Source: a virus (taxonomy: Duplodnaviria; Heunggongvirae; Uroviricota; Caudoviricetes). Taken from it: 64,000 bases of DNA. Every line of letters starts with the position of its first letter. The stretch's first letter is position 1. Location: IMG/VR virus record IMGVR_UViG_2609460125_000009; one strand, written 5' to 3'. Positions 1 to 64,000 of the stretch are shown here, in pieces. Both the position numbers and the translations under genes were made by a program. Below the pieces are notes generated by a model that had not been told where the DNA came from, ran no database searches, and worked only from the letters and a program-made list of their open reading frames with translations.

Positions 1-972
1 AGCCTGCGTTACTACTACACTGCGAAACTCTCTTCGCGCATTGATGATATCGATCTCAACCTGGAGGATTTCGTTCAGCGTGTGAATGCCGATATCGTGA
101 ACAAAGTGGTTAACCTGGCGTCCCGTAACGCTGGCTTTATCAATAAGCGTTTTGACGGTGTGCTGGCAAGCGAGCTGGCTGACCCGCAGTTGTACAAAAC
201 CTTCACTGATGCCGCTGAAGTGATTGGTGAAGCGTGGGAAAGCCGCGAATTTGGTAAAGCTATCCGTGAAATCATGGCACTGGCTGACCTGGCTAACCGC
301 TATGTCGACGAGCAGGCTCCTTGGGTAGTCGCAAAACAGGAAGGTCGCGATGCTGACCTGCAGGCGATTTGCTCAATGGGCATCAACCTGTTCCGCGTGC
401 TGATGACTTACCTGAAACCGGTACTGCCGAAACTGACAGAACGTGCGGAAGCATTCCTGAATACGGAACTGACCTGGGATGGCATCCAGCAACCGCTGCT
501 GGGCCATAAAGTGAATCCGTTCAAAGCACTGTATAACCGTATCGACATGAAACAGGTGGAAGCATTGGTGGAAGCGTCTAAAGAAGAAGTGAAAGCTACT
601 ACCGCGCCAGTTACTGGCCCGCTGGCAGACGACCCGATTCAGGAAACCATCACCTTTGACGACTTTGCCAAAGTTGACCTGCGCGTGGCACTGATCGAAA
701 ACGCAGAGTTTGTTGAAGGTTCTGACAAACTGCTGCGCCTGACGCTGGATCTCGGCGGTGAAAAACGCAATGTCTTCTCAGGCATCCGTTCTGCTTATCC
801 AGACCCACAGGCACTGATTGGTCGTCACACCATTATGGTGGCTAACCTGGCTCCGCGTAAGATGCGCTTCGGCATCTCCGAAGGTATGGTGATGGCTGCT
901 GGCCCCGGCGGGAAAGATATCTTCCTGTTAAGCCCGGATGCTGGTGCTAAACCTGGCCACCAGGTTAAGTAA
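1..972 (+). CDS. metG: methionyl-tRNA synthetase, C-terminal part (5' end outside window)
   Basis: Frame open from base 1; translation matches the MetRS C-terminal anticodon-binding and tRNA-binding region as recalled (…[47 protein letters not shown]…); stop at 970-972. Confidence 0.9.
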
Positions 973-991
973 TTAAGCAACCTCTGTTCGC

Positions 992-1018
992 AATGCCCGG
1001 CAACACGCTGGGCATTTT
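992..1018 (+). terminator. rho-independent terminator after metG
   Basis: ATGCCC…GGGCAT stem followed by TTTT. Confidence 0.6.
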
Positions 1019-1055
1019 CATATAGACACAATCCCTCCTGATTTACACAAGCCCT

Positions 1056-1070
1056 AAAACAATTTGTTTT
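1056..1070. promoter_or_regulatory. palindromic operator-like site AAAACAA-T-TTGTTTT (motif family 1)
   Basis: Perfect inverted repeat; first occurrence marks the left edge of element-specific sequence. Confidence 0.5.
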
Positions 1071-1105
1071 CTATCTTTTGTTGATTGAGATAATAAGCCA
1101 CATAA

Positions 1106-1121
1106 GAAAACAAATTGTTTC
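1106..1121. promoter_or_regulatory. motif family 1 site GAAAACAAATTGTTTC
   Basis: Palindrome 13 bp upstream of the ATG at 1134, overlapping the RBS region. Confidence 0.55.
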
Positions 1122-1133
1122 GGAGTGGTTGAA

Positions 1134-1433
1134 ATGTTGAACATTACCCAAGCCTACCAGGTGGCATTGATCAGTTCATCTCATACATCAGAGGAAGATG
1201 CTCGCCGATTCATGATCGCAAGCAATGAGCTGGATTGGGTTTCACAAATTGATGGCGGTTGTATTGTCCACGCCGGGTTACAGGATGATGTCTGGAAAGA
1301 CGACTTGCGTCGATATGGTATATCCGAAGGCGCGATTGCTAACATTCAGAAAGTACTTGATGTAGGCTTTGACTCTGTACATTTTGATTGTGGTGCGCCG
1401 ATCGTTGAAGGGCTTGAGTGCTGGTGTTGGTAG
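1134..1433 (+). CDS. hypothetical early protein
   Basis: ORF with GGAG RBS; ATG 1134 preferred over the GTG at 1125; family 1 operator upstream. Confidence 0.45.
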   Translation: MLNITQAYQVALISSSHTSEEDARRFMIASNELDWVSQIDGGCIVHAGLQDDVWKDDLRRYGISEGAIANIQKVLDVGFDSVHFDCGAPIVEGLECWCW

Positions 1434-1564
1434 AGTGTATAAGCGGATCAATGAGTTACGGAAACAGTTAATAATGAGGAGCTTGTAATAAGCTGTATAC
1501 CCTAGAAAAGCTAGACTAGGGAATAAAATGACGTGAAACTGGGCGAGACAGTAAATAATTCCGA

Positions 1565-2794
1565 ATGATAATTGAACAAATAACCCCTTGCTCGGAGCTT
1601 GGAATGACTGATACCGCTTTTTCAAAATCGTTACAAAAAGAAGTCGATCCTGAGCAGTACTTGGCGCTAAAGAATTTAGATGACAGCTCGGTTCATGCTA
1701 TTGCCCGTGACGATATCATCTGCCCCATTTGCAAAGTTGGAGGTGGTTCGTTCGTTAGAGCCACTAGGAATGGTGGCTATCACAAGAAGGCGCATTTCAG
1801 ATTTACCGGTGAAGATGGTCAAGGCCATCATCCATCATGTGATTTCTATGGAGATAGACTAACATCTGAGGTGAAGCAGCACCTTGTCTCATTCACAAAA
1901 GATCGAACAAAGTATTCGCAGGTAATACGAAAGCTGGTCTGTGCCGGCATACAGGAAGGGATATTTACTCAAGAAAAAATGTGGCAGATGAGGGAATGGT
2001 TCTTCAATAAGCGAAAGGATTCCACATTTGAAATATGGTTAGAAAGCGAGCATTTAGACTGGCTTTATTATATTAGTGGGTTACGTGATGCATATCTAGC
2101 ATGGACAACTCCTGATATTCTACCTTTCGCGCCCATTCAGGTTACTGTGCCTGGTTTTTCTTGGAAGCGTGCGATTGACAAAGAGGTGCTAAGAGTTCAC
2201 ATCAAGACTCTCCAGCAATTGCGTGAAATTTCAGTCTCACATAGAGACATTGCTGTAATCTTAGAACACATAAACAATAATCGTGACCGCACAATTCTCG
2301 ATCCATCGCATTTGGAGGACGAGATAAGTAAGACCTATAAGCTTACTAGTTTTGTGATGGGCAATTACATTGAGTTTCAGACAAAAACGGTTAGCGACAG
2401 AGCATACGGGGAAGCTAAGTTTCTGGCATTTGCAGCACTTTTGTTGTTCGTGTCAGATTGGGACCTCAACATTGCTATTGGTAAGTTTTCTAAGATTGCC
2501 AGAGTGAAGGAGGTTGATGACATGCTGGCTGGTAATTTCATTGGTCTTAATCCTTACTTCCGATACGACCTGGCTAATGCAGTGAAGAGATTGCAGGATA
2601 ACTGGCCGATTGAATACCAAGAGTTGGAGCATTGGAATGTTGAGAAATCCATGCGTGACGCATATGAAAAGTGGCGTGCGACAGAGCCTGAATTCGCTCC
2701 ACCCCTATTGCCAGACTTGTATATTGCCAAACATGAGAAAGAAGTCGCACAAGACGAGCAAGTCAGGCAGTGGATTAAGAACGGGGATGTTTGA
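1565..2794 (+). CDS. hypothetical protein with N-terminal zinc-ribbon-like Cys/His cluster
   Basis: 409-aa ORF; CPICK…HHPSCDFYG motif; start uncertain (ATG 1604 has a better RBS). Confidence 0.5.
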   Translation: MIIEQITPCSELGMTDTAFSKSLQKEVDPEQYLALKNLDDSSVHAIARDDIICPICKVGGGSFVRATRNGGYHKKAHFRFTGEDGQGHHPSCDFYGDRLTSEVKQHLVSFTKDRTKYSQVIRKLVCAGIQEGIFTQEKMWQMREWFFNKRKDSTFEIWLESEHLDWLYYISGLRDAYLAWTTPDILPFAPIQVTVPGFSWKRAIDKEVLRVHIKTLQQLREISVSHRDIAVILEHINNNRDRTILDPSHLEDEISKTYKLTSFVMGNYIEFQTKTVSDRAYGEAKFLAFAALLLFVSDWDLNIAIGKFSKIARVKEVDDMLAGNFIGLNPYFRYDLANAVKRLQDNWPIEYQELEHWNVEKSMRDAYEKWRATEPEFAPPLLPDLYIAKHEKEVAQDEQVRQWIKNGDV

Positions 2795-2849
2795 GTGTAA
2801 TTAGCTTAATCAATCAGTTGATAATGGCGGTCACAATTTGATTCTTTTC

Positions 2850-3720
2850 TATAAGAATCCGTTGATCGCCACTACTCTTCTTCCATACCTGCAATCACAC
2901 CTTTAAATATCAATAAGTTATAGTTGTTTATACAATCAAGAAAACAACTGAATAACAGATCAACGAAACATCAACGCTTTCACCCGATTTGGTCTAAAAA
3001 ATTGACGTATTCACACATCACTTCTTATACCCGTAATTCTACGCAGCAGACAGCGCCACAGCGTCCAATTTTCACCACAGACGACCCAACACACTACCAA
3101 CAAAAACACACGCTCAAAATCGCTCCCGTTGCGTTACACAACCATATAAACAACTTATTTTCAGGCATAACAAAACAACTAAATAACACACATGCCATTC
3201 CCCAAAACAACCAACCTCTTTATGGCAGGCTACCGAAAAGACCCACCTCTTCTCCCCAGGCTACCGGACAACCAACCTAACTTTCACAGGCAATCCGAAA
3301 ACATTCATACGCGCGATACCCACGACACGCCATTACCCAAACAGCGAAGAAACACCAGAATCACTGAAACCCCAACGAAGCCTGTAACCGCAAGGTTTCT
3401 CTCAATCCCAAAAGACACGAAACATAACAATCACGGGAAACGCCATTACCCAATACACGAATAACTACAAAAGCCTTTCACACACTCCAGACAAACAACT
3501 CAAACACAATAACGAAAGGAATCGCCCACCTGCCATTACTCCATACACGGAGAAGAACAATCACCAAAACGACGAGAACACCCCATAGAAGAACCACCGC
3601 AAAACGAACGAAACCACATACACCGACAGAGAGAACAACACACCCAATTCACAAACAGAAATAGTCGCCGCATAGAACGTTCTGGAAGGGGTGAGCATTA
3701 ACGCCTATAGAGAGGTTGAG
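2850..3720 (+). other. strongly A+C-skewed non-coding region with degenerate direct repeats
   Basis: G and T are scarce on the given strand; no ORF >=60 aa on the opposite strand; repeated GCCATTACCCAA and CAGGCTACCG units. Confidence 0.6.
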
Positions 3721-3787
3721 ACAGATAAAACACGAAGAAAACACAACATGTATAGCGAACAAGACAGGTATGTATAAGTGGGGAGGG

Positions 3788-3811
3788 AAGGAGGGGTGTC
3801 GCCTCCTTTTT
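3788..3811 (+). terminator. terminator-like hairpin
   Basis: AAGGAGG…CCTCCTT stem followed by TTTTT. Confidence 0.4.
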
Positions 3812-3894
3812 CGTATTTATTCAACTCCTGATTTTATCCCCCGTAACACCCCTACGGTCAGCCTTCGATCCATACAGGGAAAAGGTTGCATCCC

Positions 3895-4015
3895 GCTACA
3901 GAAACGGCTGGGTTGCCTTCGGGGAACGGCTGGAGGTTTTCAGGGAAACGGTCGAGTTGCCTGTGTGGATTTCGGGAAAAGGCTCGATGCCGGTTCAGGA
4001 ACGGTGGAGTACCGG
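3895..4015. repeat. iteron-like direct repeats (GGGAAACGGC-type, ~21 bp period)
   Basis: Five tandem units: AGAAACGGCTGG, GGGAACGGCTGG, GGGAAACGGTCG, GGGAAAAGGCTCG, AGGAACGGTGG. Confidence 0.6.
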
Positions 4016-4341
4016 TATAGCGAGAGGGAGAGTTGCGGCTATCCACCTGTAATGTGCGGGAAGAAGAGAGGCGCTCACGTGCAGGCGGACTAACTTACCG
4101 TTGGACTCCCTCTGAATGCCCAGTTACAGCGTAATTGTGCCAGACAGCCAACGGGTCACAATCGATTTCAGTAGGTTTTCGGGGAGATGATTATTCTGCC
4201 CACCAGCCACCTTCGGCCACTAAATCAGAATAATGTAAAAAGTGTTCTCGGTACTGAACCTGAAAACTCACTGCCAAAACCACATTCACCGGAATAAAAT
4301 CCTTTTTCGCCTGTGCGTTATTGCGATAATAACACCATCAA

Positions 4342-4356
4342 GAAAACATGTTGTTT
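4342..4356. promoter_or_regulatory. motif family 1 site GAAAACATGTTGTTT
   Basis: Palindrome downstream of a GATAAT -10-like hexamer and upstream of the 4369 ORF. Confidence 0.5.
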
Positions 4357-4368
4357 AAGGATTGCTTT

Positions 4369-4698
4369 ATGTTTGCAAATATCGACATCAACCAAATCAA
4401 GAAATTAACTCAAAAAGAGTTTGACCAGTTCTATGAGCTGGAAGGTTGGTCTTCCACTCTGATTAATTCAAGATGGGTGCTGGAGCTGATGACTCGTGAT
4501 GATGCACCTGCTTTGATGATCAGCGACCTGGGTGAAGATGCTGACTTTATGGATATGAGCGAATTTTGTGTGGACACATACAACCGCAGCCAGAAGTACT
4601 ACTTCACATGCGATAGCGAAAATGACGTGATTTCTAAGGTCTATCTTCACCTCGTCCAGCATTGGGACGTTCAGGAGTTTCTTGAGGTATTCGCGTAA
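4369..4698 (+). CDS. hypothetical early protein
   Basis: ORF with AAGGA RBS; ATG 4369 preferred because the ATG at 4348 lies inside the operator. Confidence 0.45.
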   Translation: MFANIDINQIKKLTQKEFDQFYELEGWSSTLINSRWVLELMTRDDAPALMISDLGEDADFMDMSEFCVDTYNRSQKYYFTCDSENDVISKVYLHLVQHWDVQEFLEVFA

Positions 4699-4707
4699 TC
4701 CCAACCA

Positions 4708-4733
4708 AAGCCAGCATTGCTGGCTTAATTTCT
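4708..4733 (+). terminator. rho-independent terminator-like hairpin
   Basis: AAGCCAGC…GCTGGCTT stem. Confidence 0.5.
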
Positions 4734-4825
4734 CTATAGCCGCAGGGAAGAACCTGCATATCGCTCATGCACCTGATCATTATGCTTTGTAGCCGTTTTC
4801 TTATTGGTATTATTTACGCCATTGA

Positions 4826-4840
4826 GAAAACAAGTTGTTT
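4826..4840. promoter_or_regulatory. motif family 1 site GAAAACAAGTTGTTT
   Basis: Palindrome immediately upstream of the RBS of the 4852 ORF. Confidence 0.5.
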
Positions 4841-4851
4841 ACGGAGTTGTG

Positions 4852-5163
4852 ATGAAAAAATCATTGGTTCTTGGTCTGGACAAAGACCAGAAGAGAAAAG
4901 AGAAGCCTGCGCTGGTTGCTCAATTAACTTTGCTGGACATCGTTGCCAATGGAACCTCTATTCGTCTGTTCCGTGAAACAGCGGTGTCTTTCGATAAAAA
5001 CACCTTTACTCGTTATGTAATGAATGTTCGTCGCCAGCGTGGAAAAGGCTGGATGGCATTTCAAAGAATGTGGCCGGAACATCAGCTCGAACTGGCTTTG
5101 ATGGAAGTTAACCGCGTGGCCCAGCAAGAAATTCAGAGAGCATCAGTGATGGCAATAGCCTGA
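4852..5163 (+). CDS. hypothetical early protein (basic)
   Basis: ORF with GGAG RBS. Confidence 0.45.
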   Translation: MKKSLVLGLDKDQKRKEKPALVAQLTLLDIVANGTSIRLFRETAVSFDKNTFTRYVMNVRRQRGKGWMAFQRMWPEHQLELALMEVNRVAQQEIQRASVMAIA

Positions 5164-5197
5164 TAATGTGCAAGTGGTAATTAGTCGACAGTACGAC

Positions 5198-5226
5198 AGC
5201 CCCGCCATCCTTACGGGGCTTTTTTG
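5198..5226 (+). terminator. rho-independent terminator
   Basis: AGCCCCG…CGGGGCT stem followed by TTTTTT. Confidence 0.7.
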
Positions 5227-5230
5227 TATT

Positions 5231-5246
5231 GTAAGTACATACTTAC
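5231..5246. promoter_or_regulatory. motif family 2 palindrome GTAAGTACATACTTAC
   Basis: Perfect inverted repeat ~45 bp upstream of the 5290 ORF. Confidence 0.45.
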
Positions 5247-5289
5247 GATCATAGAATATAAAAATAACCAATACACTACGGAGAGTGAA

Positions 5290-5685
5290 ATGACCGTTAA
5301 ACGCGAAAAACTGACAGTTGATGTTTACTATGCCTCTGAAACCGCCGAAGGTAAGAATGTGGCAAAAATCACCGTTGTTACGTACAACACCGAAACTGGT
5401 GCCGAAGTACAGGCCAGTACGATCGTGCGTAAAGGTGATGCCTCCGGCGGCGAGTACGCGACTCAATACCAGTCCATTCTCGATGCAACTGACCCGCTGC
5501 TGCTGAAAATCGAGAACTACTTCCGCCAGGTTGATGAAGAGGTGTTTGAAACCATGATGAATATGGTTAACACCGTATTCGCCTCCAGCCTGAACACCAG
5601 CACCACCTGGATTGGCCAGTACGGTCTGCGCATTACCTCTGGCATTCCTGCCGACACCTTAATCCCTGAAAGCGTATTCGCTTAA
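5290..5685 (+). CDS. hypothetical protein
   Basis: ORF with GGAGAG RBS. Confidence 0.45.
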   Translation: MTVKREKLTVDVYYASETAEGKNVAKITVVTYNTETGAEVQASTIVRKGDASGGEYATQYQSILDATDPLLLKIENYFRQVDEEVFETMMNMVNTVFASSLNTSTTWIGQYGLRITSGIPADTLIPESVFA

Positions 5686-5695
5686 TCCTCTTTAA

Positions 5696-5722
5696 ATGGC
5701 GCGTAAACCGCGCCATTTTATT
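5696..5722 (+). terminator. rho-independent terminator
   Basis: ATGGCGCG…CGCGCCAT stem followed by TTTTATT. Confidence 0.65.
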
Positions 5723-5731
5723 AAGCCCGAT

Positions 5732-5746
5732 AACAATTTGTTTTCT
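5732..5746. promoter_or_regulatory. motif family 1 site AACAATTTGTTTTC
   Basis: Palindrome upstream of the 5803 ORF. Confidence 0.45.
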
Positions 5747-5802
5747 GCCTTATCTGATTTGTGAAAATGATTTCACTGAAGCAACTTAATAAGGAAACCA
5801 TC

Positions 5803-6177
5803 ATGGGACTTGATATCTATATCGAGACACAGCCTAAAAACGATCTGAATAACGAGGCATCCAGAAAGCGGGTTGCTTACTTCCGTAAGTTCAATGCGCT
5901 CGTTGGGTGGATGGAGCGCAACGTAGGTGAAGTCGAAAATTGTGAGCTTTTAGAATTAACGATGAATGACATTTGTTTTCTGAAGGCTCATTTGATGCAC
6001 ATAAACGAAAGTAATTGCGAAGAGTACTTGCCTACCCGGGAAGGTTTTTTCTTCGGCAGTCAGGAGTACGATGAAGGTTACTGGCATGATGTGGGGGAGT
6101 TGAAAGAGCTTGTGGAAGATCTGATTAAGAACCACGACTTTCACAATAACAGACTGACCTTCTGCGCCTGGTGGTAA
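5803..6177 (+). CDS. hypothetical early protein
   Basis: ORF with AAGGAAACC RBS; the longer frame from 5761 would start at GTG. Confidence 0.45.
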   Translation: MGLDIYIETQPKNDLNNEASRKRVAYFRKFNALVGWMERNVGEVENCELLELTMNDICFLKAHLMHINESNCEEYLPTREGFFFGSQEYDEGYWHDVGELKELVEDLIKNHDFHNNRLTFCAWW

Positions 6178-6179
6178 AT

Positions 6180-6323
6180 ATGGGCGATTTCAAGAAACGC
6201 CTGAAGGAGAGAGCCGAGATGGTCAGAAAGCGAAACGCCTCTTCTGTCATCAGATACGCAAGGCAGTTTAGTCGCAACAACAAATCAGTTGAGGAAAAGA
6301 TCCTTAGCGTAATCGGGCGATAA
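6180..6323 (+). CDS. small basic hypothetical protein (47 aa)
   Basis: Short ORF starting 2 nt after the stop of the previous gene; not in the supplied track because <60 aa. Confidence 0.3.
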   Translation: MGDFKKRLKERAEMVRKRNASSVIRYARQFSRNNKSVEEKILSVIGR

Positions 6324-6330
6324 TTATTAA

Positions 6331-6350
6331 GGCCACCAGCATTGGTGGTC
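6331..6350 (+). terminator. terminator-like hairpin GGCCACCAGCATTGGTGGTC
   Basis: Stem-loop without a strong T-run; near-identical copy at 6800. Confidence 0.4.
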
Positions 6351-6478
6351 TTAAATGACTTTTAATAACCGAAGGTTAGTTTGAAACCTGGCTATCAACT
6401 TCCAGAACCTTTCTTGTGTATTCAGCCTGTATTAACTTCTTTTATGCCTTATCTACACTGCGATAATTACACCAACAA

Positions 6479-6493
6479 GAAAACAACATGTTT
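6479..6493. promoter_or_regulatory. motif family 1 site GAAAACAACATGTTT
   Basis: Preceded by the conserved CGATAATTACACCAACAA promoter-like block. Confidence 0.5.
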
Positions 6494-6506
6494 ACGCAGT
6501 GAGGAT

Positions 6507-6794
6507 ATGCTCATGACTGATTTCACCATTACCCCTAAAGCACAAAATGTATTCCTTGAATCATGGCTGGACTTGCCGGAAACAGAACAGCAAGAAATGG
6601 ATCATGTGGATTATGACGAGCAGGTAAGCACGCGATTCTTCCACTTTGAGGGATGCGTTTACGACATTGCCGACTTCATGCGAGATGACCGCTTCCCTGA
6701 ATGGCACGCAAGCTATCCACTAAACGCCTTTGCCATGCTGATGATCCGTGTGGATGATTCAGGGGATACCATCGACATCGGTCTGCTCCACTAA
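6507..6794 (+). CDS. hypothetical early protein (acidic)
   Basis: ORF with GAGGAT RBS; start at 6507 or 6513. Confidence 0.45.
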   Translation: MLMTDFTITPKAQNVFLESWLDLPETEQQEMDHVDYDEQVSTRFFHFEGCVYDIADFMRDDRFPEWHASYPLNAFAMLMIRVDDSGDTIDIGLLH

Positions 6795-6799
6795 AGATT

Positions 6800-6823
6800 A
6801 AGGCCACCAATGCTGGTGGCCTT
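6800..6823 (+). terminator. terminator-like hairpin AAGGCCACCAATGCTGGTGGCCTT
   Basis: Perfect stem; near-identical to the 6331 hairpin. Confidence 0.45.
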
Positions 6824-6963
6824 AAATGACCATCCTGTTTCCCGCAGGCTAAAAACACCAACCTCTTACCTCCAGGCAACCGACAAACCCACCTGTTCCC
6901 GTCCGGCTACCGCAACTTTCCACTTTGACGCCTTATTCGTACAACGATAATTAACACCAACAA

Positions 6964-6977
6964 GAAAACAATTTGTT
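6964..6977. promoter_or_regulatory. motif family 1 site GAAAACAATTTGTT
   Basis: Preceded by the CGATAATTAACACCAACAA block. Confidence 0.5.
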
Positions 6978-6998
6978 ATTTACGATAAGGAATTAATC

Positions 6999-7481
6999 AT
7001 GAATTTTATCGCTACTGTAAACGCACCCGCACATGGCAATATCGCTGTAACGTTCTCTGACATTGAAAAACGAGTACTTGGTGCATGGCGCGACAATGAG
7101 ACGGTAGAACTGTCAGCACAAGAAAAATGCATTATTGCACGCGACATCATTGGCAATCGTCGTTACTCGCGGGTATTTGAGAAAGCATATGTGGTAAATT
7201 CTGGATTCGGAACGTTCGTCTTTCCGGTGCGCTCCGGGCGATTCTGCCAGTCCAAGCTGATTGAGTTCGCTACGCAGATTTCTGTCTGGATTAAAACTCA
7301 ATCGTCGTTCAAATTTTCCGACGATGAAGCAGTATCGCAGGGGATGCGGATCGCCAACAATGCGATTAAATGCAAAAACATTACGTATACCGCTGGCGTT
7401 GATACATGGAAACTGTTTTGCGCTAACTTTATGCTGAATGTATACGCAAGCAACCGCATCCACATCCTTGATGGCGTGTAA
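6999..7481 (+). CDS. hypothetical protein
   Basis: 160-aa ORF with AAGGA RBS. Confidence 0.5.
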   Translation: MNFIATVNAPAHGNIAVTFSDIEKRVLGAWRDNETVELSAQEKCIIARDIIGNRRYSRVFEKAYVVNSGFGTFVFPVRSGRFCQSKLIEFATQISVWIKTQSSFKFSDDEAVSQGMRIANNAIKCKNITYTAGVDTWKLFCANFMLNVYASNRIHILDGV

Positions 7482-7494
7482 CTGAGAAGAGGGC

Positions 7495-7620
7495 CAGAAA
7501 CGGCCCTTTCTCTACAGCCACCAGCTGCCGCAGGGAAATTTTCAGAAACGGCGAGGAACGTATTCATGAGCCGACGGGAAACGGCCAGGATTTTTTCGGG
7601 AAACGGCTGCATTCGCCTTT
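7495..7620. repeat. second iteron-like array (AGAAACGGCC / GGGAAACGGC units)
   Basis: Four or more direct repeats of the same core as the 3895-4015 array. Confidence 0.55.
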
Positions 7621-7725
7621 ATATAGAAAAAACATCGGGAAGCTGGTGGAATCCAACCAGCGGTTGTCGGACAGGTGAGCGGGGAAAATCATGATGACTT
7701 TCGTCGCCTGAGACATCCAGATTTC

Positions 7726-7780
7726 TTTCGTAGCGTAATCACATATGTGATTAAGTGGTGTGATTATGTGAAAAATCACG
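7726..7780. promoter_or_regulatory. cluster of perfect palindromes (TAATCACATATGTGATTA; ATTATGTG-N12-CACATAAT)
   Basis: Inverted repeats in a convergent intergenic region. Confidence 0.4.
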
Positions 7781-8071
7781 CGCACATAATACGAGAGCGG
7801 ATACGGAACAAAACAAAATGCCGATCCGCGCCGACAATTAAACGCGGATCACATAGCAAGAATAAAAGCCAATGATTAACCATACACCATAACGCAATAT
7901 AACGCGATTTAAGCGCGTTAATGCGCTAAGTAATGGGTATGTACTGGTAAGGATATAAAAGCGCGTCTATGGCGTTATTTTGGCGCTTATTTTTATGTTG
8001 TTGGTGTGAGTCAAAGACAATAAAAAACGCGCTAATGATGGCGCGTTATGGTGGGAGTATTGGAAACGAAA

Positions 8072-8093
8072 AAAGCGCCCATAGTGGGCGCTC
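8072..8093 (-). terminator. hairpin AGCGCCCA-TAG-TGGGCGCT downstream of the 8098 gene
   Basis: Perfect 8-bp stem; identical copy at 8568. Confidence 0.45.
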
Positions 8094-8097
8094 GATT

Positions 8098-8328
8098 TTA
8101 TTTATGTAAACTGATTTCAAATCCCATTTCTACAAACGCTTTTAACATTAAAAATATATCAGCGTCATTCACGTCTGCTTTTTTTCGCTCCTGGTCGCTC
8201 AATAAGTCAATTTTGCGCGTCGTTTCATCTATAAGCTCGACTGCGCGCCCAGCGTAACCAGCGATCCCAGCGATGCGATTAACATAATATTCGTTATGGA
8301 CGTTAACGCCAGCGATAAGAACAAACAT
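8098..8328 (-). CDS. hypothetical protein (76 aa)
   Basis: ORF in an AT-rich operon. Confidence 0.4.
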   Translation of the reverse strand: MFVLIAGVNVHNEYYVNRIAGIAGYAGRAVELIDETTRKIDLLSDQERKKADVNDADIFLMLKAFVEMGFEISLHK

Positions 8329-8348
8329 GATTAAGCTCCTTAAAAAAA

Positions 8349-8552
8349 TTAAATAGAATTTTGAAGTTTTCCGATTAATGCGCTTAAACGTAAGTATTCA
8401 CGTTTGCGCTTGCAATCTCGCTTGCTGTTAAGCAAATCAGAAAACGTAAAATTTAATTGGTCGCGTTGCGCGATTAAATCATCGATTAATTCCAGTTTAT
8501 AAGCGCGATACTTTGCGCGATATTCCGCGCGGATCTTGTCATAGCTGACCAT
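8349..8552 (-). CDS. hypothetical basic protein (67 aa)
   Basis: Start moved to the internal ATG with an AAAGGAG RBS; the longer track ORF would run through the 8568 hairpin. Confidence 0.4.
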   Translation of the reverse strand: MVSYDKIRAEYRAKYRAYKLELIDDLIAQRDQLNFTFSDLLNSKRDCKRKREYLRLSALIGKLQNSI

Positions 8553-8567
8553 TTTCAAAGCTCCTTT

Positions 8568-8589
8568 AAAGCGCCCATAGTGGGCGCTT
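8568..8589 (-). terminator. hairpin identical to the 8072 copy
   Basis: AAAGCGCCCATAGTGGGCGCTT between the 8601 gene stop and the next RBS. Confidence 0.45.
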
Positions 8590-8600
8590 GATTCCATTAA

Positions 8601-9251
8601 TTACGCTTTGAAAGCATCAGCTAAATAATTGTAGAAATCATTTTTAATGAAGCGATATTGCTGAGTACCAGCTTTCGCACTCCCAGCTCCTTTGACTTTT
8701 TCAACAAGTCCAAGACGTTCGCAAAGATTGATCAACTGGTTGGCTTGAGTATAGCCAGCGTCCAATTTAATTTCACACGCTTTTTTAGCTTCATTCATTA
8801 AATCGAAAACAGCGCCATTGGTGAACGTGTCGATCTCGTCGTTAATCATATCGATTAAAGCGAATACACGAGATCCTGACATATCAGCGATGGAATAAAC
8901 GCATTTACCAGATTTAATTGATTTAACCAGATAAACCAGTTTTTCCAGAGAATAACTATTAGTCATTGCATCACGGAAAAATACTTCTGGCGCTTGTTTG
9001 CTTGCTTTAATCGCATAGTAGAAAACAGAGCATAATTTTTCGTCTTCTACTGCGTTTACGACGTTGTTGATGAAGTAAGCAAGTTTAGTGGTCGCAGCTT
9101 GCATATTTGCTTTGTCTGCTTTAGTGTGCGTACCATTTTTATAATGTTCGTTATATGTTTGAGTTGCCAGATCTGCTTTTTCGCGCAGCTCGTCGGATAC
9201 AATAGATGCAGCTTCAATGATGGACTTTTTAGAAATGATAATGTTAGCCAT
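8601..9251 (-). CDS. hypothetical protein (216 aa), no recognisable motif
   Basis: First gene of an AT-rich operon; long AT-rich promoter region upstream (9252-9500). Confidence 0.5.
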   Translation of the reverse strand: MANIIISKKSIIEAASIVSDELREKADLATQTYNEHYKNGTHTKADKANMQAATTKLAYFINNVVNAVEDEKLCSVFYYAIKASKQAPEVFFRDAMTNSYSLEKLVYLVKSIKSGKCVYSIADMSGSRVFALIDMINDEIDTFTNGAVFDLMNEAKKACEIKLDAGYTQANQLINLCERLGLVEKVKGAGSAKAGTQQYRFIKNDFYNYLADAFKA

Positions 9252-9502
9252 GATAATTTTTCCTTATGTAAATTTAAAATTTATTGTCGTTAGCGTCTTC
9301 GCTTTCGACGAGTTCAATTATCGATACGCGAAAAAAGATTGCAAGTGTTTTTTTTAAATTTTTTGCAGGGATGAAAGTCCTAGAAATAAAAGCGAGATCG
9401 TCGAAGGTGTTCCCTAAATAAATAATCAATTCGGGCTTTTAACCTTATATATATTTAGGTTATTTGATTTGTAGATATAAAGAAGTGATGTGAAAAATAA
9501 TA

Positions 9503-9524
9503 ACCGGACTTAGCCGGTTATTAA
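9503..9524 (-). terminator. hairpin AATAACCGG…CCGGTTATT
   Basis: Stem-loop downstream of the 9535 gene. Confidence 0.45.
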
Positions 9525-9534
9525 CCTTATAGAT

Positions 9535-9843
9535 TTATTGAACAGACTCTACAGCCTTACGATTGGTGTCAAATAGCGCATCAACGAACTGTGCCGATGA
9601 CTCGCTAGATTCGCAATCCAACATTGCCCGTTCTTCATTTGCCACTTTCTTACACAGTTCCACATTCTCACCTATCGCTTTTCCTGCTTTTACGGCTGCC
9701 GAAAATTGATACATGCAAACTGATACATTCTGAGACGTTGAGCACACGTCATTCATCAGCGACTGAATGACAGGCTTATAGTCCATTGCATTTGCCGCAA
9801 CTGAGCAAAGTAAAAATAATGGTGGTAACAATATCGATTTCAT
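9535..9843 (-). CDS. secreted cysteine-rich small protein
   Basis: N-terminal hydrophobic signal-like segment (MKSILLPPLFLLCSVAANA); six Cys residues. Confidence 0.5.
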   Translation of the reverse strand: MKSILLPPLFLLCSVAANAMDYKPVIQSLMNDVCSTSQNVSVCMYQFSAAVKAGKAIGENVELCKKVANEERAMLDCESSESSAQFVDALFDTNRKAVESVQ

Positions 9844-9846
9844 AAC

Positions 9847-10371
9847 TCAAAAAGGCAAAATTCGTTCAACCCAATCGAACAAAACAACTATTTTTCTACC
9901 GTTCTCGACACGTAGTGTAACCTGACAAGCATCTGCGCCTGCTGACACCCCCTCAATTTCACGGCCATCCGCCATGTACACCCTTATAGATTTGTTTGCT
10001 TTGTAGGCTTGGTTGCAAATTGCAAAAAAATCGCGGCGTGATGGCCGATTATCGACATAATCAGGGTGAACTGTTAATCGACCTTTGAAATCGTGAGCGA
10101 TACTGTCAACCACACCTGATTCAATTGTACTAATGCGTTCAAGTGGGAGCCTTATACGATTTTCTTTGTCAAAAGGGGCTGGGCAAAGGTCAACTTTGTT
10201 GCGAGATGGCATGAGGCCATAAACGTACATGCAAAACGCCTGACCATCTTCGAGAGTGACCCTTACAGGAATTTGTTCTCTGCGCCAGAACATCAGTAGT
10301 TTTTCAACGTTAGTGTAATCTCGCGGCAAGAGTTCAGCTTGGATACCGTAGGTAATATCTTTGGTTGTCAT
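9847..10371 (-). CDS. hypothetical protein
   Basis: Start moved to the internal ATG (MTTKDITYG…) to avoid overlap with the upstream lipoprotein gene. Confidence 0.4.
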   Translation of the reverse strand: MTTKDITYGIQAELLPRDYTNVEKLLMFWRREQIPVRVTLEDGQAFCMYVYGLMPSRNKVDLCPAPFDKENRIRLPLERISTIESGVVDSIAHDFKGRLTVHPDYVDNRPSRRDFFAICNQAYKANKSIRVYMADGREIEGVSAGADACQVTLRVENGRKIVVLFDWVERILPF

Positions 10372-10375
10372 GTCA

Positions 10376-10798
10376 TCACAGAGTTGTTGGCAGAATGTCG
10401 ATGTTACCAGAATTGCTGGTGAACACCCTGAACGCTTTTGTGTCTCCATTCTTCAGAGTCGTTTCTCGCTCTTGACGAGCGGGGTTTAGAGCACATAAAC
10501 CTGCACCTTCAAGAGATGCACCCACAATTAATTCTCCGGCATTTAAATGGAAAGTCGCTTTTTCGCCTGTAGCCAGTTTTGCGACAGTTTCGCCATTGAT
10601 GAAAATGGAAGCATCACATCCAGCTCCTACAAAACCTGTGTCTCTCATTACCACCAACGTAGCTGGCGCTGCGCTTTGATACTTGAACACTTTGGCCTGC
10701 GGTGCTGGTTTGGCGTCATGGATTGATATTGGACGTGATTGGCACGCGGTAAGCATCAACACTGGTAACGTTAGTAGAGGGAGAAGCGAGTATTTCAT
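10376..10798 (-). CDS. putative lipoprotein
   Basis: Signal peptide with lipobox (…VLMLTAC); start at MKYSLL. Confidence 0.5.
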   Translation of the reverse strand: MKYSLLPLLTLPVLMLTACQSRPISIHDAKPAPQAKVFKYQSAAPATLVVMRDTGFVGAGCDASIFINGETVAKLATGEKATFHLNAGELIVGASLEGAGLCALNPARQERETTLKNGDTKAFRVFTSNSGNIDILPTTL

Positions 10799-10866
10799 GT
10801 TAGTTTTAGAACAGAAAGTGAACAGTATGGGAGACTTCATCTTTGTCTCCCTAATTGATAGCGTGA

Positions 10867-11145
10867 TTATTTTAATCTGCTTAATAGCGTTTCGAGATCT
10901 TCCTTTGTCATATTAGAGTTCTCATAGATACGCATGATTTTCTCACGAGTCTTAGCGGAAGCCCCGACAGAAGATATAACCTTGTCAAAGTCGGCCATTG
11001 TCAATTGTTCCAGAATGGTATTAATGACTTCAGCCTTAGACATTTTGATATTTTTTTCTTTTAGTTTCACTTGAAACTTTCCAAGTTTGTCATTGGCCTT
11101 ATCAGACAATGCTACCTGACAGTAAGTTGTTTTCTTTTCACTCAT
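10867..11145 (-). CDS. hypothetical small protein (92 aa)
   Basis: ORF immediately downstream of the helicase gene. Confidence 0.4.
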   Translation of the reverse strand: MSEKKTTYCQVALSDKANDKLGKFQVKLKEKNIKMSKAEVINTILEQLTMADFDKVISSVGASAKTREKIMRIYENSNMTKEDLETLLSRLK

Positions 11146-11147
11146 AA

Positions 11148-12707
11148 CTAATCTCGTTTCAGAACTCCAAAATCGAATGCTCCATCAATAGGCAATACAC
11201 CTTCTGCAAAGCCAGGTGTGGTGTCGATGATGTGTTTTCGCTCATAAGAGTGAGACAACAGGTATTTGTTGCTAATGTCAATGAAATCAGTGATAAAACA
11301 CACGTTTGCCTGATTTTTTTTGGCTCGTAAGCCACGACCGACACGTTGTCTCATTTCAACTTCTGCTTTCCCACCACCAGCAAGAATGACCGCACCAACG
11401 CTTGGCACATCAACACCAACATCCAGAATAGTCGAGCCTATTAAAACATCTATTTCACCAGACGCTAAACTGTTCAGCTTTGCTTGCCTTGTCGTCTGGT
11501 TAGATTCCCCATAGATGAAATCAACTCTAAGACCTGACTCCTTCATCATCTCCATCAGGATTTGCCCGTGGCGTTTAAGACGAACCAGAGTCATGCAGTT
11601 GAGTGAATGTTGCTTATAAAGCAATGCCTCGCGCACTATGGCCTCGTTACGTCCCAAATTATACACGATCCCCAACTGATAAGCCTTTTGGTAGGCGGTG
11701 CTCATACCAACTCTAAAATTGAGATGTTTGTTGGCAAGTTCGGCCTTGATTCTGGCCTCGTCTGGCTTGTAGGCAACTTTATGATAAAGGAAGTACGGCT
11801 TTGCCAGAATGCCTCGATCAATCAGGTACTTTTCTGTGACTTTAATTTCAATTCGCCCGGCCACCGCCATCAGGCGCATGTTGGCTTCCGTCGAATCCTT
11901 CATGAACGGCGTGGCTGTAAGCGCCAGACGATAGTCTGCGTTCACACATAATCTGGCGATGTCATAGAAATTTGAGCCTGAAGACTCATGCGCCTCTTCC
12001 AGAATAAGAAGAGAGACACTTGAAAGGAAGCGTTTCACCAACTCCCGACGTTTGAGGTGGTAGCTTTTCTTATCTGGTGTTGCATCGCGTGGTGGTTCTT
12101 CGAGGAAACTTGCAAGAGTTTGAACTGTAGCGACGTTGATATGTCGTGATACCTGGAACTCACCCGAGCCAATGACTCCAACCTTTTGGTCTTTTAACCA
12201 CGGTTCGCCATTTTTGGCGCGGTAGTCGATGGATCTCTGGAAGTTTTCGGCCATTTGAAACATCAGAACAGAGCGGGTTGTTAAAAATAATGTCATTCGA
12301 CCGATACGTGCAGCTGCTTTGCAGGCAACATTAGATTTCCCGCCACCAGTAGCGATCTGCGCAATCATCATTCCCTCTCGAACCAGTGTTTCCACAGTCT
12401 GATCCTGATACGCATAATCAGGATTGTATGGGAATGGGTTAACCGCCGGATTTGGTTTACCAAGCGCCGGGGCTTTGTCTTTGCGGATATGAACACATTT
12501 GATGCCCGCCTTGTTCAAGTTCGCCGCTACAGGCTTGGCAAAGCCAGCAGGGAACGAGTTTTTACTCCAGTTGAACATCGTGCTTGTGCCCTTCCAGTCG
12601 CCAGTCTCGACTTCGTAGCTCAACATTTGCTGCACCAGTTGCTTTACCTTGTCATCTGCGCCAGAAATAAGCGCATTTACTGCGTTAGATACAATCCGAA
12701 CAGTCAT
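11148..12707 (-). CDS. superfamily-2 DEAD/DEAH-box helicase
   Basis: Motif I ATGGGKS, motif II LILEEAHE, motif III TATP, motif VI QRVGRGLR. Confidence 0.75.
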   Translation of the reverse strand: MTVRIVSNAVNALISGADDKVKQLVQQMLSYEVETGDWKGTSTMFNWSKNSFPAGFAKPVAANLNKAGIKCVHIRKDKAPALGKPNPAVNPFPYNPDYAYQDQTVETLVREGMMIAQIATGGGKSNVACKAAARIGRMTLFLTTRSVLMFQMAENFQRSIDYRAKNGEPWLKDQKVGVIGSGEFQVSRHINVATVQTLASFLEEPPRDATPDKKSYHLKRRELVKRFLSSVSLLILEEAHESSGSNFYDIARLCVNADYRLALTATPFMKDSTEANMRLMAVAGRIEIKVTEKYLIDRGILAKPYFLYHKVAYKPDEARIKAELANKHLNFRVGMSTAYQKAYQLGIVYNLGRNEAIVREALLYKQHSLNCMTLVRLKRHGQILMEMMKESGLRVDFIYGESNQTTRQAKLNSLASGEIDVLIGSTILDVGVDVPSVGAVILAGGGKAEVEMRQRVGRGLRAKKNQANVCFITDFIDISNKYLLSHSYERKHIIDTTPGFAEGVLPIDGAFDFGVLKRD

Positions 12708-12752
12708 AAACCTCTTTCCTTAGTGCCTTTTGTATGTTATTTGGCTATTATA

Positions 12753-12772
12753 ATAAGTAAGTGATTACTTAG
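12753..12772. promoter_or_regulatory. motif family 2 palindrome ATAAGTAAGTGATTACTTAG in a divergent promoter region
   Basis: Inverted repeat between the helicase operon (-) and the ParB-like operon (+). Confidence 0.45.
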
Positions 12773-12789
12773 TGGATTGTAGCAATAAA

Positions 12790-13470
12790 ATGGATGTAAA
12801 AATCACGATTTTGCAGGTTGATGTTGCCAACCTTCGCCCGAATACCTGGAACACCAATTCGGTTGGTGCGCAGAATTTTGAAAAACTGAAAGGTTCTATC
12901 GAAAAATTGGGCTTTTTTAAGCCAATTTTGGCTCGTGAACTTGAAGATGGATTTTTTGAAATCCTCGGCGGCGAACATCGCTGGCGTGCTGCTATTGAGC
13001 AAGGAATTTCAACGGTTCCGGTGCTTTCTGTGGGCAAAATTAGCGATGTCGTAGCTAAACAGATGTCACTGGTGGACAACGAGCGATACGGTGAAGACGA
13101 CCAAATCGCATTGCAACGCTTCATTGAAGAAATTCAGTCAGAACTTGACTATCAACTGTCTGAAATCGCCCCGTATGACGACGAAATCTCGATGGTTTTA
13201 GCAAAAGAGGCGGCAATCGACCTTGAAGCACTGGAGGCGTTGTCTCGTGGTAGTGATGAGCCTGTCGATACCGACAAACGAGAGAAAACCGAACGTGTGG
13301 GTGCGGAACATCAGACCATGCGCTTCAAAGTAACTTTCGATGCGTCAGATCGTGTTGCAGAAACCATAAAAAACATCATCAAAGAGCAGGCTATTAACAC
13401 CGGTAATGAAATGGAGAACGCTGGTGAGGCTCTGGTGTGGCTGGTCGACTACTACAAGGAGCGTATGTAA
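12790..13470 (+). CDS. ParB/Srx-fold nuclease-like domain protein 1
   Basis: ParB N-terminal-like motif (…FEILGGEHRWRAA…); start could be 12772. Confidence 0.6.
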   Translation: MDVKITILQVDVANLRPNTWNTNSVGAQNFEKLKGSIEKLGFFKPILARELEDGFFEILGGEHRWRAAIEQGISTVPVLSVGKISDVVAKQMSLVDNERYGEDDQIALQRFIEEIQSELDYQLSEIAPYDDEISMVLAKEAAIDLEALEALSRGSDEPVDTDKREKTERVGAEHQTMRFKVTFDASDRVAETIKNIIKEQAINTGNEMENAGEALVWLVDYYKERM

Positions 13471-14138
13471 TGACCAAAAAGTTTGAAATCGTATATCGCG
13501 ACCCGGCAGATCTTATTCCCTATGAGATGAATGCCAAAAAGCATGATGAACAGCAGATCCGAGATCTGGCCGCAGCCATTAAAAAGCGCGGATTTGACCA
13601 GCCAATTACGGTCGATAAGAACGACGTAATTATTACTGGCCACGGCCGCCGTGAGGCTGCAATTTTTGCTGGACTTGAGCGCGTACCGGTTATTGTTCGC
13701 GATGATCTCAGTGATGACGAGGTTCGTGCGAAGCGCCTTGAAGATAACCGACTTGCCAGCATTGATTACGATGCAATTAAGCTACAGAAAGAGCTTGAGT
13801 CGCTTGTTCTGGACGATATCGAGGTTTTCGGCTTTGAAGAGCGTGAGTTGAATGTTCTCGTTGGCAGCATGACAGAAGAAATGGACACCGACTCGCTAGT
13901 TATCGATCTTGGCGAAGAAACTAAACGACAGAAGGATGAACACACCGAGATCAGTCGTGAAGTTGCAGCGGAAGAAGTACGTGTTGTCGACGTATTGGGC
14001 TTTAAAACGCTTCCTGCTGGCTCTGCCATTGTTGTTGGTGATTTGCTTGCCCACATGGAAGAAATGACGGGAGAAAGCGGGGTAGACGCATTTGTGGCAT
14101 ATGCGGAGAAGATCTCTTCCGGGGAGATGGCTGCATGA
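13470..14138 (+). CDS. ParB/Srx-fold nuclease-like domain protein 2
   Basis: ParB-like motif (…VIITGHGRREAA…); start overlaps the upstream stop (TAATG). Confidence 0.6.
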   Translation: MTKKFEIVYRDPADLIPYEMNAKKHDEQQIRDLAAAIKKRGFDQPITVDKNDVIITGHGRREAAIFAGLERVPVIVRDDLSDDEVRAKRLEDNRLASIDYDAIKLQKELESLVLDDIEVFGFEERELNVLVGSMTEEMDTDSLVIDLGEETKRQKDEHTEISREVAAEEVRVVDVLGFKTLPAGSAIVVGDLLAHMEEMTGESGVDAFVAYAEKISSGEMAA

Positions 14139-14800
14139 GCAAATACATCATCAACGTATCGTTTCAGACTCGCGTAAATAAAACCACGCGCACGTTGGAA
14201 ATCGCTGAGTCGTTCGGGCTTGGCCTGGACGAAAAAGAGTGGACGCTTTACGACAATCTGGAGCTGGAAGTGAAGCAGGGCGATGTGGTGTACATCACCG
14301 GCCAATCCGGTTCCGGCAAATCCGTTGTGCTGCGCGAGTTGCAACGACAGATGAAGGATGAAGGGCTGTCTGTAGCCTCCATCGATGATTTTACCTTCGA
14401 TAATGAGGTTAACGTCATCGATCAGTTGGGCAAAACGACCAGCGATGCGCTTGGGTTGTTATCTATGGCTGGTCTGAACGATGCATATCTGTTTGTTCGC
14501 AAGCCTTCTGAAATGTCAGACGGTCAGAAATATCGTCTCAAGATTGCCAAATTGATTGAGTCAGGCGCTAAAGTGTGGGCTGCTGACGAGTTCGGTGCTG
14601 TTCTAGACCGTGTAACCGCTCAGGTTGTGGCATCTAACCTCCAGCGTGCCGCTCGAAAGGTTGGTGCGACGGTAATGGTGGCGACGACTCACGAAGACCT
14701 GAAGAACGCGCTGCGCCCGGATATGCAGATCACCAAGCACTACAAAGAACGCGTGAAGGTGGAATATCACAATGGTAGTCATGATGAGGTTCATTTATGA
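14135..14800 (+). CDS. stand-alone ABC-type ATPase domain protein
   Basis: Walker A GQSGSGKS, ABC-signature-like MSDGQKYRL, Walker B AADEFG; start overlaps the upstream stop. Confidence 0.6.
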   Translation: MSKYIINVSFQTRVNKTTRTLEIAESFGLGLDEKEWTLYDNLELEVKQGDVVYITGQSGSGKSVVLRELQRQMKDEGLSVASIDDFTFDNEVNVIDQLGKTTSDALGLLSMAGLNDAYLFVRKPSEMSDGQKYRLKIAKLIESGAKVWAADEFGAVLDRVTAQVVASNLQRAARKVGATVMVATTHEDLKNALRPDMQITKHYKERVKVEYHNGSHDEVHL

Positions 14801-15687
14801 CGGACATCATCATTAAACGCTACCGCCCTGAAGAGTTTCCGCGTCATCTGGACTTTCTGGAGCGAATGACTGTCACAAAGGGAACTGTAGAGGACTGGCA
14901 CGCTCTTAAGTCGCTTCACTACAAAACAGACGGCAAACCTTTCGCGCCAACTTACTATCGCTGCGAACTTGATGACCGTCTGGTGGGCGTCGTGGTTATG
15001 GCTTACCCGAAACTACTGCTGGCACCTCGCCACCGCATGTTTCCTAAGTTGAAACCAACCACTAATACCACCGTGGCTAACCAGTACTGGGGTCGGTACG
15101 TGAATAACAACTTTGCGGTGATCAGTCGCTCAGTTGTGGATACTCAGTATCGTGGCGTAGGCGTCTCTTATCGAATGATTAACCTGGTTAGCAGGATGCA
15201 TGACCGGCCAATCATTGAGATCCAGTCCTCGATGAGCAAATACAATCCCTTCGCCATGAAAGCAGGGTTTAAGTTCATCCGCCCTGAGCGACCGAAGAGC
15301 TATGAAAGTGCACTGCGTGTATTCCAGCGCCATTTCCGTTCCGACCCGGGTGATAACGAGGCGATCGTCAAAGAGTTGTTCGCAATGAGCGAGTCTCGTC
15401 GTCGCCGTGCACTGCGTGATCTGGTGGCGGACTACCACAAGAACAGTTCCCTGGCAAAAGCTGGGCGGAATCGTGGCACGACGATTCAGGACATTGCCGA
15501 CAGTCTGGTGGACGAGGCCAGCATTGTGAAGCTGCTCAAGGACATTCACAACCTGAGCTTTACGTCTCCGTTGTATGGTGTGTACCGAAACCCTGACTTT
15601 GGCCGTCGACTGCCTGACACGCTGCCACTGCTGGCATTCGACAAACAACCTTTGGATAAACCGTTAGAAATTGCTTTACCGGCATAA
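14797..15687 (+). CDS. hypothetical protein with GNAT-like acyl-CoA binding motif
   Basis: Q-x-x-G-x-G motif (VVDTQYRGVGVSYRMINLV) after a hydrophobic strand; translationally coupled to the ATPase gene. Confidence 0.45.
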   Translation: MTDIIIKRYRPEEFPRHLDFLERMTVTKGTVEDWHALKSLHYKTDGKPFAPTYYRCELDDRLVGVVVMAYPKLLLAPRHRMFPKLKPTTNTTVANQYWGRYVNNNFAVISRSVVDTQYRGVGVSYRMINLVSRMHDRPIIEIQSSMSKYNPFAMKAGFKFIRPERPKSYESALRVFQRHFRSDPGDNEAIVKELFAMSESRRRRALRDLVADYHKNSSLAKAGRNRGTTIQDIADSLVDEASIVKLLKDIHNLSFTSPLYGVYRNPDFGRRLPDTLPLLAFDKQPLDKPLEIALPA

Positions 15688-15696
15688 GGATTTGCC

Positions 15697-15963
15697 ATGA
15701 CGTTAACCGATAAACAAAAGGACATCATCAAAACGCTCAATCTCGGTTATGAGCGAGGTCATCTACTTGACCTGGACGAATTGCTTGAAGTTTTGCCGTA
15801 CAAGACAACTAAGCAAAGTATCCAGTTCTCAATTCGCGCTCTGATAAAAAAGGGGCTGGTGGAGAAAGGGCATACGCGCCAACGCAGTGACAATCGCTAT
15901 CACCGCCGAACTCTTGGGTTAACCACTTTAGGTCGAGCCAAAGCGAAGTTACTGGTGATGTAA
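15697..15963 (+). CDS. small DNA-binding protein (winged-helix-like)
   Basis: 88-aa basic ORF; HTH call is by pattern only. Confidence 0.4.
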   Translation: MTLTDKQKDIIKTLNLGYERGHLLDLDELLEVLPYKTTKQSIQFSIRALIKKGLVEKGHTRQRSDNRYHRRTLGLTTLGRAKAKLLVM

Positions 15964-15987
15964 TCGGTCTGGGAGCTTATTTAAAGA

Positions 15988-16042
15988 CCTGCTTCTGTAT
16001 ATATAAATAATAAGTAACTTATTAAATATATACGGAAGCAGG
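15988..16042. repeat. 55-bp hairpin element, copy 1 (CCTGCTTCTGTATATATAAATAATAAGTAACTTATTAAATATATACGGAAGCAGG)
   Basis: Imperfect palindrome with a motif-family-2-like centre; identical copy at 48434-48488. Confidence 0.7.
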
Positions 16043-16104
16043 CTTCGTAAGACATGCCAGACCTAATTAAACACCCCAGAAAACAAGTTGGTTAGCAGAT
16101 GCAG

Positions 16105-16119
16105 TAAACAAGTTGTTTT
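16105..16119. promoter_or_regulatory. motif family 1 site TAAACAAGTTGTTTT (degenerate second copy at 16078-16093)
   Basis: Upstream of the terminase small subunit gene; followed by a GAGCGC…GCGCTC hairpin. Confidence 0.5.
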
Positions 16120-16158
16120 AGAGCGCATGGACGCGCTCTGTGTGTTTTAGAGGGATCT

Positions 16159-16791
16159 ATGACGGTCGAAAAAGACGAGGTAAAAACTCGCCTGACACCA
16201 GCGGAGTGGGCCGAAGCTGAAGCCAAATGGACGTCAGGCGAATATACACTCTCAAAGCTGGAGGAAGAGTACGGCATTCGTCGTGAAACACTCTCCAGAC
16301 ATTTCAAAAAGCGAGGATTAGAGAAAGGCGCGGACTCTGTTGGGAAGATGGTTCGTGAGTCTCTTAAATCTGACGCAGAGCTTCGCGCTAAAGCCCGTGC
16401 GGAAAAGATAGAAGAACGTCGTACACGTTATGACGGCTGGGCGTATGCGTTGGGGCAGATGGTGATGGTCGAAGTCACTACGGCCAAACGTGAGGGTAAG
16501 CCTTTAGGGGCGATTGAGGATTCTCTCAAGAGCTTACAGAGAGCCAGTAATACCCTTGCAAAATGCTTTGAAGTTTCGTCCAAAGCATTGGGCATGGATC
16601 ATGCGGAAAATGACGAGGAAGAAATTCCGAACCTGGTATTTGGTGAGCTTACGCCTTCCCAGGTGGCGAAATTACGTCAGGAAGACGACGAGCCTGAAAT
16701 CATCGATGACGAATTGCTTGAGACGTTGGAAGAAGAAGCTCTAAGCGAATTTGATGCGACAGATGATGGAAGTGAAGGGGAGGACGAATAA
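16159..16791 (+). CDS. terminase small subunit (putative)
   Basis: Position immediately upstream of terminase large subunit; acidic C-terminus. Confidence 0.55.
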   Translation: MTVEKDEVKTRLTPAEWAEAEAKWTSGEYTLSKLEEEYGIRRETLSRHFKKRGLEKGADSVGKMVRESLKSDAELRAKARAEKIEERRTRYDGWAYALGQMVMVEVTTAKREGKPLGAIEDSLKSLQRASNTLAKCFEVSSKALGMDHAENDEEEIPNLVFGELTPSQVAKLRQEDDEPEIIDDELLETLEEEALSEFDATDDGSEGEDE

Positions 16792-18047
16792 TGGCAATCC
16801 CGTCCTCGCTCAGTCTTGTGCAACTGCATTCTGGACAGATGAAAGTCTTCCAGTCTCCGCATCGATTTAAAGTTGTTTGTGCTGGTCGACGCTGGGGAAA
16901 ATCCCGGTTGTCGATCTCCACTATTATTCGTGCGGCGGCAAAGGAAAAAAAGCAAAGGGTCTGGTATGTCGCTCCTACTTACCAGATGGCTCGCCAGATT
17001 TTGTGGGACGATCTACAGGAAGTTCTGCCTCGTAAGTGGGTTAGGAAAAAGAACGACACCACGATGACAATCGTGTTGAAGAACGGTTCGGAGATCGCCC
17101 TCAAAGGTGCTGATAAGCCTGACACTCTGCGCGGCGTAGCGTTGCATTTTGTAGTGCTTGATGAATTTCAGGATATGAAGGCTGACACTTGGTACAAGGT
17201 GTTACGACCTACTCTTTCATCGACACGCGGCGGTGCACTGATCATTGGTACGCCAAAAGGCTTCTCGGAATTTCACAAACTGTGGACTATAGGCCAGAAC
17301 GTAGAGCTGCAAAGAAAGGGACAGTGGAAGAGCTGGCAGTTTGTAACTGCCGATTCTCCGTTTGTACCTACGGCGGAAATTGAAGCTGCTAAGAACGATA
17401 TGGACCCCAAATCGTTCGCTCAGGAGTACCTGGCCAGCTTTGAGAACATGTCCGGGCGCGTTTACTACCCGTTCGATCGTAACGTGCATGTAAAACCGCT
17501 TCAGTTCAACCCTCGGTTACCTATATGGGTAGGGCAGGACTTCAACATTGACCCGATGTCTTCCGTAATTTTGCAACCTCAGCCAAATGGTGAGCTATGG
17601 GCAATTGATGAATTGGTGCTCTTTTCCTCTAACACGGCAGAGGTTTGTGATGAGCTTGAGAGACGCTTCTGGCGCTGGAAATCACAGATAACGATATTTC
17701 CAGATCCGGCAGGTGCTTATCGCCAACATGCTCGCGGGGAGTCTGACGTCGACATATTCAAAGAGAAGGGATTCTTACGTGTCGATTATTCGAAAAAGCA
17801 CCCGCCAATTGCGGATCGTGTTAATGCTGTTAACCGAATGCTGATGACCGCATCTGGAGATATCCGGCTGTATATCGATCCGAAGTGCAAGCATTTGATT
17901 GATTCACTGGAAAAAGTCATCTACAAGCCTGGAACACGAGATATGGATAAGACAGGTGGCATTGAGCATAGTGCAGACGCATTGGGCTATCCAGTACATC
18001 GTAGGTATCCAGTCAAAAACCGTGTTATTCTTGGTGGTTCTCGATAG
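16791..18047 (+). CDS. terminase large subunit
   Basis: Walker A-like VCAGRRWGKS, Walker B VVLDEF; gene order. Confidence 0.8.
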   Translation: MAIPSSLSLVQLHSGQMKVFQSPHRFKVVCAGRRWGKSRLSISTIIRAAAKEKKQRVWYVAPTYQMARQILWDDLQEVLPRKWVRKKNDTTMTIVLKNGSEIALKGADKPDTLRGVALHFVVLDEFQDMKADTWYKVLRPTLSSTRGGALIIGTPKGFSEFHKLWTIGQNVELQRKGQWKSWQFVTADSPFVPTAEIEAAKNDMDPKSFAQEYLASFENMSGRVYYPFDRNVHVKPLQFNPRLPIWVGQDFNIDPMSSVILQPQPNGELWAIDELVLFSSNTAEVCDELERRFWRWKSQITIFPDPAGAYRQHARGESDVDIFKEKGFLRVDYSKKHPPIADRVNAVNRMLMTASGDIRLYIDPKCKHLIDSLEKVIYKPGTRDMDKTGGIEHSADALGYPVHRRYPVKNRVILGGSR

Positions 18048-18073
18048 GTAAGTAATTATCTAAGGTTATTCAA

Positions 18074-19648
18074 ATGGAATTGAACGACAAACAAATTAAG
18101 GATCTGGTGGCGCGACGCCACCCGGAATACGAAAAGAAAAAAGAACATTGGGACTTCCTCGCCAGCACTTACGCTGGCGGGCGTGGTTGGTTTACAGACA
18201 ATATCTTTCGTTACTTTAAAGAGGGAGATCAGGAGTTTAAGGAGCGAGTTGAACGTGCTTATCGCTTCAACCACACTCGTGAGGTGGTAAACCTCATCAA
18301 CAAATATCTCTTTAAAGAAGACATTCATAGAAATATCGAAGAGGCACCAGAGCAGATCCGCAATTTCTGGAAACGTGCGACTCGCCAGAATGCCTCTATT
18401 GACTCATTTATGGCCGCTATTGATTTGCAGTCGTCTATTTACGGTCGCATATGGGTTGTTGTCGATAGCACGATGAGTGGTGATGTTGAGTCAGTAGCTG
18501 ACGAGAAAAAGAAAGATGCTCGCGCCTACGCCTACTGGATTTCACCTCAGCAAATGCTGGATGTGGCATGGGACGACGACGGGAATATGTTGTGGGCGTT
18601 AATTGTGGAAGTCGCTCGTGATGACGCAGATCCTTTTACTTCTACAGGTCAGGAATACCAACGTTATCGTCTGTGGACACAAAACGAGTGGTATCTGTTC
18701 CGTGAGGAAGTGAAGAAGGGCGCTGGTGGAGCAGGTCGCCGTCAGGCAAAAGTTATTTTAGAGGATAGCGGTGAGCATAATCTCGGCGTAGTTCCTGTGT
18801 TTCCTGTTGATTGTATTGGAGAAAGTGAATCACCGTATTTCAGCCCATCGTTGATCGATGATATCGCTTATCTTGATCGTGCGGTTGCAAACTATCTGTC
18901 AAACCTTGATGCCATTATTCAGGATCAGACATTTAGCCAGTTGGCTATACCGGTACAGTCGCTTTTACCTGGTGATGAAAACCACACTAAAGTGCTTGAA
19001 ATGGGCACAAAGCGAGTCTTCACCTACGATTCTGAAGGCGGAAACCAGCCGTTTTATCTGTCACCAGACCCGAAACAAGCTCAGATGATCATCACTACGA
19101 TTAAGACGGTGATTAACGAAATCTACCATTCAGTTGGTGTAGCTGGTGAGCGAACGAAGCAGGACAACGCACAGGGAATCGATAATTCATCTGGTGCCGC
19201 AAAAATGTATGACTTCCAGCGTGTAAATAGCTTGCTTGTCACAAAAGCAGAGCGTCTGGAAAGGGCTGAACGCCAAATCATGCTACTGGTTGCGAAATGG
19301 ATGGGGGTAGATCTGGACGAAGACCACTCTTTAATTGCGTATCCAGAAAGTTTCGATATTCGTGGCCTTACTGATGAATTTTCTGTTGCCGAGAAACTGT
19401 CATTACTTCAGGCACCGGACTCTGTACGTCGTCACCAGATGGAAATGCTTATTGAGAAGATTTTCCCGAACATTACTGAGGCGATGAAAAAGGAATTTGA
19501 TAAAGATCTCTTGAATTTTCCTCCAAAAAATGATCTAAATACCCTTGAAAATAAGTCAGTACTTACTTATGATCGTGGTGCAGCCCAAGAAAGCGGGCAA
19601 GATCAACCCCGAGGGAATGGGGACTCATCTACTCAAGAGAACGAGTGA
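18074..19648 (+). CDS. portal protein (putative)
   Basis: 524 aa directly after terminase large subunit. Confidence 0.65.
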   Translation: MELNDKQIKDLVARRHPEYEKKKEHWDFLASTYAGGRGWFTDNIFRYFKEGDQEFKERVERAYRFNHTREVVNLINKYLFKEDIHRNIEEAPEQIRNFWKRATRQNASIDSFMAAIDLQSSIYGRIWVVVDSTMSGDVESVADEKKKDARAYAYWISPQQMLDVAWDDDGNMLWALIVEVARDDADPFTSTGQEYQRYRLWTQNEWYLFREEVKKGAGGAGRRQAKVILEDSGEHNLGVVPVFPVDCIGESESPYFSPSLIDDIAYLDRAVANYLSNLDAIIQDQTFSQLAIPVQSLLPGDENHTKVLEMGTKRVFTYDSEGGNQPFYLSPDPKQAQMIITTIKTVINEIYHSVGVAGERTKQDNAQGIDNSSGAAKMYDFQRVNSLLVTKAERLERAERQIMLLVAKWMGVDLDEDHSLIAYPESFDIRGLTDEFSVAEKLSLLQAPDSVRRHQMEMLIEKIFPNITEAMKKEFDKDLLNFPPKNDLNTLENKSVLTYDRGAAQESGQDQPRGNGDSSTQENE

Positions 19649-19669
19649 TAAGTAACAAAAGGAATTTTT

Positions 19670-20557
19670 ATGAATCTGTGGCAAATGCTTTTGGCCCGTC
19701 GTGGTCTGATGGATGTCGCTGAAGCGCATGAGCGTGGAGGCGCTGGCGGTGTAGCTGCTGATAATGAGCAGAGTACACAAGATCCTGATAAACAGGGTGA
19801 ACAAAAAGAGCAGCCGAAGGGCGATGACGAATACGCTGGCATGACTCAGGAAGAGTTACTGGCCGAACTTCGTAAAACCAAGAAAGCTGGTGCTGAACTG
19901 CTGAAGGAGAACATGAAGCGCAAAGAGAAAGAGCGCACATTGGCCGATCAGCTTGCTCAGTACGGTGATATCGATCCGGCTCGTGCTCGCCAGCTTTTAG
20001 AAGCTGAACAGGCCGCAGAAAACGCACGTCGTGAGGCGGAGCAAGCTGAACTGGAGCGTCGTGGTGAGTTCGATGCTGTTAAAAAACAGATGATCGAAGC
20101 ACACCAGGCAGAGCTGGCACAGCGTGACGAATGTTATGCAGCACTGGAAAGTGAAAACGCATCACTGAAATCTCAATTAGTCGAGATGACCGTGGGCGCT
20201 TCCTTCAGTAACTCTCTCTTCCTACGTGACAAAGTTCTGATGACCCCGGCAAAAGCCCGCGTGATCTACGGTTCTCATTTTGAAGTGGGTGAAGACGGTA
20301 GCGTAGTGGGTTATGACAAACCGGCAGGTCACAAAGAACGAGCTGTTCTGGTTGACGGTGAAGGTAAGCCGTTGCCGTTTGAATCCGCGATTGAACGCAT
20401 TGTGCGGGCAGATCCGGAAGCTGACGCATTGATGCGTAGCGAAGCCAAGCAGGGTGTAGGCTCACATTCCAAATCGACCTACACAATATCCCAACCGAAG
20501 AACAAGTCGACTATGGATAAGTTGGCCTCCGGTCTGGGGAAAATTGGACTTAAGTAA
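19670..20557 (+). CDS. scaffolding protein (putative)
   Basis: Charged, coiled-coil-like sequence between portal and capsid genes. Confidence 0.55.
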   Translation: MNLWQMLLARRGLMDVAEAHERGGAGGVAADNEQSTQDPDKQGEQKEQPKGDDEYAGMTQEELLAELRKTKKAGAELLKENMKRKEKERTLADQLAQYGDIDPARARQLLEAEQAAENARREAEQAELERRGEFDAVKKQMIEAHQAELAQRDECYAALESENASLKSQLVEMTVGASFSNSLFLRDKVLMTPAKARVIYGSHFEVGEDGSVVGYDKPAGHKERAVLVDGEGKPLPFESAIERIVRADPEADALMRSEAKQGVGSHSKSTYTISQPKNKSTMDKLASGLGKIGLK

Positions 20558-20582
20558 CATCTAAATCAAAGGGAATTGATAG

Positions 20583-21458
20583 ATGCCATTACTGCGTGAA
20601 GAAGCTGAAAAGCTGTCTAACAACGAACTTGAACAGGGTGTGATCGAAACTATCATCGATCGCGATGACCTGTTTGCCATCCTGCCTTTTATGAAAATTA
20701 ATTCAAAGGCATATCTGTACAACCGTGAAAAAACGCTGAGTGAAGCTACCTTCATCGACGTTAACGACACCATCCCTGAAGGTGCAGCAACCTTCGAAGA
20801 ATGCGTTGCGAAACTGCGTATTCTGGCTGGTGACGTAGACGTTGATAAATTCCTGGCGACCACTATGGCCGACACCAACAACCAGTTGGCTATTCAGGTT
20901 CGTCAGAAAGTTAAAGGTCTGGCTCGTGCGTTCCGTCGCAACCTGATTTTGGGTGACTCCAGCTCCAACAACAAGGCGTTTGACGGCATTCCACGCCTGA
21001 TGCACGCAGATCAGAAGATCGATATCGCCGGTGCATCTATGACTTTCTCTATGTTCGACGAACTGGTCGATGCGGTGAAAGATCTTGGTGCTGACTGCAT
21101 CATGATGCGTTCAGAGCACCTGCGTGCTTACCGTGCGCTGCTGCGTACAGTAAACGTAGGTCCGTCTGAAATCATGATGGAGAACTTCGGTCGTCCGATG
21201 CTGTGTCATAATGGCGTTCCGTTCATCATCAACGACTTCATCCCGACCGATGCTGGCAAAGCAAGCATCTACTGCCTGCATCTGTCAGAAGAGAACGGCG
21301 TTACTGGTCTGTATGGCGGCGATAACGCAGGTATCGTTGTTGAAAACATTGGTACTGTACAGAACAAAGACGCAGTACGTACCCGTGTGAAGTGGTACTG
21401 CTCTCTGGCGAATAAGCACGATAAGGCTATCGCTGCACTGACCAATGTAAAAATTTAA
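20583..21458 (+). CDS. major capsid protein (putative)
   Basis: Gene order; strong terminator immediately downstream. Confidence 0.65.
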   Translation: MPLLREEAEKLSNNELEQGVIETIIDRDDLFAILPFMKINSKAYLYNREKTLSEATFIDVNDTIPEGAATFEECVAKLRILAGDVDVDKFLATTMADTNNQLAIQVRQKVKGLARAFRRNLILGDSSSNNKAFDGIPRLMHADQKIDIAGASMTFSMFDELVDAVKDLGADCIMMRSEHLRAYRALLRTVNVGPSEIMMENFGRPMLCHNGVPFIINDFIPTDAGKASIYCLHLSEENGVTGLYGGDNAGIVVENIGTVQNKDAVRTRVKWYCSLANKHDKAIAALTNVKI

Positions 21459-21492
21459 TCAGTGTGATAGATAAGCAATTATCTATGTTTAA

Positions 21493-21518
21493 GGGTGGGC
21501 TATACGCCCACCCTTTTT
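21493..21518 (+). terminator. rho-independent terminator after the capsid gene
   Basis: GGGTGGGC…GCCCACCC stem followed by TTTTT. Confidence 0.7.
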
Positions 21519-21531
21519 GTAGGAGCGAGAA

Positions 21532-22452
21532 ATGCCAGAACAAAAGATGAAGATTACGGAAGAGGCATTTTCGGATTTTACGGGGCATATGTGCCGCGCC
21601 GGATTTACCAATTCTATCTCCGATGAACCTTTAACCGAGCGGCAACAAAGTCAGCTATCTGCTTGTTTGCAGGCGGTTCCCCTCTCCCAATCCGTAAACA
21701 TAACCCCGGCTTCACCGTCAGTTTTGGTTGGGAAAACTGTTCAACTTAGTGCAGGTATTAGTATGGGTAAGAGTGCCAGTTCATTCACCTGGAAGTCAGC
21801 GAATGATCAAATTGCAACCGTTAACGGCACTGGATTAGTAACTGGTGTAGCACCAGGCAAAGTAAAAATTACTGCAACTGATCAGGAAACCCAGCTTTCC
21901 GCGTCAGTGGAAGTCACCGTAAATCCGGTAGCCGTTCAATCCGTAACGGTAACGCCAGACTCAACCTCTGTTGAGAAAGGGAAATCAGTCAGTCTGAAAG
22001 CGAATGTTCAGCCGTCAAATGCGACGAATAAGGCTGTTACCTGGTCTTCAAAAAATGAAGATAAGGCAACGGTAGACCAGAGCGGGAACGTTACTGGTGT
22101 AGAAGTTGGCACTGCGACGATTGAGATCGTTTCCCAAGATGGCAGCAAAAAGGCAACTGCAACGGTGGAAGTAACTGCGCCTGTTGTGGCTGTTACCGGC
22201 GTCGAAATCGACCCAAATAGCACAACCGTTGAGGCAAACAAAACTGTTCAGCTGACCGCAAATGTCGAGCCGGCAGGAGCCACAAATAAAACCGTTACTT
22301 GGGAATCCAAAAATACCGAGTTTGCAACGGTTGACAGCGAAACCGGTGTTGTAACTGGTGTTGCGGCTGGTACTGCCACAATCGAGGTTACTACCCAAGA
22401 TGGTAGCCACAAAGCGACAGCAACTGTAGAAGTTACTGCCGCACAGGAATAA
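21532..22452 (+). CDS. Ig-like (Big_2-type) domain protein, probable capsid decoration
   Basis: Three tandem ~85-aa repeats (…VTVTP…ATNKAVTWSS…GTATIE…). Confidence 0.6.
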   Translation: MPEQKMKITEEAFSDFTGHMCRAGFTNSISDEPLTERQQSQLSACLQAVPLSQSVNITPASPSVLVGKTVQLSAGISMGKSASSFTWKSANDQIATVNGTGLVTGVAPGKVKITATDQETQLSASVEVTVNPVAVQSVTVTPDSTSVEKGKSVSLKANVQPSNATNKAVTWSSKNEDKATVDQSGNVTGVEVGTATIEIVSQDGSKKATATVEVTAPVVAVTGVEIDPNSTTVEANKTVQLTANVEPAGATNKTVTWESKNTEFATVDSETGVVTGVAAGTATIEVTTQDGSHKATATVEVTAAQE

Positions 22453-22496
22453 CCGATATTGGGCGGCTTTCGCCGCCCAAGTGGAGAGAAAGCGTT

Positions 22497-22931
22497 ATGA
22501 AACCAGCAAAAATTGTTTTATTAGAACCGCAATTTTCCGGTTATTCGGGAATGCTGTGTGGCGTTCAGTTCGAGAACGGGGTATCCGTAGCGGAGTTGCC
22601 TTTTATCGATCAGCAGAGGATTTGTGCTTCAATGCGAGCGTCAACAGTAGAGGGCAAAAATGTTTCTCCGTCTGCCGCATACAGTGATCGTGGTGAATTG
22701 ACAGCAGACCTGATTACCGAGCCAGCAGCGCCTGACATTGTGCCAATGAAACGTGGGACACCAGATGAACCGGCCAAACAGATCCAGACTTTCACACGAG
22801 AAGAACTGGAGTCAATTGCAGACAACGAAGGTATTGCCGGTCTACGAGTTATTGGTAATCAGGTTGGTGTCAAAGCGAAAGGAATTGTCGAAATGATTGA
22901 CGGCATCCTGAAAGCACAAGGTGGTGAGTAA
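22497..22931 (+). CDS. hypothetical head-completion region protein
   Basis: ORF in the head-tail joining gene block. Confidence 0.45.
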   Translation: MKPAKIVLLEPQFSGYSGMLCGVQFENGVSVAELPFIDQQRICASMRASTVEGKNVSPSAAYSDRGELTADLITEPAAPDIVPMKRGTPDEPAKQIQTFTREELESIADNEGIAGLRVIGNQVGVKAKGIVEMIDGILKAQGGE

Positions 22932-23764
22932 TGGCGCAGATCGACTCGTATCGTAGCGGTGAAGCTGTTTCTCTTTCATTTGCCTTCAACGTGCTGGATA
23001 TCGAATCTGCCACCTACACAGTAAAGGACAGCACCGGGGCTATTCTCGTTGATGGCGAGCCGCTAGAAATTACCAACGGTCAAATGTCGATTCCGGTTGT
23101 CGTGTCGGCTGAATATAACCAGCTCTCTGAGAAAGAGCGAGATCTGCGGTACGTCATTGTGAAGGCTGTTGCATCGGGTCTGACGCATGAAGAGCGGCAA
23201 ATGTATGTTCTGCTGAATAGTTTTGAACTGTCGATACCAGAACAGTCGTTTGCAACTGTCGCTGATGCTCAAATGCAGGCGATCGATATGCTGAATGGGG
23301 ACACTTTGCTGTCGGATGGTGAAGGCTTAATGCGCAAGCGTCTCATTGAGGCTACCAGACGAATTAAAACTTTACCGTTCTCAATCCGCAAAATTCTACG
23401 TATCGACTTTGACCGATACGATCGCCCTCAAAATATGCTGAATGTGTATGATATTCCGTGGGGAGCAGATGGAGCGTACCGGCATGATTTAGTCGATTGG
23501 GAAAAGATGACGCAGGAGAAGTTTGAAGAGTTCCCTGACTACTTCAAAGAAGCGTTGATGCTTGCCGTTGTCAACGAAGCGTGTGAGATCGCAAATGGCA
23601 ATGATGTAGCCGCAGCACGAGAGGATGGCATTTTGTCAGAGTCCATCGGTGAAACAACCAACATGTACCGTACCGGTAAAGCTGCAAACGTGCATGTGGC
23701 TCGTAGTACCTGGCGCTTGCTGGTCAGTTACATCAACAACCGTATGATTGTTCGCCGTGCGTAA
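22931..23764 (+). CDS. hypothetical head-tail connector region protein
   Basis: ORF; start overlaps the upstream stop. Confidence 0.45.
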   Translation: MAQIDSYRSGEAVSLSFAFNVLDIESATYTVKDSTGAILVDGEPLEITNGQMSIPVVVSAEYNQLSEKERDLRYVIVKAVASGLTHEERQMYVLLNSFELSIPEQSFATVADAQMQAIDMLNGDTLLSDGEGLMRKRLIEATRRIKTLPFSIRKILRIDFDRYDRPQNMLNVYDIPWGADGAYRHDLVDWEKMTQEKFEEFPDYFKEALMLAVVNEACEIANGNDVAAAREDGILSESIGETTNMYRTGKAANVHVARSTWRLLVSYINNRMIVRRA

Positions 23765-23843
23765 CGCCAGTCGCATTATTTACTTTTGGTCTAAAGGGTT
23801 TTTGGCCAGTAATGAGAGCGACCGACAACAACAGGGAGAGAGC

Positions 23844-24188
23844 ATGAATATTTCATGGCAAACAGAAATTGCGCTCTACCGCTTTGGCGCAAAGAACGTT
23901 TACGGTGAGGCGCAATTACAATTCGTCAGGAAGACGAATGTCGGCGTGGTTAAGTTCGAACAGAGTAATGAGAAATCGTCAGTTCGTGCTGATAGCTCTG
24001 GTAGTCGTGGTAAGGCGAGTCTGGAGCTGTTTGATGCTGTGTTAGTTGTCCCTTTAGAAGCGGCTGTACAACTTGATGATGTACTGATCCTTGAAGGTCA
24101 AAAATTAAAGGTGTCCAGTGTTCATCGCCGCTGGGGGCTACGAGGAAGACCTGGGCATCTTGAAGTAGGGGCGAATATATGGGTCTGA
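23844..24188 (+). CDS. hypothetical head-tail joining protein
   Basis: ATG with GGGAGAGAG RBS. Confidence 0.45.
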   Translation: MNISWQTEIALYRFGAKNVYGEAQLQFVRKTNVGVVKFEQSNEKSSVRADSSGSRGKASLELFDAVLVVPLEAAVQLDDVLILEGQKLKVSSVHRRWGLRGRPGHLEVGANIWV

Positions 24189-24652
24189 AATACGATGCGC
24201 ATCAGTTCAAACGTGCGGGGAATAGACTCAACAACAGCCAGAAAGCATTTAAGCGATATCTTATTCGGGACATGGAAAAGCTGGCGCGTTTGGTTGAGCG
24301 CCTCAGCCGTGCAATGGCCCCGCTGGAAACCGGATCTCTGGAGACAGCCATCTTTGCCAGGGTGATTAAAGAAGGTTATTCAGGGCTGCGCATTGAGCTT
24401 TCTGTGTCTGGAGCAAAACCACGTCAGGGGCATCCGGGCGTAGAAGTCGGTGACTATGCTAAGTACATGGAGCTGGGTAAATACCGACTCGGTTATCTTT
24501 CTCGAATGAAGAACGTGACAAACCCACCAATTGCCGGTGTTAAACCTCGTGTTGGGCCGCACTTTCTGGAAAGAGCGGTGGAAATTAGCGAGAAGCAGTT
24601 CTCAGAAGCGATTCTTGAGGCTGCCAGAAAAGCCGGTTTTACGAGAGGTTAA
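24179..24652 (+). CDS. hypothetical tail-completion region protein
   Basis: ORF in the expected position. Confidence 0.45.
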   Translation: MGLKYDAHQFKRAGNRLNNSQKAFKRYLIRDMEKLARLVERLSRAMAPLETGSLETAIFARVIKEGYSGLRIELSVSGAKPRQGHPGVEVGDYAKYMELGKYRLGYLSRMKNVTNPPIAGVKPRVGPHFLERAVEISEKQFSEAILEAARKAGFTRG

Positions 24653-24653
24653 T

Positions 24654-25037
24654 GTGTTTATCGAAGCGTTTGCAAGTTTGATGCAGAAGGCAAAGATTGG
24701 CACGGTCGGGGCTGACATTTTCTGTCACTACTTGCCTGCCAATGTGAAATCTGGCGTCCTGCTTATTAACCCAAATACCGGCATCAGCATCGATCATGAG
24801 CTACAGGGCTTTTATCACGAATCATTCACAATCATTGTGCGTGGTTCGTCAATTACTACGACGGTTGAGAAAGCCAATAAAATCATTGAGATGTTTCCAG
24901 TAGAGGAAACGGAATCTGGTGGTGTGTATTTTCGACTTGTACGACCGATGGCGATGCCAATCATTTATCCCAAAAATGATGGGGCATTAATAGAAGCAGG
25001 CATTCCTGTTGAATTTGCTGGCTATTTATTGAATTAA
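24654..25037 (+). CDS. hypothetical tail terminator/completion protein (GTG start)
   Basis: GTG with GAGAGG RBS immediately after the previous stop; alternative ATG at 24681. Confidence 0.4.
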   Translation: MFIEAFASLMQKAKIGTVGADIFCHYLPANVKSGVLLINPNTGISIDHELQGFYHESFTIIVRGSSITTTVEKANKIIEMFPVEETESGGVYFRLVRPMAMPIIYPKNDGALIEAGIPVEFAGYLLN

Positions 25038-25045
25038 CTCAATTG

Positions 25046-25061
25046 GTAAGTATATACTTAC
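25046..25061. promoter_or_regulatory. motif family 2 palindrome GTAAGTATATACTTAC
   Basis: Perfect inverted repeat ~50 bp upstream of the major tail gene. Confidence 0.5.
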
Positions 25062-25111
25062 TATTAGCGCAATGAATGCGTAGAATTAACGGAAAAAGGA
25101 GTTTTCCATCA

Positions 25112-25858
25112 ATGTCTAATACCCATGTAAAAAACATCAAACTTGGTGCCTGTAAGGTGTCGTTTGGTGGTGTGGATTTGGGTTACACCAAAGGTGGTGT
25201 TCAGGTTGAAGTAGCCACTGAAACGCTGAAAGTCACCGTCGATCAGTTGGGGCAGACCGTAATTTCCGAATTAGTTCAGGGGCGCAACATTACCATCACC
25301 GCGCCTCTGGCTGAGTCTGTACTCCAAAACATGGTTGACCTGATGCCTGGTTCTACTCTGAGCGAAGATGACAACTCTGTCACGATCACATCTGCACAGG
25401 GCGTTAACCTGATTGATGTGGCGAAGGAGCTGGTTCTGACTCCGCAGGACACCACCGACTATGTGTTGACCATCCCGAAAGCGGCAACCGCGGGCAACTT
25501 CACTATGACCTACCAGTCTGATGATGTTCGTGTGTTCTCTGTTCAGTTCAGTGCGTACCCTGATGACGAAGGCGTTCTTGGAAGAATGAGCGGCCCTAAA
25601 CCGGTAAAAACTGTGTCGATAGCACCGGAATCTCCAACCGTAAAAGCTGGAGAAACTGTGCAACTGACAGCCGAAATCACTCCAGCTGATGCCGCAGACA
25701 AAACCGGTGTTTGGGAATCCGAAGACCAGGAAAAGGCCACGGTAGATCAAACGGGTCTGGTACGTGGTGTGGCGCAGGGTTCTACAAATATCTCCTTCAC
25801 CAGCAATAGCGGTGGTAAGAAGGCAACTAAATCAGTAACGATTAACCCCGCAGATTAA
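25112..25858 (+). CDS. major tail protein with C-terminal Ig-like domain
   Basis: Position upstream of chaperone and tape measure; C-terminal Big_2-like segment. Confidence 0.65.
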   Translation: MSNTHVKNIKLGACKVSFGGVDLGYTKGGVQVEVATETLKVTVDQLGQTVISELVQGRNITITAPLAESVLQNMVDLMPGSTLSEDDNSVTITSAQGVNLIDVAKELVLTPQDTTDYVLTIPKAATAGNFTMTYQSDDVRVFSVQFSAYPDDEGVLGRMSGPKPVKTVSIAPESPTVKAGETVQLTAEITPADAADKTGVWESEDQEKATVDQTGLVRGVAQGSTNISFTSNSGGKKATKSVTINPAD

Positions 25859-25871
25859 TCAGTAATTAAGC

Positions 25872-25897
25872 AGAGGCTCAGGATGGGCCTCTCTTTT
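25872..25897 (+). terminator. rho-independent terminator after the major tail gene
   Basis: AGAGGC…GCCTCT stem followed by TTTT. Confidence 0.6.
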
Positions 25898-25913
25898 AAA
25901 AGGATTTTAACCA

Positions 25914-26231
25914 ATGACCAAATTACTCGATCTAGATTCCATTCTGCCTCCGAAGAAAAGCATCAAATTTGGCGGTCAGGAATATCCCATCGTTGAAATG
26001 ACGGTAGGTCTGTTCGTTTCCATCAAGCAGATGGAAGGCAAAGATCTCATGAACATGTCTCCTGTTGAGCAAGTGACAGCTTATGCAGATCTGGTTCGTA
26101 AGGTTATCCCTTCAGTACCTGACGAAGTTCTTGAAAAACTGACTGTTCCGCAACTCCAGCAGATCTTCACCTTCGCTATGGAAGTGATTGATGAAGAAAA
26201 CGAAAAAGCGGCTGGCGAAGGGGCAAAGTAA
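25914..26231 (+). CDS. tail assembly chaperone (lambda G-like position)
   Basis: Small acidic ORF directly upstream of the tape measure gene. Confidence 0.55.
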   Translation: MTKLLDLDSILPPKKSIKFGGQEYPIVEMTVGLFVSIKQMEGKDLMNMSPVEQVTAYADLVRKVIPSVPDEVLEKLTVPQLQQIFTFAMEVIDEENEKAAGEGAK

Positions 26232-26311
26232 TTTCCCGCGATGAATCCGGGACAAGGACCGTCTCAATAGATCTCGGATTCTATTTCAGTCGTGTAGTTG
26301 CTCACTACGCC

Positions 26312-26581
26312 GTGTCGCCATTAGAGCTACTGAACGTTCCTCTCACGATGTTCTGGATGCTCAGTCGCAATATAGACCGTCTGCGTGCGGAAGAGGATGT
26401 CCGCAACTTACAAGTCGCTCGTGCGTCCCAGGCGGATGGCGAGGCTGTGAAGGCGTTCATGGAGGGTTTGCAACTCAGGATTGGAAGACCAGTCGTAACA
26501 GATAAAGTCTACGATCCAAGCCAGGATAAGGCAGACCCTGACGCCAAAGAGCAACTGATGCAAATATTTGGCAGAGGATGA
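26312..26581 (+). CDS. tail assembly chaperone extension (lambda T-like position); mode of expression unresolved
   Basis: ORF in the -1 frame relative to the upstream chaperone gene; -1 frame is open from 26195. Confidence 0.35.
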   Translation: MSPLELLNVPLTMFWMLSRNIDRLRAEEDVRNLQVARASQADGEAVKAFMEGLQLRIGRPVVTDKVYDPSQDKADPDAKEQLMQIFGRG

Positions 26582-26588
26582 CAAGGGA

Positions 26589-29500
26589 ATGTCACAAAAC
26601 GTAGAGTTTATCCTGTCGCTGGAAGACAAACAGTTTACAGCGTCAATCGATCGTGCGGGGAAACTGCTTACTCGATTTGGTGAGCAGGTAACAAAGCCTG
26701 CTCAAAAAATCCAAACCTTTGAACGCTCTTTGGGTTCGGTCGCCCGTATCATTGGCGTTCTGGAAAGCAAGCTCGATTCTACGGCAGATAAACTACAGGA
26801 TGTAGCTGCCGGTTTTGAGCTTGCTTCAGATGCTACGCGTAAAATGCGTGGCAACATCACCAGCCTCAATTCTGGTCTTAAAGCCCTGATTGAGCGCGTC
26901 GATACGACAACTTCTTCAGTAGATAAACTCACCGCGTCATTACGTAAAGTGCAATCAGAGCTAAATGATTTCTCTGATTGGGCGACCTATGCAAGCAAAA
27001 GCGCAAGCCGCTTTGGTACGGAGGTCAAAGAAGCCTCTGCGTCCGTGAGTGGCATGAATACGCGCCTTAATACCACGACGAAGCGACTCAGTAATTGGGG
27101 TGTCACAACGAGTCAGGCTGCCGAGGGACTGAAAAAGGTTCGTGAGCAGATGGACGAAGTTATCGGACGTCAGCAACTGATTAGCAAGCCGGTACGCGTT
27201 CGTACATCTGGAAGTGGCGATGGTGGTAGCGGGCGGCGTAGCGGCGCTTCTGGCCATAGCGGTAAAAGTAACGAAGGAGGTATGTTCTCTGGCCTTCGTG
27301 GCAACATTTTCCTGCTTGGCGAGATCGGAGATGCAGCCAGAACGGTTACTGACATCATGTTTGGGTGGCAGAAGCCTATTGTTGAAGCTGCGGCCGAAAT
27401 GGAACGTATGCGGGTGATGCTTCGAGGGTTGAATAAGGAGAAGTCCAACCCGGGCCAGGCTGCCGCTGATGATATGAAGTACATCGTAGACATGGCTCAA
27501 AATGCGCCGTTCGCGATGCAGGCGTTAACAGACTCCTTCGTGAAGTTTCGTTCTGCTGGCTTAGATCCAACCGATGGTTCTCTGAAGGCGCTGGTGGACT
27601 CCGTTGCTCGTTTTGGTGGTGATAGTGAGCTGTTGAAACGAGCGGCTGTGGCCGTTCAGCAGATGTCCGGTAAGGGCGTTGTGTCAATGGAAGAGCTACG
27701 TCAGCAATTAGGTGAAGCCGTTCCTAACGCGATGCAGGCAATGGCAGACGCCGCAGGCATCACTATGGGGGAACTGACTAAAGCCGTTGCCAGCGGTACG
27801 GTTGAGGCAAAACAGGCGTTGTCTCTGATGTTTGTTGGTCTGCGTGCGGAGAATGAGAACGCAGCGAAAGACATGATGCAAACCTACACAGGTGCGCTGG
27901 CGCAACTTCAGACGTCATTCACGTTATTTGCTGATCGGGTTGGTCAGGCCGGATATCTGGATTCTCTATCGAAGGGGATGAAAGAACTGGCTTCAATCAT
28001 GAATAGCGCCGAAGGGATTTCGTTTGCCAATTCTTTAGGCTCGGGGTTAACGACGGCAATCGATGGGTTGCGTCAGCTTGCTCAATGGTTAGCAAAGAAC
28101 CAAGAGCTGGTAATTAATCTCGGTAAGGTCGTGGCCGCGATGGTTGCGTTCAAACTGATGCGAGCAGGGATCATGGGGGTAGTTGGCGCAGGCAGCCAGA
28201 TGGTTAGCACCTTTGCCACGATGGCGACAGCCATACAGACTCCATTTAACCTCGGCGCTACAGCAGTAACCCGATTCAATCGTGCGGCACGTATGGGGCT
28301 GGCTCCGATCCCCTCTCTTATTTTCGCCATCCGTGGGGCGATTACGGGGCTTAAAGGCGCTTTTGCTGGATTAACGGCGTTCATTGCAGCAAACCCTATA
28401 GGGGCAGCATTTACAGTTGCCACTGTAGCTGTTGCTGGCCTAATCACGTACATGACCATGCTCCGCAGCGAAACTTCAAAGGTCGTTGACGAGATTAGGA
28501 AAATACCAGAGGCGATGACGGCGGCCAAACGTGCACAAATGGCCGACCGCGCAGAAAAGCTCGAAAAGCAGATTCTTGCTGATCAACGAGCATTAAAAAC
28601 TGGTGAGGGTGTTAATTACGTATCTAACTCTGCCGGTGTTATTACTCACAAAGAGTCGAAGGCTGACATCGAAGCACGCCTGAAAAAAAATCAGGAAGAG
28701 TATCAAAAGATAACCGGCACGATAGCTCTTGGTGACGGCGCTGTAGCAAAGCGTTTGGCTAAAGAGGCTGCCGAATCTCAGATTGAGAAAATTCGAGCGG
28801 AAAACCAGATTTTTGCGGCAACATTCGTGAAAGCCCGGCAGGAGGCTCTGGACAAGATCCAGAAAATCAATGATGACGGTTCACTTTCAGATGACGAAAA
28901 GAACAAGCTATTGGCACCGTTACGTGAAACGGTAAACAAAAGCTATCTGGAGCCTGCGCAAAAACTGGTTGATTCACTTTCTTCTCGTAAGAATGCCACC
29001 GAGAAGCAAATAGCGACTCTTAATGATCAGCTTGAAAAAGCCAAAAAGGATGGAAATACCGAGCAAATCCAGAAACTGCAAGGCAGTATCCGTGGTTATC
29101 AGGAGCATTTGGAAGCCGTTGCTCAGGAGCTGACTCAGGCAGAGTTCGAGAGAGATAACGCGGCCAAAACTGGTAAGGGCGTAATGTCAAACCAGGGGAC
29201 TGTTCTTGGGTTAGGTACAACTGATAAAGCCGCTCAGAAGGCGCTGGCGCAATATATGCGAAACCAGATGGATTCTGCGACTTATCAACGTACTTTGCCT
29301 GACGGCACTCCGATGATGGACTTCGAAGGTAAGCCGATTATTGGGCCTAAACAACTCAAGACGCAGCTTAATTTGCAGAAAGCATCCAGCGCCAGCTCTC
29401 TGGAGAAAATGAGCGATGAAGAGCGTGCCGCAGCCATTGCTGCACTAACTAAAGCTCGTGAACAGGATGCAGCAGCTGCCGAGAAAGCAGCCCAACGATC

Positions 29501-31142
29501 AGCTAACGCCTCGCAGCGTGCGGCCAAGAAGGAACAGGCAGCGCAACAGAAACTGGCAGCCGGATACCAGAAGGCTCTGGACAAAGCCGATCAGCTTATG
29601 GGGCAAATGGGTGAAAGCTCTAAGGCTACGGTATCGTTTGATCAGTCTCTTCGCGATACAACGAAATCGCTGACAGATTTGGCTAATGCGGTTCCTAACG
29701 AGTTCATCACTCAAGAGATGATCGACAAGGCGAAAAAACGTCTTGAAGACCTCAAAAATGCGACACCTGAATATCGCGAGATGTTTAATCGCCGCAATGT
29801 TGAGCAGATGATCTCCACTTGGGCACCGGAGGCGGATTCCATTATTAGTGCTGGCTATACGCCGTCTCGCGAAGAGAAAGTTGCTGATTTCGAAGACACC
29901 TACAACCGCAATCTCAAAGCGTTGATAGAACTTCGTGATAAGGCGTCTGATCCTAAAGTTGTGGCGCTTTATACAAAGAAAATCAATCAACTGATTGCTG
30001 CTGGCAATACCGCGCTTATTAAAGAGACGGGGACTGCGACGCAGAAGTTGGCACTGGAATACGAAAACCTGGCAGAGCAGATCGAAAGCACCTGGACTGA
30101 TTTGTTTAGTGGCTTAACTGATGTCCTGACTGATTTCGTTATTAACGGGAAGATGAGCTTCTCCAGCCTATCTCAGTCCATTTTGAAAGATATCACCAAT
30201 ATGGTCGTGAAGTCGCAGATCACGCTGCCTCTAATGAACATGTTGGGGATGGGAACCACCGCAGCTGGTAGTTCACAGAGTGGTAATTTGCTGACCGGGG
30301 TTGCTTCCGCCGTTGCCAATCAAGGGGTACGAATGGGCAACACTGTTAACGGCGACAAGTCGGTAGGAGAAGCCACGAAGGAGACGTCCAGTTCGGTAAC
30401 TGGATTGGGGCAAACAACACAGCAGACCACCAGCGCAATTGGCACTGCAACAAATGCGATTGGTAGCTGGGTATCAGGGCTATTTGATAGCACTGAAGCC
30501 AAAGATGCCGAGACAAAAGCCGTGAAGGACTCCATCTTCTCGATGCAGAACCTCAGCTCTGTTACCGGCGCGCTGTCTGCCGCGTTTGCAATGCTTGGAG
30601 CTAATGCTTCCGGCTCTGGTAATAAGTGGTTGAGTTTTGGAGCAACGGTTGCATCTGGTCTTGTTTCAGCTTGGGCTGGCGGTGGTTTCGACAGCGTGAC
30701 ATCAAGCTCTGCTAAAACCGCAACCAGCAGTGTGGCTGACGGAACTAAAGGCATTCCTGCAATCCCGAAGTTTGCAAATGGAGGAATATTCGGAAAAGAC
30801 GGCGTGATCCCGCTCCGGGCATACCAGAAAGGCGGTATTGCTAACTCGCCTCAATTAGCGTTGTTTGGGGAAGGTTCTATGAATGAGGCGTATGTTCCAT
30901 TGCCTGATGGCCGAACAATCCCTGTAACGCTCAGTACCGATGGTATGAGTGGAGGCGGAAATGTTCTTTCTCCTGTATCAATTGAGATCAACGTCCATAG
31001 TGACGGTAGCACGACAGAATCCGGCGATACAGAAAGCATATGGAACAATGCCGCTCAACGGATGAAAGCAATCGCGCTTGAGACTATCGCTCAAGAGAAA
31101 CGCCCTGGCGGATCACTCAACCCAAACACTCAACGTAACTAA
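26589..31142 (+). CDS. tail tape measure protein
   Basis: About 1500 aa, coiled-coil-rich with hydrophobic segments and a Gly-rich C-terminus; gene order. Confidence 0.85.
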   Translation: MSQNVEFILSLEDKQFTASIDRAGKLLTRFGEQVTKPAQKIQTFERSLGSVARIIGVLESKLDSTADKLQDVAAGFELASDATRKMRGNITSLNSGLKALIERVDTTTSSVDKLTASLRKVQSELNDFSDWATYASKSASRFGTEVKEASASVSGMNTRLNTTTKRLSNWGVTTSQAAEGLKKVREQMDEVIGRQQLISKPVRVRTSGSGDGGSGRRSGASGHSGKSNEGGMFSGLRGNIFLLGEIGDAARTVTDIMFGWQKPIVEAAAEMERMRVMLRGLNKEKSNPGQAAADDMKYIVDMAQNAPFAMQALTDSFVKFRSAGLDPTDGSLKALVDSVARFGGDSELLKRAAVAVQQMSGKGVVSMEELRQQLGEAVPNAMQAMADAAGITMGELTKAVASGTVEAKQALSLMFVGLRAENENAAKDMMQTYTGALAQLQTSFTLFADRVGQAGYLDSLSKGMKELASIMNSAEGISFANSLGSGLTTAIDGLRQLAQWLAKNQELVINLGKVVAAMVAFKLMRAGIMGVVGAGSQMVSTFATMATAIQTPFNLGATAVTRFNRAARMGLAPIPSLIFAIRGAITGLKGAFAGLTAFIAANPIGAAFTVATVAVAGLITYMTMLRSETSKVVDEIRKIPEAMTAAKRAQMADRAEKLEKQILADQRALKTGEGVNYVSNSAGVITHKESKADIEARLKKNQEEYQKITGTIALGDGAVAKRLAKEAAESQIEKIRAENQIFAATFVKARQEALDKIQKINDDGSLSDDEKNKLLAPLRETVNKSYLEPAQKLVDSLSSRKNATEKQIATLNDQLEKAKKDGNTEQIQKLQGSIRGYQEHLEAVAQELTQAEFERDNAAKTGKGVMSNQGTVLGLGTTDKAAQKALAQYMRNQMDSATYQRTLPDGTPMMDFEGKPIIGPKQLKTQLNLQKASSASSLEKMSDEERAAAIAALTKAREQDAAAAEKAAQRSANASQRAAKKEQAAQQKLAAGYQKALDKADQLMGQMGESSKATVSFDQSLRDTTKSLTDLANAVPNEFITQEMIDKAKKRLEDLKNATPEYREMFNRRNVEQMISTWAPEADSIISAGYTPSREEKVADFEDTYNRNLKALIELRDKASDPKVVALYTKKINQLIAAGNTALIKETGTATQKLALEYENLAEQIESTWTDLFSGLTDVLTDFVINGKMSFSSLSQSILKDITNMVVKSQITLPLMNMLGMGTTAAGSSQSGNLLTGVASAVANQGVRMGNTVNGDKSVGEATKETSSSVTGLGQTTQQTTSAIGTATNAIGSWVSGLFDSTEAKDAETKAVKDSIFSMQNLSSVTGALSAAFAMLGANASGSGNKWLSFGATVASGLVSAWAGGGFDSVTSSSAKTATSSVADGTKGIPAIPKFANGGIFGKDGVIPLRAYQKGGIANSPQLALFGEGSMNEAYVPLPDGRTIPVTLSTDGMSGGGNVLSPVSIEINVHSDGSTTESGDTESIWNNAAQRMKAIALETIAQEKRPGGSLNPNTQRN

Positions 31143-31184
31143 CTATCGACTGCCCCGACCGGGGCAGTCTCACAAGGATGTGAG

Positions 31185-31520
31185 ATGGAAAGACAAACGT
31201 TTAATTGGTATCCAGATTACGAATCTGAAAAAAGCGTAAAACCGAATGTAACGGTACTTAATTTTGGTGATGACTACGAGCAGCGACAGGCTCAAGGTCT
31301 TAATCGTATTAAAGAAGAATGGTCGTTAACCTTTACCAGATCATACAACGAAATTAATGCAATCGATGACTTCCTGACTGAGCGATCAGGCGTTGAATCG
31401 TTCTATTGGGTTAATCCAAGAGGCAAGCAGATTGTAGTTGTATGTGACAGTCATACGGTCAAGCGATATCAGGGGTACTGTGTCTTAACTGCTACATTCA
31501 GACAAGTATTTGAGGCTTAA
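31185..31520 (+). CDS. minor tail protein (lambda M-like)
   Basis: Size and position; recalled similarity pattern to lambda M. Confidence 0.65.
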   Translation: MERQTFNWYPDYESEKSVKPNVTVLNFGDDYEQRQAQGLNRIKEEWSLTFTRSYNEINAIDDFLTERSGVESFYWVNPRGKQIVVVCDSHTVKRYQGYCVLTATFRQVFEA

Positions 31521-31602
31521 GCATCTGGATAAGTAAGTACTAATTTACTATCATTGTGGCGCTGACAGGATGTTAGCGCCTACTTATTTCAAGGATGAAA
31601 CA

Positions 31603-32301
31603 ATGGGAATTAAAGCTGATATTCAGAGCTTATCTCCCTCTGCACTCATTGAGTTGTTCGTATTGGATATGTCGAACACAACTTCAGGGGGGAAGCTATT
31701 CTTCCACGCCGGAACAAACGAACTGATGCAACCGGTCGTCTGGCAAGGAGTGACATACGAGCCGTGGCCAATCAAAGCATCAGGCTTTGACAAAACTGGC
31801 CAGGGAACGTTGCCACGTCCAAAAATTCAGGTATCGAACTTTGCCGGAACCGTCTCTGCGGAAGTTCAGGCGAACGACGATCTTGTTGGCTGCCGCATTA
31901 TTCGCAAGATGACGCTGGCTCGCTTCCTCGATGCCGTTAATTTTAAAGACGGCAACCCAACAGCAGATCCAAACCAACATTTCCCGGATGAAATGTGGTT
32001 TATCGAACAGAAAACTCTCGAAACTCGTCAGGTTGTCGAGTTTGAATTGTCCAGTGTGTTCGATTTGATGGGGGTGCAACTGCCGTATCGTCAGATCATT
32101 AAAAACACCTGCCCGTGGAAATACCGAGGGCCAGAATGCGGCTATACCGGTCCATATTTCGACAAAAATAACCAGCAGACGTCTATGTCTGGTGCGGATT
32201 ACTGCACAAAACGTTATGACGCCTGTAATGCGCGTCGGAATTATTTTGCCGACGGTGTGATCCATTTTGGCGGATTTATTGGAGCTACGCGGTATGGGTA
32301 A
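31603..32301 (+). CDS. minor tail protein (lambda L-like)
   Basis: Cys cluster (…CPWKYRGPECGY…C…C) as in L-type tail tip proteins. Confidence 0.7.
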   Translation: MGIKADIQSLSPSALIELFVLDMSNTTSGGKLFFHAGTNELMQPVVWQGVTYEPWPIKASGFDKTGQGTLPRPKIQVSNFAGTVSAEVQANDDLVGCRIIRKMTLARFLDAVNFKDGNPTADPNQHFPDEMWFIEQKTLETRQVVEFELSSVFDLMGVQLPYRQIIKNTCPWKYRGPECGYTGPYFDKNNQQTSMSGADYCTKRYDACNARRNYFADGVIHFGGFIGATRYG

Positions 32302-33091
32302 TAAAGCAATCCCTGAGCTTGGCTCTGACGTTATGCAGCAAATCTATCTCTGCGCCATAAATCGCTACCCTAATGAAGCGTGTGGCTTTCTGGTTAGAAC
32401 TAATGGCGACAAATATCGCTTTATGGAAGCGCGGAATGTTTCGGAGAACCCGCAGAACACTTTTGTAATGCACGTTGACGACATTATGGCGGCAGAGGAT
32501 GCGGGTGATGTTATCGCAATCTGGCATTCACATACTGATGAATCAGCAGAAGCATCTGATGCCGATCGTGCAGGCTGCGAAGCGACGGAAGTTCCGTGGA
32601 TGATTCTGGCTATTCGCAAGAATGTTGAGGGAGATGCCCCTTTCCATTTTAGCGAGATGAATGTGATCACACCTGATGGTTTCGAAATGCCATACCTGGG
32701 CAGACCGTATGTATTTGGCGTATTCGATTGCTGGATGTTGTGTCGGGACTATTTGAAGCGTGAGTTTAACGTCGAACTAAACCCGAACGCACACCTGCAT
32801 ATTCCATCGTGGTACACCGGCGATAACGACATTCTCGATCAGAACTACCGTAACGAGGGATTGGTGCGTCTTGCGCCCGGAACAGAGCCTCAACGTGGGG
32901 ACATCTTCTTTATCCAATACGGGAAAATGCCTGACCACTGCGCGGTTTATATCGGCGATGGAATGATTCTTCATCACCAGATCGACCGCCTAAGTTGTCG
33001 TGCTTATTACGGCGGGATGTATCAGAAACATACGACGCATCACTTGCGTCACAGAGACTTGCTCAAGGGAGATGAGACGTGTCTGAGTTAG
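32294..33091 (+). CDS. tail assembly protein (lambda K-like; MPN/JAB + NlpC/P60-like)
   Basis: JAMM-like H-x-H motif (AIWHSHTDE); C-terminal Cys/His region; start overlaps the L stop. Confidence 0.7.
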   Translation: MGNKAIPELGSDVMQQIYLCAINRYPNEACGFLVRTNGDKYRFMEARNVSENPQNTFVMHVDDIMAAEDAGDVIAIWHSHTDESAEASDADRAGCEATEVPWMILAIRKNVEGDAPFHFSEMNVITPDGFEMPYLGRPYVFGVFDCWMLCRDYLKREFNVELNPNAHLHIPSWYTGDNDILDQNYRNEGLVRLAPGTEPQRGDIFFIQYGKMPDHCAVYIGDGMILHHQIDRLSCRAYYGGMYQKHTTHHLRHRDLLKGDETCLS

Positions 33092-33669
33092 TTCATGTGC
33101 AGCTTGGCGGCCCTATGGCCAAACATTTTGGCCGCCACTGGCATCTAAAGGTGCGTAATACAAAACAGGCTCTGGATTTAATTGAGGCCAACAAGCCTGG
33201 GTTTAAAGCATGGATGAAGCGCAATATCAAAACCTATGACAGATACCACATCCAGATCACCAATAAACAGGGCCACAAGTGGTCTGTGGACGAGAGTGAA
33301 TATCAGATGATGGGGCAGTCTGACAATATTGCAAAAATCCGCATTACCCCTGTTCCGCGAGGAAGTGGTGGATCTGCTTTTGGATGGTTTCAGACGGTTG
33401 TTGGAGCAGTATTAATGGTTGCCTCGATATGGGTGCCCGCTCTTGCGCCTCTCGGTTTGTCACTGATGATGGGCGGTATAGCACAAATCATATCTCCGCA
33501 AGCCACTAACGAAAGTGTGAGGCAGGCGGATAACTCGAACTCTTATTACTTTGATGGACCTCAAAACACAACAAACCAGGGGAACCCTGTACAGCTTATC
33601 TATGGCGAGGAAATTTTAGTTGGCTCACAGGTCGTGAGTTCTTCTATCACCATCGACCAGCTTATGTAA
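33079..33669 (+). CDS. tail assembly protein (lambda I-like)
   Basis: Position; C-terminal hydrophobic segment. Confidence 0.65.
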   Translation: MSELVHVQLGGPMAKHFGRHWHLKVRNTKQALDLIEANKPGFKAWMKRNIKTYDRYHIQITNKQGHKWSVDESEYQMMGQSDNIAKIRITPVPRGSGGSAFGWFQTVVGAVLMVASIWVPALAPLGLSLMMGGIAQIISPQATNESVRQADNSNSYYFDGPQNTTNQGNPVQLIYGEEILVGSQVVSSSITIDQLM

Positions 33670-33680
33670 TCAAGGATTTT

Positions 33681-36600
33681 TTGGACATGGAACAGTTCAA
33701 GAAGAAAAAATTACCGCTTCTTATTGCCGGTGCTGGTGGCAAGAAAAGTAAAAGCTCCAGCCGTACCCCGGTTGAAGCTGATGATACTGTCAATTCTCGT
33801 GCTATGGCAGCCATCCTCGACCTTCTTGGCGAGGGGGTTATCGGTGGCCTGGTAAATGGCGCAAAGTCGATCTTCATCGACGATTTACCGATCTTGAATG
33901 AAGATGGCTCTTCCAACTTCAGCGGTATTACATGGGATTTTCGTGACGGCTCACAAGATCAGACGCCAATGGCTGGTTTTGATTTTGTCGAAACGCCTAA
34001 GTCCGTAAATATTCAGCTTAAAAAAACACACGACGTTACGGTTTCAATCGATAACGATGAAGCTGATCGCGTTCGTGTCATCATGAAATTCCCCTCTTTA
34101 CGTAGCGTTGATAAAAGCTCTGGCGATACAAATGGCACTACGGTGAAGTACAAATTCCAGATCGCCAACGCAGACGCAACATTTTCTGATGTAGTGGCAG
34201 AAGGTGAGAAAAGCGTTGATATCACGCTAACGGCAAAGAAAACCGGCGTGTATTACCGTAGCTATGAGCTGAAACTGCCTAAGCCTGGTCGTGCATACAA
34301 GGTTAGGGTGATTCGTCTTACAGATGATAATAGTAGCCAGTACCTCTACAACGACACATGGGTTGATTCCATCGGTGAGATTGTCGACACGCCAATGAAC
34401 TACCCTAACTCTGCTCTTGTTGGCTTGAAGGTCAATTCAGAGCAGTTTGGTAGCACAATGCCTTCCCGTTCGTATTTGGTGCGCGGTATCAAAATCCGAG
34501 TACCGTCAAACTACAACGAATACACCAATACTTATGTCGGCGTATGGGACGGTACTTTTAAGCTGTTGTCTTCTTCAAACCCTGCGTGGATTCTCTACGA
34601 TTTGCTTACCAATACTCGGTATGGTCTTGGGCAATTTGTGTCGGAATCCATGATTGACCTCGGCCAGCTCTACCAGATTGGTCGATATTGTGACGAAGAG
34701 GTCGATGATGGCTTTGGGGGTAAAGAGAAACGCTTTGCAATCAATACGCAGATCACCAGTCGACAAGACGCATACCGATTAATTCAGGATATTGCCGGTG
34801 CATTCCGCGGCATGGTGTTTTGGGCTGGTGGCATGGTTAACATCATGCAGGATAGCCCATCAGATCCGGTAATGATGTTTACCAACTCCAACGTCAAAGA
34901 TGGACTGTTTACCTATAAAGGTTCTGCGCGTAAAGATCGCCCATCCGTTGCGCTCGTAACCTACAACAACAAGGAGGACGGTTATAAGCAAAACATCGAA
35001 TACGTTGAAGATCAGGACGCAATGCGCCGTTATGGTGAGCGTAAAACAGAAGTCGTAGCATTTGGATGTACAAGCCGAGGCCAGGCTCACCGAGTTGGTT
35101 TGTGGCTTTTGTATACCGCCAGAATGGAGTCGGATGTAATTACATTTACTGCCGGCTTAGACGCCTCATTTCTGATGCCTGGTGAAACCGTTCTGATTCA
35201 GAACAAATATCGTGCAGGTAAACGTAACTCCGGTCGAATTGTGGAGTTTACCAAAAACAGCATCACTCTCGATGCGCCTGTGTCGTTAGCTAAAAGTGGC
35301 AGCTTTATTCGGATATTGAATCAGGAAGGCAAAATCGTTGAACGCGATGTTCTTGAAACTGGCGAAAACATAACAAAGGTTACGTTTTCAAAAGCCCTGT
35401 CGTCAGCGGAAACGCCTGTTTTGAACGGTGTCTGGACAATTACAGAACCAGATCTCGAACCTATGCGCGTTCGCATCGTTAACATCGCGCAGGGGGAAAC
35501 GCCGGGTAGCTTTGACATCACCGCTGTTGAGAACAATCCGTCTAAATATGAGGCAATCGACAATGGCGCAACGCTGATCCCGCAGAATACGACGGTATTG
35601 GACCCAACTTACTCCAAGCCATCTAATCTGCAAATCACTGAAGGGACTTATCTCTCAAGCCCGGGCAACCTGTCAGTAAAACTGACTGCAACATGGGAAG
35701 GAAAATCTCCAGAGTATTGGATCAGTTGGCGACGTTCTGATGAAAACAATGTATCGAACTGGCAATCGGCGCGTGTAACCGAAGAGCAATACGAAATCGT
35801 TAATGTCGCGGAGAATGGACACTACGACTTCCAACTGTATGCGGTTTCATTCAACGGTAAAAAAACAGAGATTATCAGTACCGTTTATCAGGTGTTGGGC
35901 ACAATGACACCGCCGGATGCCCCAACGTCATTAACGGCCGTTGGAGACTATCGTAATGTGATACTGAATTGGGTTAATCCAGATTCGGTAGACCTTGATC
36001 ACATTAATGTTTACGCATCCCAGACCAACAATCTGGATACGGCGAAACTGATCGCAGAGTCTGCAAGCACCACCTTTACACATGCTGGTCTTGGGGATAG
36101 CGAAACGTGGTATTACTGGGTTCGAGCATCGAACAAGCGAGGTATGTTAAGCCCTCCGAACTCAAACTTGGGTACAGAGGCGACAACTCGCGATGTACTG
36201 TCGTTCCTGGCTGGCAAAATTACATCTTCCGAGCTTGGTCAGGCTCTGCTTGAGGACATCAACAGCAAAGCCTCTCAAGAAGCAGTTGACGAGTTAAATG
36301 AGCATATCAACCAGAGCGTCGAATCTTTGGAGGGGGCGGTAAACGACGTTAAGGAAGATATAGCTGAATTAGATAAGCAGTTCAGCGATAACCTCGCGGA
36401 TTTTGAAATAAAATTCAACGAGCGTAGCGATGCTTTGGAGAGCGCGCAAACCGAGCTTAAAGGTGAGGTTTCGGCAACGATCGACAAGGTCAATGAAGCG
36501 TTTGAAAAAATTGATGCTACTGATGCTGCAATTGTTGAAATCGAAAACACCGTATCTGAACACGATAAAGCTCTCGCTAATACAGTCGAGGCAATAAAGG

Positions 36601-38411
36601 CTGCAAGAGATGAAGCGGCGGCTCTTATTGCTAAGGAAAGCGAGGCTCGTGTTGAAGGCGATGCTGCAAACGCTAAACAACTGGAAGTGTTGCAGTCAAC
36701 GGTAGAGGAAAGCTCCGCTGCCGTTGAAGAAATGAAAAAGACGGTTGCAGAGGTCGATCGTGCCAGTGCAGAACTGACTACGAACATTGAGGCGTTAGCC
36801 AAAACAAATATTGACCTGGCTCTTCGTCAAGATGAAGACCAGCACAAGCAGATGGTCAATAACGCGAAGATCGCAACAACACAGAAAACCTTTGCTGATG
36901 ATATGTCTGCAATGGCCACGAAGGTTGAGGAAATTCGCGTAGAAATTGGCGAAGACATTAAGGCCAGTATTCTGGAAGAGTCCACCGCTCGTGCCGATGG
37001 CGATGAAGCGTTGGCAAAGCGTGTCACTCAGCTGCAATCTAAGTTTGAAGGAGATATCAGCGCGGCGATTAGTACAGAGCAGGAGGCTCGCACATCTGCC
37101 GATGAAGCTCTGACGACACAGATCACTCAGCTTGAGTCGAAAGTAAGCAACGATATCGTCGCAGCTATTAAGGAAGAGCAAGAAGCCCGAGCAACGGAAG
37201 ATTCGGCTCTGGCAAGCCAGATCACCCAACTTCAGGCAAAGGTTGATGATGATATTTCTGCTGCAATACGTAGTGAGCAGGAGGCCCGAGCAAGCGGGGA
37301 CTCTGCGTTAGCCAAACAAATAAACCAGCTTCAGTCAAAGGTTGACGGTGATATATCCGCGGCCATCACTCAGGAGCAGGAGGCCAGAGCAAGTGCTGAC
37401 CAGGCGCTCTCACGAGAAATTAACAGCCTGCGAGCACAAACCGGAACTGATATTGCCGCAGCGGTTGCTGTAGAGACAAAAGCAAGGACTGATGCCGATA
37501 GTGCATTGTCTACCCAGATTACGTCTCTTACAGCAAAAGCTAATGATCTCGAGGCGTCTCTTGCCAGAGAAACAACGGCTCGTGCAGATGGTGATACCGC
37601 TTTAACAAAAGAGGTTTCAAGTTTAAAAGCACAGACAGCGAAAGATATTAGTGCGGCCGTTGCAGTTGAAACGCAGGCTCGAACTGATGCTGACTCGGCG
37701 TTGTCGTCTCAGATCACCAAGCTGACCTCTCAATACAAAGAGGATATTAAAGCGGCTGTAGCAACCGAAACGAAAACGCGTACAGAGCAAGATGCTGCAT
37801 TGGCGACTCAAATCACAAACTTAGAGTCTCAAACGGCAGCCAACATTTCCGCGGCGGTAACAACTGAAACGACAGCGAGAACGCAGGCAGATAATGCTCT
37901 GAGTGGGCGAATCGATACTCTGAAAGCAGAGGTGGATGGAAATACCGCGACAATTCAACAGCAGGCAACAGCTATTGCTGATACCAACAAAAAAGTGTCA
38001 ACCGCGTGGACGTTGAAAATGGAAACTTCAACGAGCGGAGGGCAGAAGTATGTTGCCGGTATTGCGCTTGGTATTGACACCACTGGGCTATCTCAGTTTT
38101 TGGTTCAGGCGGACAGGTTTGGTTTGGTCAACTCTGTTAACGGGAAGATCACAACGCCATTTGTTATCGAAAACAGTATCGCCTATATGAATGGAGCGTA
38201 TATCAAGGATGGCACAATCACCAATGCAAAAGTAGGCGATCTGCAATCTACCAATTTTGTTAGCGGTAGATCTGGATGGCGGTTCGGCAAAAATGGAACG
38301 CTTGAGATCAACGGTAATAGCGGGGGTAATGGGCGACTGGTCATAAATGGTCAGCGGATTGACGTTTATGACGATAACAACGTCCTACGAGTAAGAATTG
38401 GCCTTCTGTAA
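33681..38411 (+). CDS. central tail fibre / host specificity protein (lambda J-like) with a long inserted repeat region
   Basis: Recalled J-like blocks (…NYPNSALVGLKVNSEQFGS…, …GVWDGTFK…, …CDEEVDDGFGG…EKRF…); 1576 aa. Confidence 0.85.
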   Translation: MDMEQFKKKKLPLLIAGAGGKKSKSSSRTPVEADDTVNSRAMAAILDLLGEGVIGGLVNGAKSIFIDDLPILNEDGSSNFSGITWDFRDGSQDQTPMAGFDFVETPKSVNIQLKKTHDVTVSIDNDEADRVRVIMKFPSLRSVDKSSGDTNGTTVKYKFQIANADATFSDVVAEGEKSVDITLTAKKTGVYYRSYELKLPKPGRAYKVRVIRLTDDNSSQYLYNDTWVDSIGEIVDTPMNYPNSALVGLKVNSEQFGSTMPSRSYLVRGIKIRVPSNYNEYTNTYVGVWDGTFKLLSSSNPAWILYDLLTNTRYGLGQFVSESMIDLGQLYQIGRYCDEEVDDGFGGKEKRFAINTQITSRQDAYRLIQDIAGAFRGMVFWAGGMVNIMQDSPSDPVMMFTNSNVKDGLFTYKGSARKDRPSVALVTYNNKEDGYKQNIEYVEDQDAMRRYGERKTEVVAFGCTSRGQAHRVGLWLLYTARMESDVITFTAGLDASFLMPGETVLIQNKYRAGKRNSGRIVEFTKNSITLDAPVSLAKSGSFIRILNQEGKIVERDVLETGENITKVTFSKALSSAETPVLNGVWTITEPDLEPMRVRIVNIAQGETPGSFDITAVENNPSKYEAIDNGATLIPQNTTVLDPTYSKPSNLQITEGTYLSSPGNLSVKLTATWEGKSPEYWISWRRSDENNVSNWQSARVTEEQYEIVNVAENGHYDFQLYAVSFNGKKTEIISTVYQVLGTMTPPDAPTSLTAVGDYRNVILNWVNPDSVDLDHINVYASQTNNLDTAKLIAESASTTFTHAGLGDSETWYYWVRASNKRGMLSPPNSNLGTEATTRDVLSFLAGKITSSELGQALLEDINSKASQEAVDELNEHINQSVESLEGAVNDVKEDIAELDKQFSDNLADFEIKFNERSDALESAQTELKGEVSATIDKVNEAFEKIDATDAAIVEIENTVSEHDKALANTVEAIKAARDEAAALIAKESEARVEGDAANAKQLEVLQSTVEESSAAVEEMKKTVAEVDRASAELTTNIEALAKTNIDLALRQDEDQHKQMVNNAKIATTQKTFADDMSAMATKVEEIRVEIGEDIKASILEESTARADGDEALAKRVTQLQSKFEGDISAAISTEQEARTSADEALTTQITQLESKVSNDIVAAIKEEQEARATEDSALASQITQLQAKVDDDISAAIRSEQEARASGDSALAKQINQLQSKVDGDISAAITQEQEARASADQALSREINSLRAQTGTDIAAAVAVETKARTDADSALSTQITSLTAKANDLEASLARETTARADGDTALTKEVSSLKAQTAKDISAAVAVETQARTDADSALSSQITKLTSQYKEDIKAAVATETKTRTEQDAALATQITNLESQTAANISAAVTTETTARTQADNALSGRIDTLKAEVDGNTATIQQQATAIADTNKKVSTAWTLKMETSTSGGQKYVAGIALGIDTTGLSQFLVQADRFGLVNSVNGKITTPFVIENSIAYMNGAYIKDGTITNAKVGDLQSTNFVSGRSGWRFGKNGTLEINGNSGGNGRLVINGQRIDVYDDNNVLRVRIGLL
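36950..37930 (+). repeat. about 15 tandem 63-bp coding repeats inside the J-like gene
   Basis: 21-aa unit of the form ITQLQSKVxxDISAAIxxEQEARxxADxALA. Confidence 0.75.
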
Positions 38412-38441
38412 TGTAGAAAAAAATATTTATATCGGTAAAAA

Positions 38442-38460
38442 TAAGTAGGTACATACTTAG
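38442..38460. promoter_or_regulatory. motif family 2 site TAAGTAGGTACATACTTAG
   Basis: Inverted repeat ~45 bp upstream of the tail fibre gene. Confidence 0.45.
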
Positions 38461-38503
38461 TGGTGGGCAAGGATAGCCCACCAAATCAAGGAGCATATTC
38501 AAC

Positions 38504-41500
38504 ATGTGGTACAGGGAAGGTACTATCACATTTACACAGGGCAGCAATACTCTGGTTGGGGCAGGGACAGCCTGGAACGTAACAGCTAATGGTGTGTTGC
38601 CGGGGATGATCGTCATTGGCCCCGACAATAAGCTGTATGAGATCAAGCGCGTAACCAGTGATACGAACATTGTTCTCTCAGAACCTTATACCGGCGAAAC
38701 TCAGTCTGAAGTTCCGTGCCGAATCATTACGACCTATGAAGGCGACTTAACACAGTTTAGCGCGCGCTTTACAGCACTAATGTCGCGTATGTCGGCTGAT
38801 TCCAAGTCCATGCGCAGTTGGTTGACTGCTCTGGATGAGGTGACAATCGAGCGTGAAGACGGTACAGAAGTGACCGTTAAGCCGCTAATGCAGATCGTCA
38901 ACGAGCACAACGAAAACGTTGAGTGGTATAAAAATAACACTGACGCGATTGATGCTGCTGGCGACAAAGCTCGTGAGGCGGCGGCCAGTGCTGCCGCAGC
39001 AGCAGAAAGCGCCAATATCGCTGGAGAAAAAGCCTCTCAAGCGTCTCAAAGTGCATCCGCTGCAGAGTCCTCAAAAAGCGCGGCGGCCACAAGTGCCGGT
39101 GCCGCGAAAACGTCTGAAACGAATGCTGCAGCGTCACAAAAATCTGCAGCCACTTCTGCATCCACCGCGACCACGAAGGCGTCAGAAGCTGCCACCTCAG
39201 CCCGGGATGCGGCGGCCTCAAAAGAGGCAGCGAAATCATCAGAAACGAGCGCAGCCTCGAGCGCCAGTAATGCCGCTTCCTCGGCAACGGCGGCAGGAAA
39301 TTCCGCGAAGGCGGCAAAAACGTCCGAGACGAACGCCAGGTCTTCTGAAACGGCAGCGGGACAGAGCGCCTCGGCTGCGGCAGGCTCAAAAACAGCGGCT
39401 GCGTCGTCTGCCAGTGCCGCGTCAACAAGTGCCGGGCAGGCCTCAGCCAGTGCCACCGCCGCCGGAAAATCGGCAGAAAGTGCCGCATCGTCTGCTTCAA
39501 CAGCCACAACGAAGGCTGGCGAAGCCACTGAACAGGCCAGCGCAGCAGCGAGGTCTGCTTCCGCAGCGAAGACATCCGAAACGAACGCGAAAGCGTCGGA
39601 AACCCGTGCAGAATCCTCAAAAACGGCAGCCGCATCGTCCGCCAGTTCGGCAGCGTCATCGGCATCATCTGCGTCTGCTTCAAAAGATGAGGCGACCAGA
39701 CAGGCGTCAGCAGCGAAGGGCAGCGCCACGACGGCATCCACGAAAGCAACAGAGGCGGCAGGCAGTGCGACGGCAGCATCTCAGAGCAAAACTGCTGCTG
39801 AATCCGCTGCGACCCGTGCGGAAGCTGCTGCTGATCGTGCTGAAGAGATTGCCGGTGCAGTTGCGATGGAAGACGCAAGCCTTACAACTAAAGGTGTTGT
39901 GAAACTTAGCAGTGCTGTCGACAGCACCAGTGAATCGCTGGCCGCAACGCCAAAAGCAGTTAAAGTAGTCAATGACAATGCGAACAGCAGGGTGCCATCT
40001 AACCGAAAAATTAACGGGAAAGCACTGACTGCGGATATCACATTAACGCCGAAAGATATTGGTACTTTAAATTCAATAACGATGTCTTTCTCTGGCGGGG
40101 CCGGGTGGTTCAAACTGGCTACTGTTACAATGCCACAAGCGAGTTCCATCGTTTACATCGCATTGATTGGTGGCGCTGGTTACAACGTCGGCTCCCCACA
40201 TCAGGCAGGCATTTCAGAACTGGTTCTACGAGCAGGCAATGGAAACCCCAAAGGGATTACAGGTGCTTTGTGGAAGCGTACAGCTGTCGGATTAACGAAT
40301 TTCGCCTGGATCAACACATCCGGCGATACATATGATATTTACGTTGAGATTGGCAATTATGCGACTCGTGTAAATATCCATTGGGATTGTACTGCAAATG
40401 CGACAGTTTCTATTTATACATCGCCAACATATTCAGCTAGTAAGCCTTCCAGCGTTACCGATGGTGTTGTTTATACGATGTATAGCACACATCAGAAACC
40501 GACGCCGTTAGATATTGGAGCACTGCCAACAACCGGAGGAACAGTTTCAGGTCCGTTGTCTGTTACTGGTGGGATCACCGGAACATTAAATGGTAATGCA
40601 AGTACAGCAACGAAATTGCAGACGGCAAGATCTATCGGTGGAGTTGGTTTCGACGGTTCTGCAAATATCAACCTTCCAGGTGTAAATACTACGGGTAATC
40701 AGAACACCACTGGTAATGCTGCAACTGCTACAAAACTTCAGACGGCAAGAACTATCGGCGGCGTGAGCTTTGATGGTACTGCGAATATTAATTTGCCAGG
40801 TGTTAATACGACTGGTAATCAGAATACAACGGGCAACGCGGCTACTGCTACGAAGTTGCAGACTGCGCGTACTATCAATGGGGTGTCGTTTGACGGCTCG
40901 GCAAATATTTCCTTGTCGCCAGCAAATATAGGTTGCCCGGCATCTCCTACTGGTTGGTTAACTACAGGAAGTAATGGCGGAGCAATAACAACAGCACAGT
41001 TAGTGACGTTATTGCAAAATAATGGAGCATTTAACACAAAGTCATGGATTGCTCGATGTGCTTGGGCCTATGCCAATAGTGCAACCATACCAAATAGTGA
41101 AACTGGTTGTGGCGTTATTCCATTGGCAGGAGCTGTTATAGAGGTATTTAATAACGGTAGTAGCTCAAACAATTATACGATCCGTATAACAACGGCCACA
41201 ACGACGAGTGTCTCTGGTGCTCTCACTAATGCGGAGTTTATCTATGTATTTAATGGCACAGATTATTCTCCGGGATGGCGAAGAGTATATAACACGAAAA
41301 ACAAACCAACAGCCTCTGATGTCGGTGCATTACCTCTTACCGGTGGTACATTATCTGGAGGTTTGACATCTTCTGGCGAGATCATTTCAAAATATGCAAA
41401 TGGTTTCCGCATTGCTTACGGTAGCTTTGGGTTCTTTATCCGTAATGATGGATCGAACACATATTTCATGCTAACAGCATCAGGAGACACATTAGGTTCA

Positions 41501-42661
41501 TGGAACGGTTTGCGACCAATTACAATTAATAATACCAGCGGTGCTGTATCAATTGGTAATGGACTAAATGTGACTGGTGGCGTAAATGGTAGTTTGAACG
41601 GTAATGCTTCAACAGCTACGAAGTTGCAAACAGCGAGAAACATCAATGGTGTTAAGTTTGATGGCTCAGGCGATATCAACATTAATACATTGGTATCTCG
41701 TGGCCGAGTTACGGCGTTAAGCGGCTCTACTCAAGGCACTGCTGGCATTCAAATGTACGAGGCGTACAACAATAGCTACCCGACCACGTATGGCAACGTA
41801 TTGCACATGAAAGGTGCGAGTGCTGCTGGTGAGGGCGAGTTGCTTATTGGCTGGAGTGGTACGAGCGGTGCACATGCGCCAGTTTTCATTCGCTCACGAA
41901 GAGATACCACAGATGCGGCATGGTCAGCGTGGGCGCAGGTATATACTGCTAAGGATTCAATCCCTGGTGTGAATACAACCGGTAATCAGAATACTACTGG
42001 TAATGCCGCAACAGCCACAAAATTGCAGACAGCAAGGAAAATTGCTGGTGTGGCGTTTGATGGCTCTGCCGATATTACTTTGACTGCGGCTAACCTTAAT
42101 GCTTATACGAAAACAGAGGTAACAAACCTTCTAAGTTCCTATGCAAGCAGATCATCACTGACAGGCTATAGTGGCAACCTGGATATTATTGCTGAAACAC
42201 TGGTTGTCAAATCAGGCGGTAGTGGAGGGTTTGCTATATGGGATATTGGCACAACTACTAGCGGTGCCAATATGTACATTGATCCAAACCCTGGTATCAA
42301 TACAGTTTGGCGTTCAACATCTTCAAGGCGCTATAAAAAGGATATTGAAACATTACAAGATCGATATGCTGATGAACTTTTGTCATTAAGACCTGTTTGG
42401 TATCGTTCAATTTGTCGAGGTGACCGAAAGGATTGGGGGTATTACGGCCTTATTGCTGAAGAGGTTGGTGAGATTGCCCCGCAATATGTCCATTGGCGTG
42501 AACCAACAAATAATGATTCTCCAGAAGATATTTCCTCAAATGGTATGGTCGCTGAAGGGGTGATGTATGAGCGTTTGGTTGTACCACTCATTCATCATAT
42601 TCAGCAATTGACCAAAAGGGTTGAGGAGCTTGAAACGAAGTTAAATTCACCTAAAGAATAA
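38504..42661 (+). CDS. side tail fibre with C-terminal intramolecular chaperone (peptidase S74-like) domain
   Basis: Ala/Ser-rich low-complexity region, five GNAATATKLQTAR-containing repeats, C-terminal chaperone-like block (…YGLIAEEV…). Confidence 0.8.
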   Translation: MWYREGTITFTQGSNTLVGAGTAWNVTANGVLPGMIVIGPDNKLYEIKRVTSDTNIVLSEPYTGETQSEVPCRIITTYEGDLTQFSARFTALMSRMSADSKSMRSWLTALDEVTIEREDGTEVTVKPLMQIVNEHNENVEWYKNNTDAIDAAGDKAREAAASAAAAAESANIAGEKASQASQSASAAESSKSAAATSAGAAKTSETNAAASQKSAATSASTATTKASEAATSARDAAASKEAAKSSETSAASSASNAASSATAAGNSAKAAKTSETNARSSETAAGQSASAAAGSKTAAASSASAASTSAGQASASATAAGKSAESAASSASTATTKAGEATEQASAAARSASAAKTSETNAKASETRAESSKTAAASSASSAASSASSASASKDEATRQASAAKGSATTASTKATEAAGSATAASQSKTAAESAATRAEAAADRAEEIAGAVAMEDASLTTKGVVKLSSAVDSTSESLAATPKAVKVVNDNANSRVPSNRKINGKALTADITLTPKDIGTLNSITMSFSGGAGWFKLATVTMPQASSIVYIALIGGAGYNVGSPHQAGISELVLRAGNGNPKGITGALWKRTAVGLTNFAWINTSGDTYDIYVEIGNYATRVNIHWDCTANATVSIYTSPTYSASKPSSVTDGVVYTMYSTHQKPTPLDIGALPTTGGTVSGPLSVTGGITGTLNGNASTATKLQTARSIGGVGFDGSANINLPGVNTTGNQNTTGNAATATKLQTARTIGGVSFDGTANINLPGVNTTGNQNTTGNAATATKLQTARTINGVSFDGSANISLSPANIGCPASPTGWLTTGSNGGAITTAQLVTLLQNNGAFNTKSWIARCAWAYANSATIPNSETGCGVIPLAGAVIEVFNNGSSSNNYTIRITTATTTSVSGALTNAEFIYVFNGTDYSPGWRRVYNTKNKPTASDVGALPLTGGTLSGGLTSSGEIISKYANGFRIAYGSFGFFIRNDGSNTYFMLTASGDTLGSWNGLRPITINNTSGAVSIGNGLNVTGGVNGSLNGNASTATKLQTARNINGVKFDGSGDININTLVSRGRVTALSGSTQGTAGIQMYEAYNNSYPTTYGNVLHMKGASAAGEGELLIGWSGTSGAHAPVFIRSRRDTTDAAWSAWAQVYTAKDSIPGVNTTGNQNTTGNAATATKLQTARKIAGVAFDGSADITLTAANLNAYTKTEVTNLLSSYASRSSLTGYSGNLDIIAETLVVKSGGSGGFAIWDIGTTTSGANMYIDPNPGINTVWRSTSSRRYKKDIETLQDRYADELLSLRPVWYRSICRGDRKDWGYYGLIAEEVGEIAPQYVHWREPTNNDSPEDISSNGMVAEGVMYERLVVPLIHHIQQLTKRVEELETKLNSPKE

Positions 42662-42721
42662 ACAACTTCAATCGGGGCTGGAACTAAACCAGCCCCTGCT
42701 TAAAAGTATAAGGATATATTT

Positions 42722-42976
42722 ATGAGCTATGGTGCACAGGTATGGTCGCCATCAAGACAGGAGATGGTCGATGCGTTGGCCCCTGTTTATTACCTCGATT
42801 ATTTTACTCCCTCTGGTTCTGGAAGTAGAACATATGAGGTTGAGGCGGGATTGGGAATCGACTATTACATAATGGACGTAACCAATGGGAAATACACAAG
42901 TCTTACGGTTTCTGGAAATACCATTTCATGGTCTGGAGCTAGTGGCAATTTAAACATATTGGTTTTTCAAAAATAA
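42722..42976 (+). CDS. hypothetical protein downstream of the tail fibre
   Basis: 84-aa ORF. Confidence 0.4.
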   Translation: MSYGAQVWSPSRQEMVDALAPVYYLDYFTPSGSGSRTYEVEAGLGIDYYIMDVTNGKYTSLTVSGNTISWSGASGNLNILVFQK

Positions 42977-43584
42977 TGTACGGAAGCAAGATATATCGAT
43001 CTGACGGGAAGGTCTGGATGTCTCCTTCTTTGTCTCCTATCGTCTTTCAGAGAAAGCAGGTTGTTTCTTTGTCTGGCGGGACAGAGTTTAACACCCAAAT
43101 ATCTCCAGATCGTTCACCGATGATTTTTGTTGCCTATTCGAAAGCTGTTTCATTAATAGCCAACAGAATAGTGCGTAACAACCAGGTGATTTACAGTTTC
43201 GGAGGTCAGGGTAGCGACTCTAGTGCCACGATATACGTATTTTCGAAAGGTATAGCCAAAAAAGAAACTTGGGGCATGAGTTTTTTCAATGCACAAGGGG
43301 AGGAAATCTATAATACGGCAAATATCCCACTTTCATTTACCTTTCTTAATAATACGGAGTGGAACAGCTCTGGAGGGCATGTTTTTGATTACCCACCAGC
43401 GATAATCCCAACATATGCGAATGTGTTCGCTGTTCCAGTACCGGGCGGAGCCATGACAATGGTTTATGGATATGCGGCATATGGAAATACTGTTAGCTCG
43501 ATATTCGTAAACCAACTTAATGGCGGCCATAGTTTTAGCGTAAATGGCAGAGTACCGGTAATAAATAGAAATCTGTATAACTGA
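42976..43584 (+). CDS. hypothetical protein
   Basis: 202-aa ORF overlapping the upstream stop. Confidence 0.45.
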   Translation: MYGSKIYRSDGKVWMSPSLSPIVFQRKQVVSLSGGTEFNTQISPDRSPMIFVAYSKAVSLIANRIVRNNQVIYSFGGQGSDSSATIYVFSKGIAKKETWGMSFFNAQGEEIYNTANIPLSFTFLNNTEWNSSGGHVFDYPPAIIPTYANVFAVPVPGGAMTMVYGYAAYGNTVSSIFVNQLNGGHSFSVNGRVPVINRNLYN

Positions 43585-43591
43585 TGAGTAA

Positions 43592-43825
43592 ATGATGAAA
43601 AGATTATTTCTAACAATAGCTGTTGTTCTCTCTCTTACTGGCTGCCAGAAATTGCCGACACCTATATGTTACGGTGAGGCTATCATTGGTGGACAGGAGA
43701 CAGTCATACCCATATATGCTGTTAAAAAAGTGAACGACTATACCTTATACAAAGCGGGTAGCATCTATAACTGGCGATGGGTAGGAGTAGGTGCTTTCTC
43801 ATCAGTCCGTTGCAATGTTGAATGA
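43592..43825 (+). CDS. small lipoprotein, candidate superinfection-exclusion protein
   Basis: Signal peptide with lipobox LTGC; 77 aa; located after the tail fibre genes. Confidence 0.55.
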   Translation: MMKRLFLTIAVVLSLTGCQKLPTPICYGEAIIGGQETVIPIYAVKKVNDYTLYKAGSIYNWRWVGVGAFSSVRCNVE

Positions 43826-43906
43826 TAAGTAAGTACACACCTACAACAAGAAGGTGAAATGTGATATAAATCCGCCATCCCGATTTGACTTTTCATGGAG
43901 GAAAAC

Positions 43907-44230
43907 ATGTCGAACGAGATGGCGGGCGTTACAACAGAGCAAGTTGAGCGTATTGCCGCGATCGTTGCTCGGGAGGTTGTTGGCAAATTAGGTAAAGAGC
44001 TACGTGAAGAAATTGGCCAGGAGGTCAATGATCAGCTGAAAACCTACTTTGGTGATATGACCCCGGCGCAACATAGTATTCAACACTCCAACCTGGACAA
44101 ACTCCTTAACCGGTTAGATTCCATCTCCAGTGGGTTCTTTGGCGGCATTGTTTCTAAAATAACGTCGTTCATTATTACTGCACTGCTTTTGGGGTTAGCC
44201 GCGTATGGCGTAAAAAATGGACTGCAATAA
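43907..44230 (+). CDS. putative holin-like membrane protein
   Basis: C-terminal transmembrane segment; first gene of the lysis block; start at the ATG with GGAGGA RBS. Confidence 0.4.
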   Translation: MSNEMAGVTTEQVERIAAIVAREVVGKLGKELREEIGQEVNDQLKTYFGDMTPAQHSIQHSNLDKLLNRLDSISSGFFGGIVSKITSFIITALLLGLAAYGVKNGLQ

Positions 44231-44243
44231 CAGGAGATCAAGG

Positions 44244-44936
44244 ATGAAGACTCCGAGAGGCATTCGTAATAATAACCCCGGTAATCTTGATAAAGGATCA
44301 CCGTGGCAAGGTCTGGTTGCGAATCCAGACGAACCGCGCTTTTGCACGTTTAAAGACCCTGTTTGGGGGATTCGTGCGCTGGCGGTGACTCTAATTACCT
44401 ACCACGACAAACGTCGCGCAAAAGACGGCTCAAGTATCGATACCATTCGTGAAGTTATTGAACGTTGGGCACCGCCGAATGAAAACAACACTGACGCCTA
44501 CATTAATGAGGTGTCTAAAGCCGTTGGTGTAACCGCAGACATGATCATCGATCTGCATGATTACGACATCCTTCGACCTTTGGTTGAGGCAATCATTCGC
44601 CACGAGAATGGTCGAGGTCCACTAAAAACGCTGAACACCTGGTATGCGGCAGAAGTTATTGAAGAAGGTCTGCGTCGAGCTGGCGTCGTTAAGCCGGTGA
44701 AAACCGTGAAGGCTGTTCCTGTAACTAAAGAAACCGCAGGCGCAACTGTCACAGCAGGTATTGGTCTGGCGCAGCTTGCCGATGTTATGCCGCAGGTTTC
44801 CGCTGCTATGGATAAAGCACAAGGTCATATCTCTAGCGGGGATACAGTACGCATCATCTTCGGTATTGCCACTATTTTTGTGGCCGGATTCATTGCCTGG
44901 TCGCAGGTAAGAAGACACCAGAAAGGGATGGTCTAA
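44244..44936 (+). CDS. putative cell-wall hydrolase / lysis protein with C-terminal membrane anchor
   Basis: Position between holin-like gene and spanins; C-terminal transmembrane segment; enzymatic class not determined. Confidence 0.4.
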   Translation: MKTPRGIRNNNPGNLDKGSPWQGLVANPDEPRFCTFKDPVWGIRALAVTLITYHDKRRAKDGSSIDTIREVIERWAPPNENNTDAYINEVSKAVGVTADMIIDLHDYDILRPLVEAIIRHENGRGPLKTLNTWYAAEVIEEGLRRAGVVKPVKTVKAVPVTKETAGATVTAGIGLAQLADVMPQVSAAMDKAQGHISSGDTVRIIFGIATIFVAGFIAWSQVRRHQKGMV

Positions 44937-44937
44937 T

Positions 44938-45189
44938 ATGCTAGGCAGCCTGATGACAAAGCTAAAAGTTGCTTTGATTACGCTGGCTGCCGTTCTTTTC
45001 GTTCTTGTCGGCGCTTACACGATGGGCGGAAATGCGGCGCGACGAGCAATGGAAGAGAAGGCAAAACAGGAAGACAGAAAACGACTTCAAAACACAGTGA
45101 AAGTGGTGAATGAGACGAGCAGTAAAATACGTCAGAAAGATGCTTCTGCCGTTCATCGTGAGTTGTATGATAAGTGGGTGCGTCATTAA
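44938..45189 (+). CDS. i-spanin (Rz-like)
   Basis: N-terminal transmembrane segment followed by a charged coiled-coil. Confidence 0.6.
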   Translation: MLGSLMTKLKVALITLAAVLFVLVGAYTMGGNAARRAMEEKAKQEDRKRLQNTVKVVNETSSKIRQKDASAVHRELYDKWVRH

Positions 45190-45325
45190 ACCACAAACAG
45201 CCAGCGTGTTGTTCTGCGATGGGGCTGAGCCTATCTATATCAGCAATAATGATGTAATGACTGAAGAAACCGAACGCCAAATCCTTTTTCACAATACGAT
45301 GGGAGAGAGGGTTTGTGGTTGGTGA
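45140..45325 (+). CDS. o-spanin (Rz1-like lipoprotein), overlapping the i-spanin gene in another frame
   Basis: Signal peptide with lipobox ISGC; begins inside the i-spanin gene and extends beyond it. Confidence 0.55.
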   Translation: MLLPFIVSCMISGCVIKPQTASVLFCDGAEPIYISNNDVMTEETERQILFHNTMGERVCGW

Positions 45326-45357
45326 TGTCGAAGTTCCCCTCAAATGAGGGGAACACA

Positions 45358-45879
45358 TTATTCTTCGAACAATTTTTCGATAGATTTTGTAGGATAGAAC
45401 AAAGAACGCTCGTTGTTACCAACCAGCTGGATAAAGCCTAAACTTTTATAAAACGCCTTGGCTTTGTCATTTAACGCCTCAACGAAAAGTCCATGAATGC
45501 CTACAGCAAGAGATGCATTGTACACAACGCGCATTGCATGTGTTACAAGCATTGAGCCAAATCCTTGACCTTGAAGGGACTTGTCCAAAGCCAGCCTACC
45601 CAAAGTAACACTTGGAACATTCCGATAAGGAACCTTCTTTTGTTTGCTTCTTGAAGGTAAGGACTCCTTTTCAAAACAACTACCTGACAAAGTGTAATAT
45701 CCTAACACTTTTGGCCTTTCTTCTTGAGTGCAAAGCACATAAGCACGAAGAATTTTTCCCTCATGCTGCCTTTTTAAGTGGTTGGCTAAAAAGGCGTTTA
45801 GTGACTCTTCGCCGCAATCAAAACCGTTTAGATCATAATCTTTCTCTCCAGAGAAAATCTCTATCGTTGTATTGCTCAC
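45358..45879 (-). CDS. GNAT-family acetyltransferase toxin (TacT/KacT/AtaT-like)
   Basis: GNAT motif QGQGFGSMLV; directly downstream of an RHH antitoxin-like gene. Confidence 0.7.
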   Translation of the reverse strand: MSNTTIEIFSGEKDYDLNGFDCGEESLNAFLANHLKRQHEGKILRAYVLCTQEERPKVLGYYTLSGSCFEKESLPSRSKQKKVPYRNVPSVTLGRLALDKSLQGQGFGSMLVTHAMRVVYNASLAVGIHGLFVEALNDKAKAFYKSLGFIQLVGNNERSLFYPTKSIEKLFEE

Positions 45880-45886
45880 GAGTAAA

Positions 45887-46156
45887 CTACTCCATGCTTT
45901 TCAGACGATCAGCAGCTCGTTTCAGCTTGTCGTTCGGTGCCGGAGGATTGCTTATAGCGTCCATAACCAGATTCCAGGATTCTTCATTCAGAACTAGTCT
46001 ACGGTGTTGCTCTATAACTTTCACGGCACGTTCAGATGCACTGCTAACCATAAACTGAGTAATGCTCTGGTTAGACATTGCGGCAGCTTCCTCGATGATG
46101 CTTTTATCGTCATCGGTTAATCTCAAATCGATGCGCTGCTTTTTTAGTGCTGACAT
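45887..46156 (-). CDS. RHH antitoxin (DUF1778-like)
   Basis: Small ORF with AGGAGG RBS; 8-bp gap to the toxin gene. Confidence 0.6.
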   Translation of the reverse strand: MSALKKQRIDLRLTDDDKSIIEEAAAMSNQSITQFMVSSASERAVKVIEQHRRLVLNEESWNLVMDAISNPPAPNDKLKRAADRLKSME

Positions 46157-46424
46157 GTATTCCTCCTGATGGCCGTGATGTAGGAAGGCCATCAATCTCC
46201 TCTGTTCAAACTGAGTTTTCGACTCAAAAATTACTTTAAAAGGCTATAGCCCATTACGTGTGCATTATCAAATTGTGTACGGCATAACACCGTACTTGTA
46301 ATATAGAGGTCATTGTTACTTTTTTCAACAGACAAATACAAGCTATGATTGCCAATTGTTAATCACAACCTACCATTTAACCTTTACACCGCAGCCGTAG
46401 GCATTTAGGCTATATCACATATAA

Positions 46425-46440
46425 GAAAACAAGTTGTTTC
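46425..46440. promoter_or_regulatory. motif family 1 site GAAAACAAGTTGTTTC
   Basis: Palindrome ~35 bp upstream of the ParA gene. Confidence 0.5.
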
Positions 46441-46474
46441 AGACGATAATTATATACGCAAAGGGAACTCTCCA

Positions 46475-47143
46475 ATGACCAAGATCTTTGTGGTTGGCGG
46501 CACAAAGGGCGGGCCTGGCAAATCCACCCTTGCCCAGCAAATTGCCGTTTGCCTTAAAGTCAAAAAGAAGAAGAAGGTTTATATCACTGATATAGATATT
46601 CAGCGCACGACAACAAGCTGGTGTGAAGACCGTCGACAGAACGAAGACCTTGAGCTGATTCCTTTTGCATACGTTCAGGATGACATCATTAAGCACCTAA
46701 AATCGCTTCAGGGTAGAGCTGAGTATGTAGTGGTAGATGCTGGTGGCTTCGACTCCGAAATTCAGCGACAAGCGATGCTGATGGCTGACGTTATCATTAT
46801 CCCGCTGCGTCCTAAGCGTCGTGATTTGAAATCTTTACGTGACATCGATCCTATTATCGACAATGTTCGCAATGTAAACGATAAAGTGAAGGTCCGCGCG
46901 GTCATGAACCAGTGCCCGGCTTTGCCATCACAAGTGTCTCGCATTCTGGCGGCTAAAGAGATTGTTGAGACGTTTGGAATCGAGTCTGCGCCAGTCAATC
47001 TGTATAACCGCAACGTCTATGATGATGCGGAAGAGTCTGGTCGTTCTATCTTTGAAATGACCGGTAGCGAGCGCGACAAAAAGGCGGAAGCCGAGTTTGA
47101 AGAATTTGTAGATTATCTGTTGAGTCTGGAGGAAGAAGAATAA
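46475..47143 (+). CDS. ParA-family partition ATPase
   Basis: Deviant Walker A GGTKGGPGKST. Confidence 0.8.
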   Translation: MTKIFVVGGTKGGPGKSTLAQQIAVCLKVKKKKKVYITDIDIQRTTTSWCEDRRQNEDLELIPFAYVQDDIIKHLKSLQGRAEYVVVDAGGFDSEIQRQAMLMADVIIIPLRPKRRDLKSLRDIDPIIDNVRNVNDKVKVRAVMNQCPALPSQVSRILAAKEIVETFGIESAPVNLYNRNVYDDAEESGRSIFEMTGSERDKKAEAEFEEFVDYLLSLEEEE

Positions 47144-47502
47144 TGTCCATGAAAATGGGTGACCTAGCAAAGCGCAAAGAGCCTGATGCACCGGCTAAGA
47201 ACACAACTCCTTTGCGCCAACCAGTCAGACCACAGGGACGCCCGACTCGTGGCAAAGAGAAAATTAAAAGCCGCACAATGTCACTGGAGGACGAATACTT
47301 CGAACTGCTGGAGATGATGAAGTTCATCCCTCGCTTCGAGAAGTTCACTCGTTCTGACGTGATTCGAGCAGCCATTTTCCATCTGGCAGAGAAGTCACCG
47401 CAGGAAATCGAGGACATCGTGAAATTGAATGAGGCGATCACCGCTGCCGATGTCACGATGCGTACCGATGAAATCAAACGAGAGTTGATGAAGAAAGGTT
47501 AA
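47143..47502 (+). CDS. partition adaptor / centromere-binding protein (ParG-like RHH, putative)
   Basis: Small ORF translationally coupled to ParA (TAATG); basic disordered N-terminus. Confidence 0.5.
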   Translation: MSMKMGDLAKRKEPDAPAKNTTPLRQPVRPQGRPTRGKEKIKSRTMSLEDEYFELLEMMKFIPRFEKFTRSDVIRAAIFHLAEKSPQEIEDIVKLNEAITAADVTMRTDEIKRELMKKG

Positions 47503-47554
47503 AAATCATGCATTGGCGCGTACATTGCGCCAATGCATAACTACAGTGTCAGCT

Positions 47555-48322
47555 TTATGCCGCGCTAACACTATGTTCAGTCCTAACCACCCCAACCTTC
47601 ACAAAAGGGCTACCGTAGCTTGGTGGCTTCTTGATTAATTTGCCTACATACAGTTTTCTAATATGCTCATCGGCTATTCTGCCAACAAATTCATAACGTT
47701 TTGTGTCGGGGCCAAGAGCTATATCCCTTGTAAAGTACTGCTGAGAACCGGCTTTGACCCAGCATTCAATCTGATAAACTTCCATTATCAGCCCACCATA
47801 TGTAGCGTAGGCATATTTGAGATTCTCGTCTCTTGGAACCTTTGCCCATACGCCACGCGTAGCTTCATATAATGCCAGAGCGGACATTCCTGACTTGTAG
47901 GTGCTGTTTAGCAGGAAGGCAAGACCGGCGTGCTCAGGAGCAATTTCAGTTTCCTCTTGCAGCACTAAGTGATGGTAGGCGTCCAGTGATATTCTGCCCA
48001 TCATGGAACCACTTCCTCGTACCTTATTCGTAAGCTCTCCGACCCCCATAAGGTCGATGCATGTCGCCTCAACAAGTTTGGCTGTGGTTTCATCCATACC
48101 ATGACGAAGTATATCTATGCCTAATTTTTTATTAGCCAAAAGTTCTTTGATCCGCATGGATTTGGGAGAGTCATCGGGATACTTGATGTGATCGAGACAA
48201 CGAGTCGATTTGCCTTTTCCTATGTAAAACGGTCTTTTCATCTTGTCTTCTGTATCATAGAGACAGTAAACATAGTATTTAGCCTTATCCAATGATCTCG
48301 CGTATACCGATAAATCGTCCAT
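47555..48322 (-). CDS. GIY-YIG nuclease domain protein
   Basis: N-terminal YVYCLYD…FYIGKGK…R…H motif; C-terminal domain unassigned. Confidence 0.55.
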   Translation of the reverse strand: MDDLSVYARSLDKAKYYVYCLYDTEDKMKRPFYIGKGKSTRCLDHIKYPDDSPKSMRIKELLANKKLGIDILRHGMDETTAKLVEATCIDLMGVGELTNKVRGSGSMMGRISLDAYHHLVLQEETEIAPEHAGLAFLLNSTYKSGMSALALYEATRGVWAKVPRDENLKYAYATYGGLIMEVYQIECWVKAGSQQYFTRDIALGPDTKRYEFVGRIADEHIRKLYVGKLIKKPPSYGSPFVKVGVVRTEHSVSAA

Positions 48323-48433
48323 TATTGCATCTCTTTGCTACTGACTAATGCGTTCTATTTTACACATAAGTTTTTAATCAATTTAACAGGCTCAAAGTGT
48401 AGAGCTTCTGGGCGTCTAAGACGACAAGTTATG

Positions 48434-48488
48434 CCTGCTTCTGTATATATAAATAATAAGTAACTTATTAAATATATACGGAAGCAGG
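48434..48488. repeat. 55-bp hairpin element, copy 2
   Basis: Identical to 15988-16042. Confidence 0.7.
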
Positions 48489-48595
48489 TCTTTTAAAAGA
48501 CACCACCAGAACAACTCCCTTCCGTTTCCACTTCCAAAAACTGCCACCAGTCGCTATCATCCGCTCATTGTGATAAGTAAGTAACTACCTACCAG

Positions 48596-49345
48596 GTGAG
48601 CCACATGAGCCAAATCTTTTTCGATACCATCGACAACGACCAGTACGACTTCATGACAGAGTGGAATACCGCTGTTATGGACAAGTGGGTCGCTGAAAAC
48701 ATTGGTTTGTCGCGCTGTAAAGACGAGGCTGAACTCTTCGAGACGAAGTGGTTTGATTACCGCGACATGCATCCTCTCATGGCCACCTGTCTTTTTACGG
48801 AGGCATACAAACGTCAGTACTCAAATATCATGCTGACGCACGGTCGCGAACACTTTGAAACAGCTCCGTTCACCACCGGGTTAAAACGCCTGCCTTATCA
48901 GGAGTTGTCGACTGCCAATAAAACGTCGCTATGGAAAGCACGCCAGTTTGCGGATCGCTATTGCTGCTCATACGACTACTTTATCTCCACCGTTCTTTCC
49001 GCAGCTGCACGACGGCTGTGGGACAAGCTGCCGCGCCCACAGCATTTGTGGCAGCCAGAGCTGATTGAGATATTCGAAGAGAAATTAGCCAGACGCGCAA
49101 CAACCCGTCTGGATGACTCTCTCGTTAGCTTTAAGCATATGGGAGACATGCAGTTCAACCCGATTCAGGAAAGCTATTTTGAGTGGATTCTGGAGCGTTT
49201 ACGCACCATCCCCCGCAGCAAGCGCATACGCGCAATTTTCTCCGCTATCTGGCTAATGGAAATCGTTCCAGAGCGCCTTATTTCCGCCCACTTTCCAGAA
49301 GAACTGGAAGAAGCACGGCGGTTTATTGATCCCCTATCTAATTAA
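48596..49345 (+). CDS. hypothetical protein upstream of the helicase (candidate initiator or loader)
   Basis: 249-aa ORF; function suggested by position only. Confidence 0.4.
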   Translation: MSHMSQIFFDTIDNDQYDFMTEWNTAVMDKWVAENIGLSRCKDEAELFETKWFDYRDMHPLMATCLFTEAYKRQYSNIMLTHGREHFETAPFTTGLKRLPYQELSTANKTSLWKARQFADRYCCSYDYFISTVLSAAARRLWDKLPRPQHLWQPELIEIFEEKLARRATTRLDDSLVSFKHMGDMQFNPIQESYFEWILERLRTIPRSKRIRAIFSAIWLMEIVPERLISAHFPEELEEARRFIDPLSN

Positions 49346-49354
49346 CTAATACTA

Positions 49355-49369
49355 GAAAACAATTTGTTT
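49355..49369. promoter_or_regulatory. motif family 1 site GAAAACAATTTGTTT
   Basis: Palindrome ~20 bp upstream of the helicase gene. Confidence 0.5.
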
Positions 49370-49388
49370 AAAAAACAAAGGAAAGCAC

Positions 49389-50729
49389 ATGACCGAACTT
49401 TGCCATACAGGACGCGGGCTGTCCGAAGAGTTTGATGAAGATTTTCAGAACAGATTGACGGCCTATTTTTGTCGTGATCACGAGTTTCTTACTCGTGCTG
49501 GAGATCTGGTTGTACCTAGCCAATTTGCCAATGCGGCCAATGCCATATTGGTTAATATGGTTTCGGGCTATTACCGTATGTACAAGAGCGCGCCCTCTTC
49601 ATCTGCGATTCTGGATATGCTTAAGCGTGCGAAACGCGATAAGACTATCCGTGAGGAACTATTCGCCGATGTTGTTGCTGCGTTTAAGCGCATCCTTGCA
49701 GAAAAATTGTCTGATACCTCGTACATGGTTGACCAGGTATCAACCTTCGCAAAAAGCGTAGCGTTTGATGATGCTCTGATTAAGGCTGCTGAACTGAAAG
49801 AGAAGGGCGACTTTCAGGGGGCGATGGCAATCATGGCCAAGGTTCAGCAGATTGGATCGAACGAAGCGACCGGAATCTATGACTACTACACCTCCGCAAG
49901 TGAGCGATTGAAAGCGCGTGAATATGAGGCTTCAGAGGAGTATGTGCCAAACAGCATTACAACTGGACTCCCTCTGCTCGATAGGTTGCTGTACCAAAAA
50001 GGCTGGGCGAAGCGTGAAATGGTGCTCTTCATGGGGTTCGCTAAATCCGGTAAATCGACCGCAATGGGTGAGTTTTCCATAAACGCAACGCTTGCTGGCT
50101 ACAATGTTCTGTATCTCTCGCTGGAGGTTCACACCACCATTTTATCCGACCGTTTTGATGCAAGATTGTCGGAGACAGAAATGTCCAAGCTGGTGGAACG
50201 GCGCGATGAGGTTCATCGTAAGTTGGCAGAGTTGGGAGCCACGAAGGGGATTGGTAGTTTGTGGGTTGTTGAGCGTCCGTCAGGAAGTATGTCACCGGCA
50301 GATCTGGACCGTATGCTTAACAGCATGAAAGCCAATGGCATGGTGCCTGACATGGTTGTTGTCGACTACGCAGATTTGATGCGTGCCAGTTATGACCTTC
50401 GTGATGATCGCGCCAACATTCGTAGTATCTACACCGATTTACGTGCTCTTTATGACAAGCATAACGTTGCTGGGATCACGGCATCGCAGACAAACCGTGA
50501 AGGTGGCGCGTCAGAAGTTGCCACAATGATGCACGCTGCCGACAATATCGAAAAAGTACGTATTGCTGACCTGGTAATAACGATCAACAAAACCGAAGAA
50601 GAAGAAGCGAAAGGAGAGGCTCGTCTCTACTTTGCTGGTTCACGTAACCAGCAGGGAGGGATCAGCATTCGCGTTAAACAAAACCTCGAACAAATGCGCT
50701 TCATTGAGCGAATCTTAGACGTTACCTAA
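49389..50729 (+). CDS. DnaB-family replicative helicase
   Basis: RecA-like core: Walker A GFAKSGKST, Walker B VVVDYADL. Confidence 0.75.
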   Translation: MTELCHTGRGLSEEFDEDFQNRLTAYFCRDHEFLTRAGDLVVPSQFANAANAILVNMVSGYYRMYKSAPSSSAILDMLKRAKRDKTIREELFADVVAAFKRILAEKLSDTSYMVDQVSTFAKSVAFDDALIKAAELKEKGDFQGAMAIMAKVQQIGSNEATGIYDYYTSASERLKAREYEASEEYVPNSITTGLPLLDRLLYQKGWAKREMVLFMGFAKSGKSTAMGEFSINATLAGYNVLYLSLEVHTTILSDRFDARLSETEMSKLVERRDEVHRKLAELGATKGIGSLWVVERPSGSMSPADLDRMLNSMKANGMVPDMVVVDYADLMRASYDLRDDRANIRSIYTDLRALYDKHNVAGITASQTNREGGASEVATMMHAADNIEKVRIADLVITINKTEEEEAKGEARLYFAGSRNQQGGISIRVKQNLEQMRFIERILDVT

Positions 50730-50810
50730 AAAATAAGCGTGGAGAACACCTCCACGCTTGATTCATTGGTGAAACAACTTTTCTTTTGCCAAACCACAAA
50801 AGAAAAACAC

Positions 50811-51992
50811 ATGAGCCTTTATGTTATATCAACATTTAGGTTGGTCACAATATTGCCTGTTAAAAGTGGAATTATCGTGAGCGAGCTGAAAGAGCTAATT
50901 ACCGAATTAGATTTTGAACAATGGTTGGATACTGAAGGTATCGTTTATCGACGTGGAGGCGTGAGTACTCGCGGTCGTGAAGTGAATATCAAGGAGTGTC
51001 CGGTATGTGGCAGCTCCAACTGGAAGGTATATTTCAATCTGACCAGTGGCGTCGGTAAATGCTTCGCTGGTGATCATCCCGAAGAGATTCAGTTCAATAA
51101 GCTGGTCTTCCTCAAGCACTACAGCGGCAAATCACGACGACAGTTCGAGGAATATGTGCAGAACGCCCTTCTTTCCCAGGGGTGGGCACCAAAGAAAGAA
51201 GAGATAGTGCTTGCAAGCACAGTCGAGTTAGAGGGACCACTTGCACTCCCTCGTCATTACGAACTTCCTATAGATGGCCGTCTTCCAGACTATCTGGTTG
51301 AACGAAACATATCGCCTGAAATGGCAAAGTATTTTGACCTACGATACTGCGTCGAAGGCAAGCACGCTTATGTAGATCCGTATACAGATCAGGTTAAAGG
51401 ACAGATATTCGATATGCGAATACTGATACCGGTTTACGATCTGGATGGGGTAATGAAGACATTTCAGGGGCGAGACATTACCGGTACAGCTGAACGTCGC
51501 TACCTCTTTCCTATGCAGCTTCCAGCTTCAGGTAAGTTTCTCTACAACGGCCATAATGCGGTCGGCAAACAGACTGTAGTTGTCTGTGAGGGGGCGTTCG
51601 ATGTTATGGGAGTTAAACGAGCTATTTTTGATGAAGAAACATTACGTGATTACGTGGAACCGATAGGAACGTTCGGGATGCATCTATCTGGTAACACCAC
51701 TCAGGATGCAGAAGATCAGTTGGGCGCGTTCCTGACGCTCAAGGCGCGTGGATTACGTAATGTGATCATGATGTGGGATAGTGAAAAGCAAGCTATACGC
51801 AACACTATGGCCGCAGCCAGGCGACTGACCAGTATTGGTCTTAATGTCAAAGTAGCATGTTTGGGCGAGGAAGGACTCGACCCAGGCGATGCAACGCCAG
51901 AACAAATTATCAAAGCCTATTATCGGGCAAAACCGTATACCAAACAGTTGGAGTTGCAAAGCAAGGTTTTGGGCATTAAGGCGCTATCGTAA
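50811..51992 (+). CDS. DNA primase (zinc finger + Toprim)
   Basis: CPVCGSS…C…H zinc-binding motif; Toprim-like VVVCEGAFD. Confidence 0.65.
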   Translation: MSLYVISTFRLVTILPVKSGIIVSELKELITELDFEQWLDTEGIVYRRGGVSTRGREVNIKECPVCGSSNWKVYFNLTSGVGKCFAGDHPEEIQFNKLVFLKHYSGKSRRQFEEYVQNALLSQGWAPKKEEIVLASTVELEGPLALPRHYELPIDGRLPDYLVERNISPEMAKYFDLRYCVEGKHAYVDPYTDQVKGQIFDMRILIPVYDLDGVMKTFQGRDITGTAERRYLFPMQLPASGKFLYNGHNAVGKQTVVVCEGAFDVMGVKRAIFDEETLRDYVEPIGTFGMHLSGNTTQDAEDQLGAFLTLKARGLRNVIMMWDSEKQAIRNTMAAARRLTSIGLNVKVACLGEEGLDPGDATPEQIIKAYYRAKPYTKQLELQSKVLGIKALS

Positions 51993-52005
51993 CAAGTGCC
52001 GCTAA

Positions 52006-52026
52006 AATAAGTAGATGATTACTTAT
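52006..52026. promoter_or_regulatory. motif family 2 site ATAAGTAGATGATTACTTATC
   Basis: Inverted repeat upstream of the 52068 ORF. Confidence 0.45.
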
Positions 52027-52067
52027 CTTTCTGTAAGAATACTTTCATCTGTTAGCTAGGAGTTGGT

Positions 52068-52850
52068 ATGAAAGACGAAATTCAGAAATTAGCCTGCGAC
52101 ATCATTGATAAAACTGGTTTAGAAATCAGCGAGTGCAATCGGCTAGACATCATTGAAAAAGCCGTAAAAACAGCAATGGATCATATCGCCACTCGTTTGG
52201 TCGAGATCCCGCTACCGGGGCTACCTTATCTGAAGGTTAAGTTACACGTATGGGGTGAACCTTCTTGTGCACGGCGTTATGCATTAGTTGTTTTTATTAG
52301 CAAAGAAAACCCGATCAGTCTTAAAGTGCAGGTTGGGGCATGGATGGATGGCAAAGTGATCTACACAAATACCGTTTTTTGTGCGTCAAATGACAGTATT
52401 ATTGAAGAGGCTATTCAAGAATCACTTCTAACTATGCATAGCTTAGTTTTGCTGGAAGACAAGCAAAACTACGAAGAGTACTTACGGTCGATAAAAGGTG
52501 AGAGAACATTGTCACTTAAAGCCGATTTCGTTACCCCGACAAACCTGTTGGAAGTCTTGCTTAATAAAGGGGCTAATGATGCCGTAAATGTAATCAGGGA
52601 GAGCGAATATTCGACTCTTTGGGACATGTGCAAAAGCCAGTTGGATCTGGTGCATATCGTTATTGATGCTGGGAAGGCATGTGATGGCGTAATGGCGGAA
52701 TTTGCTGGGAAGGTGGTCAGGATTGCTAACGAATTACCGATGATAGAGCAAGAGGCCAAATCATACGCCACCAATCATGTCACAGAGCTTCTTGTCCCCT
52801 ATCGCTTAGAAAGCAATCAGCGCAAGATGGTTAGCTGGGGAAGTTGGTAA
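52068..52850 (+). CDS. hypothetical protein
   Basis: 260-aa ORF. Confidence 0.45.
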   Translation: MKDEIQKLACDIIDKTGLEISECNRLDIIEKAVKTAMDHIATRLVEIPLPGLPYLKVKLHVWGEPSCARRYALVVFISKENPISLKVQVGAWMDGKVIYTNTVFCASNDSIIEEAIQESLLTMHSLVLLEDKQNYEEYLRSIKGERTLSLKADFVTPTNLLEVLLNKGANDAVNVIRESEYSTLWDMCKSQLDLVHIVIDAGKACDGVMAEFAGKVVRIANELPMIEQEAKSYATNHVTELLVPYRLESNQRKMVSWGSW

Positions 52851-52905
52851 TCTCTCCGCGCGTCGTTTTTTACGCAAATAACGATAGGTAAGTACAAGAT
52901 TATTT

Positions 52906-53388
52906 ATGGCGGTAGTTGTGAAAGCTGATTTGTCAAAAATCCCTTCTATTTCAGGAAATAACGGTTATTCACTTCGTTGTGAGGAAGTAAAGATAAACGG
53001 TGAGTCGGCATATTGCAGCTATTCCGTTTGCCAGCACACCATTCTTGCCTTCAAAGAAAACCGTCTTCCTCGAACTTCTTTCCAGTCGTGCGCAACCGCT
53101 ATTAAAGCAGGCAAATGCAAGGCGTTAAAAATGATGGTTGAAGAGATTCGTAAAGGAGAATCTCTGTATTTCGAAGATATGACCGCGCTCATTAAGGAGG
53201 TTGAAGAACGGAATAAACAAGCCAGAACTATAAAACGAAAACGTGACAGTGTAACGATTAATAGCATGGTTAAGAAGAGCACCACATCACAAACAGCGAT
53301 CACTGACGTGTATGCGGCGTTGCTTGAAGAAACAACAAAAGAAACACATGAGCAAATCGATCAACATATGGAGGCAAAACAACAATGA
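52906..53388 (+). CDS. hypothetical protein
   Basis: 160-aa ORF; overlaps the ligase start. Confidence 0.45.
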   Translation: MAVVVKADLSKIPSISGNNGYSLRCEEVKINGESAYCSYSVCQHTILAFKENRLPRTSFQSCATAIKAGKCKALKMMVEEIRKGESLYFEDMTALIKEVEERNKQARTIKRKRDSVTINSMVKKSTTSQTAITDVYAALLEETTKETHEQIDQHMEAKQQ

Positions 53389-54707
53389 AAAAGTTGATCG
53401 CACTTAAGCATAAGCTGGACGAAATGAAAGCTATGGGAACCAATGCAAAAAAAGAGGCATTGGCCAACATGGATGACTTCGAGCAAAGCATGGTTTCATT
53501 GATGCTCAACCCTTTCATCCGTTTTGGGGTAAAGAAATACAAAGTGGCAGAGCCGCTTAGTGAGTCCGTCCCAAGTGACGAAAAAGCCATTGATATACTG
53601 AATAAGCTGGCCTCTCGCGAGCTGACGGGGAACGCAGCAATAGCAGCTGTTGAGTCTATCGTGGCGTCAATGTGCGCCGATGGGCAGGACGTGTTCCGTC
53701 GTTTCCTCTTAAAAGACCCGAAAGCAGGTGTTGGGATTAGCCTATGCAACAAGGTTTTTGAAAATCCCATTCCGAAATTCGAGGTGCAGCTGGCGTCACC
53801 GTATAAAGAAAAAGGCGACAAATACCCCTTCAAGCCAAATCCTAAAGCCAAATGGCCGATGATTGGCAGCCTTAAGCTCGATGGTTTGCGAGTAATTTGC
53901 GAGGTTATTGTTGACGAGGAAGAGGTTAACTTCCTTTCTCGTACTGGTAATCCAATCACGTCTCTCGATCACCTAAAGCCAGCCATGCTCGAATTAGGCA
54001 AACTTTCAGGCCACAAACACATCTTCTTCGATGGTGAAGGAACAGCCGGTTCATTTAACCAGTCCGTATCTGCATTGCGCAAAAAGAACGTGCAGGCAAT
54101 TGGCGCTATTTATCATGTTTTCGACTTCTTCCTACCGGAATGGCGGGCACAGGCTAAATCCAAAGAGTATGCAAAGACAGGTATGAAGCTGAAAGAGCGC
54201 CTGGCTATTCTCGTGGCGTTGTTCAAAAACGATCGCAGTGAAGACTACGCGCAAGACATTCACCTACATCCGTTCTACATCATCCATAGCCACGAAGACT
54301 TCATCGAACGCTTCATGAAACGCCTGGACGATAACGAAGAAGGGGAGATGGGCAAAGATCCGAACTCTGTTTACGAGTTTAAACGTACCCGCAGCTGGTG
54401 GAAGTTAAAAGACGAAGATTCAGAAGATGGTGAAATTATCGACTTTGAGCCGGGCGACCCGGACTCTGGTTTTGCCAACACACTTGGAAAAATTGTTATT
54501 CGTCTTGAAAACGGCGTCATCGTTCGTGCGAGCGGCATTAAGCATAAATATCTGGACGAGATCTGGAACAACAAAGAGAAGTACCGTGGTCGTATTGTCG
54601 AGGTTCATTGTCACGAGAAAACACCGGACGGCAGCTTACGCCACCCACGACTGAAATGGCCGCGTTGCTTACGCGATACAGAAGATCGAATCGGAGATAA
54701 AGAATGA
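53385..54707 (+). CDS. ATP-dependent DNA ligase
   Basis: Adenylation motif KLDGLRV. Confidence 0.8.
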   Translation: MKKLIALKHKLDEMKAMGTNAKKEALANMDDFEQSMVSLMLNPFIRFGVKKYKVAEPLSESVPSDEKAIDILNKLASRELTGNAAIAAVESIVASMCADGQDVFRRFLLKDPKAGVGISLCNKVFENPIPKFEVQLASPYKEKGDKYPFKPNPKAKWPMIGSLKLDGLRVICEVIVDEEEVNFLSRTGNPITSLDHLKPAMLELGKLSGHKHIFFDGEGTAGSFNQSVSALRKKNVQAIGAIYHVFDFFLPEWRAQAKSKEYAKTGMKLKERLAILVALFKNDRSEDYAQDIHLHPFYIIHSHEDFIERFMKRLDDNEEGEMGKDPNSVYEFKRTRSWWKLKDEDSEDGEIIDFEPGDPDSGFANTLGKIVIRLENGVIVRASGIKHKYLDEIWNNKEKYRGRIVEVHCHEKTPDGSLRHPRLKWPRCLRDTEDRIGDKE

Positions 54708-54883
54708 TGCTCGGCTGGATGATTGCATTTTTAGCGGTTGGTTTTTTAATCGGTATTGTGGTGATGTCCAGTTGCATCAATGACTACATTAAAAGCGGTG
54801 TTATAGAACGACGCGGTCGTATTTATCGCATTGTAGAAATAACCCGCACAGTGAAGGAGATTAAGGATGATCGTATTAAGTAA
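54704..54883 (+). CDS. small membrane protein (59 aa)
   Basis: ATGA overlap with the ligase stop; hydrophobic N-terminus; not in the supplied track (<60 aa). Confidence 0.35.
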   Translation: MMLGWMIAFLAVGFLIGIVVMSSCINDYIKSGVIERRGRIYRIVEITRTVKEIKDDRIK

Positions 54884-55082
54884 GCGGGAGAAGGAAACGC
54901 TTCATGAAATCAGTAAGTGGCCGGAGTTCCCTGAGTACTGGAAGCCTAAAACGCGGGCTAAGTTAGAGCGGTTAGGGTTGGTTGCAAACGTTTCTGAAAC
55001 GTGGTGTTCGGCCAACTACCAGTTAACTGATAAAGGGAAAGTATTGCTACAGCAATTAGTAGAATCAGGAGCGTTAAAATGA
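54867..55082 (+). CDS. hypothetical small protein
   Basis: 71-aa ORF overlapping its neighbours. Confidence 0.4.
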   Translation: MIVLSKREKETLHEISKWPEFPEYWKPKTRAKLERLGLVANVSETWCSANYQLTDKGKVLLQQLVESGALK

Positions 55083-55231
55083 TTCCATACATCTCATTAG
55101 CTTTTATGGGTGGCTTCCTTATCGGCTTCGGCATCTGTCGTGATTTAATTAAGCAGGAACTTAAAACCAAAACACTGTGCATCGGAAAGCGTGTGTATCG
55201 GGTAGTTCATGAAACAAAGGTTAGAAAATGA
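55079..55231 (+). CDS. small membrane protein (50 aa)
   Basis: ATGA overlap; hydrophobic N-terminus. Confidence 0.3.
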   Translation: MIPYISLAFMGGFLIGFGICRDLIKQELKTKTLCIGKRVYRVVHETKVRK

Positions 55232-55518
55232 GCAATTTAACTTCTTGGGACTGGTGGTTGGCCACCTATTTCTTAGCGGCCGGAGTCGCATTCGCCTTTT
55301 ACGTAGGTCAGTTAGTCGTAAAACTGCTGCTGATTAAATTTGCCAGTCATAAACGTATCGATGATGGTCTGTGGCGTCTTGGCACCCTGGTGGAAACTCG
55401 CTACGGGCAACTTAAGGAGAACGAAACCATTACTATCCAAGCGAAACGATTCACTGCCACCATCACAAGAACACCTAGTCGTAGAGTGGCCTTGATCAAA
55501 AAAGTCACAACCGAATAA
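55228..55518 (+). CDS. small membrane protein
   Basis: 96-aa ORF with N-terminal transmembrane segment. Confidence 0.45.
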   Translation: MSNLTSWDWWLATYFLAAGVAFAFYVGQLVVKLLLIKFASHKRIDDGLWRLGTLVETRYGQLKENETITIQAKRFTATITRTPSRRVALIKKVTTE

Positions 55519-55538
55519 AAACATGGTGATAAGTATTT

Positions 55539-55560
55539 ACTTACTTATCTTTTATGTATA
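55539..55560. promoter_or_regulatory. motif family 2 site GATAAGTATTTACTTACTTATC
   Basis: Inverted repeat at the start of the tRNA-containing non-coding region. Confidence 0.45.
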
Positions 55561-56294
55561 AGATGACTTTGTTTTCGTTGAGACGCGACTGTTTGAACTT
55601 AAATACAAGTGCAAACGAAGAAGTCTATCTGGCAGTAGCCTAATAAGCCAAACACCAGCGAGGTCAGTTTCCAGCCTCGTTACCGAAATGGGACACACTG
55701 AGCGAGTGTGATTGCAGAACGCAGGAGGGAACATTCATGTTCCCTCCGATGAAGTAACAGAATGGGCGGTTGGTATATTTTCAACTCCATATGACTCCCG
55801 GATTCTTAGCCACTGACCGCCCATCCTGTTACGTCATTTTGTTCAATTATGTCGTTTATACTGGGTTAAAAAGCGGCGACGTAGCCCGGCTGGTATGGTT
55901 AGCCAGCACACAACGTTGAGGCCATTACATTTTTATCAATTCTAAGGTTCTATTCACAGAGATACCGGCGAGCGTTGATATGTAACATGTTGGGCAAACA
56001 TTCAATCGGAGTAGTGGCCTCAACGTTGTGAAGACAGGATTGTTGTGTAGGTTTAACCACTGTTGCCATTGGTGCCTGTTTTCACAACAAATGATTCCAT
56101 ACATCACATTGTATAAATTACAAAGTAGGTGCTGTCCTCAGAAACATCATCTACTTAAAGATTTTGCCTTCTATTGAGCGAAGTCGAAAACGTCTGGCAC
56201 TAACGGAAAGTGCAAGTAGCGGTGTGTTTCCTGGCAGAAACTAACACCGCCGCGATTGGCACTGTTGAGTAATAAATACTGGCAGTGCTGAATT

Positions 56295-56369
56295 GATGGT
56301 GTAGCTCAGCGGTAGAGCAGTTGGCTGTTAACCAACTGGTCGGTGGTTCGAATCCACCCACCATCGCCA
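56295..56369 (+). tRNA. tRNA-Asn (anticodon GTT)
   Basis: Hand-folded cloverleaf: acceptor GATGGTG/CACCATC, anticodon loop CTGTTAA, T-loop TTCGAAT, 3' CCA encoded. Confidence 0.8.
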
Positions 56370-56374
56370 ATTTA

Positions 56375-56461
56375 GGGGAGTTAGTCCGTAGAGGTAGCGG
56401 GGTAGACTGTAAATCTACTGTCATTGCGACTCGGGTGGTTCGACTCCATCACTCCCCACCA
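56375..56461 (+). tRNA. tRNA-Tyr (anticodon GTA), long variable arm
   Basis: Acceptor GGGGAGT/ACTCCCC, anticodon stem-loop GTAGA-CTGTAAA-TCTAC, long variable arm; D-arm pairing is atypical. Confidence 0.6.
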
Positions 56462-56465
56462 AATT

Positions 56466-56541
56466 GCCGGTTTAGCTCAGTTGGTAGAGCGCCTGCCTTG
56501 TAAGCAGGATGTCAGCGGTTCGATCCCGTTAACCGGCACCA
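56466..56541 (+). tRNA. tRNA-Thr (anticodon TGT)
   Basis: Acceptor GCCGGTT/AACCGGC, D-arm GCTC-AGTTGGTA-GAGC, anticodon loop CTTGTAA, T-loop TTCGATC. Confidence 0.8.
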
Positions 56542-56904
56542 ACACAACAGGTAAGAGCATTGGGCGAATCGGCGATACTGACCCACAAGCCCGTAAATCG
56601 ATAGAGTCAGACCAGTGCTCTTACCGTTGTGAGGAAGTGCAGCTCTTTGAAGCAACCAGAAGATAAGCATCTGGCTTCACAACACAACGATAAGATCATT
56701 ACGGTTAATCGTCGTTCATGTGCACAATGACTGGTCGAAAGGTAGTGATCTTACCGTTGTGGTGGATTCGCAGACTGATGCGATAGCTTTCTTGGATGTT
56801 AGGGAAATGCGGCCGCAAATCTTCCCTTTCGCGAGCGGTGATCGTCCGTAGTCCTAATTGGCTGCACCGTATGCCGGAGATTCAGTACCGGCCACCACAA
56901 CGGC

Positions 56905-56991
56905 CGGAGAGTAGGGAGCATGGTGCTCAAGCGGTCTTGAAAACCGTCCCATTGCGCAAGCGATGATGGTTCGATTCCATTACTCTCCGCC
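56905..56991 (+). tRNA. tRNA-Ser (anticodon TGA), long variable arm
   Basis: Acceptor GGAGAGT/ACTCTCC, anticodon loop CTTGAAA, T-loop TTCGATT; D-arm atypical. Confidence 0.55.
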
Positions 56992-57147
56992 AGACACAGC
57001 GTTGAGCGGTTTGGCCTTTTAATCACCCAGATTAAGACTCCGCTAACATAAACCAGACCGCTCAACGCTGTGATAGACAATTACGGCAGACGTTCTTAAC
57101 CATAGCTTGCTAACATCCTAGCAACACTTTTTTTCAGCGCAAAATTC

Positions 57148-57170
57148 AAAGGGGCTTCGGCCCCTTTTTT
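57148..57170 (+). terminator. rho-independent terminator
   Basis: AAAGGGGC…GCCCCTTT stem followed by TTTT. Confidence 0.7.
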
Positions 57171-57213
57171 GCAACTGAAAGAGTCAAGTCTACGAACTTT
57201 GTAGGAAGAAATA

Positions 57214-57564
57214 ATGACCAGCAAAGATAACACACCACTAAAAGTCACCCCTGAACACATTGAACAACTCATTCAAAGTGAACATTATTTCACTGCATAT
57301 GATGCCAGCCACGGGGATAACTTCATCTCCGTTTACAATTCAAAAACAGATATCGACAAATGTCATGAGTCGTTAAAACTCTTAACGTTCTGCGTTATGG
57401 TTCTCAAAAATGGATATACCGTAACGGGAAAATCTGCGTGCGTAAGACCAGAAATCTTCAACTTTGATGTTGGTCGCGAGTACGCTCGAAAAGATGCTAT
57501 CGATCAAATCTGGCCCCTGGAAGGCTATCTCCTGAAGCAAAAGTGGCATGAGGCAAAGCAATGA
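57214..57564 (+). CDS. hypothetical protein
   Basis: 116-aa ORF with RBS; overlaps the glutaredoxin start. Confidence 0.45.
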   Translation: MTSKDNTPLKVTPEHIEQLIQSEHYFTAYDASHGDNFISVYNSKTDIDKCHESLKLLTFCVMVLKNGYTVTGKSACVRPEIFNFDVGREYARKDAIDQIWPLEGYLLKQKWHEAKQ

Positions 57565-57806
57565 CGATCACTATCTACGGACGAGATAACTGCTCATTCT
57601 GCAAACGTGCGGTCGAGCTGGCGAAGCAACTAAAGGGACATGGCTACGGTGATTATGAGTACATCGACATCACCACTGCCGGTATCGACAAGGAAAAACT
57701 AAGTGAAATTGTTGGTAAACCGGTAGAGACTATCCCCCAAGTGCTGATCGATGGCCAACCGATTGGCGGATACACAGAACTGGCTGCATACGTCAGCACC
57801 CTCTGA
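57561..57806 (+). CDS. glutaredoxin / NrdH-like redoxin
   Basis: CSFC active site and TIPQV/GG motifs of the thioredoxin fold. Confidence 0.75.
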   Translation: MTITIYGRDNCSFCKRAVELAKQLKGHGYGDYEYIDITTAGIDKEKLSEIVGKPVETIPQVLIDGQPIGGYTELAAYVSTL

Positions 57807-57812
57807 TTTTAA

Positions 57813-57835
57813 CGGCTCACAGGAGCCGTTTTTAT
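57813..57835 (+). terminator. rho-independent terminator
   Basis: ACGGCTC…GAGCCGT stem followed by TTTTT. Confidence 0.65.
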
Positions 57836-58016
57836 TCCCACCAAACTCACTCCCGTTTCCCTTAAAATTCAAAAAACAACGTCAAAATGATTCCATACCT
57901 ACTATGTATGGAATCATTAGTAAAAATGAGTTACTTTTACTCTTGATCCTATAAGAATCTATGCCTAATATACTGTTTACTTATACAGTACATCGGCGTA
58001 ACTCGGTGATTGTCAT

Positions 58017-59120
58017 ATGAAAAATAGCTTTGACAGAGCACGCGCTGCGGAGAACACCTCAAAAGAGGCGATTGAGTATCTCGAAAGAGCATCTCAAATG
58101 CAGGCCGTTATGATCTCCCAGGTCAGCAATGACATGAGATTCTCGGACGCATTCATGTTATTCACTCGCTTATCTCTGCTGATAACAAGACGTCGGCCAG
58201 AGATCGCTGTTCATTGTATTTTGATACATGTTTTGCCGCACATTGCCGATGTAAAAGTAAGTGATATTAATAGGTTCATGGTGAACCAACTGGTCAACCC
58301 ACTAATACTGGATGGCAAAATTGTTATGGGTCGCCGCGTTTTCTCTCTGATGAAGCAGTTCCTCAGCTGGTGCGCCTTCCAGGGGATGATCGACGTGTCA
58401 CCGTTAAACGATATGTCACTTAACAAAGTTGCCGGTGGCGCAAAGCCCACACCTCGCGAGCGGAAGCTGACCGACGCAGAGGTATGGGTGTTCTGGAATA
58501 TATGGGACTACTTCAATGTGTGTGCTGGTACAAAATGGGCGGCCAGGCTATGTCTTGTATCCGCAAGACGACCTGACGAAGTACTGCGGGCTAAAAAAAG
58601 TGAGTTCAATCTTAAGCGTGGGGTTTGGAATCAAGGCAAGAGGAACAAATCTGCCCGTGAGCATTCTCTGCCTTTAAGCTCATTAATGCGCACTTGTATT
58701 GAAGAGTTGTTCGAATATGGTAAAGACAGCCAGTGGCTCGTGCCTTCGAATAAAAAAATCGGGAAAGACCTTCCTATGTCTAAAGTGGCAATAGCCCAGG
58801 CATTACGTCGTATTCTGGAACGACCAGAACTGATGGAGCTTGAGCCATTTACACCCCGAGATTTGCGCCGTACTGCGCGTAGTTACTTCCCAGCATTAGG
58901 CATAAGCCAGGAGGTATCACGTAAAATCATGAACCACAGTCTTGAGGGGATAGATCGGGTCTACGACCGGCACGATTATATGGACGAGATGCGAGACGCC
59001 TTAGAAAGTTTCTCGACGTACATCGCATCAATCGTAGAGCAACCGGATTTAGACGAAATTGACCACAAATTTAAGGGAGATCGTCTATCAACAGAGCTTA
59101 TTCGTGTAAATTTTTCATAG
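58017..59120 (+). CDS. tyrosine recombinase / integrase
   Basis: C-terminal catalytic pattern RDLRRTARS…H…VYDRH; N-terminal start uncertain. Confidence 0.6.
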   Translation: MKNSFDRARAAENTSKEAIEYLERASQMQAVMISQVSNDMRFSDAFMLFTRLSLLITRRRPEIAVHCILIHVLPHIADVKVSDINRFMVNQLVNPLILDGKIVMGRRVFSLMKQFLSWCAFQGMIDVSPLNDMSLNKVAGGAKPTPRERKLTDAEVWVFWNIWDYFNVCAGTKWAARLCLVSARRPDEVLRAKKSEFNLKRGVWNQGKRNKSAREHSLPLSSLMRTCIEELFEYGKDSQWLVPSNKKIGKDLPMSKVAIAQALRRILERPELMELEPFTPRDLRRTARSYFPALGISQEVSRKIMNHSLEGIDRVYDRHDYMDEMRDALESFSTYIASIVEQPDLDEIDHKFKGDRLSTELIRVNFS

Positions 59121-59501
59121 AGACTTTATGGCCTCAACAACCTTTTGTGATGCGCCTTTCTCTTTACCGAATCGCTCGTTATATGCAGCAAGAACCTGTT
59201 TTTCGTCCTCGTTAAGAGGAGCAGTGCCTTCTTTGTATAAAAATGCTGCGAGTTCGGGTTGGCGTTCTTCCAGCACCATCATCATAAGACGACTTGGCTC
59301 AATACCCAGTGCCAGCGCCAGCGGACGAACCTTATCGATAGGCAAAGGAATTTTGCCGCTTTTAATTAAAGAAAGGTTGTTGGCGTTTTTATACCCAATT
59401 GTTTTGGCTATCTGGGCCTGGCTCATAGGTGAGGATTCAATCAACCCTGCGATAAAAGCAGCGTAGCGACTTTCTATAAATTCAATCTTGTTATCAGACA
59501 T
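59115..59501 (-). CDS. XRE-family HTH transcriptional repressor
   Basis: HTH (…SQAQIAKTIGYKNANNLSLIKSG…); divergent from a small plus-strand ORF. Confidence 0.65.
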   Translation of the reverse strand: MSDNKIEFIESRYAAFIAGLIESSPMSQAQIAKTIGYKNANNLSLIKSGKIPLPIDKVRPLALALGIEPSRLMMMVLEERQPELAAFLYKEGTAPLNEDEKQVLAAYNERFGKEKGASQKVVEAIKSL

Positions 59502-59752
59502 GGTTACAACCTTTGCGCGTTCAATTCTCTCTGGTAAGTGCTTACCGATATTACATCAAAGGTTAGGGTTGTAAAGCTATTATCATTTTTTTCGATAGGC
59601 ACTTAAAAGACCGGTTAAAGGCCATTGCACGGAGAAAAATTAGCCCAAAATAGGTAAGAAAATCAACTTGCATATGATATGAATGTATTCAGTATTGATA
59701 CAAATTTTAGTAGTATTCCTTACCATAGTATAAGTTAGAATGGATTGATTGA

Positions 59753-59965
59753 ATGAACACCACTATTTCCAGCCTAATCGCTCTTGAGATCGGACACGTA
59801 CAGAAATTAGCTGATGAGTGTGTAGCTGACATCCTCACCGATCTACCGAATGAGCAGATTCAGGTTGGTGTGAATGACACAACTGGATTTATATTCGAAC
59901 TTAACAACAAACGCTTCACGCTTCTCAATACCGGCTCCGGGTCTTTAGCCGTCAGAATCTGTTAA
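59753..59965 (+). CDS. hypothetical small protein
   Basis: 70-aa ORF divergent from the XRE gene. Confidence 0.35.
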   Translation: MNTTISSLIALEIGHVQKLADECVADILTDLPNEQIQVGVNDTTGFIFELNNKRFTLLNTGSGSLAVRIC

Positions 59966-60032
59966 CCCCTCTTCTCCCTGCGCGAATGGCTTAGTTCCCT
60001 GTTCGCGCAGTGCTACATTAAACACACTAGTA

Positions 60033-60046
60033 AATAATTTGTTTTC
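60033..60046. promoter_or_regulatory. motif family 1 half-site AATAATTTGTTTTC
   Basis: Upstream of the CobT-like gene. Confidence 0.4.
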
Positions 60047-60063
60047 ATAACAAAGGATTAGCC

Positions 60064-62172
60064 ATGTCTAAAAAACGTTCCATCAAAGAGGTTCAGGACT
60101 TCCGTGACAGTGTAAAACGAGTAGTCGCTCTCCTTTCAGGTAAAAACATCCCTGTTGCAGAACGAGGGGACGACGCTTATGTACGCTATAACGATGATGG
60201 AGAGCCAATTCTCGTAAACATCCCATCAATCCCGGATAACGCAACACCGGCATTGATGAATGCTGTGCGCGGATTTCTCGATCATGAGGTTGCTCACATT
60301 TTGTTTACCGATATTCGTGTGTCCAACAAAATGAGAGAAAAAGGACGCGTTCCTTCCTGGTCGCTATGGAATGCCTTAGAAGACGTGTTCATCGAGCGAA
60401 AAATGGGTCAGGTCTTTAACGGAACAAGACGTAATCTGATGGCAACTCAGCGCCTTATAATCGAAAAAGTCTTTAAACCAAAGGCTTCAGAGGCTATTGC
60501 TTATTGTGGCAAAGATCAGCGCGCGCTTTTTCTAAACTTCTTTCTCTGTCCGGTTGTAAGAGCCTGGGATGGCCAAGCACCGTTCGTAGATTTCATGGAT
60601 GAATATTGGCCTGTCATTGAGAAACCAATTTCATTATTAAAAGAACATGGTATCGATGTGGCCGTGCGTAACATGTCTTGCACCGAGGATTGTGTAAAGG
60701 TGGCTGCGACCATAGCTAAGATCCTCAAAGACACTGAAAGTGAAAGCAAAGGTAAGGAGTCAGCTCCGGGAAAAACTTCCGATCCTTCAGACGCTGACCA
60801 GACGGATGCCTCTGGAGAAAACAATGAAGACAACGAAGATCATGAGACACCCTCAGCGTTAGATAATCACAAATCTATCAAATCAGAATCACACAGTAAG
60901 CACAAACATGATAATAACGACGGTGATGATTCAGATAATTCTGAATCATCAGAAACAATATTCGATGATACAGAAAATGATAAAGAGGTATCAGATTCTG
61001 ATGCTTCTGATAACGCGGTGTCAGAATCATTTACCGCTGACCACGAAAAAAGAAAAACGACAGAAGACGGCTCTTCAGATATCCCAACTCCGTCAAAAAT
61101 GAGTCTGGAAGAGGCTTTAGAGGAGCTGGATAGCATAGAAGATGAAGTCGGAGGCATGACAGAAGATGCTCTATCCGAAACGATTAAAAGCGAGTTAACA
61201 GAAACCTCGAAAAGCGAATACAGGCCATACAATCGCTCATACGACTTCATCGGCTCGATTGATCAGGCAGAAGCCCATATCAAACGGCTTATTAAAACAT
61301 TCTCCGATATTGATTTAGGAGGATATCCAATCAGCCGCTATCGCATCGTTCCTGAAGGCAACCAGCTCTTCGACAAATATATTGAAAAGCATCTTTCGTC
61401 AGGTGTTTCGTCGACGCTGGCAAAAGACCTGGAGCGAGCAATAGCAAGCAGAAACAGAGTTCAGTTTATACCGGGCCAGCGTCGGGGGCGCATTCATGGT
61501 TCTAGTATCTACAGATTAGCAATGAATGATGATCGCGTGTTTCGTAAAAAAGAAGAATCTAAAGCCGTTAACGCCTGTGTTCAGCAAGTGATTGATTTAT
61601 CAGGTTCAATGAGTGGTATAACGATACAATTGGCTCTTGCAAGTGCATATACCATCGCCGATGCCCTTGATCGAATAAATGTTCCCAACATTATCACCGG
61701 CTTCACTACATTTGGTAGTCATATGGCGGCAGGAGAACTTAAGGCTGTCAAGTATGAGTTCTCTCGCTTTGAATCTTTAATGCTACCTATCATCAAAAAT
61801 TGGAATGAAAAGGTAAATTCTCGCGAAGTTCGCTCACGTATGGGGTGCGTAGGCTACACATTCCCACTTCTTAATAACGTGGATGGTGAAAGCATAGCCA
61901 GCCTTGCATCGTTATTTTCCGGTCGCATGGAGGACAGGAAGATCATGCTTGTTCTGAGTGATGGCGCGCCGTGGGCTGTTGGGAGAGGTTTTGACGCTCA
62001 TTTGCGTTCGGTTGCGAAGCAAATTGAAACGCAGACTGACATTGATTTGATGGCAATTGGCATCATGACTGACGCACCGGAGAGATTATACTCAAATCAT
62101 GCCCTGGTAACGAGCGTTGATAGTCTTGGTTCATCTGTAGTTACTGAACTATCTCGTATCATTTTAAAGTGA
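60064..62172 (+). CDS. CobT-like protein with C-terminal vWA domain
   Basis: Long acidic linker; MIDAS-like DLSGSMSG in the C-terminal domain. Confidence 0.6.
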   Translation: MSKKRSIKEVQDFRDSVKRVVALLSGKNIPVAERGDDAYVRYNDDGEPILVNIPSIPDNATPALMNAVRGFLDHEVAHILFTDIRVSNKMREKGRVPSWSLWNALEDVFIERKMGQVFNGTRRNLMATQRLIIEKVFKPKASEAIAYCGKDQRALFLNFFLCPVVRAWDGQAPFVDFMDEYWPVIEKPISLLKEHGIDVAVRNMSCTEDCVKVAATIAKILKDTESESKGKESAPGKTSDPSDADQTDASGENNEDNEDHETPSALDNHKSIKSESHSKHKHDNNDGDDSDNSESSETIFDDTENDKEVSDSDASDNAVSESFTADHEKRKTTEDGSSDIPTPSKMSLEEALEELDSIEDEVGGMTEDALSETIKSELTETSKSEYRPYNRSYDFIGSIDQAEAHIKRLIKTFSDIDLGGYPISRYRIVPEGNQLFDKYIEKHLSSGVSSTLAKDLERAIASRNRVQFIPGQRRGRIHGSSIYRLAMNDDRVFRKKEESKAVNACVQQVIDLSGSMSGITIQLALASAYTIADALDRINVPNIITGFTTFGSHMAAGELKAVKYEFSRFESLMLPIIKNWNEKVNSREVRSRMGCVGYTFPLLNNVDGESIASLASLFSGRMEDRKIMLVLSDGAPWAVGRGFDAHLRSVAKQIETQTDIDLMAIGIMTDAPERLYSNHALVTSVDSLGSSVVTELSRIILK

Positions 62173-62187
62173 ACAAAACAGCCTTAA

Positions 62188-62210
62188 CGATAAGTAACCA
62201 CTTACGATAG
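62188..62210. promoter_or_regulatory. motif family 2 site GATAAGTAACCACTTACGATAG
   Basis: Inverted repeat between the CobT-like and CobS-like genes. Confidence 0.4.
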
Positions 62211-62267
62211 ATAATGATATATTTATATAAGAAGTTGAACGCTCATTAGAAAACAAAGGAAAAACGC

Positions 62268-63503
62268 ATGACTACTACTGCACTGCAAAATGAAAACAAT
62301 CCTTCTGATTACCTTGTTTGCAAGTGGTGCGGAAAATCATTTCACTATTTTAAGTCCCATGTTGCCAATGGTAATTGCGAGGGCATTCCTGAGTCAGTAA
62401 AAGATGCCGATCCTGACACCGTACTGAAAATGTACACAACACAGTTTCCAGATGAGCCAACGCTATCGAAAAAGGCACTTGATGCAATTCAAGCTAAACG
62501 TGCCGAGCAAAAAAGCGAAATGGCCAAATCATCTGGCGTGACCAGTAGCCCAGGCTACACAGGCACAGTTGAGTACAAGACAGATCTGGTCGCAGCTCAC
62601 GAACTGCTAAATGTAACGGTGAAAGAACTCGGAACAAAACGTGGGACGCCGCTCATGGTTAGCGTCAACGTCAATACGCCGTTTCCAGAGTTCGTTCCAG
62701 AAGTGAAGAAGGGATACGTATATGGCGACTTCGAACTGATCAAAGACATTTTCATGATGCTTGAACTTGGCATACCTGGCTATTTGTGGGGTCATGCAGG
62801 AACAGGCAAATCGTCATTGCCTACACAACTATGTGCTTTGCTCAATCGTCCGTTGATCCGTGCCCAACATACAGCATCAATGGAAGAGGCACATGTTACG
62901 GGGCAAATTCTGGCGCGTGATGGCTCTACGTATTTCGAGCCTGGCTTGCTTGCGCTCGCAATGAAGCATGGCTGGGTTTACCTCGCGGATGAATACGACT
63001 TTGCGTTTCCACAAATTCTTGGCGTGTATCAGCCAGTGCTGGAAGGTGAAGCGTTAGTCATCAAAGAGGCGACTCCAGAATGGCGTCGCATTACTCCGCA
63101 TGAACGGTTTGCTTTCATTGGCACTGGCAACACGAACGGATCTGGTGATGAAACCGGCTTGTACCAGGGTACAAACATCCAGAACGCCGCGAACTTTTCG
63201 CGTTTTGGCATCGTTTCGAATGTGAAATACATGAGCAAAGAGGCAGAGATCAACATGTTGATAAATGCCGGTATCGTGGATGAATACGCAGAAAAGATGG
63301 TTAAGTTTGCCGGTATCGTTCGCGATGGATACGAAGAACACCTTATCAGTCAGCCAATTGGCCCTCGTGAACTTTTGTTGTCGGCCAAGATTGGAATGAT
63401 GCGAGGCGACTTTGTGACAGGTATTGAGCGTTCTTTCATTAACAAACTCCCTTCAGCTTCTGCACAAGCGGCTCGTGAAGTTGTTCAAAAAATATTTGGT
63501 TGA
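62268..63503 (+). CDS. CobS-like MoxR-type AAA+ ATPase
   Basis: Walker A GHAGTGKSS; Walker B LADEYD. Confidence 0.6.
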   Translation: MTTTALQNENNPSDYLVCKWCGKSFHYFKSHVANGNCEGIPESVKDADPDTVLKMYTTQFPDEPTLSKKALDAIQAKRAEQKSEMAKSSGVTSSPGYTGTVEYKTDLVAAHELLNVTVKELGTKRGTPLMVSVNVNTPFPEFVPEVKKGYVYGDFELIKDIFMMLELGIPGYLWGHAGTGKSSLPTQLCALLNRPLIRAQHTASMEEAHVTGQILARDGSTYFEPGLLALAMKHGWVYLADEYDFAFPQILGVYQPVLEGEALVIKEATPEWRRITPHERFAFIGTGNTNGSGDETGLYQGTNIQNAANFSRFGIVSNVKYMSKEAEINMLINAGIVDEYAEKMVKFAGIVRDGYEEHLISQPIGPRELLLSAKIGMMRGDFVTGIERSFINKLPSASAQAAREVVQKIFG

Positions 63504-63683
63504 TCGTGCGTAAAGGATGTTTCGGCTCTCTTATCGCTGCTTCTGAAACTGGTAAGGCTTGTCTGGTGTGTCCAGACAAGCCCGATTGTCACCAATCAGC
63601 AAAAGAAGTTGCGATTTCGATGCATGGGAAGTTCGTAGGCTTCCCAAATGACAAAATCAAAAAAACCAGAAAGGTAAAAACAC

Positions 63684-64000
63684 ATGAAGGCACTGATGGT
63701 TCGAACTGACTTCTCACTTGGGGAGTCGGCTTTAAAAGCAGAAAACGCGGTGAAGATTGCCAGAGAAGCTGGCTACACCGCTGTAATTTCAGCAGATAGC
63801 ATGAATATTGCGAGCGTTATTCCACTACAACGTGCCGCTGGTGACGACATGGCGGTTATTTGTGGTGTGAAACTAAACATCGTTGATGATCCCACATACG
63901 AGCACCGGGCTAAACTTGCTAAAGAGTCTAAGGGATGTATGGAATCATTGGAGCGAGGACGTAACTACTCGTTTACCGCTCTAATTAAAAATGAGAAAGG
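63684..64000 (+). CDS. PHP-domain DNA polymerase alpha-like protein, N-terminal part (3' end outside window)
   Basis: ATG with AAGGTAAAAA RBS; frame open to the window end; N-terminus resembles the DnaE PHP start but lacks the first His pair. Confidence 0.4.
   Translation, partial: MKALMVRTDFSLGESALKAENAVKIAREAGYTAVISADSMNIASVIPLQRAAGDDMAVICGVKLNIVDDPTYEHRAKLAKESKGCMESLERGRNYSFTALIKNEK

Follow-up and report, generated by a model that had tools for sequence, protein, structure and literature searches.

At positions 45358 to 46156 of the window, by which we mean the whole 64-kb stretch of DNA that was analysed, lie two minus-strand genes that form a bicistronic operon with the antitoxin gene first and the toxin gene second. 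The antitoxin gene (45887..46156, minus strand) starts with ATG and encodes 89 aa of the DUF1778/TacA family, assigned here as an AtaR/KacA orthologue, and the toxin gene (45358..45879, minus strand) starts with GTG and encodes a GNAT acetyltransferase of 173 aa, assigned as an AtaT/KacT orthologue. Together the two open reading frames fill exactly the interval in which the initial annotation had placed a toxin-antitoxin (TA) pair, and their strand is minus. Read along that strand, the junction is ...ATG GAG TAG TTTACTC GTG AGC..., with an intergenic spacer of 7 nt (TTTACTC; 45880..45886) separating the TAG of the antitoxin from the GTG of the toxin. The toxin gene does stand directly downstream of the antitoxin gene, as had been proposed, and the 8-bp spacing given in that proposal becomes 7 nt, 8 being the difference between the coordinates.

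Evaluating the toxin against Pfam, we found matches to four GNAT families, all above their gathering scores, and its acetyl-CoA motif Q-x-x-G-x-G reads QGQGFG at residues 103-108, such that both the enzyme family and the motif named in the initial annotation hold. Among PDB chains (phmmer), the toxin matched AtaT best (6gts, 6ajm, 6ajn and 7chd; E ~1e-79, best 1.4e-79 for 6gts), followed by KacT (5zgn_C and 5xun; E ~1e-75, 3.9e-75 for 5zgn_C), and the alignments to AtaT and KacT span residues 1 to 172 gap-free, with a global identity to AtaT of 69.8%. Weaker matches were to TacT-type chains (E 1e-11 to 1e-21) and to ItaT (7byy, E 5e-4). Against NCBIfam equivalogs all toxin matches were far sub-threshold (RimI, MshD, PaiA and others, at 16-28 bits versus cut-offs of 86-250), the best being RimI at 27.6 bits versus a cut-off of 86.4, and the metabolic-family assignment that the initial annotation had named as speaking against a toxin did not emerge. 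Other sub-threshold equivalog matches from the pair were to MobA and RelB. The RefSeq name of the toxin is a plain 'GNAT family N-acetyltransferase'.

Published mutagenesis of AtaT allowed these alignments to be read residue by residue. Mutations that lower AtaT toxicity fall at G108, Y144, F30, H34/R37/R40, R71, S76, K77, S78, K79, K81, K82, Y85 and R95, of which G108 serves acetyl-CoA binding, Y144 catalysis, and S76, K77, S78, K79, K81 and K82 belong to the acceptor-stem helix; G108D abolishes toxicity, and triple mutation of the H34/R37/R40 patch attenuates it (PMC7595197). We confirmed that 6gts is AtaT, since all 15 letters agree with the numbering of that study. Twelve of the 15 tested residues are the same in the window toxin (F30, H34, R37, S76, S78, K79, K81, K82, Y85, R95, G108 and Y144), two are conservative swaps relative to AtaT (R71K and K77R), and R40E is the sole non-conservative change. 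Counting only tRNA acceptor-stem contacts (S76, K77, S78, K79, K81, K82, Y85, R95, F30 and the H34/R37/R40 set), 10 of 12 are unchanged. With R40E, the tRNA affinity or substrate range of this toxin may differ from that of AtaT, judging from the alignment. Substrate range differs among GNAT toxins and is not readable from sequence.

The partner protein combines an N-terminal ribbon-helix-helix (RHH) domain with a C-terminal toxin-binding region, and the description of it as a small RHH-like protein could be sharpened to a family, with a Pfam match to PF08681 (TacA1/DUF1778, E 5.7e-26) and full-length, gap-free phmmer matches to KacA (5zgn_A, E 6.6e-42) and AtaR (6ajm_C, E 1.3e-40). Global identity is 80.5% to KacA and 76.1% to AtaR. 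For KacA, operator binding requires R8 and R12, with a contribution from D10, and the toxin is contacted through M65/I68/Q70 and R77 (PMC6698736). In the alignment, the window antitoxin has the same residues as KacA at R8, D10 and R12, and likewise at M65 and I68, and at positions 70 and 77 it carries N and K as AtaR does. Comparing the window with the allele of E. coli GS04 (locus L007), we calculated dN/dS of 0.039 at dS 0.25 for the antitoxin and 0.054 at dS 0.49 for the toxin, and with values of about 0.05 for both, we interpret both genes to be under strong purifying selection.

The antitoxin start deserves a separate comment as there is an alternative reading of 102 aa from TTG 46195, which is used in the record of Escherichia phage Cyrano. 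We rejected this longer form, since its 13-codon extension is closed or without a start codon in other alleles: upstream of the antitoxin ATG, the E. coli YPE3 allele (L009) has a stop one codon away and the GS04 allele has no alternative start. Because the extension is not conserved, we place the start at ATG 46156, as in RefSeq. The KacA and AtaR alignments begin at residue 1 of the protein so defined.

Upstream of the antitoxin, the minus strand carries a set of predicted control elements. A Shine-Dalgarno sequence AGGAGG (46162-46167) precedes the antitoxin ATG by 5 nt, and further upstream a predicted sigma-70 promoter (46300..46328) has a -35 TTGAAA at 46328-46323, a 17-nt spacer and a -10 TATATT at 46305-46300, which is the best match in the region at 10/12 consensus positions, a call made by consensus match alone. 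Starting 5 nt downstream of the predicted -10 is a perfect palindrome, GTACGG-N7-CCGTAC (46277..46295, no strand; GTACGG-TGTTATG-CCGTAC when read on the minus strand from 46295 to 46277), which we regard as the probable operator and which, given its distance from the -10 hexamer, would cover the expected transcription start. Our generic repeat finder (seed 6, minimum 8) missed this palindrome because its arms are only 6 nt; it was seen by eye and then pattern-searched, giving one occurrence in the 64-kb window versus 0.06 expected even with one mismatch allowed. The 27-bp DNA crystallised with KacA4KacT2, AAATGTACGGTTATTAACCGTACATGA, reportedly spans the kacAT transcription start (PMC6698736), and the half-sites and 7-nt spacing of the window palindrome equal those of this crystal operator. 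Four diverged alleles (Enterobacter, L005; E. coli GS04; Citrobacter, L008; and E. coli YPE3) all keep these half-sites unchanged and differ in the spacer, a pattern that, at the level of sequence, is what an RHH operator predicts.

Between the promoter and the antitoxin runs a predicted leader of ~137 nt that ends in a hairpin abutting the Shine-Dalgarno sequence. This stem-loop (46162..46194 including the Shine-Dalgarno sequence, minus strand; -13.1 kcal/mol by RNAfold) is built from an 8-nt inverted repeat with arms at 46167-46174 and 46187-46194 and precedes AGGAGG, and a hairpin occurs at the same place in all five alleles (5/5) with differing stem sequences. Scanning 45000-46600 against Rfam (E <= 1) returned three sub-threshold chance matches only (a group II intron fragment, a miRNA and a snoRNA), from which we conclude that the leader holds no known RNA element. 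At the other end of the operon, a terminator scan found a GC-rich hairpin (45333..45354, no strand) in the gap between Rz1, a convergent spanin gene that ends at 45325, and the toxin stop codon at 45358. This hairpin looks like a terminator for the plus-strand lysis operon and offers the minus strand a weak T-tract.

Taking genes and control elements together, we are highly confident, on the strength of homology, that the pair would prove to be an AtaRT/KacAT-type TA module. The proposal that it has the architecture of aminoacyl-tRNA-acetylating TA systems is in keeping with 70-80% identity to AtaRT/KacAT, with the key residues kept and with an operator sequence of KacAT type. Nearly as firmly, we read the locus as a bicistronic minus-strand type II TA operon of the AtaR-AtaT/KacA-KacT clade, borne as a self-contained ~1-kb cassette on an SSU5-like E. 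coli phage-plasmid of the pLF82/Cyrano type. As such, the pair is an ordinary member of a thoroughly characterised TA clade.

Setting the pair beside the closest known systems shows where it is typical and where it departs. With AtaR-AtaT of enterohaemorrhagic E. coli O157:H7 (6gts, 6ajm, 6ajn, 7chd) it shares gene order and a short spacer, G108, Y144, the S76-K82 acceptor-stem helix, F30, Y85 and R95 in the toxin, and N70 and K77 in the antitoxin, whereas R40E, R71K and K77R in the toxin, as well as its situation as phage-plasmid cargo beside par, set it apart. With the window query at megablast level, AtaRT was not found on E. coli chromosomes. KacA-KacT of Klebsiella pneumoniae (5zgn, 5xun) is the closer relative by antitoxin (80.5%) and shares GTACGG/CCGTAC half-sites set 7 nt apart, here over the predicted promoter, but the operator spacer differs (TGTTATG in the window, TTATTAA in KacAT), as do two toxin-contacting residues (Q70 and R77 in KacA, N70 and K77 here), the host and the replicon. 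GmvA-GmvT of Shigella flexneri pINV is alike by description, pairing a GNAT toxin and an RHH antitoxin on a large, low-copy plasmid equipped with par systems, and supplies the functional precedent for the addiction role proposed below (PMC6519299); its carrier, in contrast, is a virulence plasmid rather than a phage-plasmid, and it acts mainly at 21 C. [quoted passage not shown] The tRNA preferences of TacT and ItaT also differ. The phd-doc pair of P1 offers a type II TA addiction module that likewise resides on a phage-plasmid, a likeness by analogy only as the proteins and chemistry are unrelated, Doc being a Fic-family kinase acting on EF-Tu. Among P1-like phage-plasmids, phd-doc is a persistent gene family (PMC7969092).

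The phage-plasmid setting assumed in the initial annotation agrees with what we found on both scales, since both window ends match SSU5-like phage-plasmids and the locus itself shares 99.9% identity with Escherichia phage Cyrano (OV696614), also known as pLF82 of strain LF82, and 100% identity with pPEC178_2. In the Cyrano record the two genes appear as "KacT Acetyltransferase-type toxin" and "putative antitoxin", and the gene order is tail fibre, holin, endolysin, Rz and Rz1, then toxin and antitoxin, then ParA, helicase and primase; the pair adjoins parA, with divergent transcription. Cyrano is an SSU5-like phage-plasmid that produces virions, is maintained at ~5.5 copies per cell and carries a par system, and its genes CYRAN_26 and CYRAN_27 are transcribed in LF82 lysogeny at 35- and 60-fold above local background (PMC9928086). 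Public records thus already annotate the pair and PMC9928086 lists it, so it is not new, and our literature searches found no functional study of the pLF82 pair. To gauge how widely this allele occurs, we surveyed complete genomes and plasmids and found it in 152 of 5426 complete E. coli genomes, every copy single and plasmid-borne, and in 145 PLSDB plasmids, 131 of them non-mobilizable and nearly all about 106-120 kb in size.

We then evaluated the surroundings of the operon across related elements, where toxin, antitoxin, leader, operator and promoter make up a replaceable cassette of roughly 1 kb (45323..46367, no strand) that has the lysis genes on one side and the partition locus parA on the other. 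The flank comparison took in seven related loci, with the left limit set where the cassette is replaced and the right limit where homology breaks. In blastn against loci L003, L004, L006, L008 and L009, each comparison shows flank homology that stops at 45307-45322 and picks up again at 46368-46374. Searching with a 3.3-kb query that runs from the endolysin to the parA partner, we matched 737 plasmids, only 139 of them over at least 80% of its length. What fills the slot varies: Shigella sonnei p38 (L003) has two plus-strand genes of 127 and 250 aa, S. Typhi pHCM2 (L004) one acidic minus-strand gene of 183 aa, and a Klebsiella plasmid (L006) genes of 113 and 260 aa, and these non-TA occupants are unannotated and gave no Pfam or PADLOC match. 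The Enterobacter, Citrobacter and E. coli YPE3 loci hold diverged GNAT/DUF1778 alleles. Toxin identity to the window is 94% for E. coli GS04, 63% for Enterobacter, and 61% for both Citrobacter and YPE3. Between allele groups, the antitoxin is 87% identical and the operator the same, whereas the toxins are only 61-63% identical.

GC content within the cassette is 0.40-0.43 versus 0.48-0.49 in its flanks, and given this contrast and the replaceable slot, we interpret the TA pair with its own promoter as accessory cargo. This status agrees with TA systems being part of the shell genome of the SSU5 supergroup (PMC7969092). As many close phage-plasmids hold unrelated genes in the slot, the module is dispensable for the element. 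We regard a cargo slot with fixed boundaries, an antitoxin far more conserved than its toxin, and a conserved leader hairpin as mildly unusual and peripheral features of the locus.

How such a module would work can be sketched from its characterised relatives. By homology to AtaT (70% identity), the toxin would carry out acetyl-CoA-dependent N-alpha-acetylation of aminoacyl-tRNAs; the substrates of AtaT itself are Gly, Trp, Tyr, Phe and initiator Met, recognised via acceptor-stem G-C pairs 4-6 (PMC7595197). Acetylation of aminoacyl-tRNAs would lead to translation arrest, as it does for characterised homologues. If the pair behaves like KacAT, a T-A2-A2-T heterohexamer would form in which the antitoxin C-terminus wraps around the toxin and keeps it from binding acetyl-CoA and from dimerising, and through its RHH domains this complex would attach to the palindrome and repress the operon, conditional cooperativity probably playing a part (PMC6698736). 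Once antitoxin synthesis stops, Lon would be expected to break the antitoxin down, by analogy with GmvAT (PMC6519299). In cells that lose the phage-plasmid, the toxin would then be freed, with post-segregational killing that would complement the adjacent divergent par system.

Whether this killing is the main role of the module is, in our analysis, an even call, and we favor plasmid addiction as that role because the pair lies beside par, is strictly plasmid-borne and has a precedent in GmvAT. GmvAT stabilises Shigella pINV by Lon-dependent killing of plasmid-free segregants (PMC6519299). The same precedent also counts against an addiction role here, as GmvAT stabilises its plasmid mainly at 21 C and not at 37 C (PMC6519299), and with ~5.5 copies per cell and a par system, the gain from killing plasmid-free cells is not self-evident.

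An unlikely alternative is that the same module serves mainly in anti-phage defence or in exclusion of competing elements, such that shut-off of host transcription upon infection would let the labile antitoxin decay and the toxin would stop translation, abort the infection and protect lysogens. A swappable cargo slot with fixed boundaries is often a feature of defence 'morons', the pair is expressed during lysogeny (PMC9928086), and tRNA-targeting toxins are known immune effectors (PMC11559606 and PMC12409363). However, neither protein matches any of 5027 PADLOC models (PADLOC-DB 2.0, E <= 0.01), for which reason we assigned no defence-system label, and literature searches found no case of phage protection by a GNAT/DUF1778 pair. 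The position beside par, moreover, fits maintenance equally well.

We hold with similarly low confidence that a hotspot with fixed boundaries (45323-46367) beside par may take up several cassettes interchangeably, the pair being one of them, and that related phage-plasmids could compete with one another at this slot, whether by 'anti-addiction' antitoxins that cross-neutralise, by exclusion or by abortive infection, instead of simply maintaining themselves by it. This suggestion arises because a conserved antitoxin and operator go with much more diverged toxins.

We give somewhat less credence still to a main role in host benefit, whereby stochastic or stress-induced toxin release would yield non-growing persisters tolerant to drugs or macrophages, as for Salmonella TacT. 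For TacT-type GNAT toxins, promotion of non-growing Salmonella in macrophages is described in PMC11205521, and the element occurs in the macrophage-surviving strain LF82, where the locus is transcribed (PMC9928086). Against this, other adherent-invasive strains that persist in macrophages are without the Cyrano plasmid (PMC12931692), and the element is spread over E. coli from many animal and environmental sources. Finally, that the protein is no toxin at all and is instead a housekeeping or metabolic GNAT (RimI-like, or a polyamine or antibiotic acetyltransferase) lying beside a small RHH regulator by chance is a reading we reject as exceedingly improbable and effectively refuted by homology, for although the Pfam matches are to generic GNAT only, the RefSeq name is generic and the weak top NCBIfam match is RimI, that match and the other equivalogs score far below their cut-offs, full-length identity to AtaT is 70% with the toxin-specific tRNA-contact helix S76-K82 kept, and its partner, a DUF1778 antitoxin, shares 76-80% identity with AtaR and KacA.

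Returning to the addiction role that we favor, what these results mean can be stated modestly. Beyond annotation the finding matters little: the pair can with confidence take an AtaRT/KacAT-type label, the antitoxin start moves to ATG 46156, and a probable operator is placed at 46277-46295. The variable slot is a more interesting lead than the pair itself and lies mostly outside the window. SSU5-like phage-plasmids are frequent among clinical E. coli and Shigella and can bear resistance genes, and the pair is a natural candidate for a part in their maintenance, where work on stability or curing would have practical value.

Comparing the window cassette (45358-46156) with the diverged GNAT/DUF1778 alleles of Enterobacter (L005), Citrobacter (L008) and E. 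coli YPE3 (L009), we found the antitoxin to be 87% identical between allele groups, with only 3 of the 32 residues of its toxin-binding tail differing, whereas toxin identity fell to 61-63%. Toxin-antitoxin (TA) pairs usually show the reverse pattern, and this conservation of the antitoxin relative to the toxin suggests that cross-neutralisation between cassette alleles is possible.

In the record of Escherichia phage Cyrano, the corresponding gene (CYRAN_27) begins at a TTG (46195 in the window) to give 102 aa, a reading that we rejected as its extension (46157-46195) is not conserved in the other alleles; alignments to the solved homologues KacA and AtaR begin at ATG 46156, for a protein of 89 aa. 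Adjoining the antitoxin Shine-Dalgarno sequence is a stem-loop in the minus-strand RNA (46167-46194; no Rfam match), which was kept at a constant position in all five alleles compared, with different stem sequences and energies of -11 to -14 kcal/mol. It may have a part in the stability of the mRNA or in the control of its translation.

At the right edge of the cassette is the palindrome TGATTGCCAATTGTTAATCA (46346-46365), about 110 bp upstream of parA and shortly before flank homology restarts at 46368; it is a candidate par operator or recombination boundary. Directly 3' of parA, with stop and start overlapping, lies a plus-strand ORF of 119 aa (47143-47502), labelled "RelE/ParE putative toxin" in Cyrano and hypothetical in RefSeq, whose sole match was a function-unknown PHROG. 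Its location right after parA points to the centromere-binding protein that partners ParA, and away from a toxin. Just past the par genes is a further small variable site (47555-48322), occupied in the window by a minus-strand ORF of 255 aa, labelled a LEM-3-like GIY-YIG domain protein in plasmid pPEC178_2, and in Cyrano by another, plus-strand ORF.

Elsewhere, the element encodes tRNA-Asn, tRNA-Tyr, tRNA-Thr and tRNA-Ser (56295-56992), the tRNA-Tyr being absent from the Cyrano annotation. Substrates of the homologous toxin AtaT include Tyr-tRNA, and its recognition depends on acceptor-stem G4G5G6:C67C68C69; the acceptor stem of the window tRNA-Tyr (GGGGAGU) places A5-U68 within positions 4-6:67-69. 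It is conceivable, though purely speculative, that this is a phage-encoded, toxin-insensitive tRNA. The window also begins within a plus-strand gene (1 to ~970) that Cyrano labels methionyl-tRNA synthetase (CYRAN_100), a curious label given that the first activity described for the toxin's family was acetylation of Met-tRNAfMet.

In SSU5-like phage-plasmids, a variable slot with fixed boundaries (45323-46367 in the window) separates the lysis cassette from parA, and related elements that share its flanks have unrelated sets of one or two genes in it. Slot occupants in Shigella sonnei p38 (L003, 1645-2765; 127 and 250 aa), S. Typhi pHCM2 (L004, 1484-2035; 183 aa) and a Klebsiella plasmid (L006, 2319-3443; 113 and 260 aa), which gave no matches in Pfam and PADLOC scans, may represent novel TA or defence modules.

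Follow-up and report, generated by a model that had tools for sequence, protein, structure and literature searches.

The locus examined here raises the question of how a tailed phage genome that appears to begin inside a chromosomal gene comes to harbor a plasmid partition module, and which protein and which DNA site such a module would use. The window, that is the whole stretch of 64,000 nt analysed (IMG/VR record IMGVR_UViG_2609460125_000009, Caudoviricetes), opens with a fragment of metG and carries, under a short palindrome, a gene for a ParA ATPase directly followed by a small gene. A first-pass annotation had read this arrangement as a partition module supporting a plasmid-like lifestyle, in tension with a chromosomal metG junction at the window start. 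The answer proposed here is that parA and its downstream partner most probably constitute a type Ib partition operon of an SSU5-like phage-plasmid. The module is ordinary and essentially known, and the main value of the analysis is one of correction: the window reads as plasmid-prophage throughout, and two public annotations (a RelE/ParE toxin and a MipZ ATPase) are probably wrong. The module comprises the following features:

46427-46439, plus strand: palindrome AAACAAGTTGTTT, ending 35 nt before the ATG of parA
46475-47143, plus strand: parA, encoding a 222-aa ATPase of the ParA/MinD superfamily, predicted type Ib
47143-47502, plus strand: partner gene, encoding a 119-aa putative centromere-binding protein

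The palindrome of family 1 lies 5' of parA, where the first-pass annotation had placed it. The TAA stop codon of parA and the ATG of the partner gene share one base (gaaTAATGtcc), and a GGAGGA sequence sits 13 nt 5' of the partner ORF start. The coupling between the two genes, which had been claimed together with a DNA-binding character of the small protein, is established by this one-base overlap; the DNA-binding part of the claim stands as a prediction, since the window protein gave no match in Pfam. The overlap is also kept in 10 further loci of other genera, found in genome assemblies of Enterobacteriaceae and Morganellaceae, where a ParA of 221-240 aa is followed by an overlapping partner gene whose product falls to as little as 40% identity. 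Genera with the overlapping pair include Buttiauxella, Kluyvera, Morganella, Photorhabdus, Xenorhabdus (two) and Moellerella.

Concerning the nature of the element, the module and its surroundings (1.36 kb) share 99.5% identity with Escherichia phage CMS-2020a, 98% with Cyrano (pLF82 of E. coli LF82) and with PhiR41_1, 86.5% with Salmonella phage SSU5 and about 80% with Klebsiella relatives, and the initial 6 kb of the window align to these SSU5-like elements as well. The annotated relatives have a gene order in common (tail fibre, holin, endolysin, spanins, parA, partner, a hypothetical gene, helicase, primase and ligase), and terminase, integrase and HTH repressor genes are present within the window as well. 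Identity, synteny, the combination of phage and plasmid genes and the plasmid replicon of the complete genomes all place the element in the SSU5 group, and to judge by these comparisons the window is SSU5-like phage-plasmid from end to end. The group is already known as one of plasmid-prophages (PMC7969092; 10.1101/2025.09.12.675607), and parA has been used as one of its marker genes in the same two studies. The locus is the same as that of the SSU5 gp33 'ParA-like partition protein' and of the ParA of pHCM2, Cyrano/pLF82 and pWPMR2-type elements (86.5-99.5% DNA identity, same synteny); there is no essential difference from these loci, and the flanking cargo alone differs.

The distribution of the module is that of a plasmid locus. 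A survey of 5,426 complete E. coli genomes found it in 264 of them (265 places), always in plasmid records of about 106-120 kb, and no chromosomal copy came up in any. Additionally, PLSDB contains 797 plasmids that encode the partner, from Klebsiella, Escherichia, Enterobacter, Salmonella, Citrobacter and others; 760 of them are non-mobilizable, mostly with sizes of about 105-120 kb, and among the PLSDB matches listed, the partner gene stands almost always beside an 'AAA family ATPase'. The copy number measured for Cyrano is 5.5 per cell (PMC9928086). A partition module on an episomal element, as the first-pass annotation had it, is supported by the SSU5-like character, the plasmid-only records and this copy number, and the capacity for plasmid maintenance that had been attributed to the element is correct and already known. 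The RepA gene of Cyrano lies outside the span covered by the window.

The metG fragment occupies positions 1-972. Positions 1-1000 are 99.9% identical to the metG copy on a 113-kb plasmid (NZ_CP017847) that carries this par module too, as opposed to just 92-93% identity with chromosomal metG, and the chromosomal alignments end at base 973, which is the end of the gene. The same metG and its downstream genes are present in Cyrano, CMS-2020a and PhiR41_1. Judged by these identities, the metG of the window is a plasmid-borne paralogue belonging to the cargo of the plasmid; therefore, there is no integration junction to infer, and the supposed tension with a chromosomal location falls away. In Cyrano, metG adjoins a gene for an Mrp/ApbC-type ATPase (PF10609, 342 bits), a pairing that would point to a block of host genes acquired long ago.

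The ATPase itself shows the deviant Walker A motif that had been reported for it. Its N-terminus reads MTKIFVVGGTKGGPGKST, with the motif GGTKGGPGKST at residues 8-18 (KGGPGKST at 11-18) and the signature lysine at K11, and the Walker A' (ITDIDIQ) and Walker B (VVVDAGG) motifs of the ParA/MinD superfamily are legible in the translation. As the Walker A motif starts at residue 8, the protein has no N-terminal extension. Pfam returned AAA_31 (7e-14), CbiA and ParA-type models, all over their cut-offs, and PHROGs returned phrog_164, 'ParA-like partition protein' (1.8e-51). The closest solved relative is ParF of TP228 (4dzz, 4.2e-10, residues 9-199), and small ParAs of the pSM19035 type are also among the best solved relatives. 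The NCBIfam model NF041546 (ParA_partition) matched with an E value of 2e-33 over profile positions 6-202 of 203; its score of 115.7 bits is below the equivalog cut-off of 180 and marks the protein as a clear relative. Because of its size, the absence of an N-terminal domain and its nearest relatives, ParA is classed as a small type Ib ATPase, and the locus combines two hallmarks of this type, a small ParA without an HTH extension and a coupled small downstream gene, here for a candidate DNA-binder. No match to a defence system was found with PADLOC for either ParA or the partner.

In many RefSeq/PGAP records, on the other hand, the product is named 'division plane positioning ATPase MipZ', and a Pfam MipZ match of 49.5 bits does exist for the protein of the window. 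This match extends over profile positions 2-150 of 262 only and ranks under AAA_31, whereas the best solved relative over the full length is ParF, and here the gene sits on a phage-plasmid and is coupled to a small partner gene. MipZ proper is encoded on alphaproteobacterial chromosomes and acts together with ParB. The RefSeq name, which arises from the partial Pfam match, is probably wrong. An explanation of the locus by a MipZ-like or other positioning ATPase, or else by an element integrated in the chromosome beside metG, as the metG fragment at the opening of the window had invited, is hardly credible given the plasmid paralogy of metG and the lack of chromosomal modules in the complete genomes.

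The partner protein is less readily classified. PHROGs puts it in phrog_5111, a group to which that database assigns no function. Its family comprises 25 clusters in a collection of 5.8 billion proteins and 18 representatives (E ≤0.001) in a profile search of 1.84 billion proteins. All named members come from Enterobacterales, the family is confined to these elements and the gene is always located directly after parA; no distant homologues were located in viral contigs. The protein starts with a conserved G-x-L-x-K motif (MGDLAKR here), invariant in the family alignments, followed by a variable acidic or proline-rich linker and a basic stretch (RPQGRPTRGK). Next comes the segment SRTMSLEDE...FTRSDVIRAAI, which has the family pattern S-R-T-x-S-x-E and T/S-R-S-D-V-x-R-A-A, and then two C-terminal helices.

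A strand in which polar and hydrophobic residues alternate, followed by two helices with a loop between them, the second of which begins with T/S-R-S-D-x-I-R-x-A, is the typical appearance of a ribbon-helix-helix (RHH) protein. At the SRTMSLEDE...FTRSDVIRAAI segment, RHH_1 (PF01402) was the top Pfam family, below threshold, for 7 of 15 partner members, the best match having an E value of 0.005 and 17.1 bits compared to a gathering score of 20.5. The partner of the window also matched the RHH family aCcr1 of NCBIfam weakly. With hhalign, the strand and first helix came into register with Arc, Mnt, CopG, ParD, ParG and omega, six classical RHH sequences, at a level that was not significant. Searches of PDB sequences by phmmer and by profile gave chance matches only. 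AlphaFold monomer models display a disordered or extended basic N-terminal part followed by helices only, and they matched no PDB structure. The ribbon-helix-helix assignment is thus somewhat favoured, and the part of centromere-binding adaptor of ParA can be ascribed to the protein with good confidence.

The homologous gene of Cyrano (CYRAN_29) has been labeled a RelE/ParE putative toxin, according to which the pair would be an addiction module. The annotation of OV696614 and Table 1 of PMC9928086 are the source of this proposal. However, neither the protein of the window nor its family has a match to such a toxin in Pfam, NCBIfam, PHROGs, PADLOC or PDB sequences; helices only are predicted, as against the alpha/beta fold of RelE; and there is no adjoining antitoxin gene, the upstream neighbour being the ParA ATPase. 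The label in Cyrano is probably wrong, and a toxin function for the small ORF is extremely improbable.

Another possibility is that ParA pairs with two proteins encoded 33 kb away in the window and that the 119-aa ORF has nothing to do with partition:

12772-13470: first ParB_N protein (Pfam ParB_N, 3.3e-13)
13437-14138: second ParB_N protein (Pfam ParB_N, 1.5e-08)

Both proteins thus match Pfam ParB_N, and their homologues are named 'ParB' in Cyrano and RefSeq. However, ParAs without an N-terminal domain (type Ib) are normally partnered by small adjacent proteins, and the overlap of parA with the partner gene is conserved across two bacterial families. Moreover, the ParB_N genes stand with an ABC-type ATPase gene directly 5' of the terminase genes, a phage and not a plasmid context that is the same in Moellerella. 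In the LF82/Cyrano lysogen they are silent, with normalised reads of 5.0 and 9.5 where the background median is 9.8; ParA and the partner, in contrast, reached 49.8 and 89.1, and both par genes are transcribed in lysogeny (S1 Table, PMC9928086). Because of this silence and of the ABC-ATPase/terminase setting, the ParB_N proteins were rejected as partition partners in the prophage state, and a pairing of ParA with them is very unlikely.

With the adjacent 119-aa protein retained as the partner, the site on which it would act was sought 5' of parA, in a block that may hold the promoter as well:

46369-46444, plus strand: conserved upstream block of 76 bp, candidate promoter, operator and possibly centromere
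46383-46411, plus strand: candidate sigma-70 promoter read from the sequence, with TTTACA at 46383-46388, a 17-nt spacer and TAGGCT at 46406-46411

The block is 93-97% identical in the SSU5, Klebsiella, Kluyvera and Buttiauxella relatives, in which the parA coding sequence has 77-84% and the 30-nt leader 57-83% identity, which implies a stronger constraint on the block than on the coding sequence. PhiR41_1 and SSU5 have different genes to the left of 46369, so that the conserved module begins at this point. The layout of a -35 hexamer, 17 nt and TAGGCT recurs in the two enterobacterial versions that have diverged furthest (L014 and L015), and it would serve as the sigma-70 promoter of the par operon; a simple consensus promoter scan did not report this candidate. 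The palindrome starts 15 nt past the candidate -10 hexamer TAGGCT, and TAGGC-N3-TAGGC is also present inside the block.

Type Ib centromeres consist of several short direct or inverted repeats that are usually located 5' of parA and overlap its promoter. Around the operon (45300-48700), repeats and tandem repeats did not exceed chance, no array resembling parH or parC was found there or elsewhere, and a comparison of 10-mers between the upstream region and the whole window recovered the family-1 element alone. By analogy with the known type Ib systems, the centromere and the autoregulatory site would both lie inside 46369-46444. Two other candidates were rejected. A cluster of TAATCACA at 7736-7770 has ATCACATAT in common with the parA promoter and is absent from the par-bearing SSU5 and Klebsiella relatives, and ATAAGGC repeats before the Morganellaceae parA, considered as a common site, correspond to the Shine-Dalgarno region.

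The mechanism proposed for the type Ib operon is as follows. The parA gene and the 119-aa adaptor gene are co-transcribed and translationally coupled, and they would be read from a promoter of the family-1 type in which the 13-bp palindrome lies just 3' of the -10 hexamer. The adaptor would dimerise via its probable ribbon-helix-helix core and bind a site in cis, most likely within the 76-bp block 5' of parA, and its flexible N-terminal tail (MGDLAKR) would stimulate nucleoid-bound ParA-ATP. The copies of the prophage-plasmid (about 108 kb and about five copies) would thereby be moved apart before division, as by ParF/ParG of TP228. The genes present, their coupling and conservation, the plasmid-only location and the expression in the lysogen are observed, whereas binding of DNA by the adaptor, the place of the centromere, stimulation of the ATPase and the role of the operator are predictions of this model.

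The likeness to the TP228 ParF-ParG-parH system extends to the small ParA (about 206-222 aa, ParF having 206) without an N-terminal DNA-binding domain, the small partner gene directly downstream, the flexible tail joined to a probable RHH core and the likely regulatory site 5' of parA. Unlike ParG (76 aa), the partner has 119 aa, two extra C-terminal helices and a longer inter-helix loop, and it shows no detectable sequence similarity to ParG; the tail of ParG carries an arginine finger, whereas here there is the conserved G-x-L-x-K motif alone. Additionally, no array of short repeat boxes comparable to parH was found upstream. P1 parABS (type Ia), the textbook system of a phage-plasmid, has the same role in a low-copy prophage-plasmid, but its ParA has about 400 aa and an N-terminal regulatory DNA-binding domain, as opposed to the small ParA here, and its ParB is a ParB_N/HTH protein acting on a parS site downstream, compared to an unrelated partner and a likely cis site upstream in the present case.

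The family-1 palindrome is present far beyond chance. At parA it reads AAACAA-G-TTGTTT, invariant in all enterobacterial relatives. In the window, AAACAANTTGTTT is present in 6 perfect and 7 one-mismatch copies (0 and 0.3 in shuffled sequences), and when both strands and up to two mismatches are considered there are 29 matches compared to 3.2 expected, a count that 0 of 100 shuffles equalled. The other sites have (A/T)AGA in front, a GATAAT-like hexamer 13 nt upstream and a TTGAC-like hexamer farther up, and at most of them a start codon on the plus strand follows 11-35 nt downstream. Family-1 sites precede small genes (1-7 kb), the terminase operon (16081 and 16106), parA, the helicase gene (49357) and the gene at 60064, and four further sites are located in Cyrano before CYRAN_58, the RNR beta subunit gene, CYRAN_85 and CYRAN_87. 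In the literature, the palindrome sequence turned up in unrelated primer sequences only.

In the Cyrano lysogen, the reads behind other family-1 sites were 7.1 for TerS, 7.5 for CYRAN_101, 7.0 for CYRAN_85, 7.1 for CYRAN_87 and 21 for the helicase (PMC9928086). These genes are at or near background, whereas parA is expressed about 5-fold above it although it carries a site. The simplest reading is that family-1 elements are sigma-70 promoters with a common repressor operator over the transcription start, and that parA has the same layout but escapes full repression.

Which protein would act as this repressor is a question that bears on the partner, as it might itself bind the family-1 palindromes, so that some 17-20 sites would be dispersed centromeres and operators and the partner a global repressor. 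The promoter of parA contains a palindrome, and in type Ib systems (TP228, pB171, pSM19035) the centromere-binding protein as a rule regulates its own operon. The strong over-representation of the sites (13 in the window and four elsewhere in Cyrano) also agrees with this proposal, as do the near-background reads of the other site-bearing genes, the partner being among the few candidate DNA-binding proteins expressed in lysogeny. Additionally, the intergenic region by the annotated HTH repressor gene (59115-59501), which is the divergent region of that gene, has no family-1 site.

On the other hand, a Moellerella phage-plasmid keeps the parA-partner pair, with a predicted DNA-reading strand nearly identical to that of the window (KSRTVSMEDEY versus KSRTMSLEDEY), and yet in 100 kb it has neither this nor any other over-represented palindrome, its repeated motifs being different ones. 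Moreover, parA carries one palindrome only and is expressed despite it, and the HTH repressor is an equally good candidate for the binder. A homologue of that repressor with 43% identity is encoded in Moellerella; since the palindromes are absent while both homologues are present, this comparison argues weakly against the partner and the HTH repressor alike. Binding of the family-1 palindromes by the partner is unlikely on this balance. The combined proposition that the partner founds an undescribed centromere-binding family and, in the enterobacterial SSU5 lineage, occupies the 17-20 or so palindromes is likewise improbable.

If it were true, the partition adaptor would have a second role in the prophage-plasmid state, as global repressor of the promoters for early, replication and packaging genes, and the dispersed operators would also serve as centromeres, as is the case for omega, KorB and SopB of N15. 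In delta-omega of pSM19035, KorB-IncC of RK2 and SopAB of N15, the centromere-binding protein acts on several dispersed operators, the N15 phage-plasmid having four dispersed SopB sites. The 13-bp palindrome resembles KorB operators and N15 centromeres in recurring at many promoters; unlike the small RHH-like partner, however, KorB and SopB are ParB_N/HTH proteins.

No experimental dissection of a partition locus of the SSU5 group was found in the searchable literature, nor was any account of the nature of the partner, the centromere or the regulator of the family-1 sites. SSU5-like phage-plasmids are widespread and include pHCM2 of S. Typhi, pWPMR2 of S. sonnei and Klebsiella carriers of KPC and OXA-48. 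Once found, the centromere and the family-1 binder would offer means to cure these elements and to predict which of them are incompatible with each other.

Regarding the neighbourhood of the par operon, the features on its two sides are:

45358-45879, minus strand: GNAT toxin, TacT/KacT-like, with GNAT domains (Pfam)
45887-46195, minus strand: TacA-like antitoxin (Pfam TacA1, 8.6e-26)
47508-47538: hairpin ATGCATTGGCGC-N7-GCGCCAATGCAT with perfect 12-bp arms, between the converging partner and GIY-YIG genes

The hairpin is likely a terminator, and a T-run comes after it on the minus strand. It is missing from Cyrano, SSU5 and the Klebsiella relatives, the match of which stops at about 47500, and it is therefore part of a variable downstream insert. 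On the other side, the TacAT-like pair (45358-46195, minus strand) adjoins the par operon as a separate stability module, and an hhalign comparison of the partner with the neighbouring TacA antitoxin returned nothing. The pair is present in Cyrano and absent from PhiR41_1 and SSU5. The flanking cargo of the window consists of this pair upstream and, on the downstream side, a gene for a PD-T4-3-like GIY-YIG protein, and other flanking genes are present in SSU5, PhiR41_1 and pEC881_2.

The par operon, which comprises parA and the gene for its 119-aa partner, lies between two minus-strand loci assigned from Pfam and PADLOC matches:

45358-46195, minus strand: TacA-like antitoxin and GNAT TacT/KacT-like toxin (Pfam)
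47555-48322, minus strand: GIY-YIG protein gene, converging on the par operon

The TacA/TacT-like pair is common to the window and Cyrano (pLF82 of E. coli LF82), and other genes are found instead in the related phage-plasmids PhiR41_1, SSU5 and pEC881_2. In the Cyrano lysogen the pair is among the top-expressed genes, with normalised read values of 344 and 592 compared to a background median of 9.8 (PMC9928086). On the other side, the GIY-YIG protein (Pfam LEM-3_GIY-YIG) gives a nearly full-length match to PD-T4-3, a single-gene anti-phage defence system (PADLOC PDLC04031, 1.5e-23). The slot 3' of the par operon is variable: Cyrano and SSU5 encode a DUF2971 protein there, pEC881_2 a 564-aa protein. 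The par operon therefore has exchangeable cargo on both sides.

The Cyrano partner, CYRAN_29, is labelled 'RelE/ParE putative toxin' in OV696614, and PMC9928086 includes it among the moron toxins; on many RefSeq E. coli plasmids PGAP names the ParA 'division plane positioning ATPase MipZ'. The 'RelE/ParE putative toxin' and 'MipZ' labels are probable annotation errors.

ParB_N domains are encoded at another locus:

12772-15687: a tandem pair of ParB_N-domain paralogues together with an ABC-type ATPase and a 296-aa protein, just before the terminase genes

The 296-aa protein has no Pfam match, and PADLOC matched this cluster weakly to mad3/mad8 and, over the N-terminal part of the model, to a type II methyltransferase. 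In the Cyrano lysogen the cluster is silent; it is kept in the Moellerella relative, a phage-plasmid with the same parA-partner pair. It probably has a role in the phage phase and not in partition.

The 13-bp palindrome upstream of parA belongs to a recurring element (family 1):

1057-6978, 16081-16118, 46427-46439, 49357-49369 and 60032-60044: family-1 elements of the window
58595, 70326, 80549 and 81278 in Cyrano: family-1 elements

In these promoter-like elements a TTGAC-like hexamer comes first, then a GATAAT-like one, then 13 nt and (A/T)AGA-AAACAANTTGTTT, with start codons on the plus strand mostly 11-35 nt downstream. No 9-mer of the window is more over-represented than AGAAAACAA (10 copies). 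Genes downstream of family-1 elements are silent in the Cyrano lysogen, and the element was not found in the Moellerella relative. Another type of palindrome, (G)TAAGTA-N2-4-TACTTA(C), also recurs, in three copies, and GGTAAGTGCTTACC adjoins the HTH repressor gene; these may be operators of this repressor:

5231-5250, 25046-25065, 55530-55545 and 59533-59546: second-type palindromes and GGTAAGTGCTTACC

Two further sets of repeats sit within a stretch of about 1 kb without long ORFs:

7494-7607: four copies of GAAACGGC-containing repeats
7736-7770: three copies of TAATCACA, ordered forward, reverse, reverse

They may be the 'iterons' of the first-pass annotation; the left part of the region is limited to the E. 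coli lineage of SSU5-like elements.

Other genes of the window:

1-972: plasmid-borne metG paralogue
9847-10449, minus strand: Flag1_repress protein, FljA-like (Pfam, 1.7e-82)
56295-56538: three tRNA genes in tandem (Rfam RF00005)

The metG paralogue shares 99.9% identity with copies on SSU5-like plasmids versus 92-93% with chromosomal metG, and E. coli genomes contain it at 220 plasmid sites. In Cyrano it adjoins a Mrp/ApbC-type ATPase, labelled 'MinD' and expressed in lysogeny, and the two look like a captured block of host genes. The 9847-10449 protein matches the full Flag1_repress profile (repressor of phase-1 flagellin), and this flagellin-repressor-like gene is cargo of an unexpected kind on a phage-plasmid; its Cyrano counterpart is annotated no more specifically than 'transcriptional regulator'. 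The tRNA trio corresponds to the tRNA-Asn, tRNA-Thr and tRNA-Ser cluster of the Cyrano annotation.

Follow-up and report, generated by a model that had tools for sequence, protein, structure and literature searches.

We analysed a stretch of 64,000 nucleotides (hereafter, the window) that belongs to a temperate SSU5-like phage-plasmid, and not to a large virulent coliphage, the kind of phage from which an earlier note on this DNA had cited comparable tRNA blocks. The window holds a non-coding block of 1.7 kb (55519–57213), followed directly by an ORF that begins at 57214. The block contains four tRNA genes, four capped hairpins (E1–E4) and further hairpins, and its first gene encodes a tmRNA-like RNA, the tag RNA. 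All the features described below lie on the + strand. ARAGORN found exactly the four tRNAs that had been named earlier, and Rfam agreed: tRNA-Asn(GUU) (56295–56369), tRNA-Tyr(GUA) (56375–56461) and tRNA-Thr(UGU) (56466–56541), each with an encoded CCA, and tRNA-Ser(UGA) (56906–56992). These four were the only tRNA signals above the ARAGORN and Rfam thresholds, the capped elements of the window giving none.

A promoter-like site was read from the sequence at 55536–55564 (−35 TTTACT, 55536–55541; 17-nt spacer; −10 TAAGAT, 55559–55564), with a predicted transcription start at ∼55571. A strict consensus promoter scan did not report this site; homologues from other phages have TTGACA-17-TAGATT or TATAGT at the equivalent position. 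Downstream, an intrinsic terminator-like hairpin (GGGGC-TTCG-GCCCC followed by TTTTTT; 57151–57170), also read from the sequence, overlaps a weak Rfam terminator-type match (57146–57169) and is probably the end of the operon. The region 55519–57213 would be a single non-coding operon, transcribed as one polycistronic RNA.

The four capped elements were present at nearly the positions previously given for them. E1 (122 nt; 55909–56030) is closed by 20-nt arms that are 95% complementary, instead of the 16-bp perfect inverted ends that had been described. E2 (89 nt; 56543–56631) begins 1 nt past the CCA of tRNA-Thr and is of an A-bulge class, CACAAC-A-GGTAAGAGCATTGG. E3 has 79 nt (56683–56761). 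E4 (78 nt; 56995–57072) begins 2 nt past the CCA of tRNA-Ser and is capped by CACAGC/GCTGTG, in which a compensated change has put G-C in place of A-U. The stems are 20–23 bp long. All four RNAs fold far better than shuffled controls (z = −6.5, −5.5, −5.2 and −10.4 for E1 to E4, respectively), and none of 200 dinucleotide shuffles was equally stable. In 21 orthologues of E1 the stem was kept with three compensated pairs, and the insert had no consensus fold. The capped pattern is confined to 55909–57072 and was found nowhere else in the 64-kb window; 10 of the window's 42 CACAAC/GTTGTG hexamers fall within 1 kb (55909–56901).

Two more hairpins, also reported in the earlier note, are real with shifted coordinates. 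An 11-bp perfect hairpin (55724–55747; z = −4.7) occurs in SSU5-type copies only, and its arms have changed in sequence among relatives while complementarity was kept. A long hairpin with 22-nt arms (55749–55837; z = −5.9) has the variant cap GAUGAAGUAACAG...CUGUUACGUCAU, also written GAAGTAACAG...CTGTTACGTC, and shows compensatory variants in relatives. The 'about six' elements counted previously are best taken as four canonical caps, this variant and several opposite-sense units, GTTGTG...CACAAC, at 56025–56088, 56626–56683 and 56756–56901. The first of these is a hairpin, GUUGUGAAGACAGG / CCUGUUUUCACAAC (z = −3.9), and has GUUGUG in common with E1. Alternative folds exist because the GUUGUG of one element can pair with the CACAAC closing the next unit. 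A short spacer unit with a CCAGA...TCTGG hairpin (56632–56682) gave a weak z-score of −1.9; it is ∼92% conserved in pJN2-26 and, as judged by eye, is also present in P7 and D6.

The caps form a family, CACARC...GYTGTG, that accompanies tRNA/sRNA arrays in P1, P7, D6, HK620 and Klebsiella and Aeromonas phages. The arrangement recurs in Carvaje, KpV2811 and pIS4-A, and is also found in loci devoid of tRNA genes, such as that of HK620. The stem consensus is CACAAC(A)GGUAAGAGCAUUG / CAGUGCUCUU(U/A)CCGUUGUG and relatives of it. The outer stem has a mean length of 19.1 ± 3.0 bp (18–21 bp in 70/93) and encloses a poorly constrained, readily swapped insert of 23–85 nt. In 56 of 57 cases the cap starts at +1, +2 or −2 nt from the 3′ end of a tRNA. 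Certain irregularities of the stem, namely an A bulge, a U.U mismatch and a U.G wobble, are conserved.

Subsets of the stems were analysed, as a single-register alignment of all of them put subfamilies out of register. Among 45 distinct arm pairs, 91.5% and 94.2% of the cells were paired, compared to 35–44% in slid controls, and compensatory changes were observed at 11/20 and 13/20 pairs. The covariation that the earlier note had proposed to look for is thus present in the stems. The non-Watson–Crick oppositions were counted against a null of strand-symmetric selection. There were 87 G.U oppositions on the + strand and 20 on the − strand, which is ∼4:1 in favour of the tRNA strand, and the duplex was more stable on the + strand in 70 of 76 elements. 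Covariation of the stems, together with the excess of G.U pairs on the tRNA strand, places the selection on the transcript and not on duplex DNA; the G.U asymmetry is equally compatible with a single-stranded DNA of the same strand. We concluded that the capped hairpins are genuine stems, conserved at the level of RNA, and that they punctuate the small-RNA operon of this phage. Of the identities suggested earlier for these elements, small stable RNAs or processing sites fit this description, the compensation and the G.U asymmetry agreeing with structured RNAs, with processing sites or with both.

Conservation is a property of the stems and not of the inserts that they enclose. The 95 unique elements carry dozens of unrelated inserts, relatives differ by entire units, and among pairs of loci with tag RNAs at least 95% identical, the inserts were unrelated in 22 and related in 14. 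One deletion junction falls within a repeated CAACACAAC. The insert of E2 was found again in pJN2-26, inside another stem, and no insert matched any Rfam family. A D arm and a T arm lie inside the stem in six of the 95 family members, all from other phages; in the tRNA-like inserts of P1, D6, Carvaje and L038, the D arm (GCGACGUCGGAGAUCGC) and the T arm (GGGUUCGAAUCCC) are stacked on the stem. Therefore, the description 'tRNA-like' holds for some cargos only, and not for the four elements of the window. In KpV2811, a truncated tRNA 3′ half adjoins a unit. The members with tRNA-like inserts are similar to the bacterial Y RNAs (YrlA) in having a long terminal stem and a tRNA-like module with a T arm, whereas most capped inserts have no tRNA-likeness. 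The Rfam YrlA model did not match the capped elements, and E. coli, from one of the host genera, is not known to have Ro/Rsr.

One unit lying between caps, unit U (56756–56903), has the closing stem CCGUUGUGGUGG / CCACCACAACGG and two hairpins, on the 5′ side at 56768–56783 and on the 3′ side at 56873–56892. Their loops are complementary (ACUGA, 56774–56778, with UCAGU, 56882–56886), and one loop–loop position, compared in 30 unique units, is G-C in 20, A-U in 6, G.U in 4 and A.C in none. This arrangement resembles that of STnc100, an experimentally known prophage sRNA (Zhu, Shabalina and Storz, bioRxiv 10.64898/2026.05.13.724894). STnc100/PasD (RF02076) and the between-cap units have alike the closing stem UGGUG/CACCA, a 5′ hairpin, a 3′ hairpin (CCGGGAGGCACCCGG) adjoining the closing strand, and a location that in lambdoid phages lies between Q and the genes for lysis. 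The unit of the window itself could not be assigned to this family, the region 56740–56915 being unmatched even at E = 10; of the related units, that of P7 scored 43 bits and that of D6 39.6, the gathering score being 47. One type of between-cap unit is already known, as the Hfq-associated prophage sRNA STnc100/PasD; the published work on it does not mention capped hairpins or the tag RNA (bioRxiv 10.64898/2026.05.13.724894).

The first gene of the operon (55571–∼55723), absent from the earlier note, is unannotated. The core of its tag RNA is 150–190 nt, extended to 55908 in the lineage of the window. A reading frame at 55611–55646 (GCA AAC GAA GAA GTC TAT CTG GCA GTA GCC TAA TAA) specifies ten codons, ANEEVYLAVA, and then stops. 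This frame was intact in 110/110 homologues, in which the stop switches among TAA, TGA and TAG, and 11 of 14 single-nucleotide differences between neighbours fell at third codon positions; the tag is under coding-like constraint. Since 1- and 2-nt indels occur immediately upstream, the frame begins at GCA. We rejected a +1 frame (AUG CAA ACG...UAG), as its start is CUG in eight and GUG in one of 33 unique contexts and its stop is lost in P7. The tag is followed by an H-type pseudoknot (55659–55693), in which S1 pairs CGAGG (55659–55663) with CCTCG (55675–55679) and S2 pairs the loop TTCCA (55669–55673) with TGGGA (55689–55693), and then by a hairpin, S3 (CACACT / AGTGTG; 55694–55710), which in other phage families is the first stem of a second pseudoknot. 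Subsets were again used for comparison, a single-register alignment of all tag RNAs having put subfamilies out of register. In 30 homologues S1, S2 and S3 were 100% paired, with seven compensated pairs (five of them in the S1 + S2 pseudoknot) and 24–45% pairing in slid controls; S3 varies as CGCAC/GUGUG, CGUAC/GUAUG, CGCAG/CUGUG and CAGACU/AGUCUG. The closing helix of the second pseudoknot, S4, was 92% paired, as scored in the other phage families, and could not be traced in the SSU5-type RNA of the window. No PK1 was found upstream of the tag.

We found the tag RNA in 317 phage records and in 352 of 5426 complete E. coli genomes (about 6%). Its carriers include P1, HK620, Felix O1-like viruses and SSU5-like phage-plasmids. 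None of the matches listed carried an annotation of it, and searches of the literature by topic, tag peptide or stem sequence found no relevant earlier description.

The tag RNA has several features of tmRNA (SsrA): an A/U-rich context before the GCA resume codon (AUAAAU|GCA AAC GA...), a ten-codon tag of the form AN[DE]x x[YF]LA[VA]A (ANDENYALAA in E. coli), a stop codon within a short, helix 5-like hairpin, and H-type pseudoknots downstream. It differs from tmRNA in lacking an acceptor stem, T arm and 3′ CCA, in having only one or two pseudoknots with PK1 degenerate, in being phage-encoded inside tRNA/sRNA arrays, and in having a 5′ end antisense to the template region of the host tmRNA itself. 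The tmRNA covariance models gave sub-threshold matches over the tag in every homologue, the best scores being 31 bits for tmRNA_permuted (threshold 47), 21 for alpha_tmRNA (50) and 17 for RF00023 (47). At the sequence level, the resemblance to E. coli ssrA is weak and of limited extent.

We searched for the tRNA-like domain (acceptor stem with G3:U70, T arm and 3′ CCA) of the tag RNA and did not find it. The Rfam tmRNA alignments in homologues cover the tag only, and ARAGORN at default settings reported no tmRNA in the window. Its single default call of a permuted tmRNA among 108 homologue regions (L148-) was judged forced because three tRNAs separate the tRNA-like halves. Relaxed ARAGORN calls were likewise forced, pairing unrelated flanks or the arms of neighbouring capped elements, and the Rfam permuted-tmRNA alignment borrowed its T arm from an upstream tRNA-Ile, from which it is separated by a promoter. 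An arm swap between adjacent capped elements gave a tmRNA-like topology at some loci and not in the window, where a promoter precedes the RNA. Inspection by hand likewise gave no partner for the 5′ end (a CGAAAAC partner is present in just 14/108 loci), and no acceptor helix could be drawn convincingly for the conserved CCA that follows the stop codon. As the acceptor stem, T arm and CCA are missing and the Rfam scores lie below threshold, classical trans-translation by the tag RNA alone is impossible.

RNAalifold detected no conserved fold in the 5′ domain of the tag RNA, and we therefore examined pairing in trans, using E. coli K-12 ssrA as the host tmRNA. Two blocks of this domain (55571–55594) are complementary to ssrA: GUUUUCGUUG (55571–55580) to nt 95–104, and GCGACUGUUU (55585–55594) to nt 82–91, which span the resume codon. 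Both are conserved in every phage family carrying the tag RNA. The energies of these short duplexes were not outliers against mononucleotide shuffles of 22-mers; such z-scores discriminated less well than did consistency of position, alignment at the level of sequence and a scan across the whole window. When 63,972 windows of the 64-kb sequence were compared, this 5′ end gave the strongest predicted duplex with ssrA (−26.3 kcal/mol), the runners-up coming to −26.0 kcal/mol. Each of the 32 unique 5′ ends had its best alignment with the ssrA reverse complement at nt 74–106, and the mean predicted pairing was −22.1 kcal/mol with host ssrA versus −10.7 kcal/mol with the RNA's own tag, the host being the better partner in 43/43. 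The tag RNA is thus complementary to host ssrA, and this pairing may affect trans-translation, by inhibition or by replacement of the tag.

The explanation that we tentatively favour for the capped stems and the tag RNA, and would place a little short of probable, is that the stems are punctuation with RNase III-type cleavage and that the tag RNA is a tmRNA-derived antisense/tag RNA. The capped stems would serve as double-stranded punctuation or scaffold, located 1–2 nt past a tRNA CCA or behind some other small RNA. The stem would be cut by a dsRNA endonuclease of the host, RNase III being the most likely one, and the cut would free the neighbouring tRNAs and small RNAs for the last trimming and also liberate the insert in the form of a short hairpin RNA. 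In the DNA, the conserved arms could provide homology for insert swaps among phages. The stems have about the two turns (∼20 bp) of dsRNA expected of an RNase III site. RNase III processing stems are known from rRNA operons, the early-region sites of T7 and the tRNA-cluster precursor of phage T4. There, as here, ∼20 bp of dsRNA mark RNA borders in a polycistronic transcript, and the enclosed or flanking RNAs are matured later; in the present case, however, the stem sequence is conserved across unrelated phages while the insert is variable, and cleavage is putative. The stable RNAs C and D (species 1 and 2) of T4 are members of its tRNA cluster. These small structured RNAs, which have no assigned function, are likewise transcribed and processed together with tRNAs of the phage; no relationship to them in sequence or structure was seen, and the carrier here is a temperate phage-plasmid.

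Other roles for the capped elements can be weighed on the same data. The elements could themselves be the functional products. Each would be a scaffold, resistant to nucleases or able to bind protein, on which a variable insert (a decoy, a tRNA mimic or an antisense loop) is presented, and the inserts would be exchanged in an arms race with hosts or competing phages. This we regard as possible though rather doubtful, and it is compatible with stem cleavage. The swapping of highly diverse inserts between otherwise near-identical loci, the tRNA-like inserts and the recurrence of the E2 insert in a different stem all favour it, and the conserved A bulge, U.U and U.G could serve a specific RNA-binding protein just as well as they could RNase III. 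Among orthologues, however, the inserts diverge and have no common structure whereas the stems are retained, the T-loop motif occurs in just 6/95 inserts, and the Rfam search gave no family for any. An action as DNA, as MITEs or as integron attC-like sites trailing each RNA gene cassette, appears improbable. Integron attC sites are 57–141-nt imperfect palindromes with an AAC...GTT core and a variable centre that follow each cassette, and their arrays differ by entire cassettes; likewise, each RNA gene here would be followed by an imperfect palindrome with such a core, relatives vary by complete units, and one deletion junction lies in a repeat. The core fit is 6/7 to RYYYAAC for ACACAAC and 5/7 to GTTRRRY for GTTGTGR, with AGC/GCT instead in E4. 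The attC strand that folds for recombination is, however, the bottom strand and has extrahelical bases, whereas the G.U asymmetry indicates one-strand selection on the sense strand, and the stems are long and nearly perfect, their sole regular irregularities being one A bulge and the U.U mismatch. The carrier phages are also very diverse, apparently without an obvious common recombinase. The miniature mobile elements of the earlier note, in the sense of DNA transposons, are not supported either: unlike MITEs or repetitive palindromic elements, the copies are not near-identical but differ in arms and inserts, no target-site duplications were seen, the elements are confined to the operon within the 64 kb, and changes in their arms are compensatory. 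(Phages do, all the same, swap inserts in a cassette-like manner.) Least probable of all, we consider, is a descent of the elements from tRNA genes that decayed, or became pseudogenes, as the tRNAs of the cluster turned over. Remnants of T and D arms in some relatives and the tRNA half in KpV2811 speak for such decay, yet the window's four elements have no tRNA features, the stems are of 19 bp and not 7, they are under purifying and compensatory selection, and the family occurs in loci without any tRNA, HK620 being an example.

For the tag RNA, the corresponding steps would be as follows. It would derive from tmRNA, of which it keeps the resume-codon context, the tag, the stop-codon hairpin and the pseudoknots, the tRNA-like domain being absent. 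Its 5′ 24 nt could pair with host tmRNA from −8 to +15 about the resume codon, and it would thereby block the host tag template or substitute its own. The fullest form of this idea is a surrogate trans-translation template: a tmRNA-derived RNA that docks antisense on nt 82–104 of host tmRNA, masks ANDENYALAA and offers AN..[YF]LAVA, the capped hairpins being exchangeable processing cassettes. We put this forward as speculative, and judge it unlikely as a whole. A slightly more probable, though still doubtful, reading takes the tag RNA for a relic of a captured ssrA or a pure antisense sponge, with its tag-like frame untranslated. The missing tRNA-like domain and the weak likeness to E. coli ssrA agree with it, and synthetic antisense oligonucleotides to tmRNA suffice to block the release of stalled ribosomes in vitro (PMC3384345). 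Against it, the frame and its stop are intact in all 110 homologues across unrelated phage families, with variation at third positions and switching of stops, and the downstream pseudoknots are held by compensatory change.

If the capped stems are processing signals, they would explain how mixed tRNA/sRNA operons mature in temperate and virulent enterobacterial phages, and unannotated small RNAs of phages could be found by a simple rule, to search between caps. Of the two, the tag RNA has the greater importance. Nearly all bacteria possess the tmRNA–SmpB system, which is a target for antibiotics. In an exhaustive survey of 2014, ssrA was confined to mycobacteriophages and Bacillus phage G (PMC4131195). 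We found no report in the literature of a natural RNA that pairs with tmRNA. The tag RNA is a conserved RNA that combines a tmRNA-style tag with an antisense to the host tmRNA template. If the surrogate-template proposal is true, host tagging and ribosome rescue would be reprogrammed or disabled during infection or lysogeny. As the tag RNA occurs in P1, a textbook phage, and in the complete genomes of E. coli at a frequency of ∼6%, the long-standing question of phage manipulation of ribosome rescue and SsrA tagging can be tested with existing strains.

By sequence, the window lies closest to Escherichia phage CMS-2020a (97.9% identity) and Cyrano, both SSU5-like phage-plasmids. Between the end of an ORF at 55518 and the start of the next at 57214 lies a 1.7-kb block devoid of credible ORFs, where ARAGORN and Rfam placed all four tRNAs named in the earlier note (Asn, Tyr, Thr and Ser), on the + strand. 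The block also contains four hairpins capped by CACARC...GYTGTG, namely E1 (55909–56030), E2 (56543–56631), E3 (56683–56761) and E4 (56995–57072), the arms of which (20–23 nt) are 87–95% complementary. That capped structured elements occur among the tRNAs, as the same note had described, was correct and far from chance. As RNA, E1–E4 exceed dinucleotide shuffles in folding stability by 5 to 10 standard deviations; a scan of the whole 64 kb confined the pattern to this block. Two further strong hairpins are located at 55724–55747 and 55749–55837. A promoter-like site (55536–55564) lies upstream of the reading frame of the tag RNA, a tmRNA-like RNA without a tRNA-like domain that is the first RNA of the operon (55571 to ∼55723, + strand). 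The operon probably ends at a GC-rich hairpin and T run read from the sequence at 57151–57170. The 22-nt stretch AATGATTCCATACATCACATTG (56089–56110) precedes TATAAAT, which may be an internal promoter in front of the tRNAs; the stretch has a second copy ∼1 kb upstream in the relatives L001, L002 and L003 (1078–1099).

We recovered about 120 loci from IMG/VR, with 95 unique capped elements. Elements of this kind are present in the leader of the ban operon in P1, P7 and D6, between Q and the holin gene in HK620 and related prophages, and in Klebsiella and Aeromonas siphoviruses. The stem consensus of the family is CACAAC(A)GGTAAGAGCATTG / CAGTGCTCTT(T/A)CCGTTGTG, of which E1, E3 and E4 are diverged versions, and the stems enclose inserts of 23–85 nt with dozens of unrelated sequences. 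Among the relatives of the window the units are mosaic: E2 and its spacer are missing from one CMS-2020a isolate, and tRNA-Tyr, E2, E3 and the unit after E3 from Cyrano, whereas another isolate and Klebsiella pJN2-26 carry different capped elements at the corresponding places.

Several individual loci are worth describing. Upstream of the tag RNA in HK620 (L010, 575–665), the cap CUAUC...GAUGG stands on the same stem body, indicating that the cap hexamer is not strictly fixed. The element between Q and the holin gene in the E. coli LAM_HS prophage (L149, 2501–2604, compared with L150) is 100% identical to that of HK620. Some P22-like prophages keep the capped element at this position and have no tag RNA, which shows that each module is gained or lost without the other. 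In the Klebsiella virus KpV2811 (L012, ∼1035–1065), a unit is followed by the truncated 3′ half of a tRNA-Met (T loop and acceptor end only), which shows deletion scars within such arrays. The capped element after tRNA-Thr in P1 (L008, 1606–1693) and D6 (L005) encloses a tRNA-like module with a D arm (GCGACGUCGGAGAUCGC) and a T arm (AGGGUUCGAAUCCCU) and without an anticodon arm; the annotation of P1 has the putative lipoprotein gene plp starting here, on the opposite strand.

The covariation check proposed in the earlier note gave a positive outcome. Among 45 distinct arm pairs, standard pairs occupied 91.5% of the cells in the A-bulge class and 94.2% in the no-bulge class (35–44% when the partner was slid by 1–2 nt), with compensatory double changes at 11 of 20 and 13 of 20 stem positions, respectively. 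Such arms might be a protein site in duplex DNA or ordinary terminal inverted repeats. As the elements were chosen by Watson–Crick matches only, neither strand was favoured; of the remaining oppositions, 87 were G.U on the + strand and 20 were G.U on the − strand. This asymmetry ruled out both readings and places the structure on the tRNA-bearing strand. The selected structure is RNA of the + strand, single-stranded DNA of that strand being formally an alternative. In E1 orthologues the stem is maintained with compensation and the insert has no consensus fold, and in locus pairs with neighbouring RNA at least 95% identical the inserts were unrelated in 22 and related in 14. Therefore, the stem is the conserved object. 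E1–E4 and their kin are conserved RNA stems of a phage small-RNA/tRNA operon.

The outer stem measures 19.1 ± 3.0 bp on average, the size of a minimal RNase III substrate, and is located at RNA–RNA borders; in 56 of 57 cases, the cap starts 1 or 2 nt past the CCA of a tRNA or shares 2 nt with it. A dsRNA endonuclease is known to punctuate rRNA operons and T7 early RNA in this way. The conservation, size and position of the stems favour a similar role, in which such an enzyme would cut them and thereby punctuate the operon transcript, and the conserved arms may double as homology for cassette exchange. A serious rival is that stem and insert together form a scaffold or protein-binding element, and a few inserts in other phages are indeed tRNA-like, with a D arm and a T arm. 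The capped elements resemble known processing stems in kind, but are new as a described family.

The units between caps are closed in the opposite sense, GUUGUG...CACAAC. Unit U (56756–56903, + strand) forms two hairpins with complementary loops, and across 30 unique units the variable position of the loop–loop pairing was G-C in 20, A-U in 6, G.U in 4 and A.C in none. Unit U did not match the Rfam STnc100 model; sister units directly after the last capped element, upstream of terB/tciA, scored 43 bits in P7 (L006, 2247–2362) and 39.6 bits in D6 (L005, 2266–2386), against a gathering score of 47. STnc100 is a prophage sRNA found experimentally and recently linked to PasD (bioRxiv 10.64898/2026.05.13.724894). 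Within unit U, TTTCTTGGATGTTAG (15 nt, 56788–56802) is 87% complementary to CTAACATCCTAGCAA in the small hairpin directly before the operon terminator (57110–57124); the match may reflect a long-range contact or be due to chance, and was not conserved in P7 or D6.

The frame of the tag RNA (55611–55646; GCA AAC GAA GAA GTC TAT CTG GCA GTA GCC TAA TAA) encodes ANEEVYLAVA; the SsrA tag of E. coli is ANDENYALAA. Rfam aligned this stretch to tmRNA tag regions below threshold. The RNA is present in 317 phage records, from Felixounavirus and Mooglevirus tRNA clusters, HK620, P1/P7/D6, and Klebsiella and Aeromonas phages. Among 5426 complete E. coli genomes, 352 contain it, at 154 chromosomal and 208 plasmid sites. 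Of the E. coli matches listed, none was annotated as an RNA gene, and one lay under 'hypothetical protein'. The 10-codon frame is kept in 110/110 IMG/VR homologues (AN[DE][EDNT]x[YF]LA[VA]A, ending in TAA, TGA or TAG); the P1 tag is ANDDLMMVAA. In P1 the RNA (L008, NC_005856, 986–1170; ∼68.9–69.1 kb of the record) occupies an unannotated site in the ban-operon leader. It directly follows the annotated 'dicF-like region' and a terminator-like hairpin, and trnA lies downstream of it. Third codon positions account for 11 of 14 single-nucleotide differences between neighbouring tag variants, and the lengths of indels directly upstream are not divisible by three, so the frame begins at GCA, like a tmRNA resume codon. 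A stop-codon hairpin and an H-type pseudoknot follow the tag. Most families have a second pseudoknot, of which only the first stem (S3) is traceable in the SSU5-type RNA of the window. The helices S1 and S2 of the pseudoknot and S3 were 100% paired with seven compensated pairs (30 sequences; slid controls 24–45%). Neither ARAGORN nor Rfam nor a manual search for a partner of the 5′ end gave an acceptor stem, a T arm or a CCA end. The RNA is not chargeable and falls outside a strict definition of tmRNA. Hudson et al. surveyed ssrA exhaustively, and these phages are not among the entries (PMC4131195). In wV8 (L009, 902–980), the tag RNA is followed by a tRNA-Arg(UCU)-like gene with an enlarged variable region, the acceptor stem of which, by eye, has the alanine identity elements G3.U70 and A73, perhaps by coincidence.

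In reverse complement, the invariant 5′ blocks of the tag RNA match the resume-codon region of host tmRNA: GUUUUCGUUG (55571–55580) is complementary to nt 95–104 of the host (E. coli) ssrA and GCGACUGUUU (55585–55594) to nt 82–91, with a predicted duplex of 20 bp, a small internal loop and −26.3 kcal/mol. Among 63,972 windows of the 64 kb, this end ranked first for ssrA nt 70–112, others reaching −26.0 kcal/mol. For each of the 32 unique 5′ ends, which represent five diverged subfamilies, the best alignment fell in this part of ssrA (nt 74–106). Pairing was on average far stronger with host ssrA (−22.1 kcal/mol) than with the tag region of the RNA itself (−10.7 kcal/mol), the host being the better partner in 43/43. 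Synthetic antisense oligonucleotides to tmRNA have been used in vitro to stop release from stalled ribosomes (PMC3384345); we found no literature report of a natural RNA antisense to tmRNA, of these tags or of these stems.

At the minimum, the tag RNA would block the host tag template as an antisense inhibitor. Yet the phage tag is under coding-type constraint and the pseudoknots are maintained, which argues that the tag is read. The tag RNA might then dock on Ala-tmRNA-SmpB and supply a substitute template, giving the C-terminus ...LAVA instead of ...ALAA, a scheme that we consider possible but less likely than not. The tag RNA may instead be a relic or a sponge. A tmRNA-derived RNA antisense to tmRNA is the unexpected part of this locus, and it merits experiments.

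Follow-up and report, generated by a model that had tools for sequence, protein, structure and literature searches.

A tyrosine recombinase gene and its adjoining palindrome as a candidate multimer-resolution module of SSU5-type phage-plasmids

The window that we analyzed, a stretch of 64,000 nucleotides, is part of an extrachromosomal phage-plasmid of the SSU5/pHCM2 type and shows 98.6% identity to Escherichia phage Cyrano, for which a copy number of about 5.5 and the production of virions have been reported. Our locus comprises a tyrosine recombinase gene (int, 58,017–59,120, plus strand, 367 aa), the gene of an XRE-type helix-turn-helix (HTH) regulator (59,115–59,501, minus strand, 128 aa), a spacer (59,502–59,752) and a conserved 70-aa ORF (59,753–59,965, plus strand). 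The first two genes are convergent and overlap by 6 bp, the TCA-TAG of int being the reverse complement of the CTA-TGA of the XRE gene, and this overlap or abutment of their 3' ends is kept across deep divergence. The original prediction had described the recombinase and the XRE gene as ending together, the latter as divergent from the small ORF over an AT-rich region, and a tRNA block as lying nearby, all of which we could confirm: the GC content is 33.9% in the spacer and 46.5% on average over the window (among the lowest 0.6% of 251-bp windows), and four tRNA genes (Asn, Tyr, Thr and Ser) occupy positions 56,295–56,992. Rfam matched these tRNAs and no other RNA. The same prediction had placed a chromosomal junction at metG, which did not hold. 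The first 12,000 nucleotides of the window, including the 3' part of metG (82–972), are colinear with E. coli plasmids of about 110 kb, with 96–98% coverage, and Cyrano itself is annotated with a full-length MetRS gene. metG is therefore a gene of the phage-plasmid itself and marks no chromosomal junction, and the tRNA block is phage cargo rather than an attachment target.

Among 5,426 complete E. coli genomes, 252 contained the int-XRE region, with 255 occurrences, all of them on plasmids. None of the 255 copies was chromosomal, which argues against the suggestion that the element integrates at a site elsewhere. Int is the sole tyrosine recombinase of the phage-plasmid. A close homologue is also borne by a contig of about 0.9 Mb.

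Regarding the recombinase itself, Pfam assigned it to Phage_integrase (PF00589, E 2.9e-10), with a Phage_int_M match below the family cut-off. In an alignment of 21 homologues plus outgroups, R185, K211, R284 and Y316 are invariant and H307 nearly so, and the predicted catalytic region is thus retained. The His-II position is an invariant arginine (R281), as it is in one outgroup that bears an arm-binding domain. Int is built of a helical N-terminal extension, a core-binding domain and a catalytic domain, and the arm-binding domain is absent: PF13356, carried by the nearest outgroups (P4-type integrases at 25–32% identity), is recorded for no close member of the Int family and aligns to gaps. 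As sequence searches of the PDB, either with Int alone or with a 21-sequence profile, gave nothing useful, we placed Int by fold comparison alone. Its AF2 model (pLDDT 84, pTM 0.73) matched lambda Int, Tn1549 Int, XerA, XerH, XerD and IntI with a Foldseek probability of 1.00, and the best matches were the core-binding and catalytic domains of lambda Int, Tn1549 Int and Xer. No excisionase-like neighbor was found by Pfam or PHROG among the genes near int.

Upstream of int we found a perfect 13-7-13 palindrome of 33 bp (57,886–57,918, no strand assigned), a candidate core site for recombination. Its arms, AATGATTCCATAC and GTATGGAATCATT, are perfect 13-bp inverted repeats around an asymmetric 7-bp spacer (CTACTAT), and 98 bp separate its right end from the int ATG. 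The palindrome is unique within the 64-kb window, where none is expected, has a DNA hairpin z-score of -6.6, and occurs as a single full site in Cyrano, the remaining 46 kb of that genome included. A 36-nt site query gave matches confined to the same 252 E. coli genomes, all off the chromosome. No chromosomal match was obtained in the 5,426 genomes at E <= 10, a threshold estimated to catch exact matches of about 20 nt or more. Literature searches on SSU5 and LexA, on phage-plasmid multimer resolution and on caf1 and integrase in pMT1 gave no description of the site.

The comparative set was drawn from plasmids searched by tblastn, viral contigs scanned for the pattern, and encoding contigs that we looked up (the scan of genome contigs alone gave 5 loci). 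A cognate palindrome stood beside the int homologue at every locus with int in the examined DNA, about 140 in total, including non-phage megaplasmids. Its distance upstream of int was 45–143 bp in 20 of 20 annotated loci as well as in 122 site-int pairs, which include 114 viral-contig stretches, and there was one full site per replicon or locus throughout. Megaplasmids of 0.4–0.6 Mb from Pantoea, Rahnella and Erwinia carry the site and a solitary int without phage or XRE genes, while a 34-kb Photorhabdus plasmid retains the trio of int, XRE-like gene and small ORF next to ParA and Rep genes. We considered Panto/pox as the identity of the Pantoea homologues and rejected it, because Panto is Cre-type and rox-like. 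The arm sequence is TGATTCCATAC at loci whose Int shares at least 56% identity with the window protein, and TGACTCCAGAC at those of an Int clade with about 47% identity. Each of these two changes has its mirror image in the opposite arm, the arms being invariant or co-varying symmetrically with the recombinase clade, and the 13th arm position is complementary throughout (A/T in 110 cases, G/C in 10 and T/A in 2). The 7-bp spacer varies freely, with 15 different asymmetric sequences, and its orientation with respect to int flips among near-identical genomes; such flips can be tolerated only by a site that recombines with its own copies. A crude test, with some loci mis-oriented, looked for exchange at the site in the form of left and right flanks of mixed origin and found none, and the junctions of two large cointegrate plasmids lie elsewhere.

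Between the site and int there is a putative sigma-70 promoter (57,943–57,971, plus strand), composed of TTGATC (57,943–57,948), a 17-nt spacer and TAATAT (57,966–57,971). It was missed by the consensus scan because it scores 8/12, and it is conserved in SSU5, pHCM2, pMT1 and Klebsiella relatives. A perfect LexA (SOS) box, TACTGTTTACTTATACAGTA (57,971–57,990, no strand assigned), overlaps both the -10 hexamer and the position at which int transcription should begin. With its pattern TACTGT-N8-ACAGTA, it is the sole perfect match in the window to the consensus used, TACTG(TA)5CAGTA. The box, scored as CTGT-N8-ACAG, is present in 106 of the 122 site-int loci, and the Cyrano genome has two perfect LexA boxes only, one of them at int. 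Since class II elements lack it, the module as such does not entail SOS control. In published RNA-seq data, the Cyrano int homologue increased about 26-fold in macrophages, and the other LexA-box gene showed a parallel increase; under SOS-inducing conditions in LF82, int rose together with the sole other LexA-box gene, and int RNA in LB was still about 5-fold above background. These data are consistent with the membership of int in the SOS regulon that its LexA box predicts.

Besides the full site, the window contains three copies of a single arm. The first (AATGATTCCATAC followed by ATC, 55,078–55,093, plus strand) is located at the junction of two small ORFs, the second (56,090–56,105, plus strand) is intergenic, about 190 bp upstream of tRNA-Asn, and the third (63,934–63,949, minus strand) lies inside the 5' part of dnaE. 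A by-eye check gave no second arm at 7-bp spacing from any of them, so we regard them as true half-sites. They are kept at syntenic places, co-vary with the palindrome and face inward from either side of the tRNA-int-XRE-cobT/S-dnaE block; the second is an island of identity amid diverged flanks, and its 13th base changes with that of the palindrome. Int has no arm-binding domain, yet these conserved core-type arms are found 1.8–6 kb from the site. The candidate site, the LexA box and the single-arm copies were all absent from the original prediction.

On the opposite strand, the XRE protein gave a weak Pfam match to HTH_19, below the cut-off (E 7.8e-4), and a match to phrog_8, 'transcriptional regulator' (E 1.3e-11). 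Its AF2 model (pLDDT 74) is all-helical with an XRE/Cro-type HTH, which aligns with C.BclI, C.AhdI, HigA and the 434 repressor over 61–68 columns at 1.5–2.5 Å rmsd, although with weak Foldseek E-values (0.015–0.054). Neither Pfam nor the model gave a match to a Peptidase_S24 domain. Homologues are confined to contigs of phage-plasmid size, with a nearly invariant recognition helix (NNLSLIKSGK). The promoter scan detected an XRE promoter (TTTACA, 16 nt, TAATAT; 59,575–59,548, minus strand), and at the expected transcription start lies a palindrome, GGTAAGTGCTTACC (59,533–59,546), a candidate autoregulatory operator. The promoter hexamers and this palindrome are conserved in eight diverged relatives, whereas the remaining spacer is not. 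Palindromes similar to the candidate operator motif, GGTAAGTnCTTACC, are dispersed. A terminator-like hairpin within the XRE gene (59,341–59,357) was set aside, its conservation not being clear.

The 70-aa ORF, divergent from the XRE gene, belongs to phrog_2627 (E 8.8e-41) and has no Pfam match and no recognizable Cro-like HTH. It is syntenic in all SSU5-like relatives and opens a rightward block that continues with CobT-like, AAA_5 and dnaE genes. According to published data, the lysogen expresses CYRAN_45, the XRE homologue of Cyrano, 10-fold above background, and the homologue of the 70-aa ORF rises about 88-fold between LB and 6 h in macrophages. The XRE protein is plausibly the lysogeny repressor and, given the conserved promoter and palindrome and the published lysogen expression, its gene and the small ORF are a plausible candidate for an immunity switch.

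We propose, with a probability of about 0.6, that Int and the 33-bp palindrome constitute a plasmid-multimer resolvase that works like Cre/loxP and comes from a different lineage. The dimer-resolution role, one of the two options in the original prediction, gains support from the plasmid-only location, the conserved co-varying site, the catalytic residues and fold, the missing arm-binding domain, the signs of SOS control, the flipping spacer orientation and the trio kept on the Photorhabdus plasmid. Two Int monomers would occupy the two identical arms of the palindrome, and two occupied sites on a plasmid dimer would synapse. Strand exchange across the asymmetric 7-bp spacer would then delete the DNA between directly repeated sites, converting the dimer into monomers for the partition system to segregate. 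Transcription of int would start from a promoter covered by the consensus LexA box, so Int should be low in lysogens and higher after DNA damage, when both RecA-driven multimer formation and lytic induction are expected to rise. The XRE protein would regulate itself through the palindrome at its own transcription start while facing the rightward early block. Such a resolvase function would be an ordinary one, with some new details. Several points count against it: the arginine instead of histidine at His-II; LexA repression, which is odd for a housekeeping resolvase, though int is about 5-fold above background in LB; the lack of a LexA box in class II elements; the conserved single arms (55,078, 56,090 and 63,949), which are superfluous for dimer resolution and are not explained by it; and an operator function that the palindrome could have in addition or instead.

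In an extended version, Int would have two functions, acting as resolvase at the palindrome and as an SOS-induced, sequence-specific DNA binder at the three single arms, and coupling DNA damage to the switch from plasmid maintenance to lytic growth through these arms or through transcription antisense to XRE. We consider this extension doubtful; if true, it would offer a route to induction without repressor self-cleavage or a classical antirepressor. One could also argue that Int is mainly a part of an SOS-induced lytic switch, with recombination secondary or lost, and that it binds the palindrome and the single arms or that the LexA-controlled int transcript, running through the overlapping XRE gene, lowers repressor synthesis. 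The LexA box on the int promoter, the deeply conserved overlap or abutment of the 3' ends, the syntenic co-varying arms and the lack of a self-cleaving domain in XRE would fit this idea, as would the 39-fold induction of Cyrano by ciprofloxacin in a genome with two LexA boxes only. However, a pure DNA-binding role does not need invariant catalytic residues, the same gene and site occur on megaplasmids without phage or XRE genes, class II phage-plasmids have no LexA box, and Cyrano virions were undetected in macrophages. Silencing of XRE by convergent transcription is likewise unsupported by the LF82 RNA-seq, in which XRE RNA is no lower when int RNA is high (the strandedness of the data is not given). 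We therefore judge a mainly regulatory role unlikely.

It is rather improbable that Int and its site mainly circularize an incoming linear, terminally redundant genome, a function that would complement dimer resolution. Genome circularization after infection is the other role of Cre in P1, and this element makes virions, but int would be under LexA repression in a cell that is newly infected and undamaged, and the module is also present on non-phage megaplasmids.

An integron-like capture of cargo, in which the recombinase, under SOS control, would insert circles of cargo into the site next to it, would explain why the gene content immediately to the left of the site is hypervariable. Cargo differs from lineage to lineage in the interval that separates the glutaredoxin gene from the site, and consists of toxin-antitoxin pairs, genes for colicin or immunity, a HEPN/Toprim gene, CYRAN_43, which is highly expressed, or, in pMT1, the F1 capsule operon. 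A LexA-controlled tyrosine recombinase beside its site is moreover the arrangement of intI/attI in integrons. Nevertheless, there is exactly one full site in each of the about 140 loci, and no second site, intact or degenerate, flanks the cargo of Cyrano beyond what chance would give (the best candidate, with 10/24 mismatches, equals the commonest best score of shuffled sequences). Besides, many lineages retain an A-rich motif that separates the cargo from the site and so keeps the junctions outside the spacer. Cargo capture is accordingly a remote prospect. Finally, we give hardly any credit to a true integrase with the palindrome as its attP core and a chromosomal attB used in some hosts or conditions: most records do annotate an 'integrase', P4-type integrases are nearest in sequence and lambda Int is the best fold match, but the 255 E. 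coli copies are off the chromosome without exception, the site finds no chromosomal counterpart at E <= 10 in the 5,426 E. coli genomes, Int has neither an arm-binding domain nor an excisionase-like gene near it, the perfectly symmetrical arms resemble simple sites, the two cointegrate plasmids are joined away from the site, and a published survey treats the rare chromosomal remnants of phage-plasmids as independent of integrases.

Phage-plasmids of the SSU5, pHCM2, pMT1 and pKpn types are common in clinical Enterobacterales and include the Y. pestis virulence plasmid pMT1 as well as carriers of ESBL and KPC genes. The 'integrase' label is routine, as though they integrated; a cognate site and a maintenance role would correct this annotation and make the stability and SOS responsiveness of phage-plasmids accessible to testing. 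The two specificity classes, TGATTCCATAC and TGACTCCAGAC, with their 7-bp spacer, are a natural pair and potential orthogonal recombination tools, and the cargo hot spot abutting the site, which holds the F1 capsule operon in pMT1, is of evolutionary interest.

In order to place these findings, we compared the locus with known systems. The XRE region resembles lambdoid CI/Cro regions in that the repressor gene diverges from early genes over an AT-rich region and has a palindrome at its promoter, but the protein differs from lambdoid CI in lacking the S24 autocleavage domain, we found no repeated operator set at the rightward promoter, and the partner ORF has no Cro-like HTH. The best fold matches of XRE, which are weak (E 5e-3), are repressors with an HTH and a helical domain, as in SaPI Stl.

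Regarding the recombinase, SOS control of intI relies on a LexA box at the recombinase promoter, and our locus shares with IntI/attI this box, the position of the site shortly upstream of the gene, and variable accessory genes next to the site. Unlike integrons, int loci have neither attC-like partner sites nor a cassette array, and Int is closer to P4-type integrases, the Vibrio IntI (2a3v) being a mid-ranking fold match. In F ResD/rfsF, Rsd/crs of the Salmonella virulence plasmid, XerS/difSL and XerH/difH, the recombinase gene adjoins its own site on the replicon that is resolved. Our module resembles ResD/rfsF, Rsd/crs (both compared by description) and the single-recombinase Xer systems in having one recombinase gene by its own site, and XerH gives a weak sequence and fold match to Int, but the arms and spacer differ from the sites of all these systems.

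With P4/CP4-57-type (lambda-like) integrases, Int shares PF00589 and PF22022 and the motifs FTP(H/R)DLRRT and VYDRHDY. The crossover region of lambda is 7 bp, and the 7-bp spacer of our site fits this lambda/P4 branch of recombinases. In contrast to P4-type integrases, a helical extension of about 57 residues replaces PF13356 in Int, and we found no attB, tRNA target, excisionase or integrated copy for it. With respect to Cre, no sequence homology was detected in the PDB searches, and the fold match is weak (E at least 0.036 and up to 0.5, rank 34th or lower, against 2e-6 for lambda Int). The present system also differs from Cre/loxP in its LexA-controlled promoter, the arginine at His-II, the extra single arms and a site spacer of 7 bp instead of 8, because of which published screens for 13-8-13 lox-like sites would miss it. 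[quoted passage not shown]

The int-XRE region lies on a phage-plasmid, not on a prophage at metG. Positions 57000-61000 of the window share 98.6% identity with Escherichia phage Cyrano (pLF82) of strain LF82 and are kin to Klebsiella phage-plasmids of about 110 kb. Positions 1-12000, including the metG part (82-972), align colinearly with E. coli plasmids of similar size (about 110 kb) at 96-98% coverage; chromosomal matches to this stretch do not cover the query, show 90-95% identity and are taken to be the host's own metG. The chromosomal junction at metG assumed in the original prediction is wrong, since, besides this colinearity with plasmids, Cyrano is annotated with its own full-length methionyl-tRNA synthetase gene (CYRAN_100), adjoining a MinD/ParA-like gene. 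The 3′ part of metG at 82-972 belongs to the phage-plasmid's own methionyl-tRNA synthetase gene, which shares about 90-95% identity with chromosomal metG. Among 5,426 complete E. coli genomes, we found the int-XRE region at 255 places in 252 genomes, none of the 255 being chromosomal. By tblastn, the Int protein is encoded on 1,081 plasmid records (989 non-mobilizable), including Y. pestis pMT1 (86%), Salmonella Typhi pHCM2 (84.5%) as well as Klebsiella, Enterobacter and Cronobacter plasmids. Previous reports show that Cyrano is a plasmid with about 5.5 copies, forms virions and is induced 39-fold by ciprofloxacin. As for gene content, an ORF at 9847-10449 (minus strand) matches Pfam Flag1_repress (phase-1 flagellin repressor, FljA-like; E 1.7e-82), an unexpected cargo for an E. 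coli phage-plasmid, and a Xenorhabdus relative (L138, 10481-12802) has an AAA_5 (CobS-like) gene in which a LAGLIDADG_3 domain hints at an intein or an inserted homing endonuclease.

The int gene (58017-59120, plus strand; 367 aa; Pfam Phage_integrase, E 2.9e-10) converges, with a 6-bp overlap, on the HTH gene XRE (59115-59501, minus strand; 128 aa), which is divergent from a 70-aa ORF (59753-59965, plus strand; phrog_2627). The spacer between the latter two has a GC content of 33.9%, against 46.5% in the window, within the lowest 0.6% of 251-bp windows. The ORF calls, the convergence and the AT-rich gap are hence as originally described. A group of four tRNA genes precedes int by about 1 kb; a tRNA-Tyr at 56375-56461, between tRNA-Asn and tRNA-Thr, is missing from the otherwise near-identical Cyrano.

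In 21 homologues of Int, R185, K211, R284 and Y316 never vary and H307 hardly does, while Arg occupies the His-II position throughout (FTPRDLRRT here versus FTPHDLRRT in five of six outgroups), so the catalytic region noticed at first stands up to alignment. The next relatives are P4-type integrases with a PF13356 arm-binding domain, at 25-32% identity (alignment A3), and in the alignment with these outgroups the domain falls on gaps in Int. In the AF2 model (pLDDT 84), core-binding and catalytic domains follow a helical N-terminal extension; Foldseek matches this model best to lambda Int, Tn1549 Int and Xer proteins, with Cre far weaker, and no solved structure similar by sequence was detected. 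Taken together, the catalytic residues, the PF13356 gap and the modelled fold point to an active-looking recombinase of the lambda/P4 branch that no longer has the machinery for directional, arm-dependent integration.

Upstream of int we identified a perfect palindrome at 57886-57918, AATGATTCCATAC-CTACTAT-GTATGGAATCATT, with two inverted 13-bp arms around a 7-bp spacer, ending 98 bp before the int ATG. It occurs once in the window (0 expected by chance), and the architecture upstream of int is the same in 20 of 20 annotated relatives. In relatives whose Int shares 56% identity or more with that of the window (class I), the arms are identical save for the outermost base, which varies in both arms together (GTG...CAC, TTG...CAA), and the spacer differs (for example CTACTAT, CTATTAA, TTGGTAG, CTTACAG, TATGTAA). 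The clade with about 47% identity (class II) has arms TGACTCCAGAC, with two altered positions mirrored in both arms and again a 7-bp spacer; it includes Xenorhabdus and Providencia phage-plasmids and Pantoea, Rahnella and Erwinia megaplasmids (0.4-0.6 Mb), where int sits amid unrelated metabolic genes. A pattern scan of viral contigs gave 114 further stretches that, pooled with the earlier loci, made 122 site-int pairs. Among these, the spacers are of 15 kinds, every one asymmetric, the 13th arm position is complementary in all, the site lies 45-101 bp from the ATG, and each stretch has one site. No second full site was found in the Cyrano genome. Because the arms are invariant, the spacer is free, the site co-varies with the protein clade and it persists beside int despite changed neighbours, the palindrome has the hallmarks of a recombinase core site, not of a terminator or another factor's operator. 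In a Photorhabdus asymbiotica plasmid (L141, CP177137, 33.8 kb) the arms are intermediate between both classes (TGACTCCAGAT, TGATTCCAGAC); there, the trio of int, XRE-like gene and small ORF adjoins ParA-like and Rep3 genes.

Three single-arm copies (AATGATTCCATAC then ATC) lie at 55078-55093 and 56090-56105 (plus strand) and, inside dnaE, at 63934-63949 (minus strand), with a degenerate one inside int (58623-58634, minus strand). Exact arm 12-mers number five against 0.4 expected, all inside 9 kb, and none occurs elsewhere in the Cyrano genome. These copies have no second arm and, on either side of int, point inward to it; all SSU5-like relatives keep them in synteny, as identity islands amid diverged flanks. 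Their 13th base tracks the local palindrome (G in six of six G-type lineages, A in 127 A-type cases). They resemble additional binding sites for Int, which dimer resolution does not require.

Between the site and int there is a promoter (plus strand; TTGATC, 17 nt, TAATAT) overlapped by a perfect LexA box, TACTGTTTACTTATACAGTA, the sole one in the window. CTGT-N8-ACAG is present in 106 of the 122 loci and missing from shorter-leader and class II lineages. The one other perfect LexA box of Cyrano (42776-42795 in the fetched locus L017; 89275-89294 in the Cyrano record) is outside the window, just upstream of CYRAN_98, a 129-aa S24-peptidase-like gene. In published LF82 RNA-seq, int log2 values are 5.6 (LB), 7.9, 6.1, 8.9 and 10.3 (macrophage, 6 h), in parallel to those of CYRAN_98 (7.2, 9.7, 9.1, 11.3 and 12.2), and the majority of phage genes remain low; the authors consider the macrophage an SOS-inducing environment. 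In LB, int is about 5-fold over background, so the lysogen has some Int available.

In the XRE protein, helices follow an XRE/Cro-type HTH and there is no S24 domain; its homologues are confined to phage-plasmid-size contigs and the recognition helix is nearly invariant. The promoter upstream of XRE (minus strand; TTTACA, 16 nt, TAATAT) and a palindrome at the expected start site, GGTAAGTGCTTACC, are kept in eight diverged relatives, while the remaining spacer drifts. The Cyrano homologue was reported at 10-fold over background in the lysogen as a putative master repressor, and the 70-aa ORF rises about 88-fold in macrophages in the published data. An immunity switch of XRE and the small ORF is a reasonable, if putative, reading. 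One could also argue that SOS-driven int transcription runs antisense into XRE, as a route from SOS to the repressor, given that the overlap or abutment of both 3′ ends is conserved; yet in LF82 high int RNA comes with no drop in XRE RNA, and we keep this route as a minority reading only. Palindromes like that of the XRE promoter (consensus about AGTAAGTAnTTACT) are enriched in the window (38 matches versus 10 expected), with 14-mers at 12756, 18047, 25045, 43828, 48576, 55528 and 59533. Of the 11 two-strand hits, seven fall between genes, often immediately ahead of a gene start (p = 6e-5, with the caveat of AT-rich composition), and these palindromes may be dispersed operators.

The stretch from the glutaredoxin gene to the palindrome (57807-57885) is a cargo hot spot, empty in the window, which we compared at the equivalent region of loci L001, L002, L004, L010-L014, L132 and L138. 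Cyrano carries CYRAN_43, highly expressed at 723-fold over background; Klebsiella, a YafO toxin and a colicin-immunity gene; Y. pestis pMT1, the entire caf1R-caf1M-caf1A-caf1 F1 capsule operon; and other relatives, HEPN/Toprim, Phd/RelE, or a DNase colicin with its immunity gene. No flanking second site was detected for the Cyrano cargo examined, nor, at up to one mismatch, for that of the other loci.

Regarding function, plasmid-multimer resolution, one of two options in the original prediction, is the best-supported role of Int, as Cre/loxP serves P1, although binding and catalysis are what we infer. This role is favoured because the life style is plasmid-only, the site is simple, symmetric and one per replicon, a host partner site, an arm-binding domain and an excisionase are all lacking, and the module recurs on non-phage megaplasmids and beside ParA/Rep on the 34-kb Photorhabdus plasmid. 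Between loci L003 and L025 the spacer is inverted in situ upstream of int (central bases TTACA versus TGTAA, identical flanks). The central bases are likewise inverted between L072 and L068. Both orientations, as reverse-complement pairs, occur in four spacer families. Inversion, possibly caused by template switching at the palindrome or by an event involving Int, is harmless only where the site recombines with its own copies, which argues against a fixed partner site elsewhere. The other option, integration elsewhere at a core matching a host gene, is disfavoured by these orientations, the 0/255 chromosomal copies and the absent host partner site, a 36-nt query with the site matching the same 252 E. 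coli genomes on plasmids only.

We found no description of the site, its LexA box or the single arms in the searchable literature, which counts tyrosine recombinases as part of the SSU5 supergroup's persistent gene set and mentions that phage-plasmids may resolve dimers. The ancestry of the module lies with P4/lambda-type integrases, whose defining arm-binding domain, attB and integrated state are all missing here. Integrons come to mind given the LexA control and the cargo hot spot next to the site, but no second site was seen to bound the cargo in the loci examined. In its working, the module resembles single-recombinase Xer/dif and the plasmid ResD and Rsd systems, and likewise Cre/loxP, yet it stands outside the Cre family.
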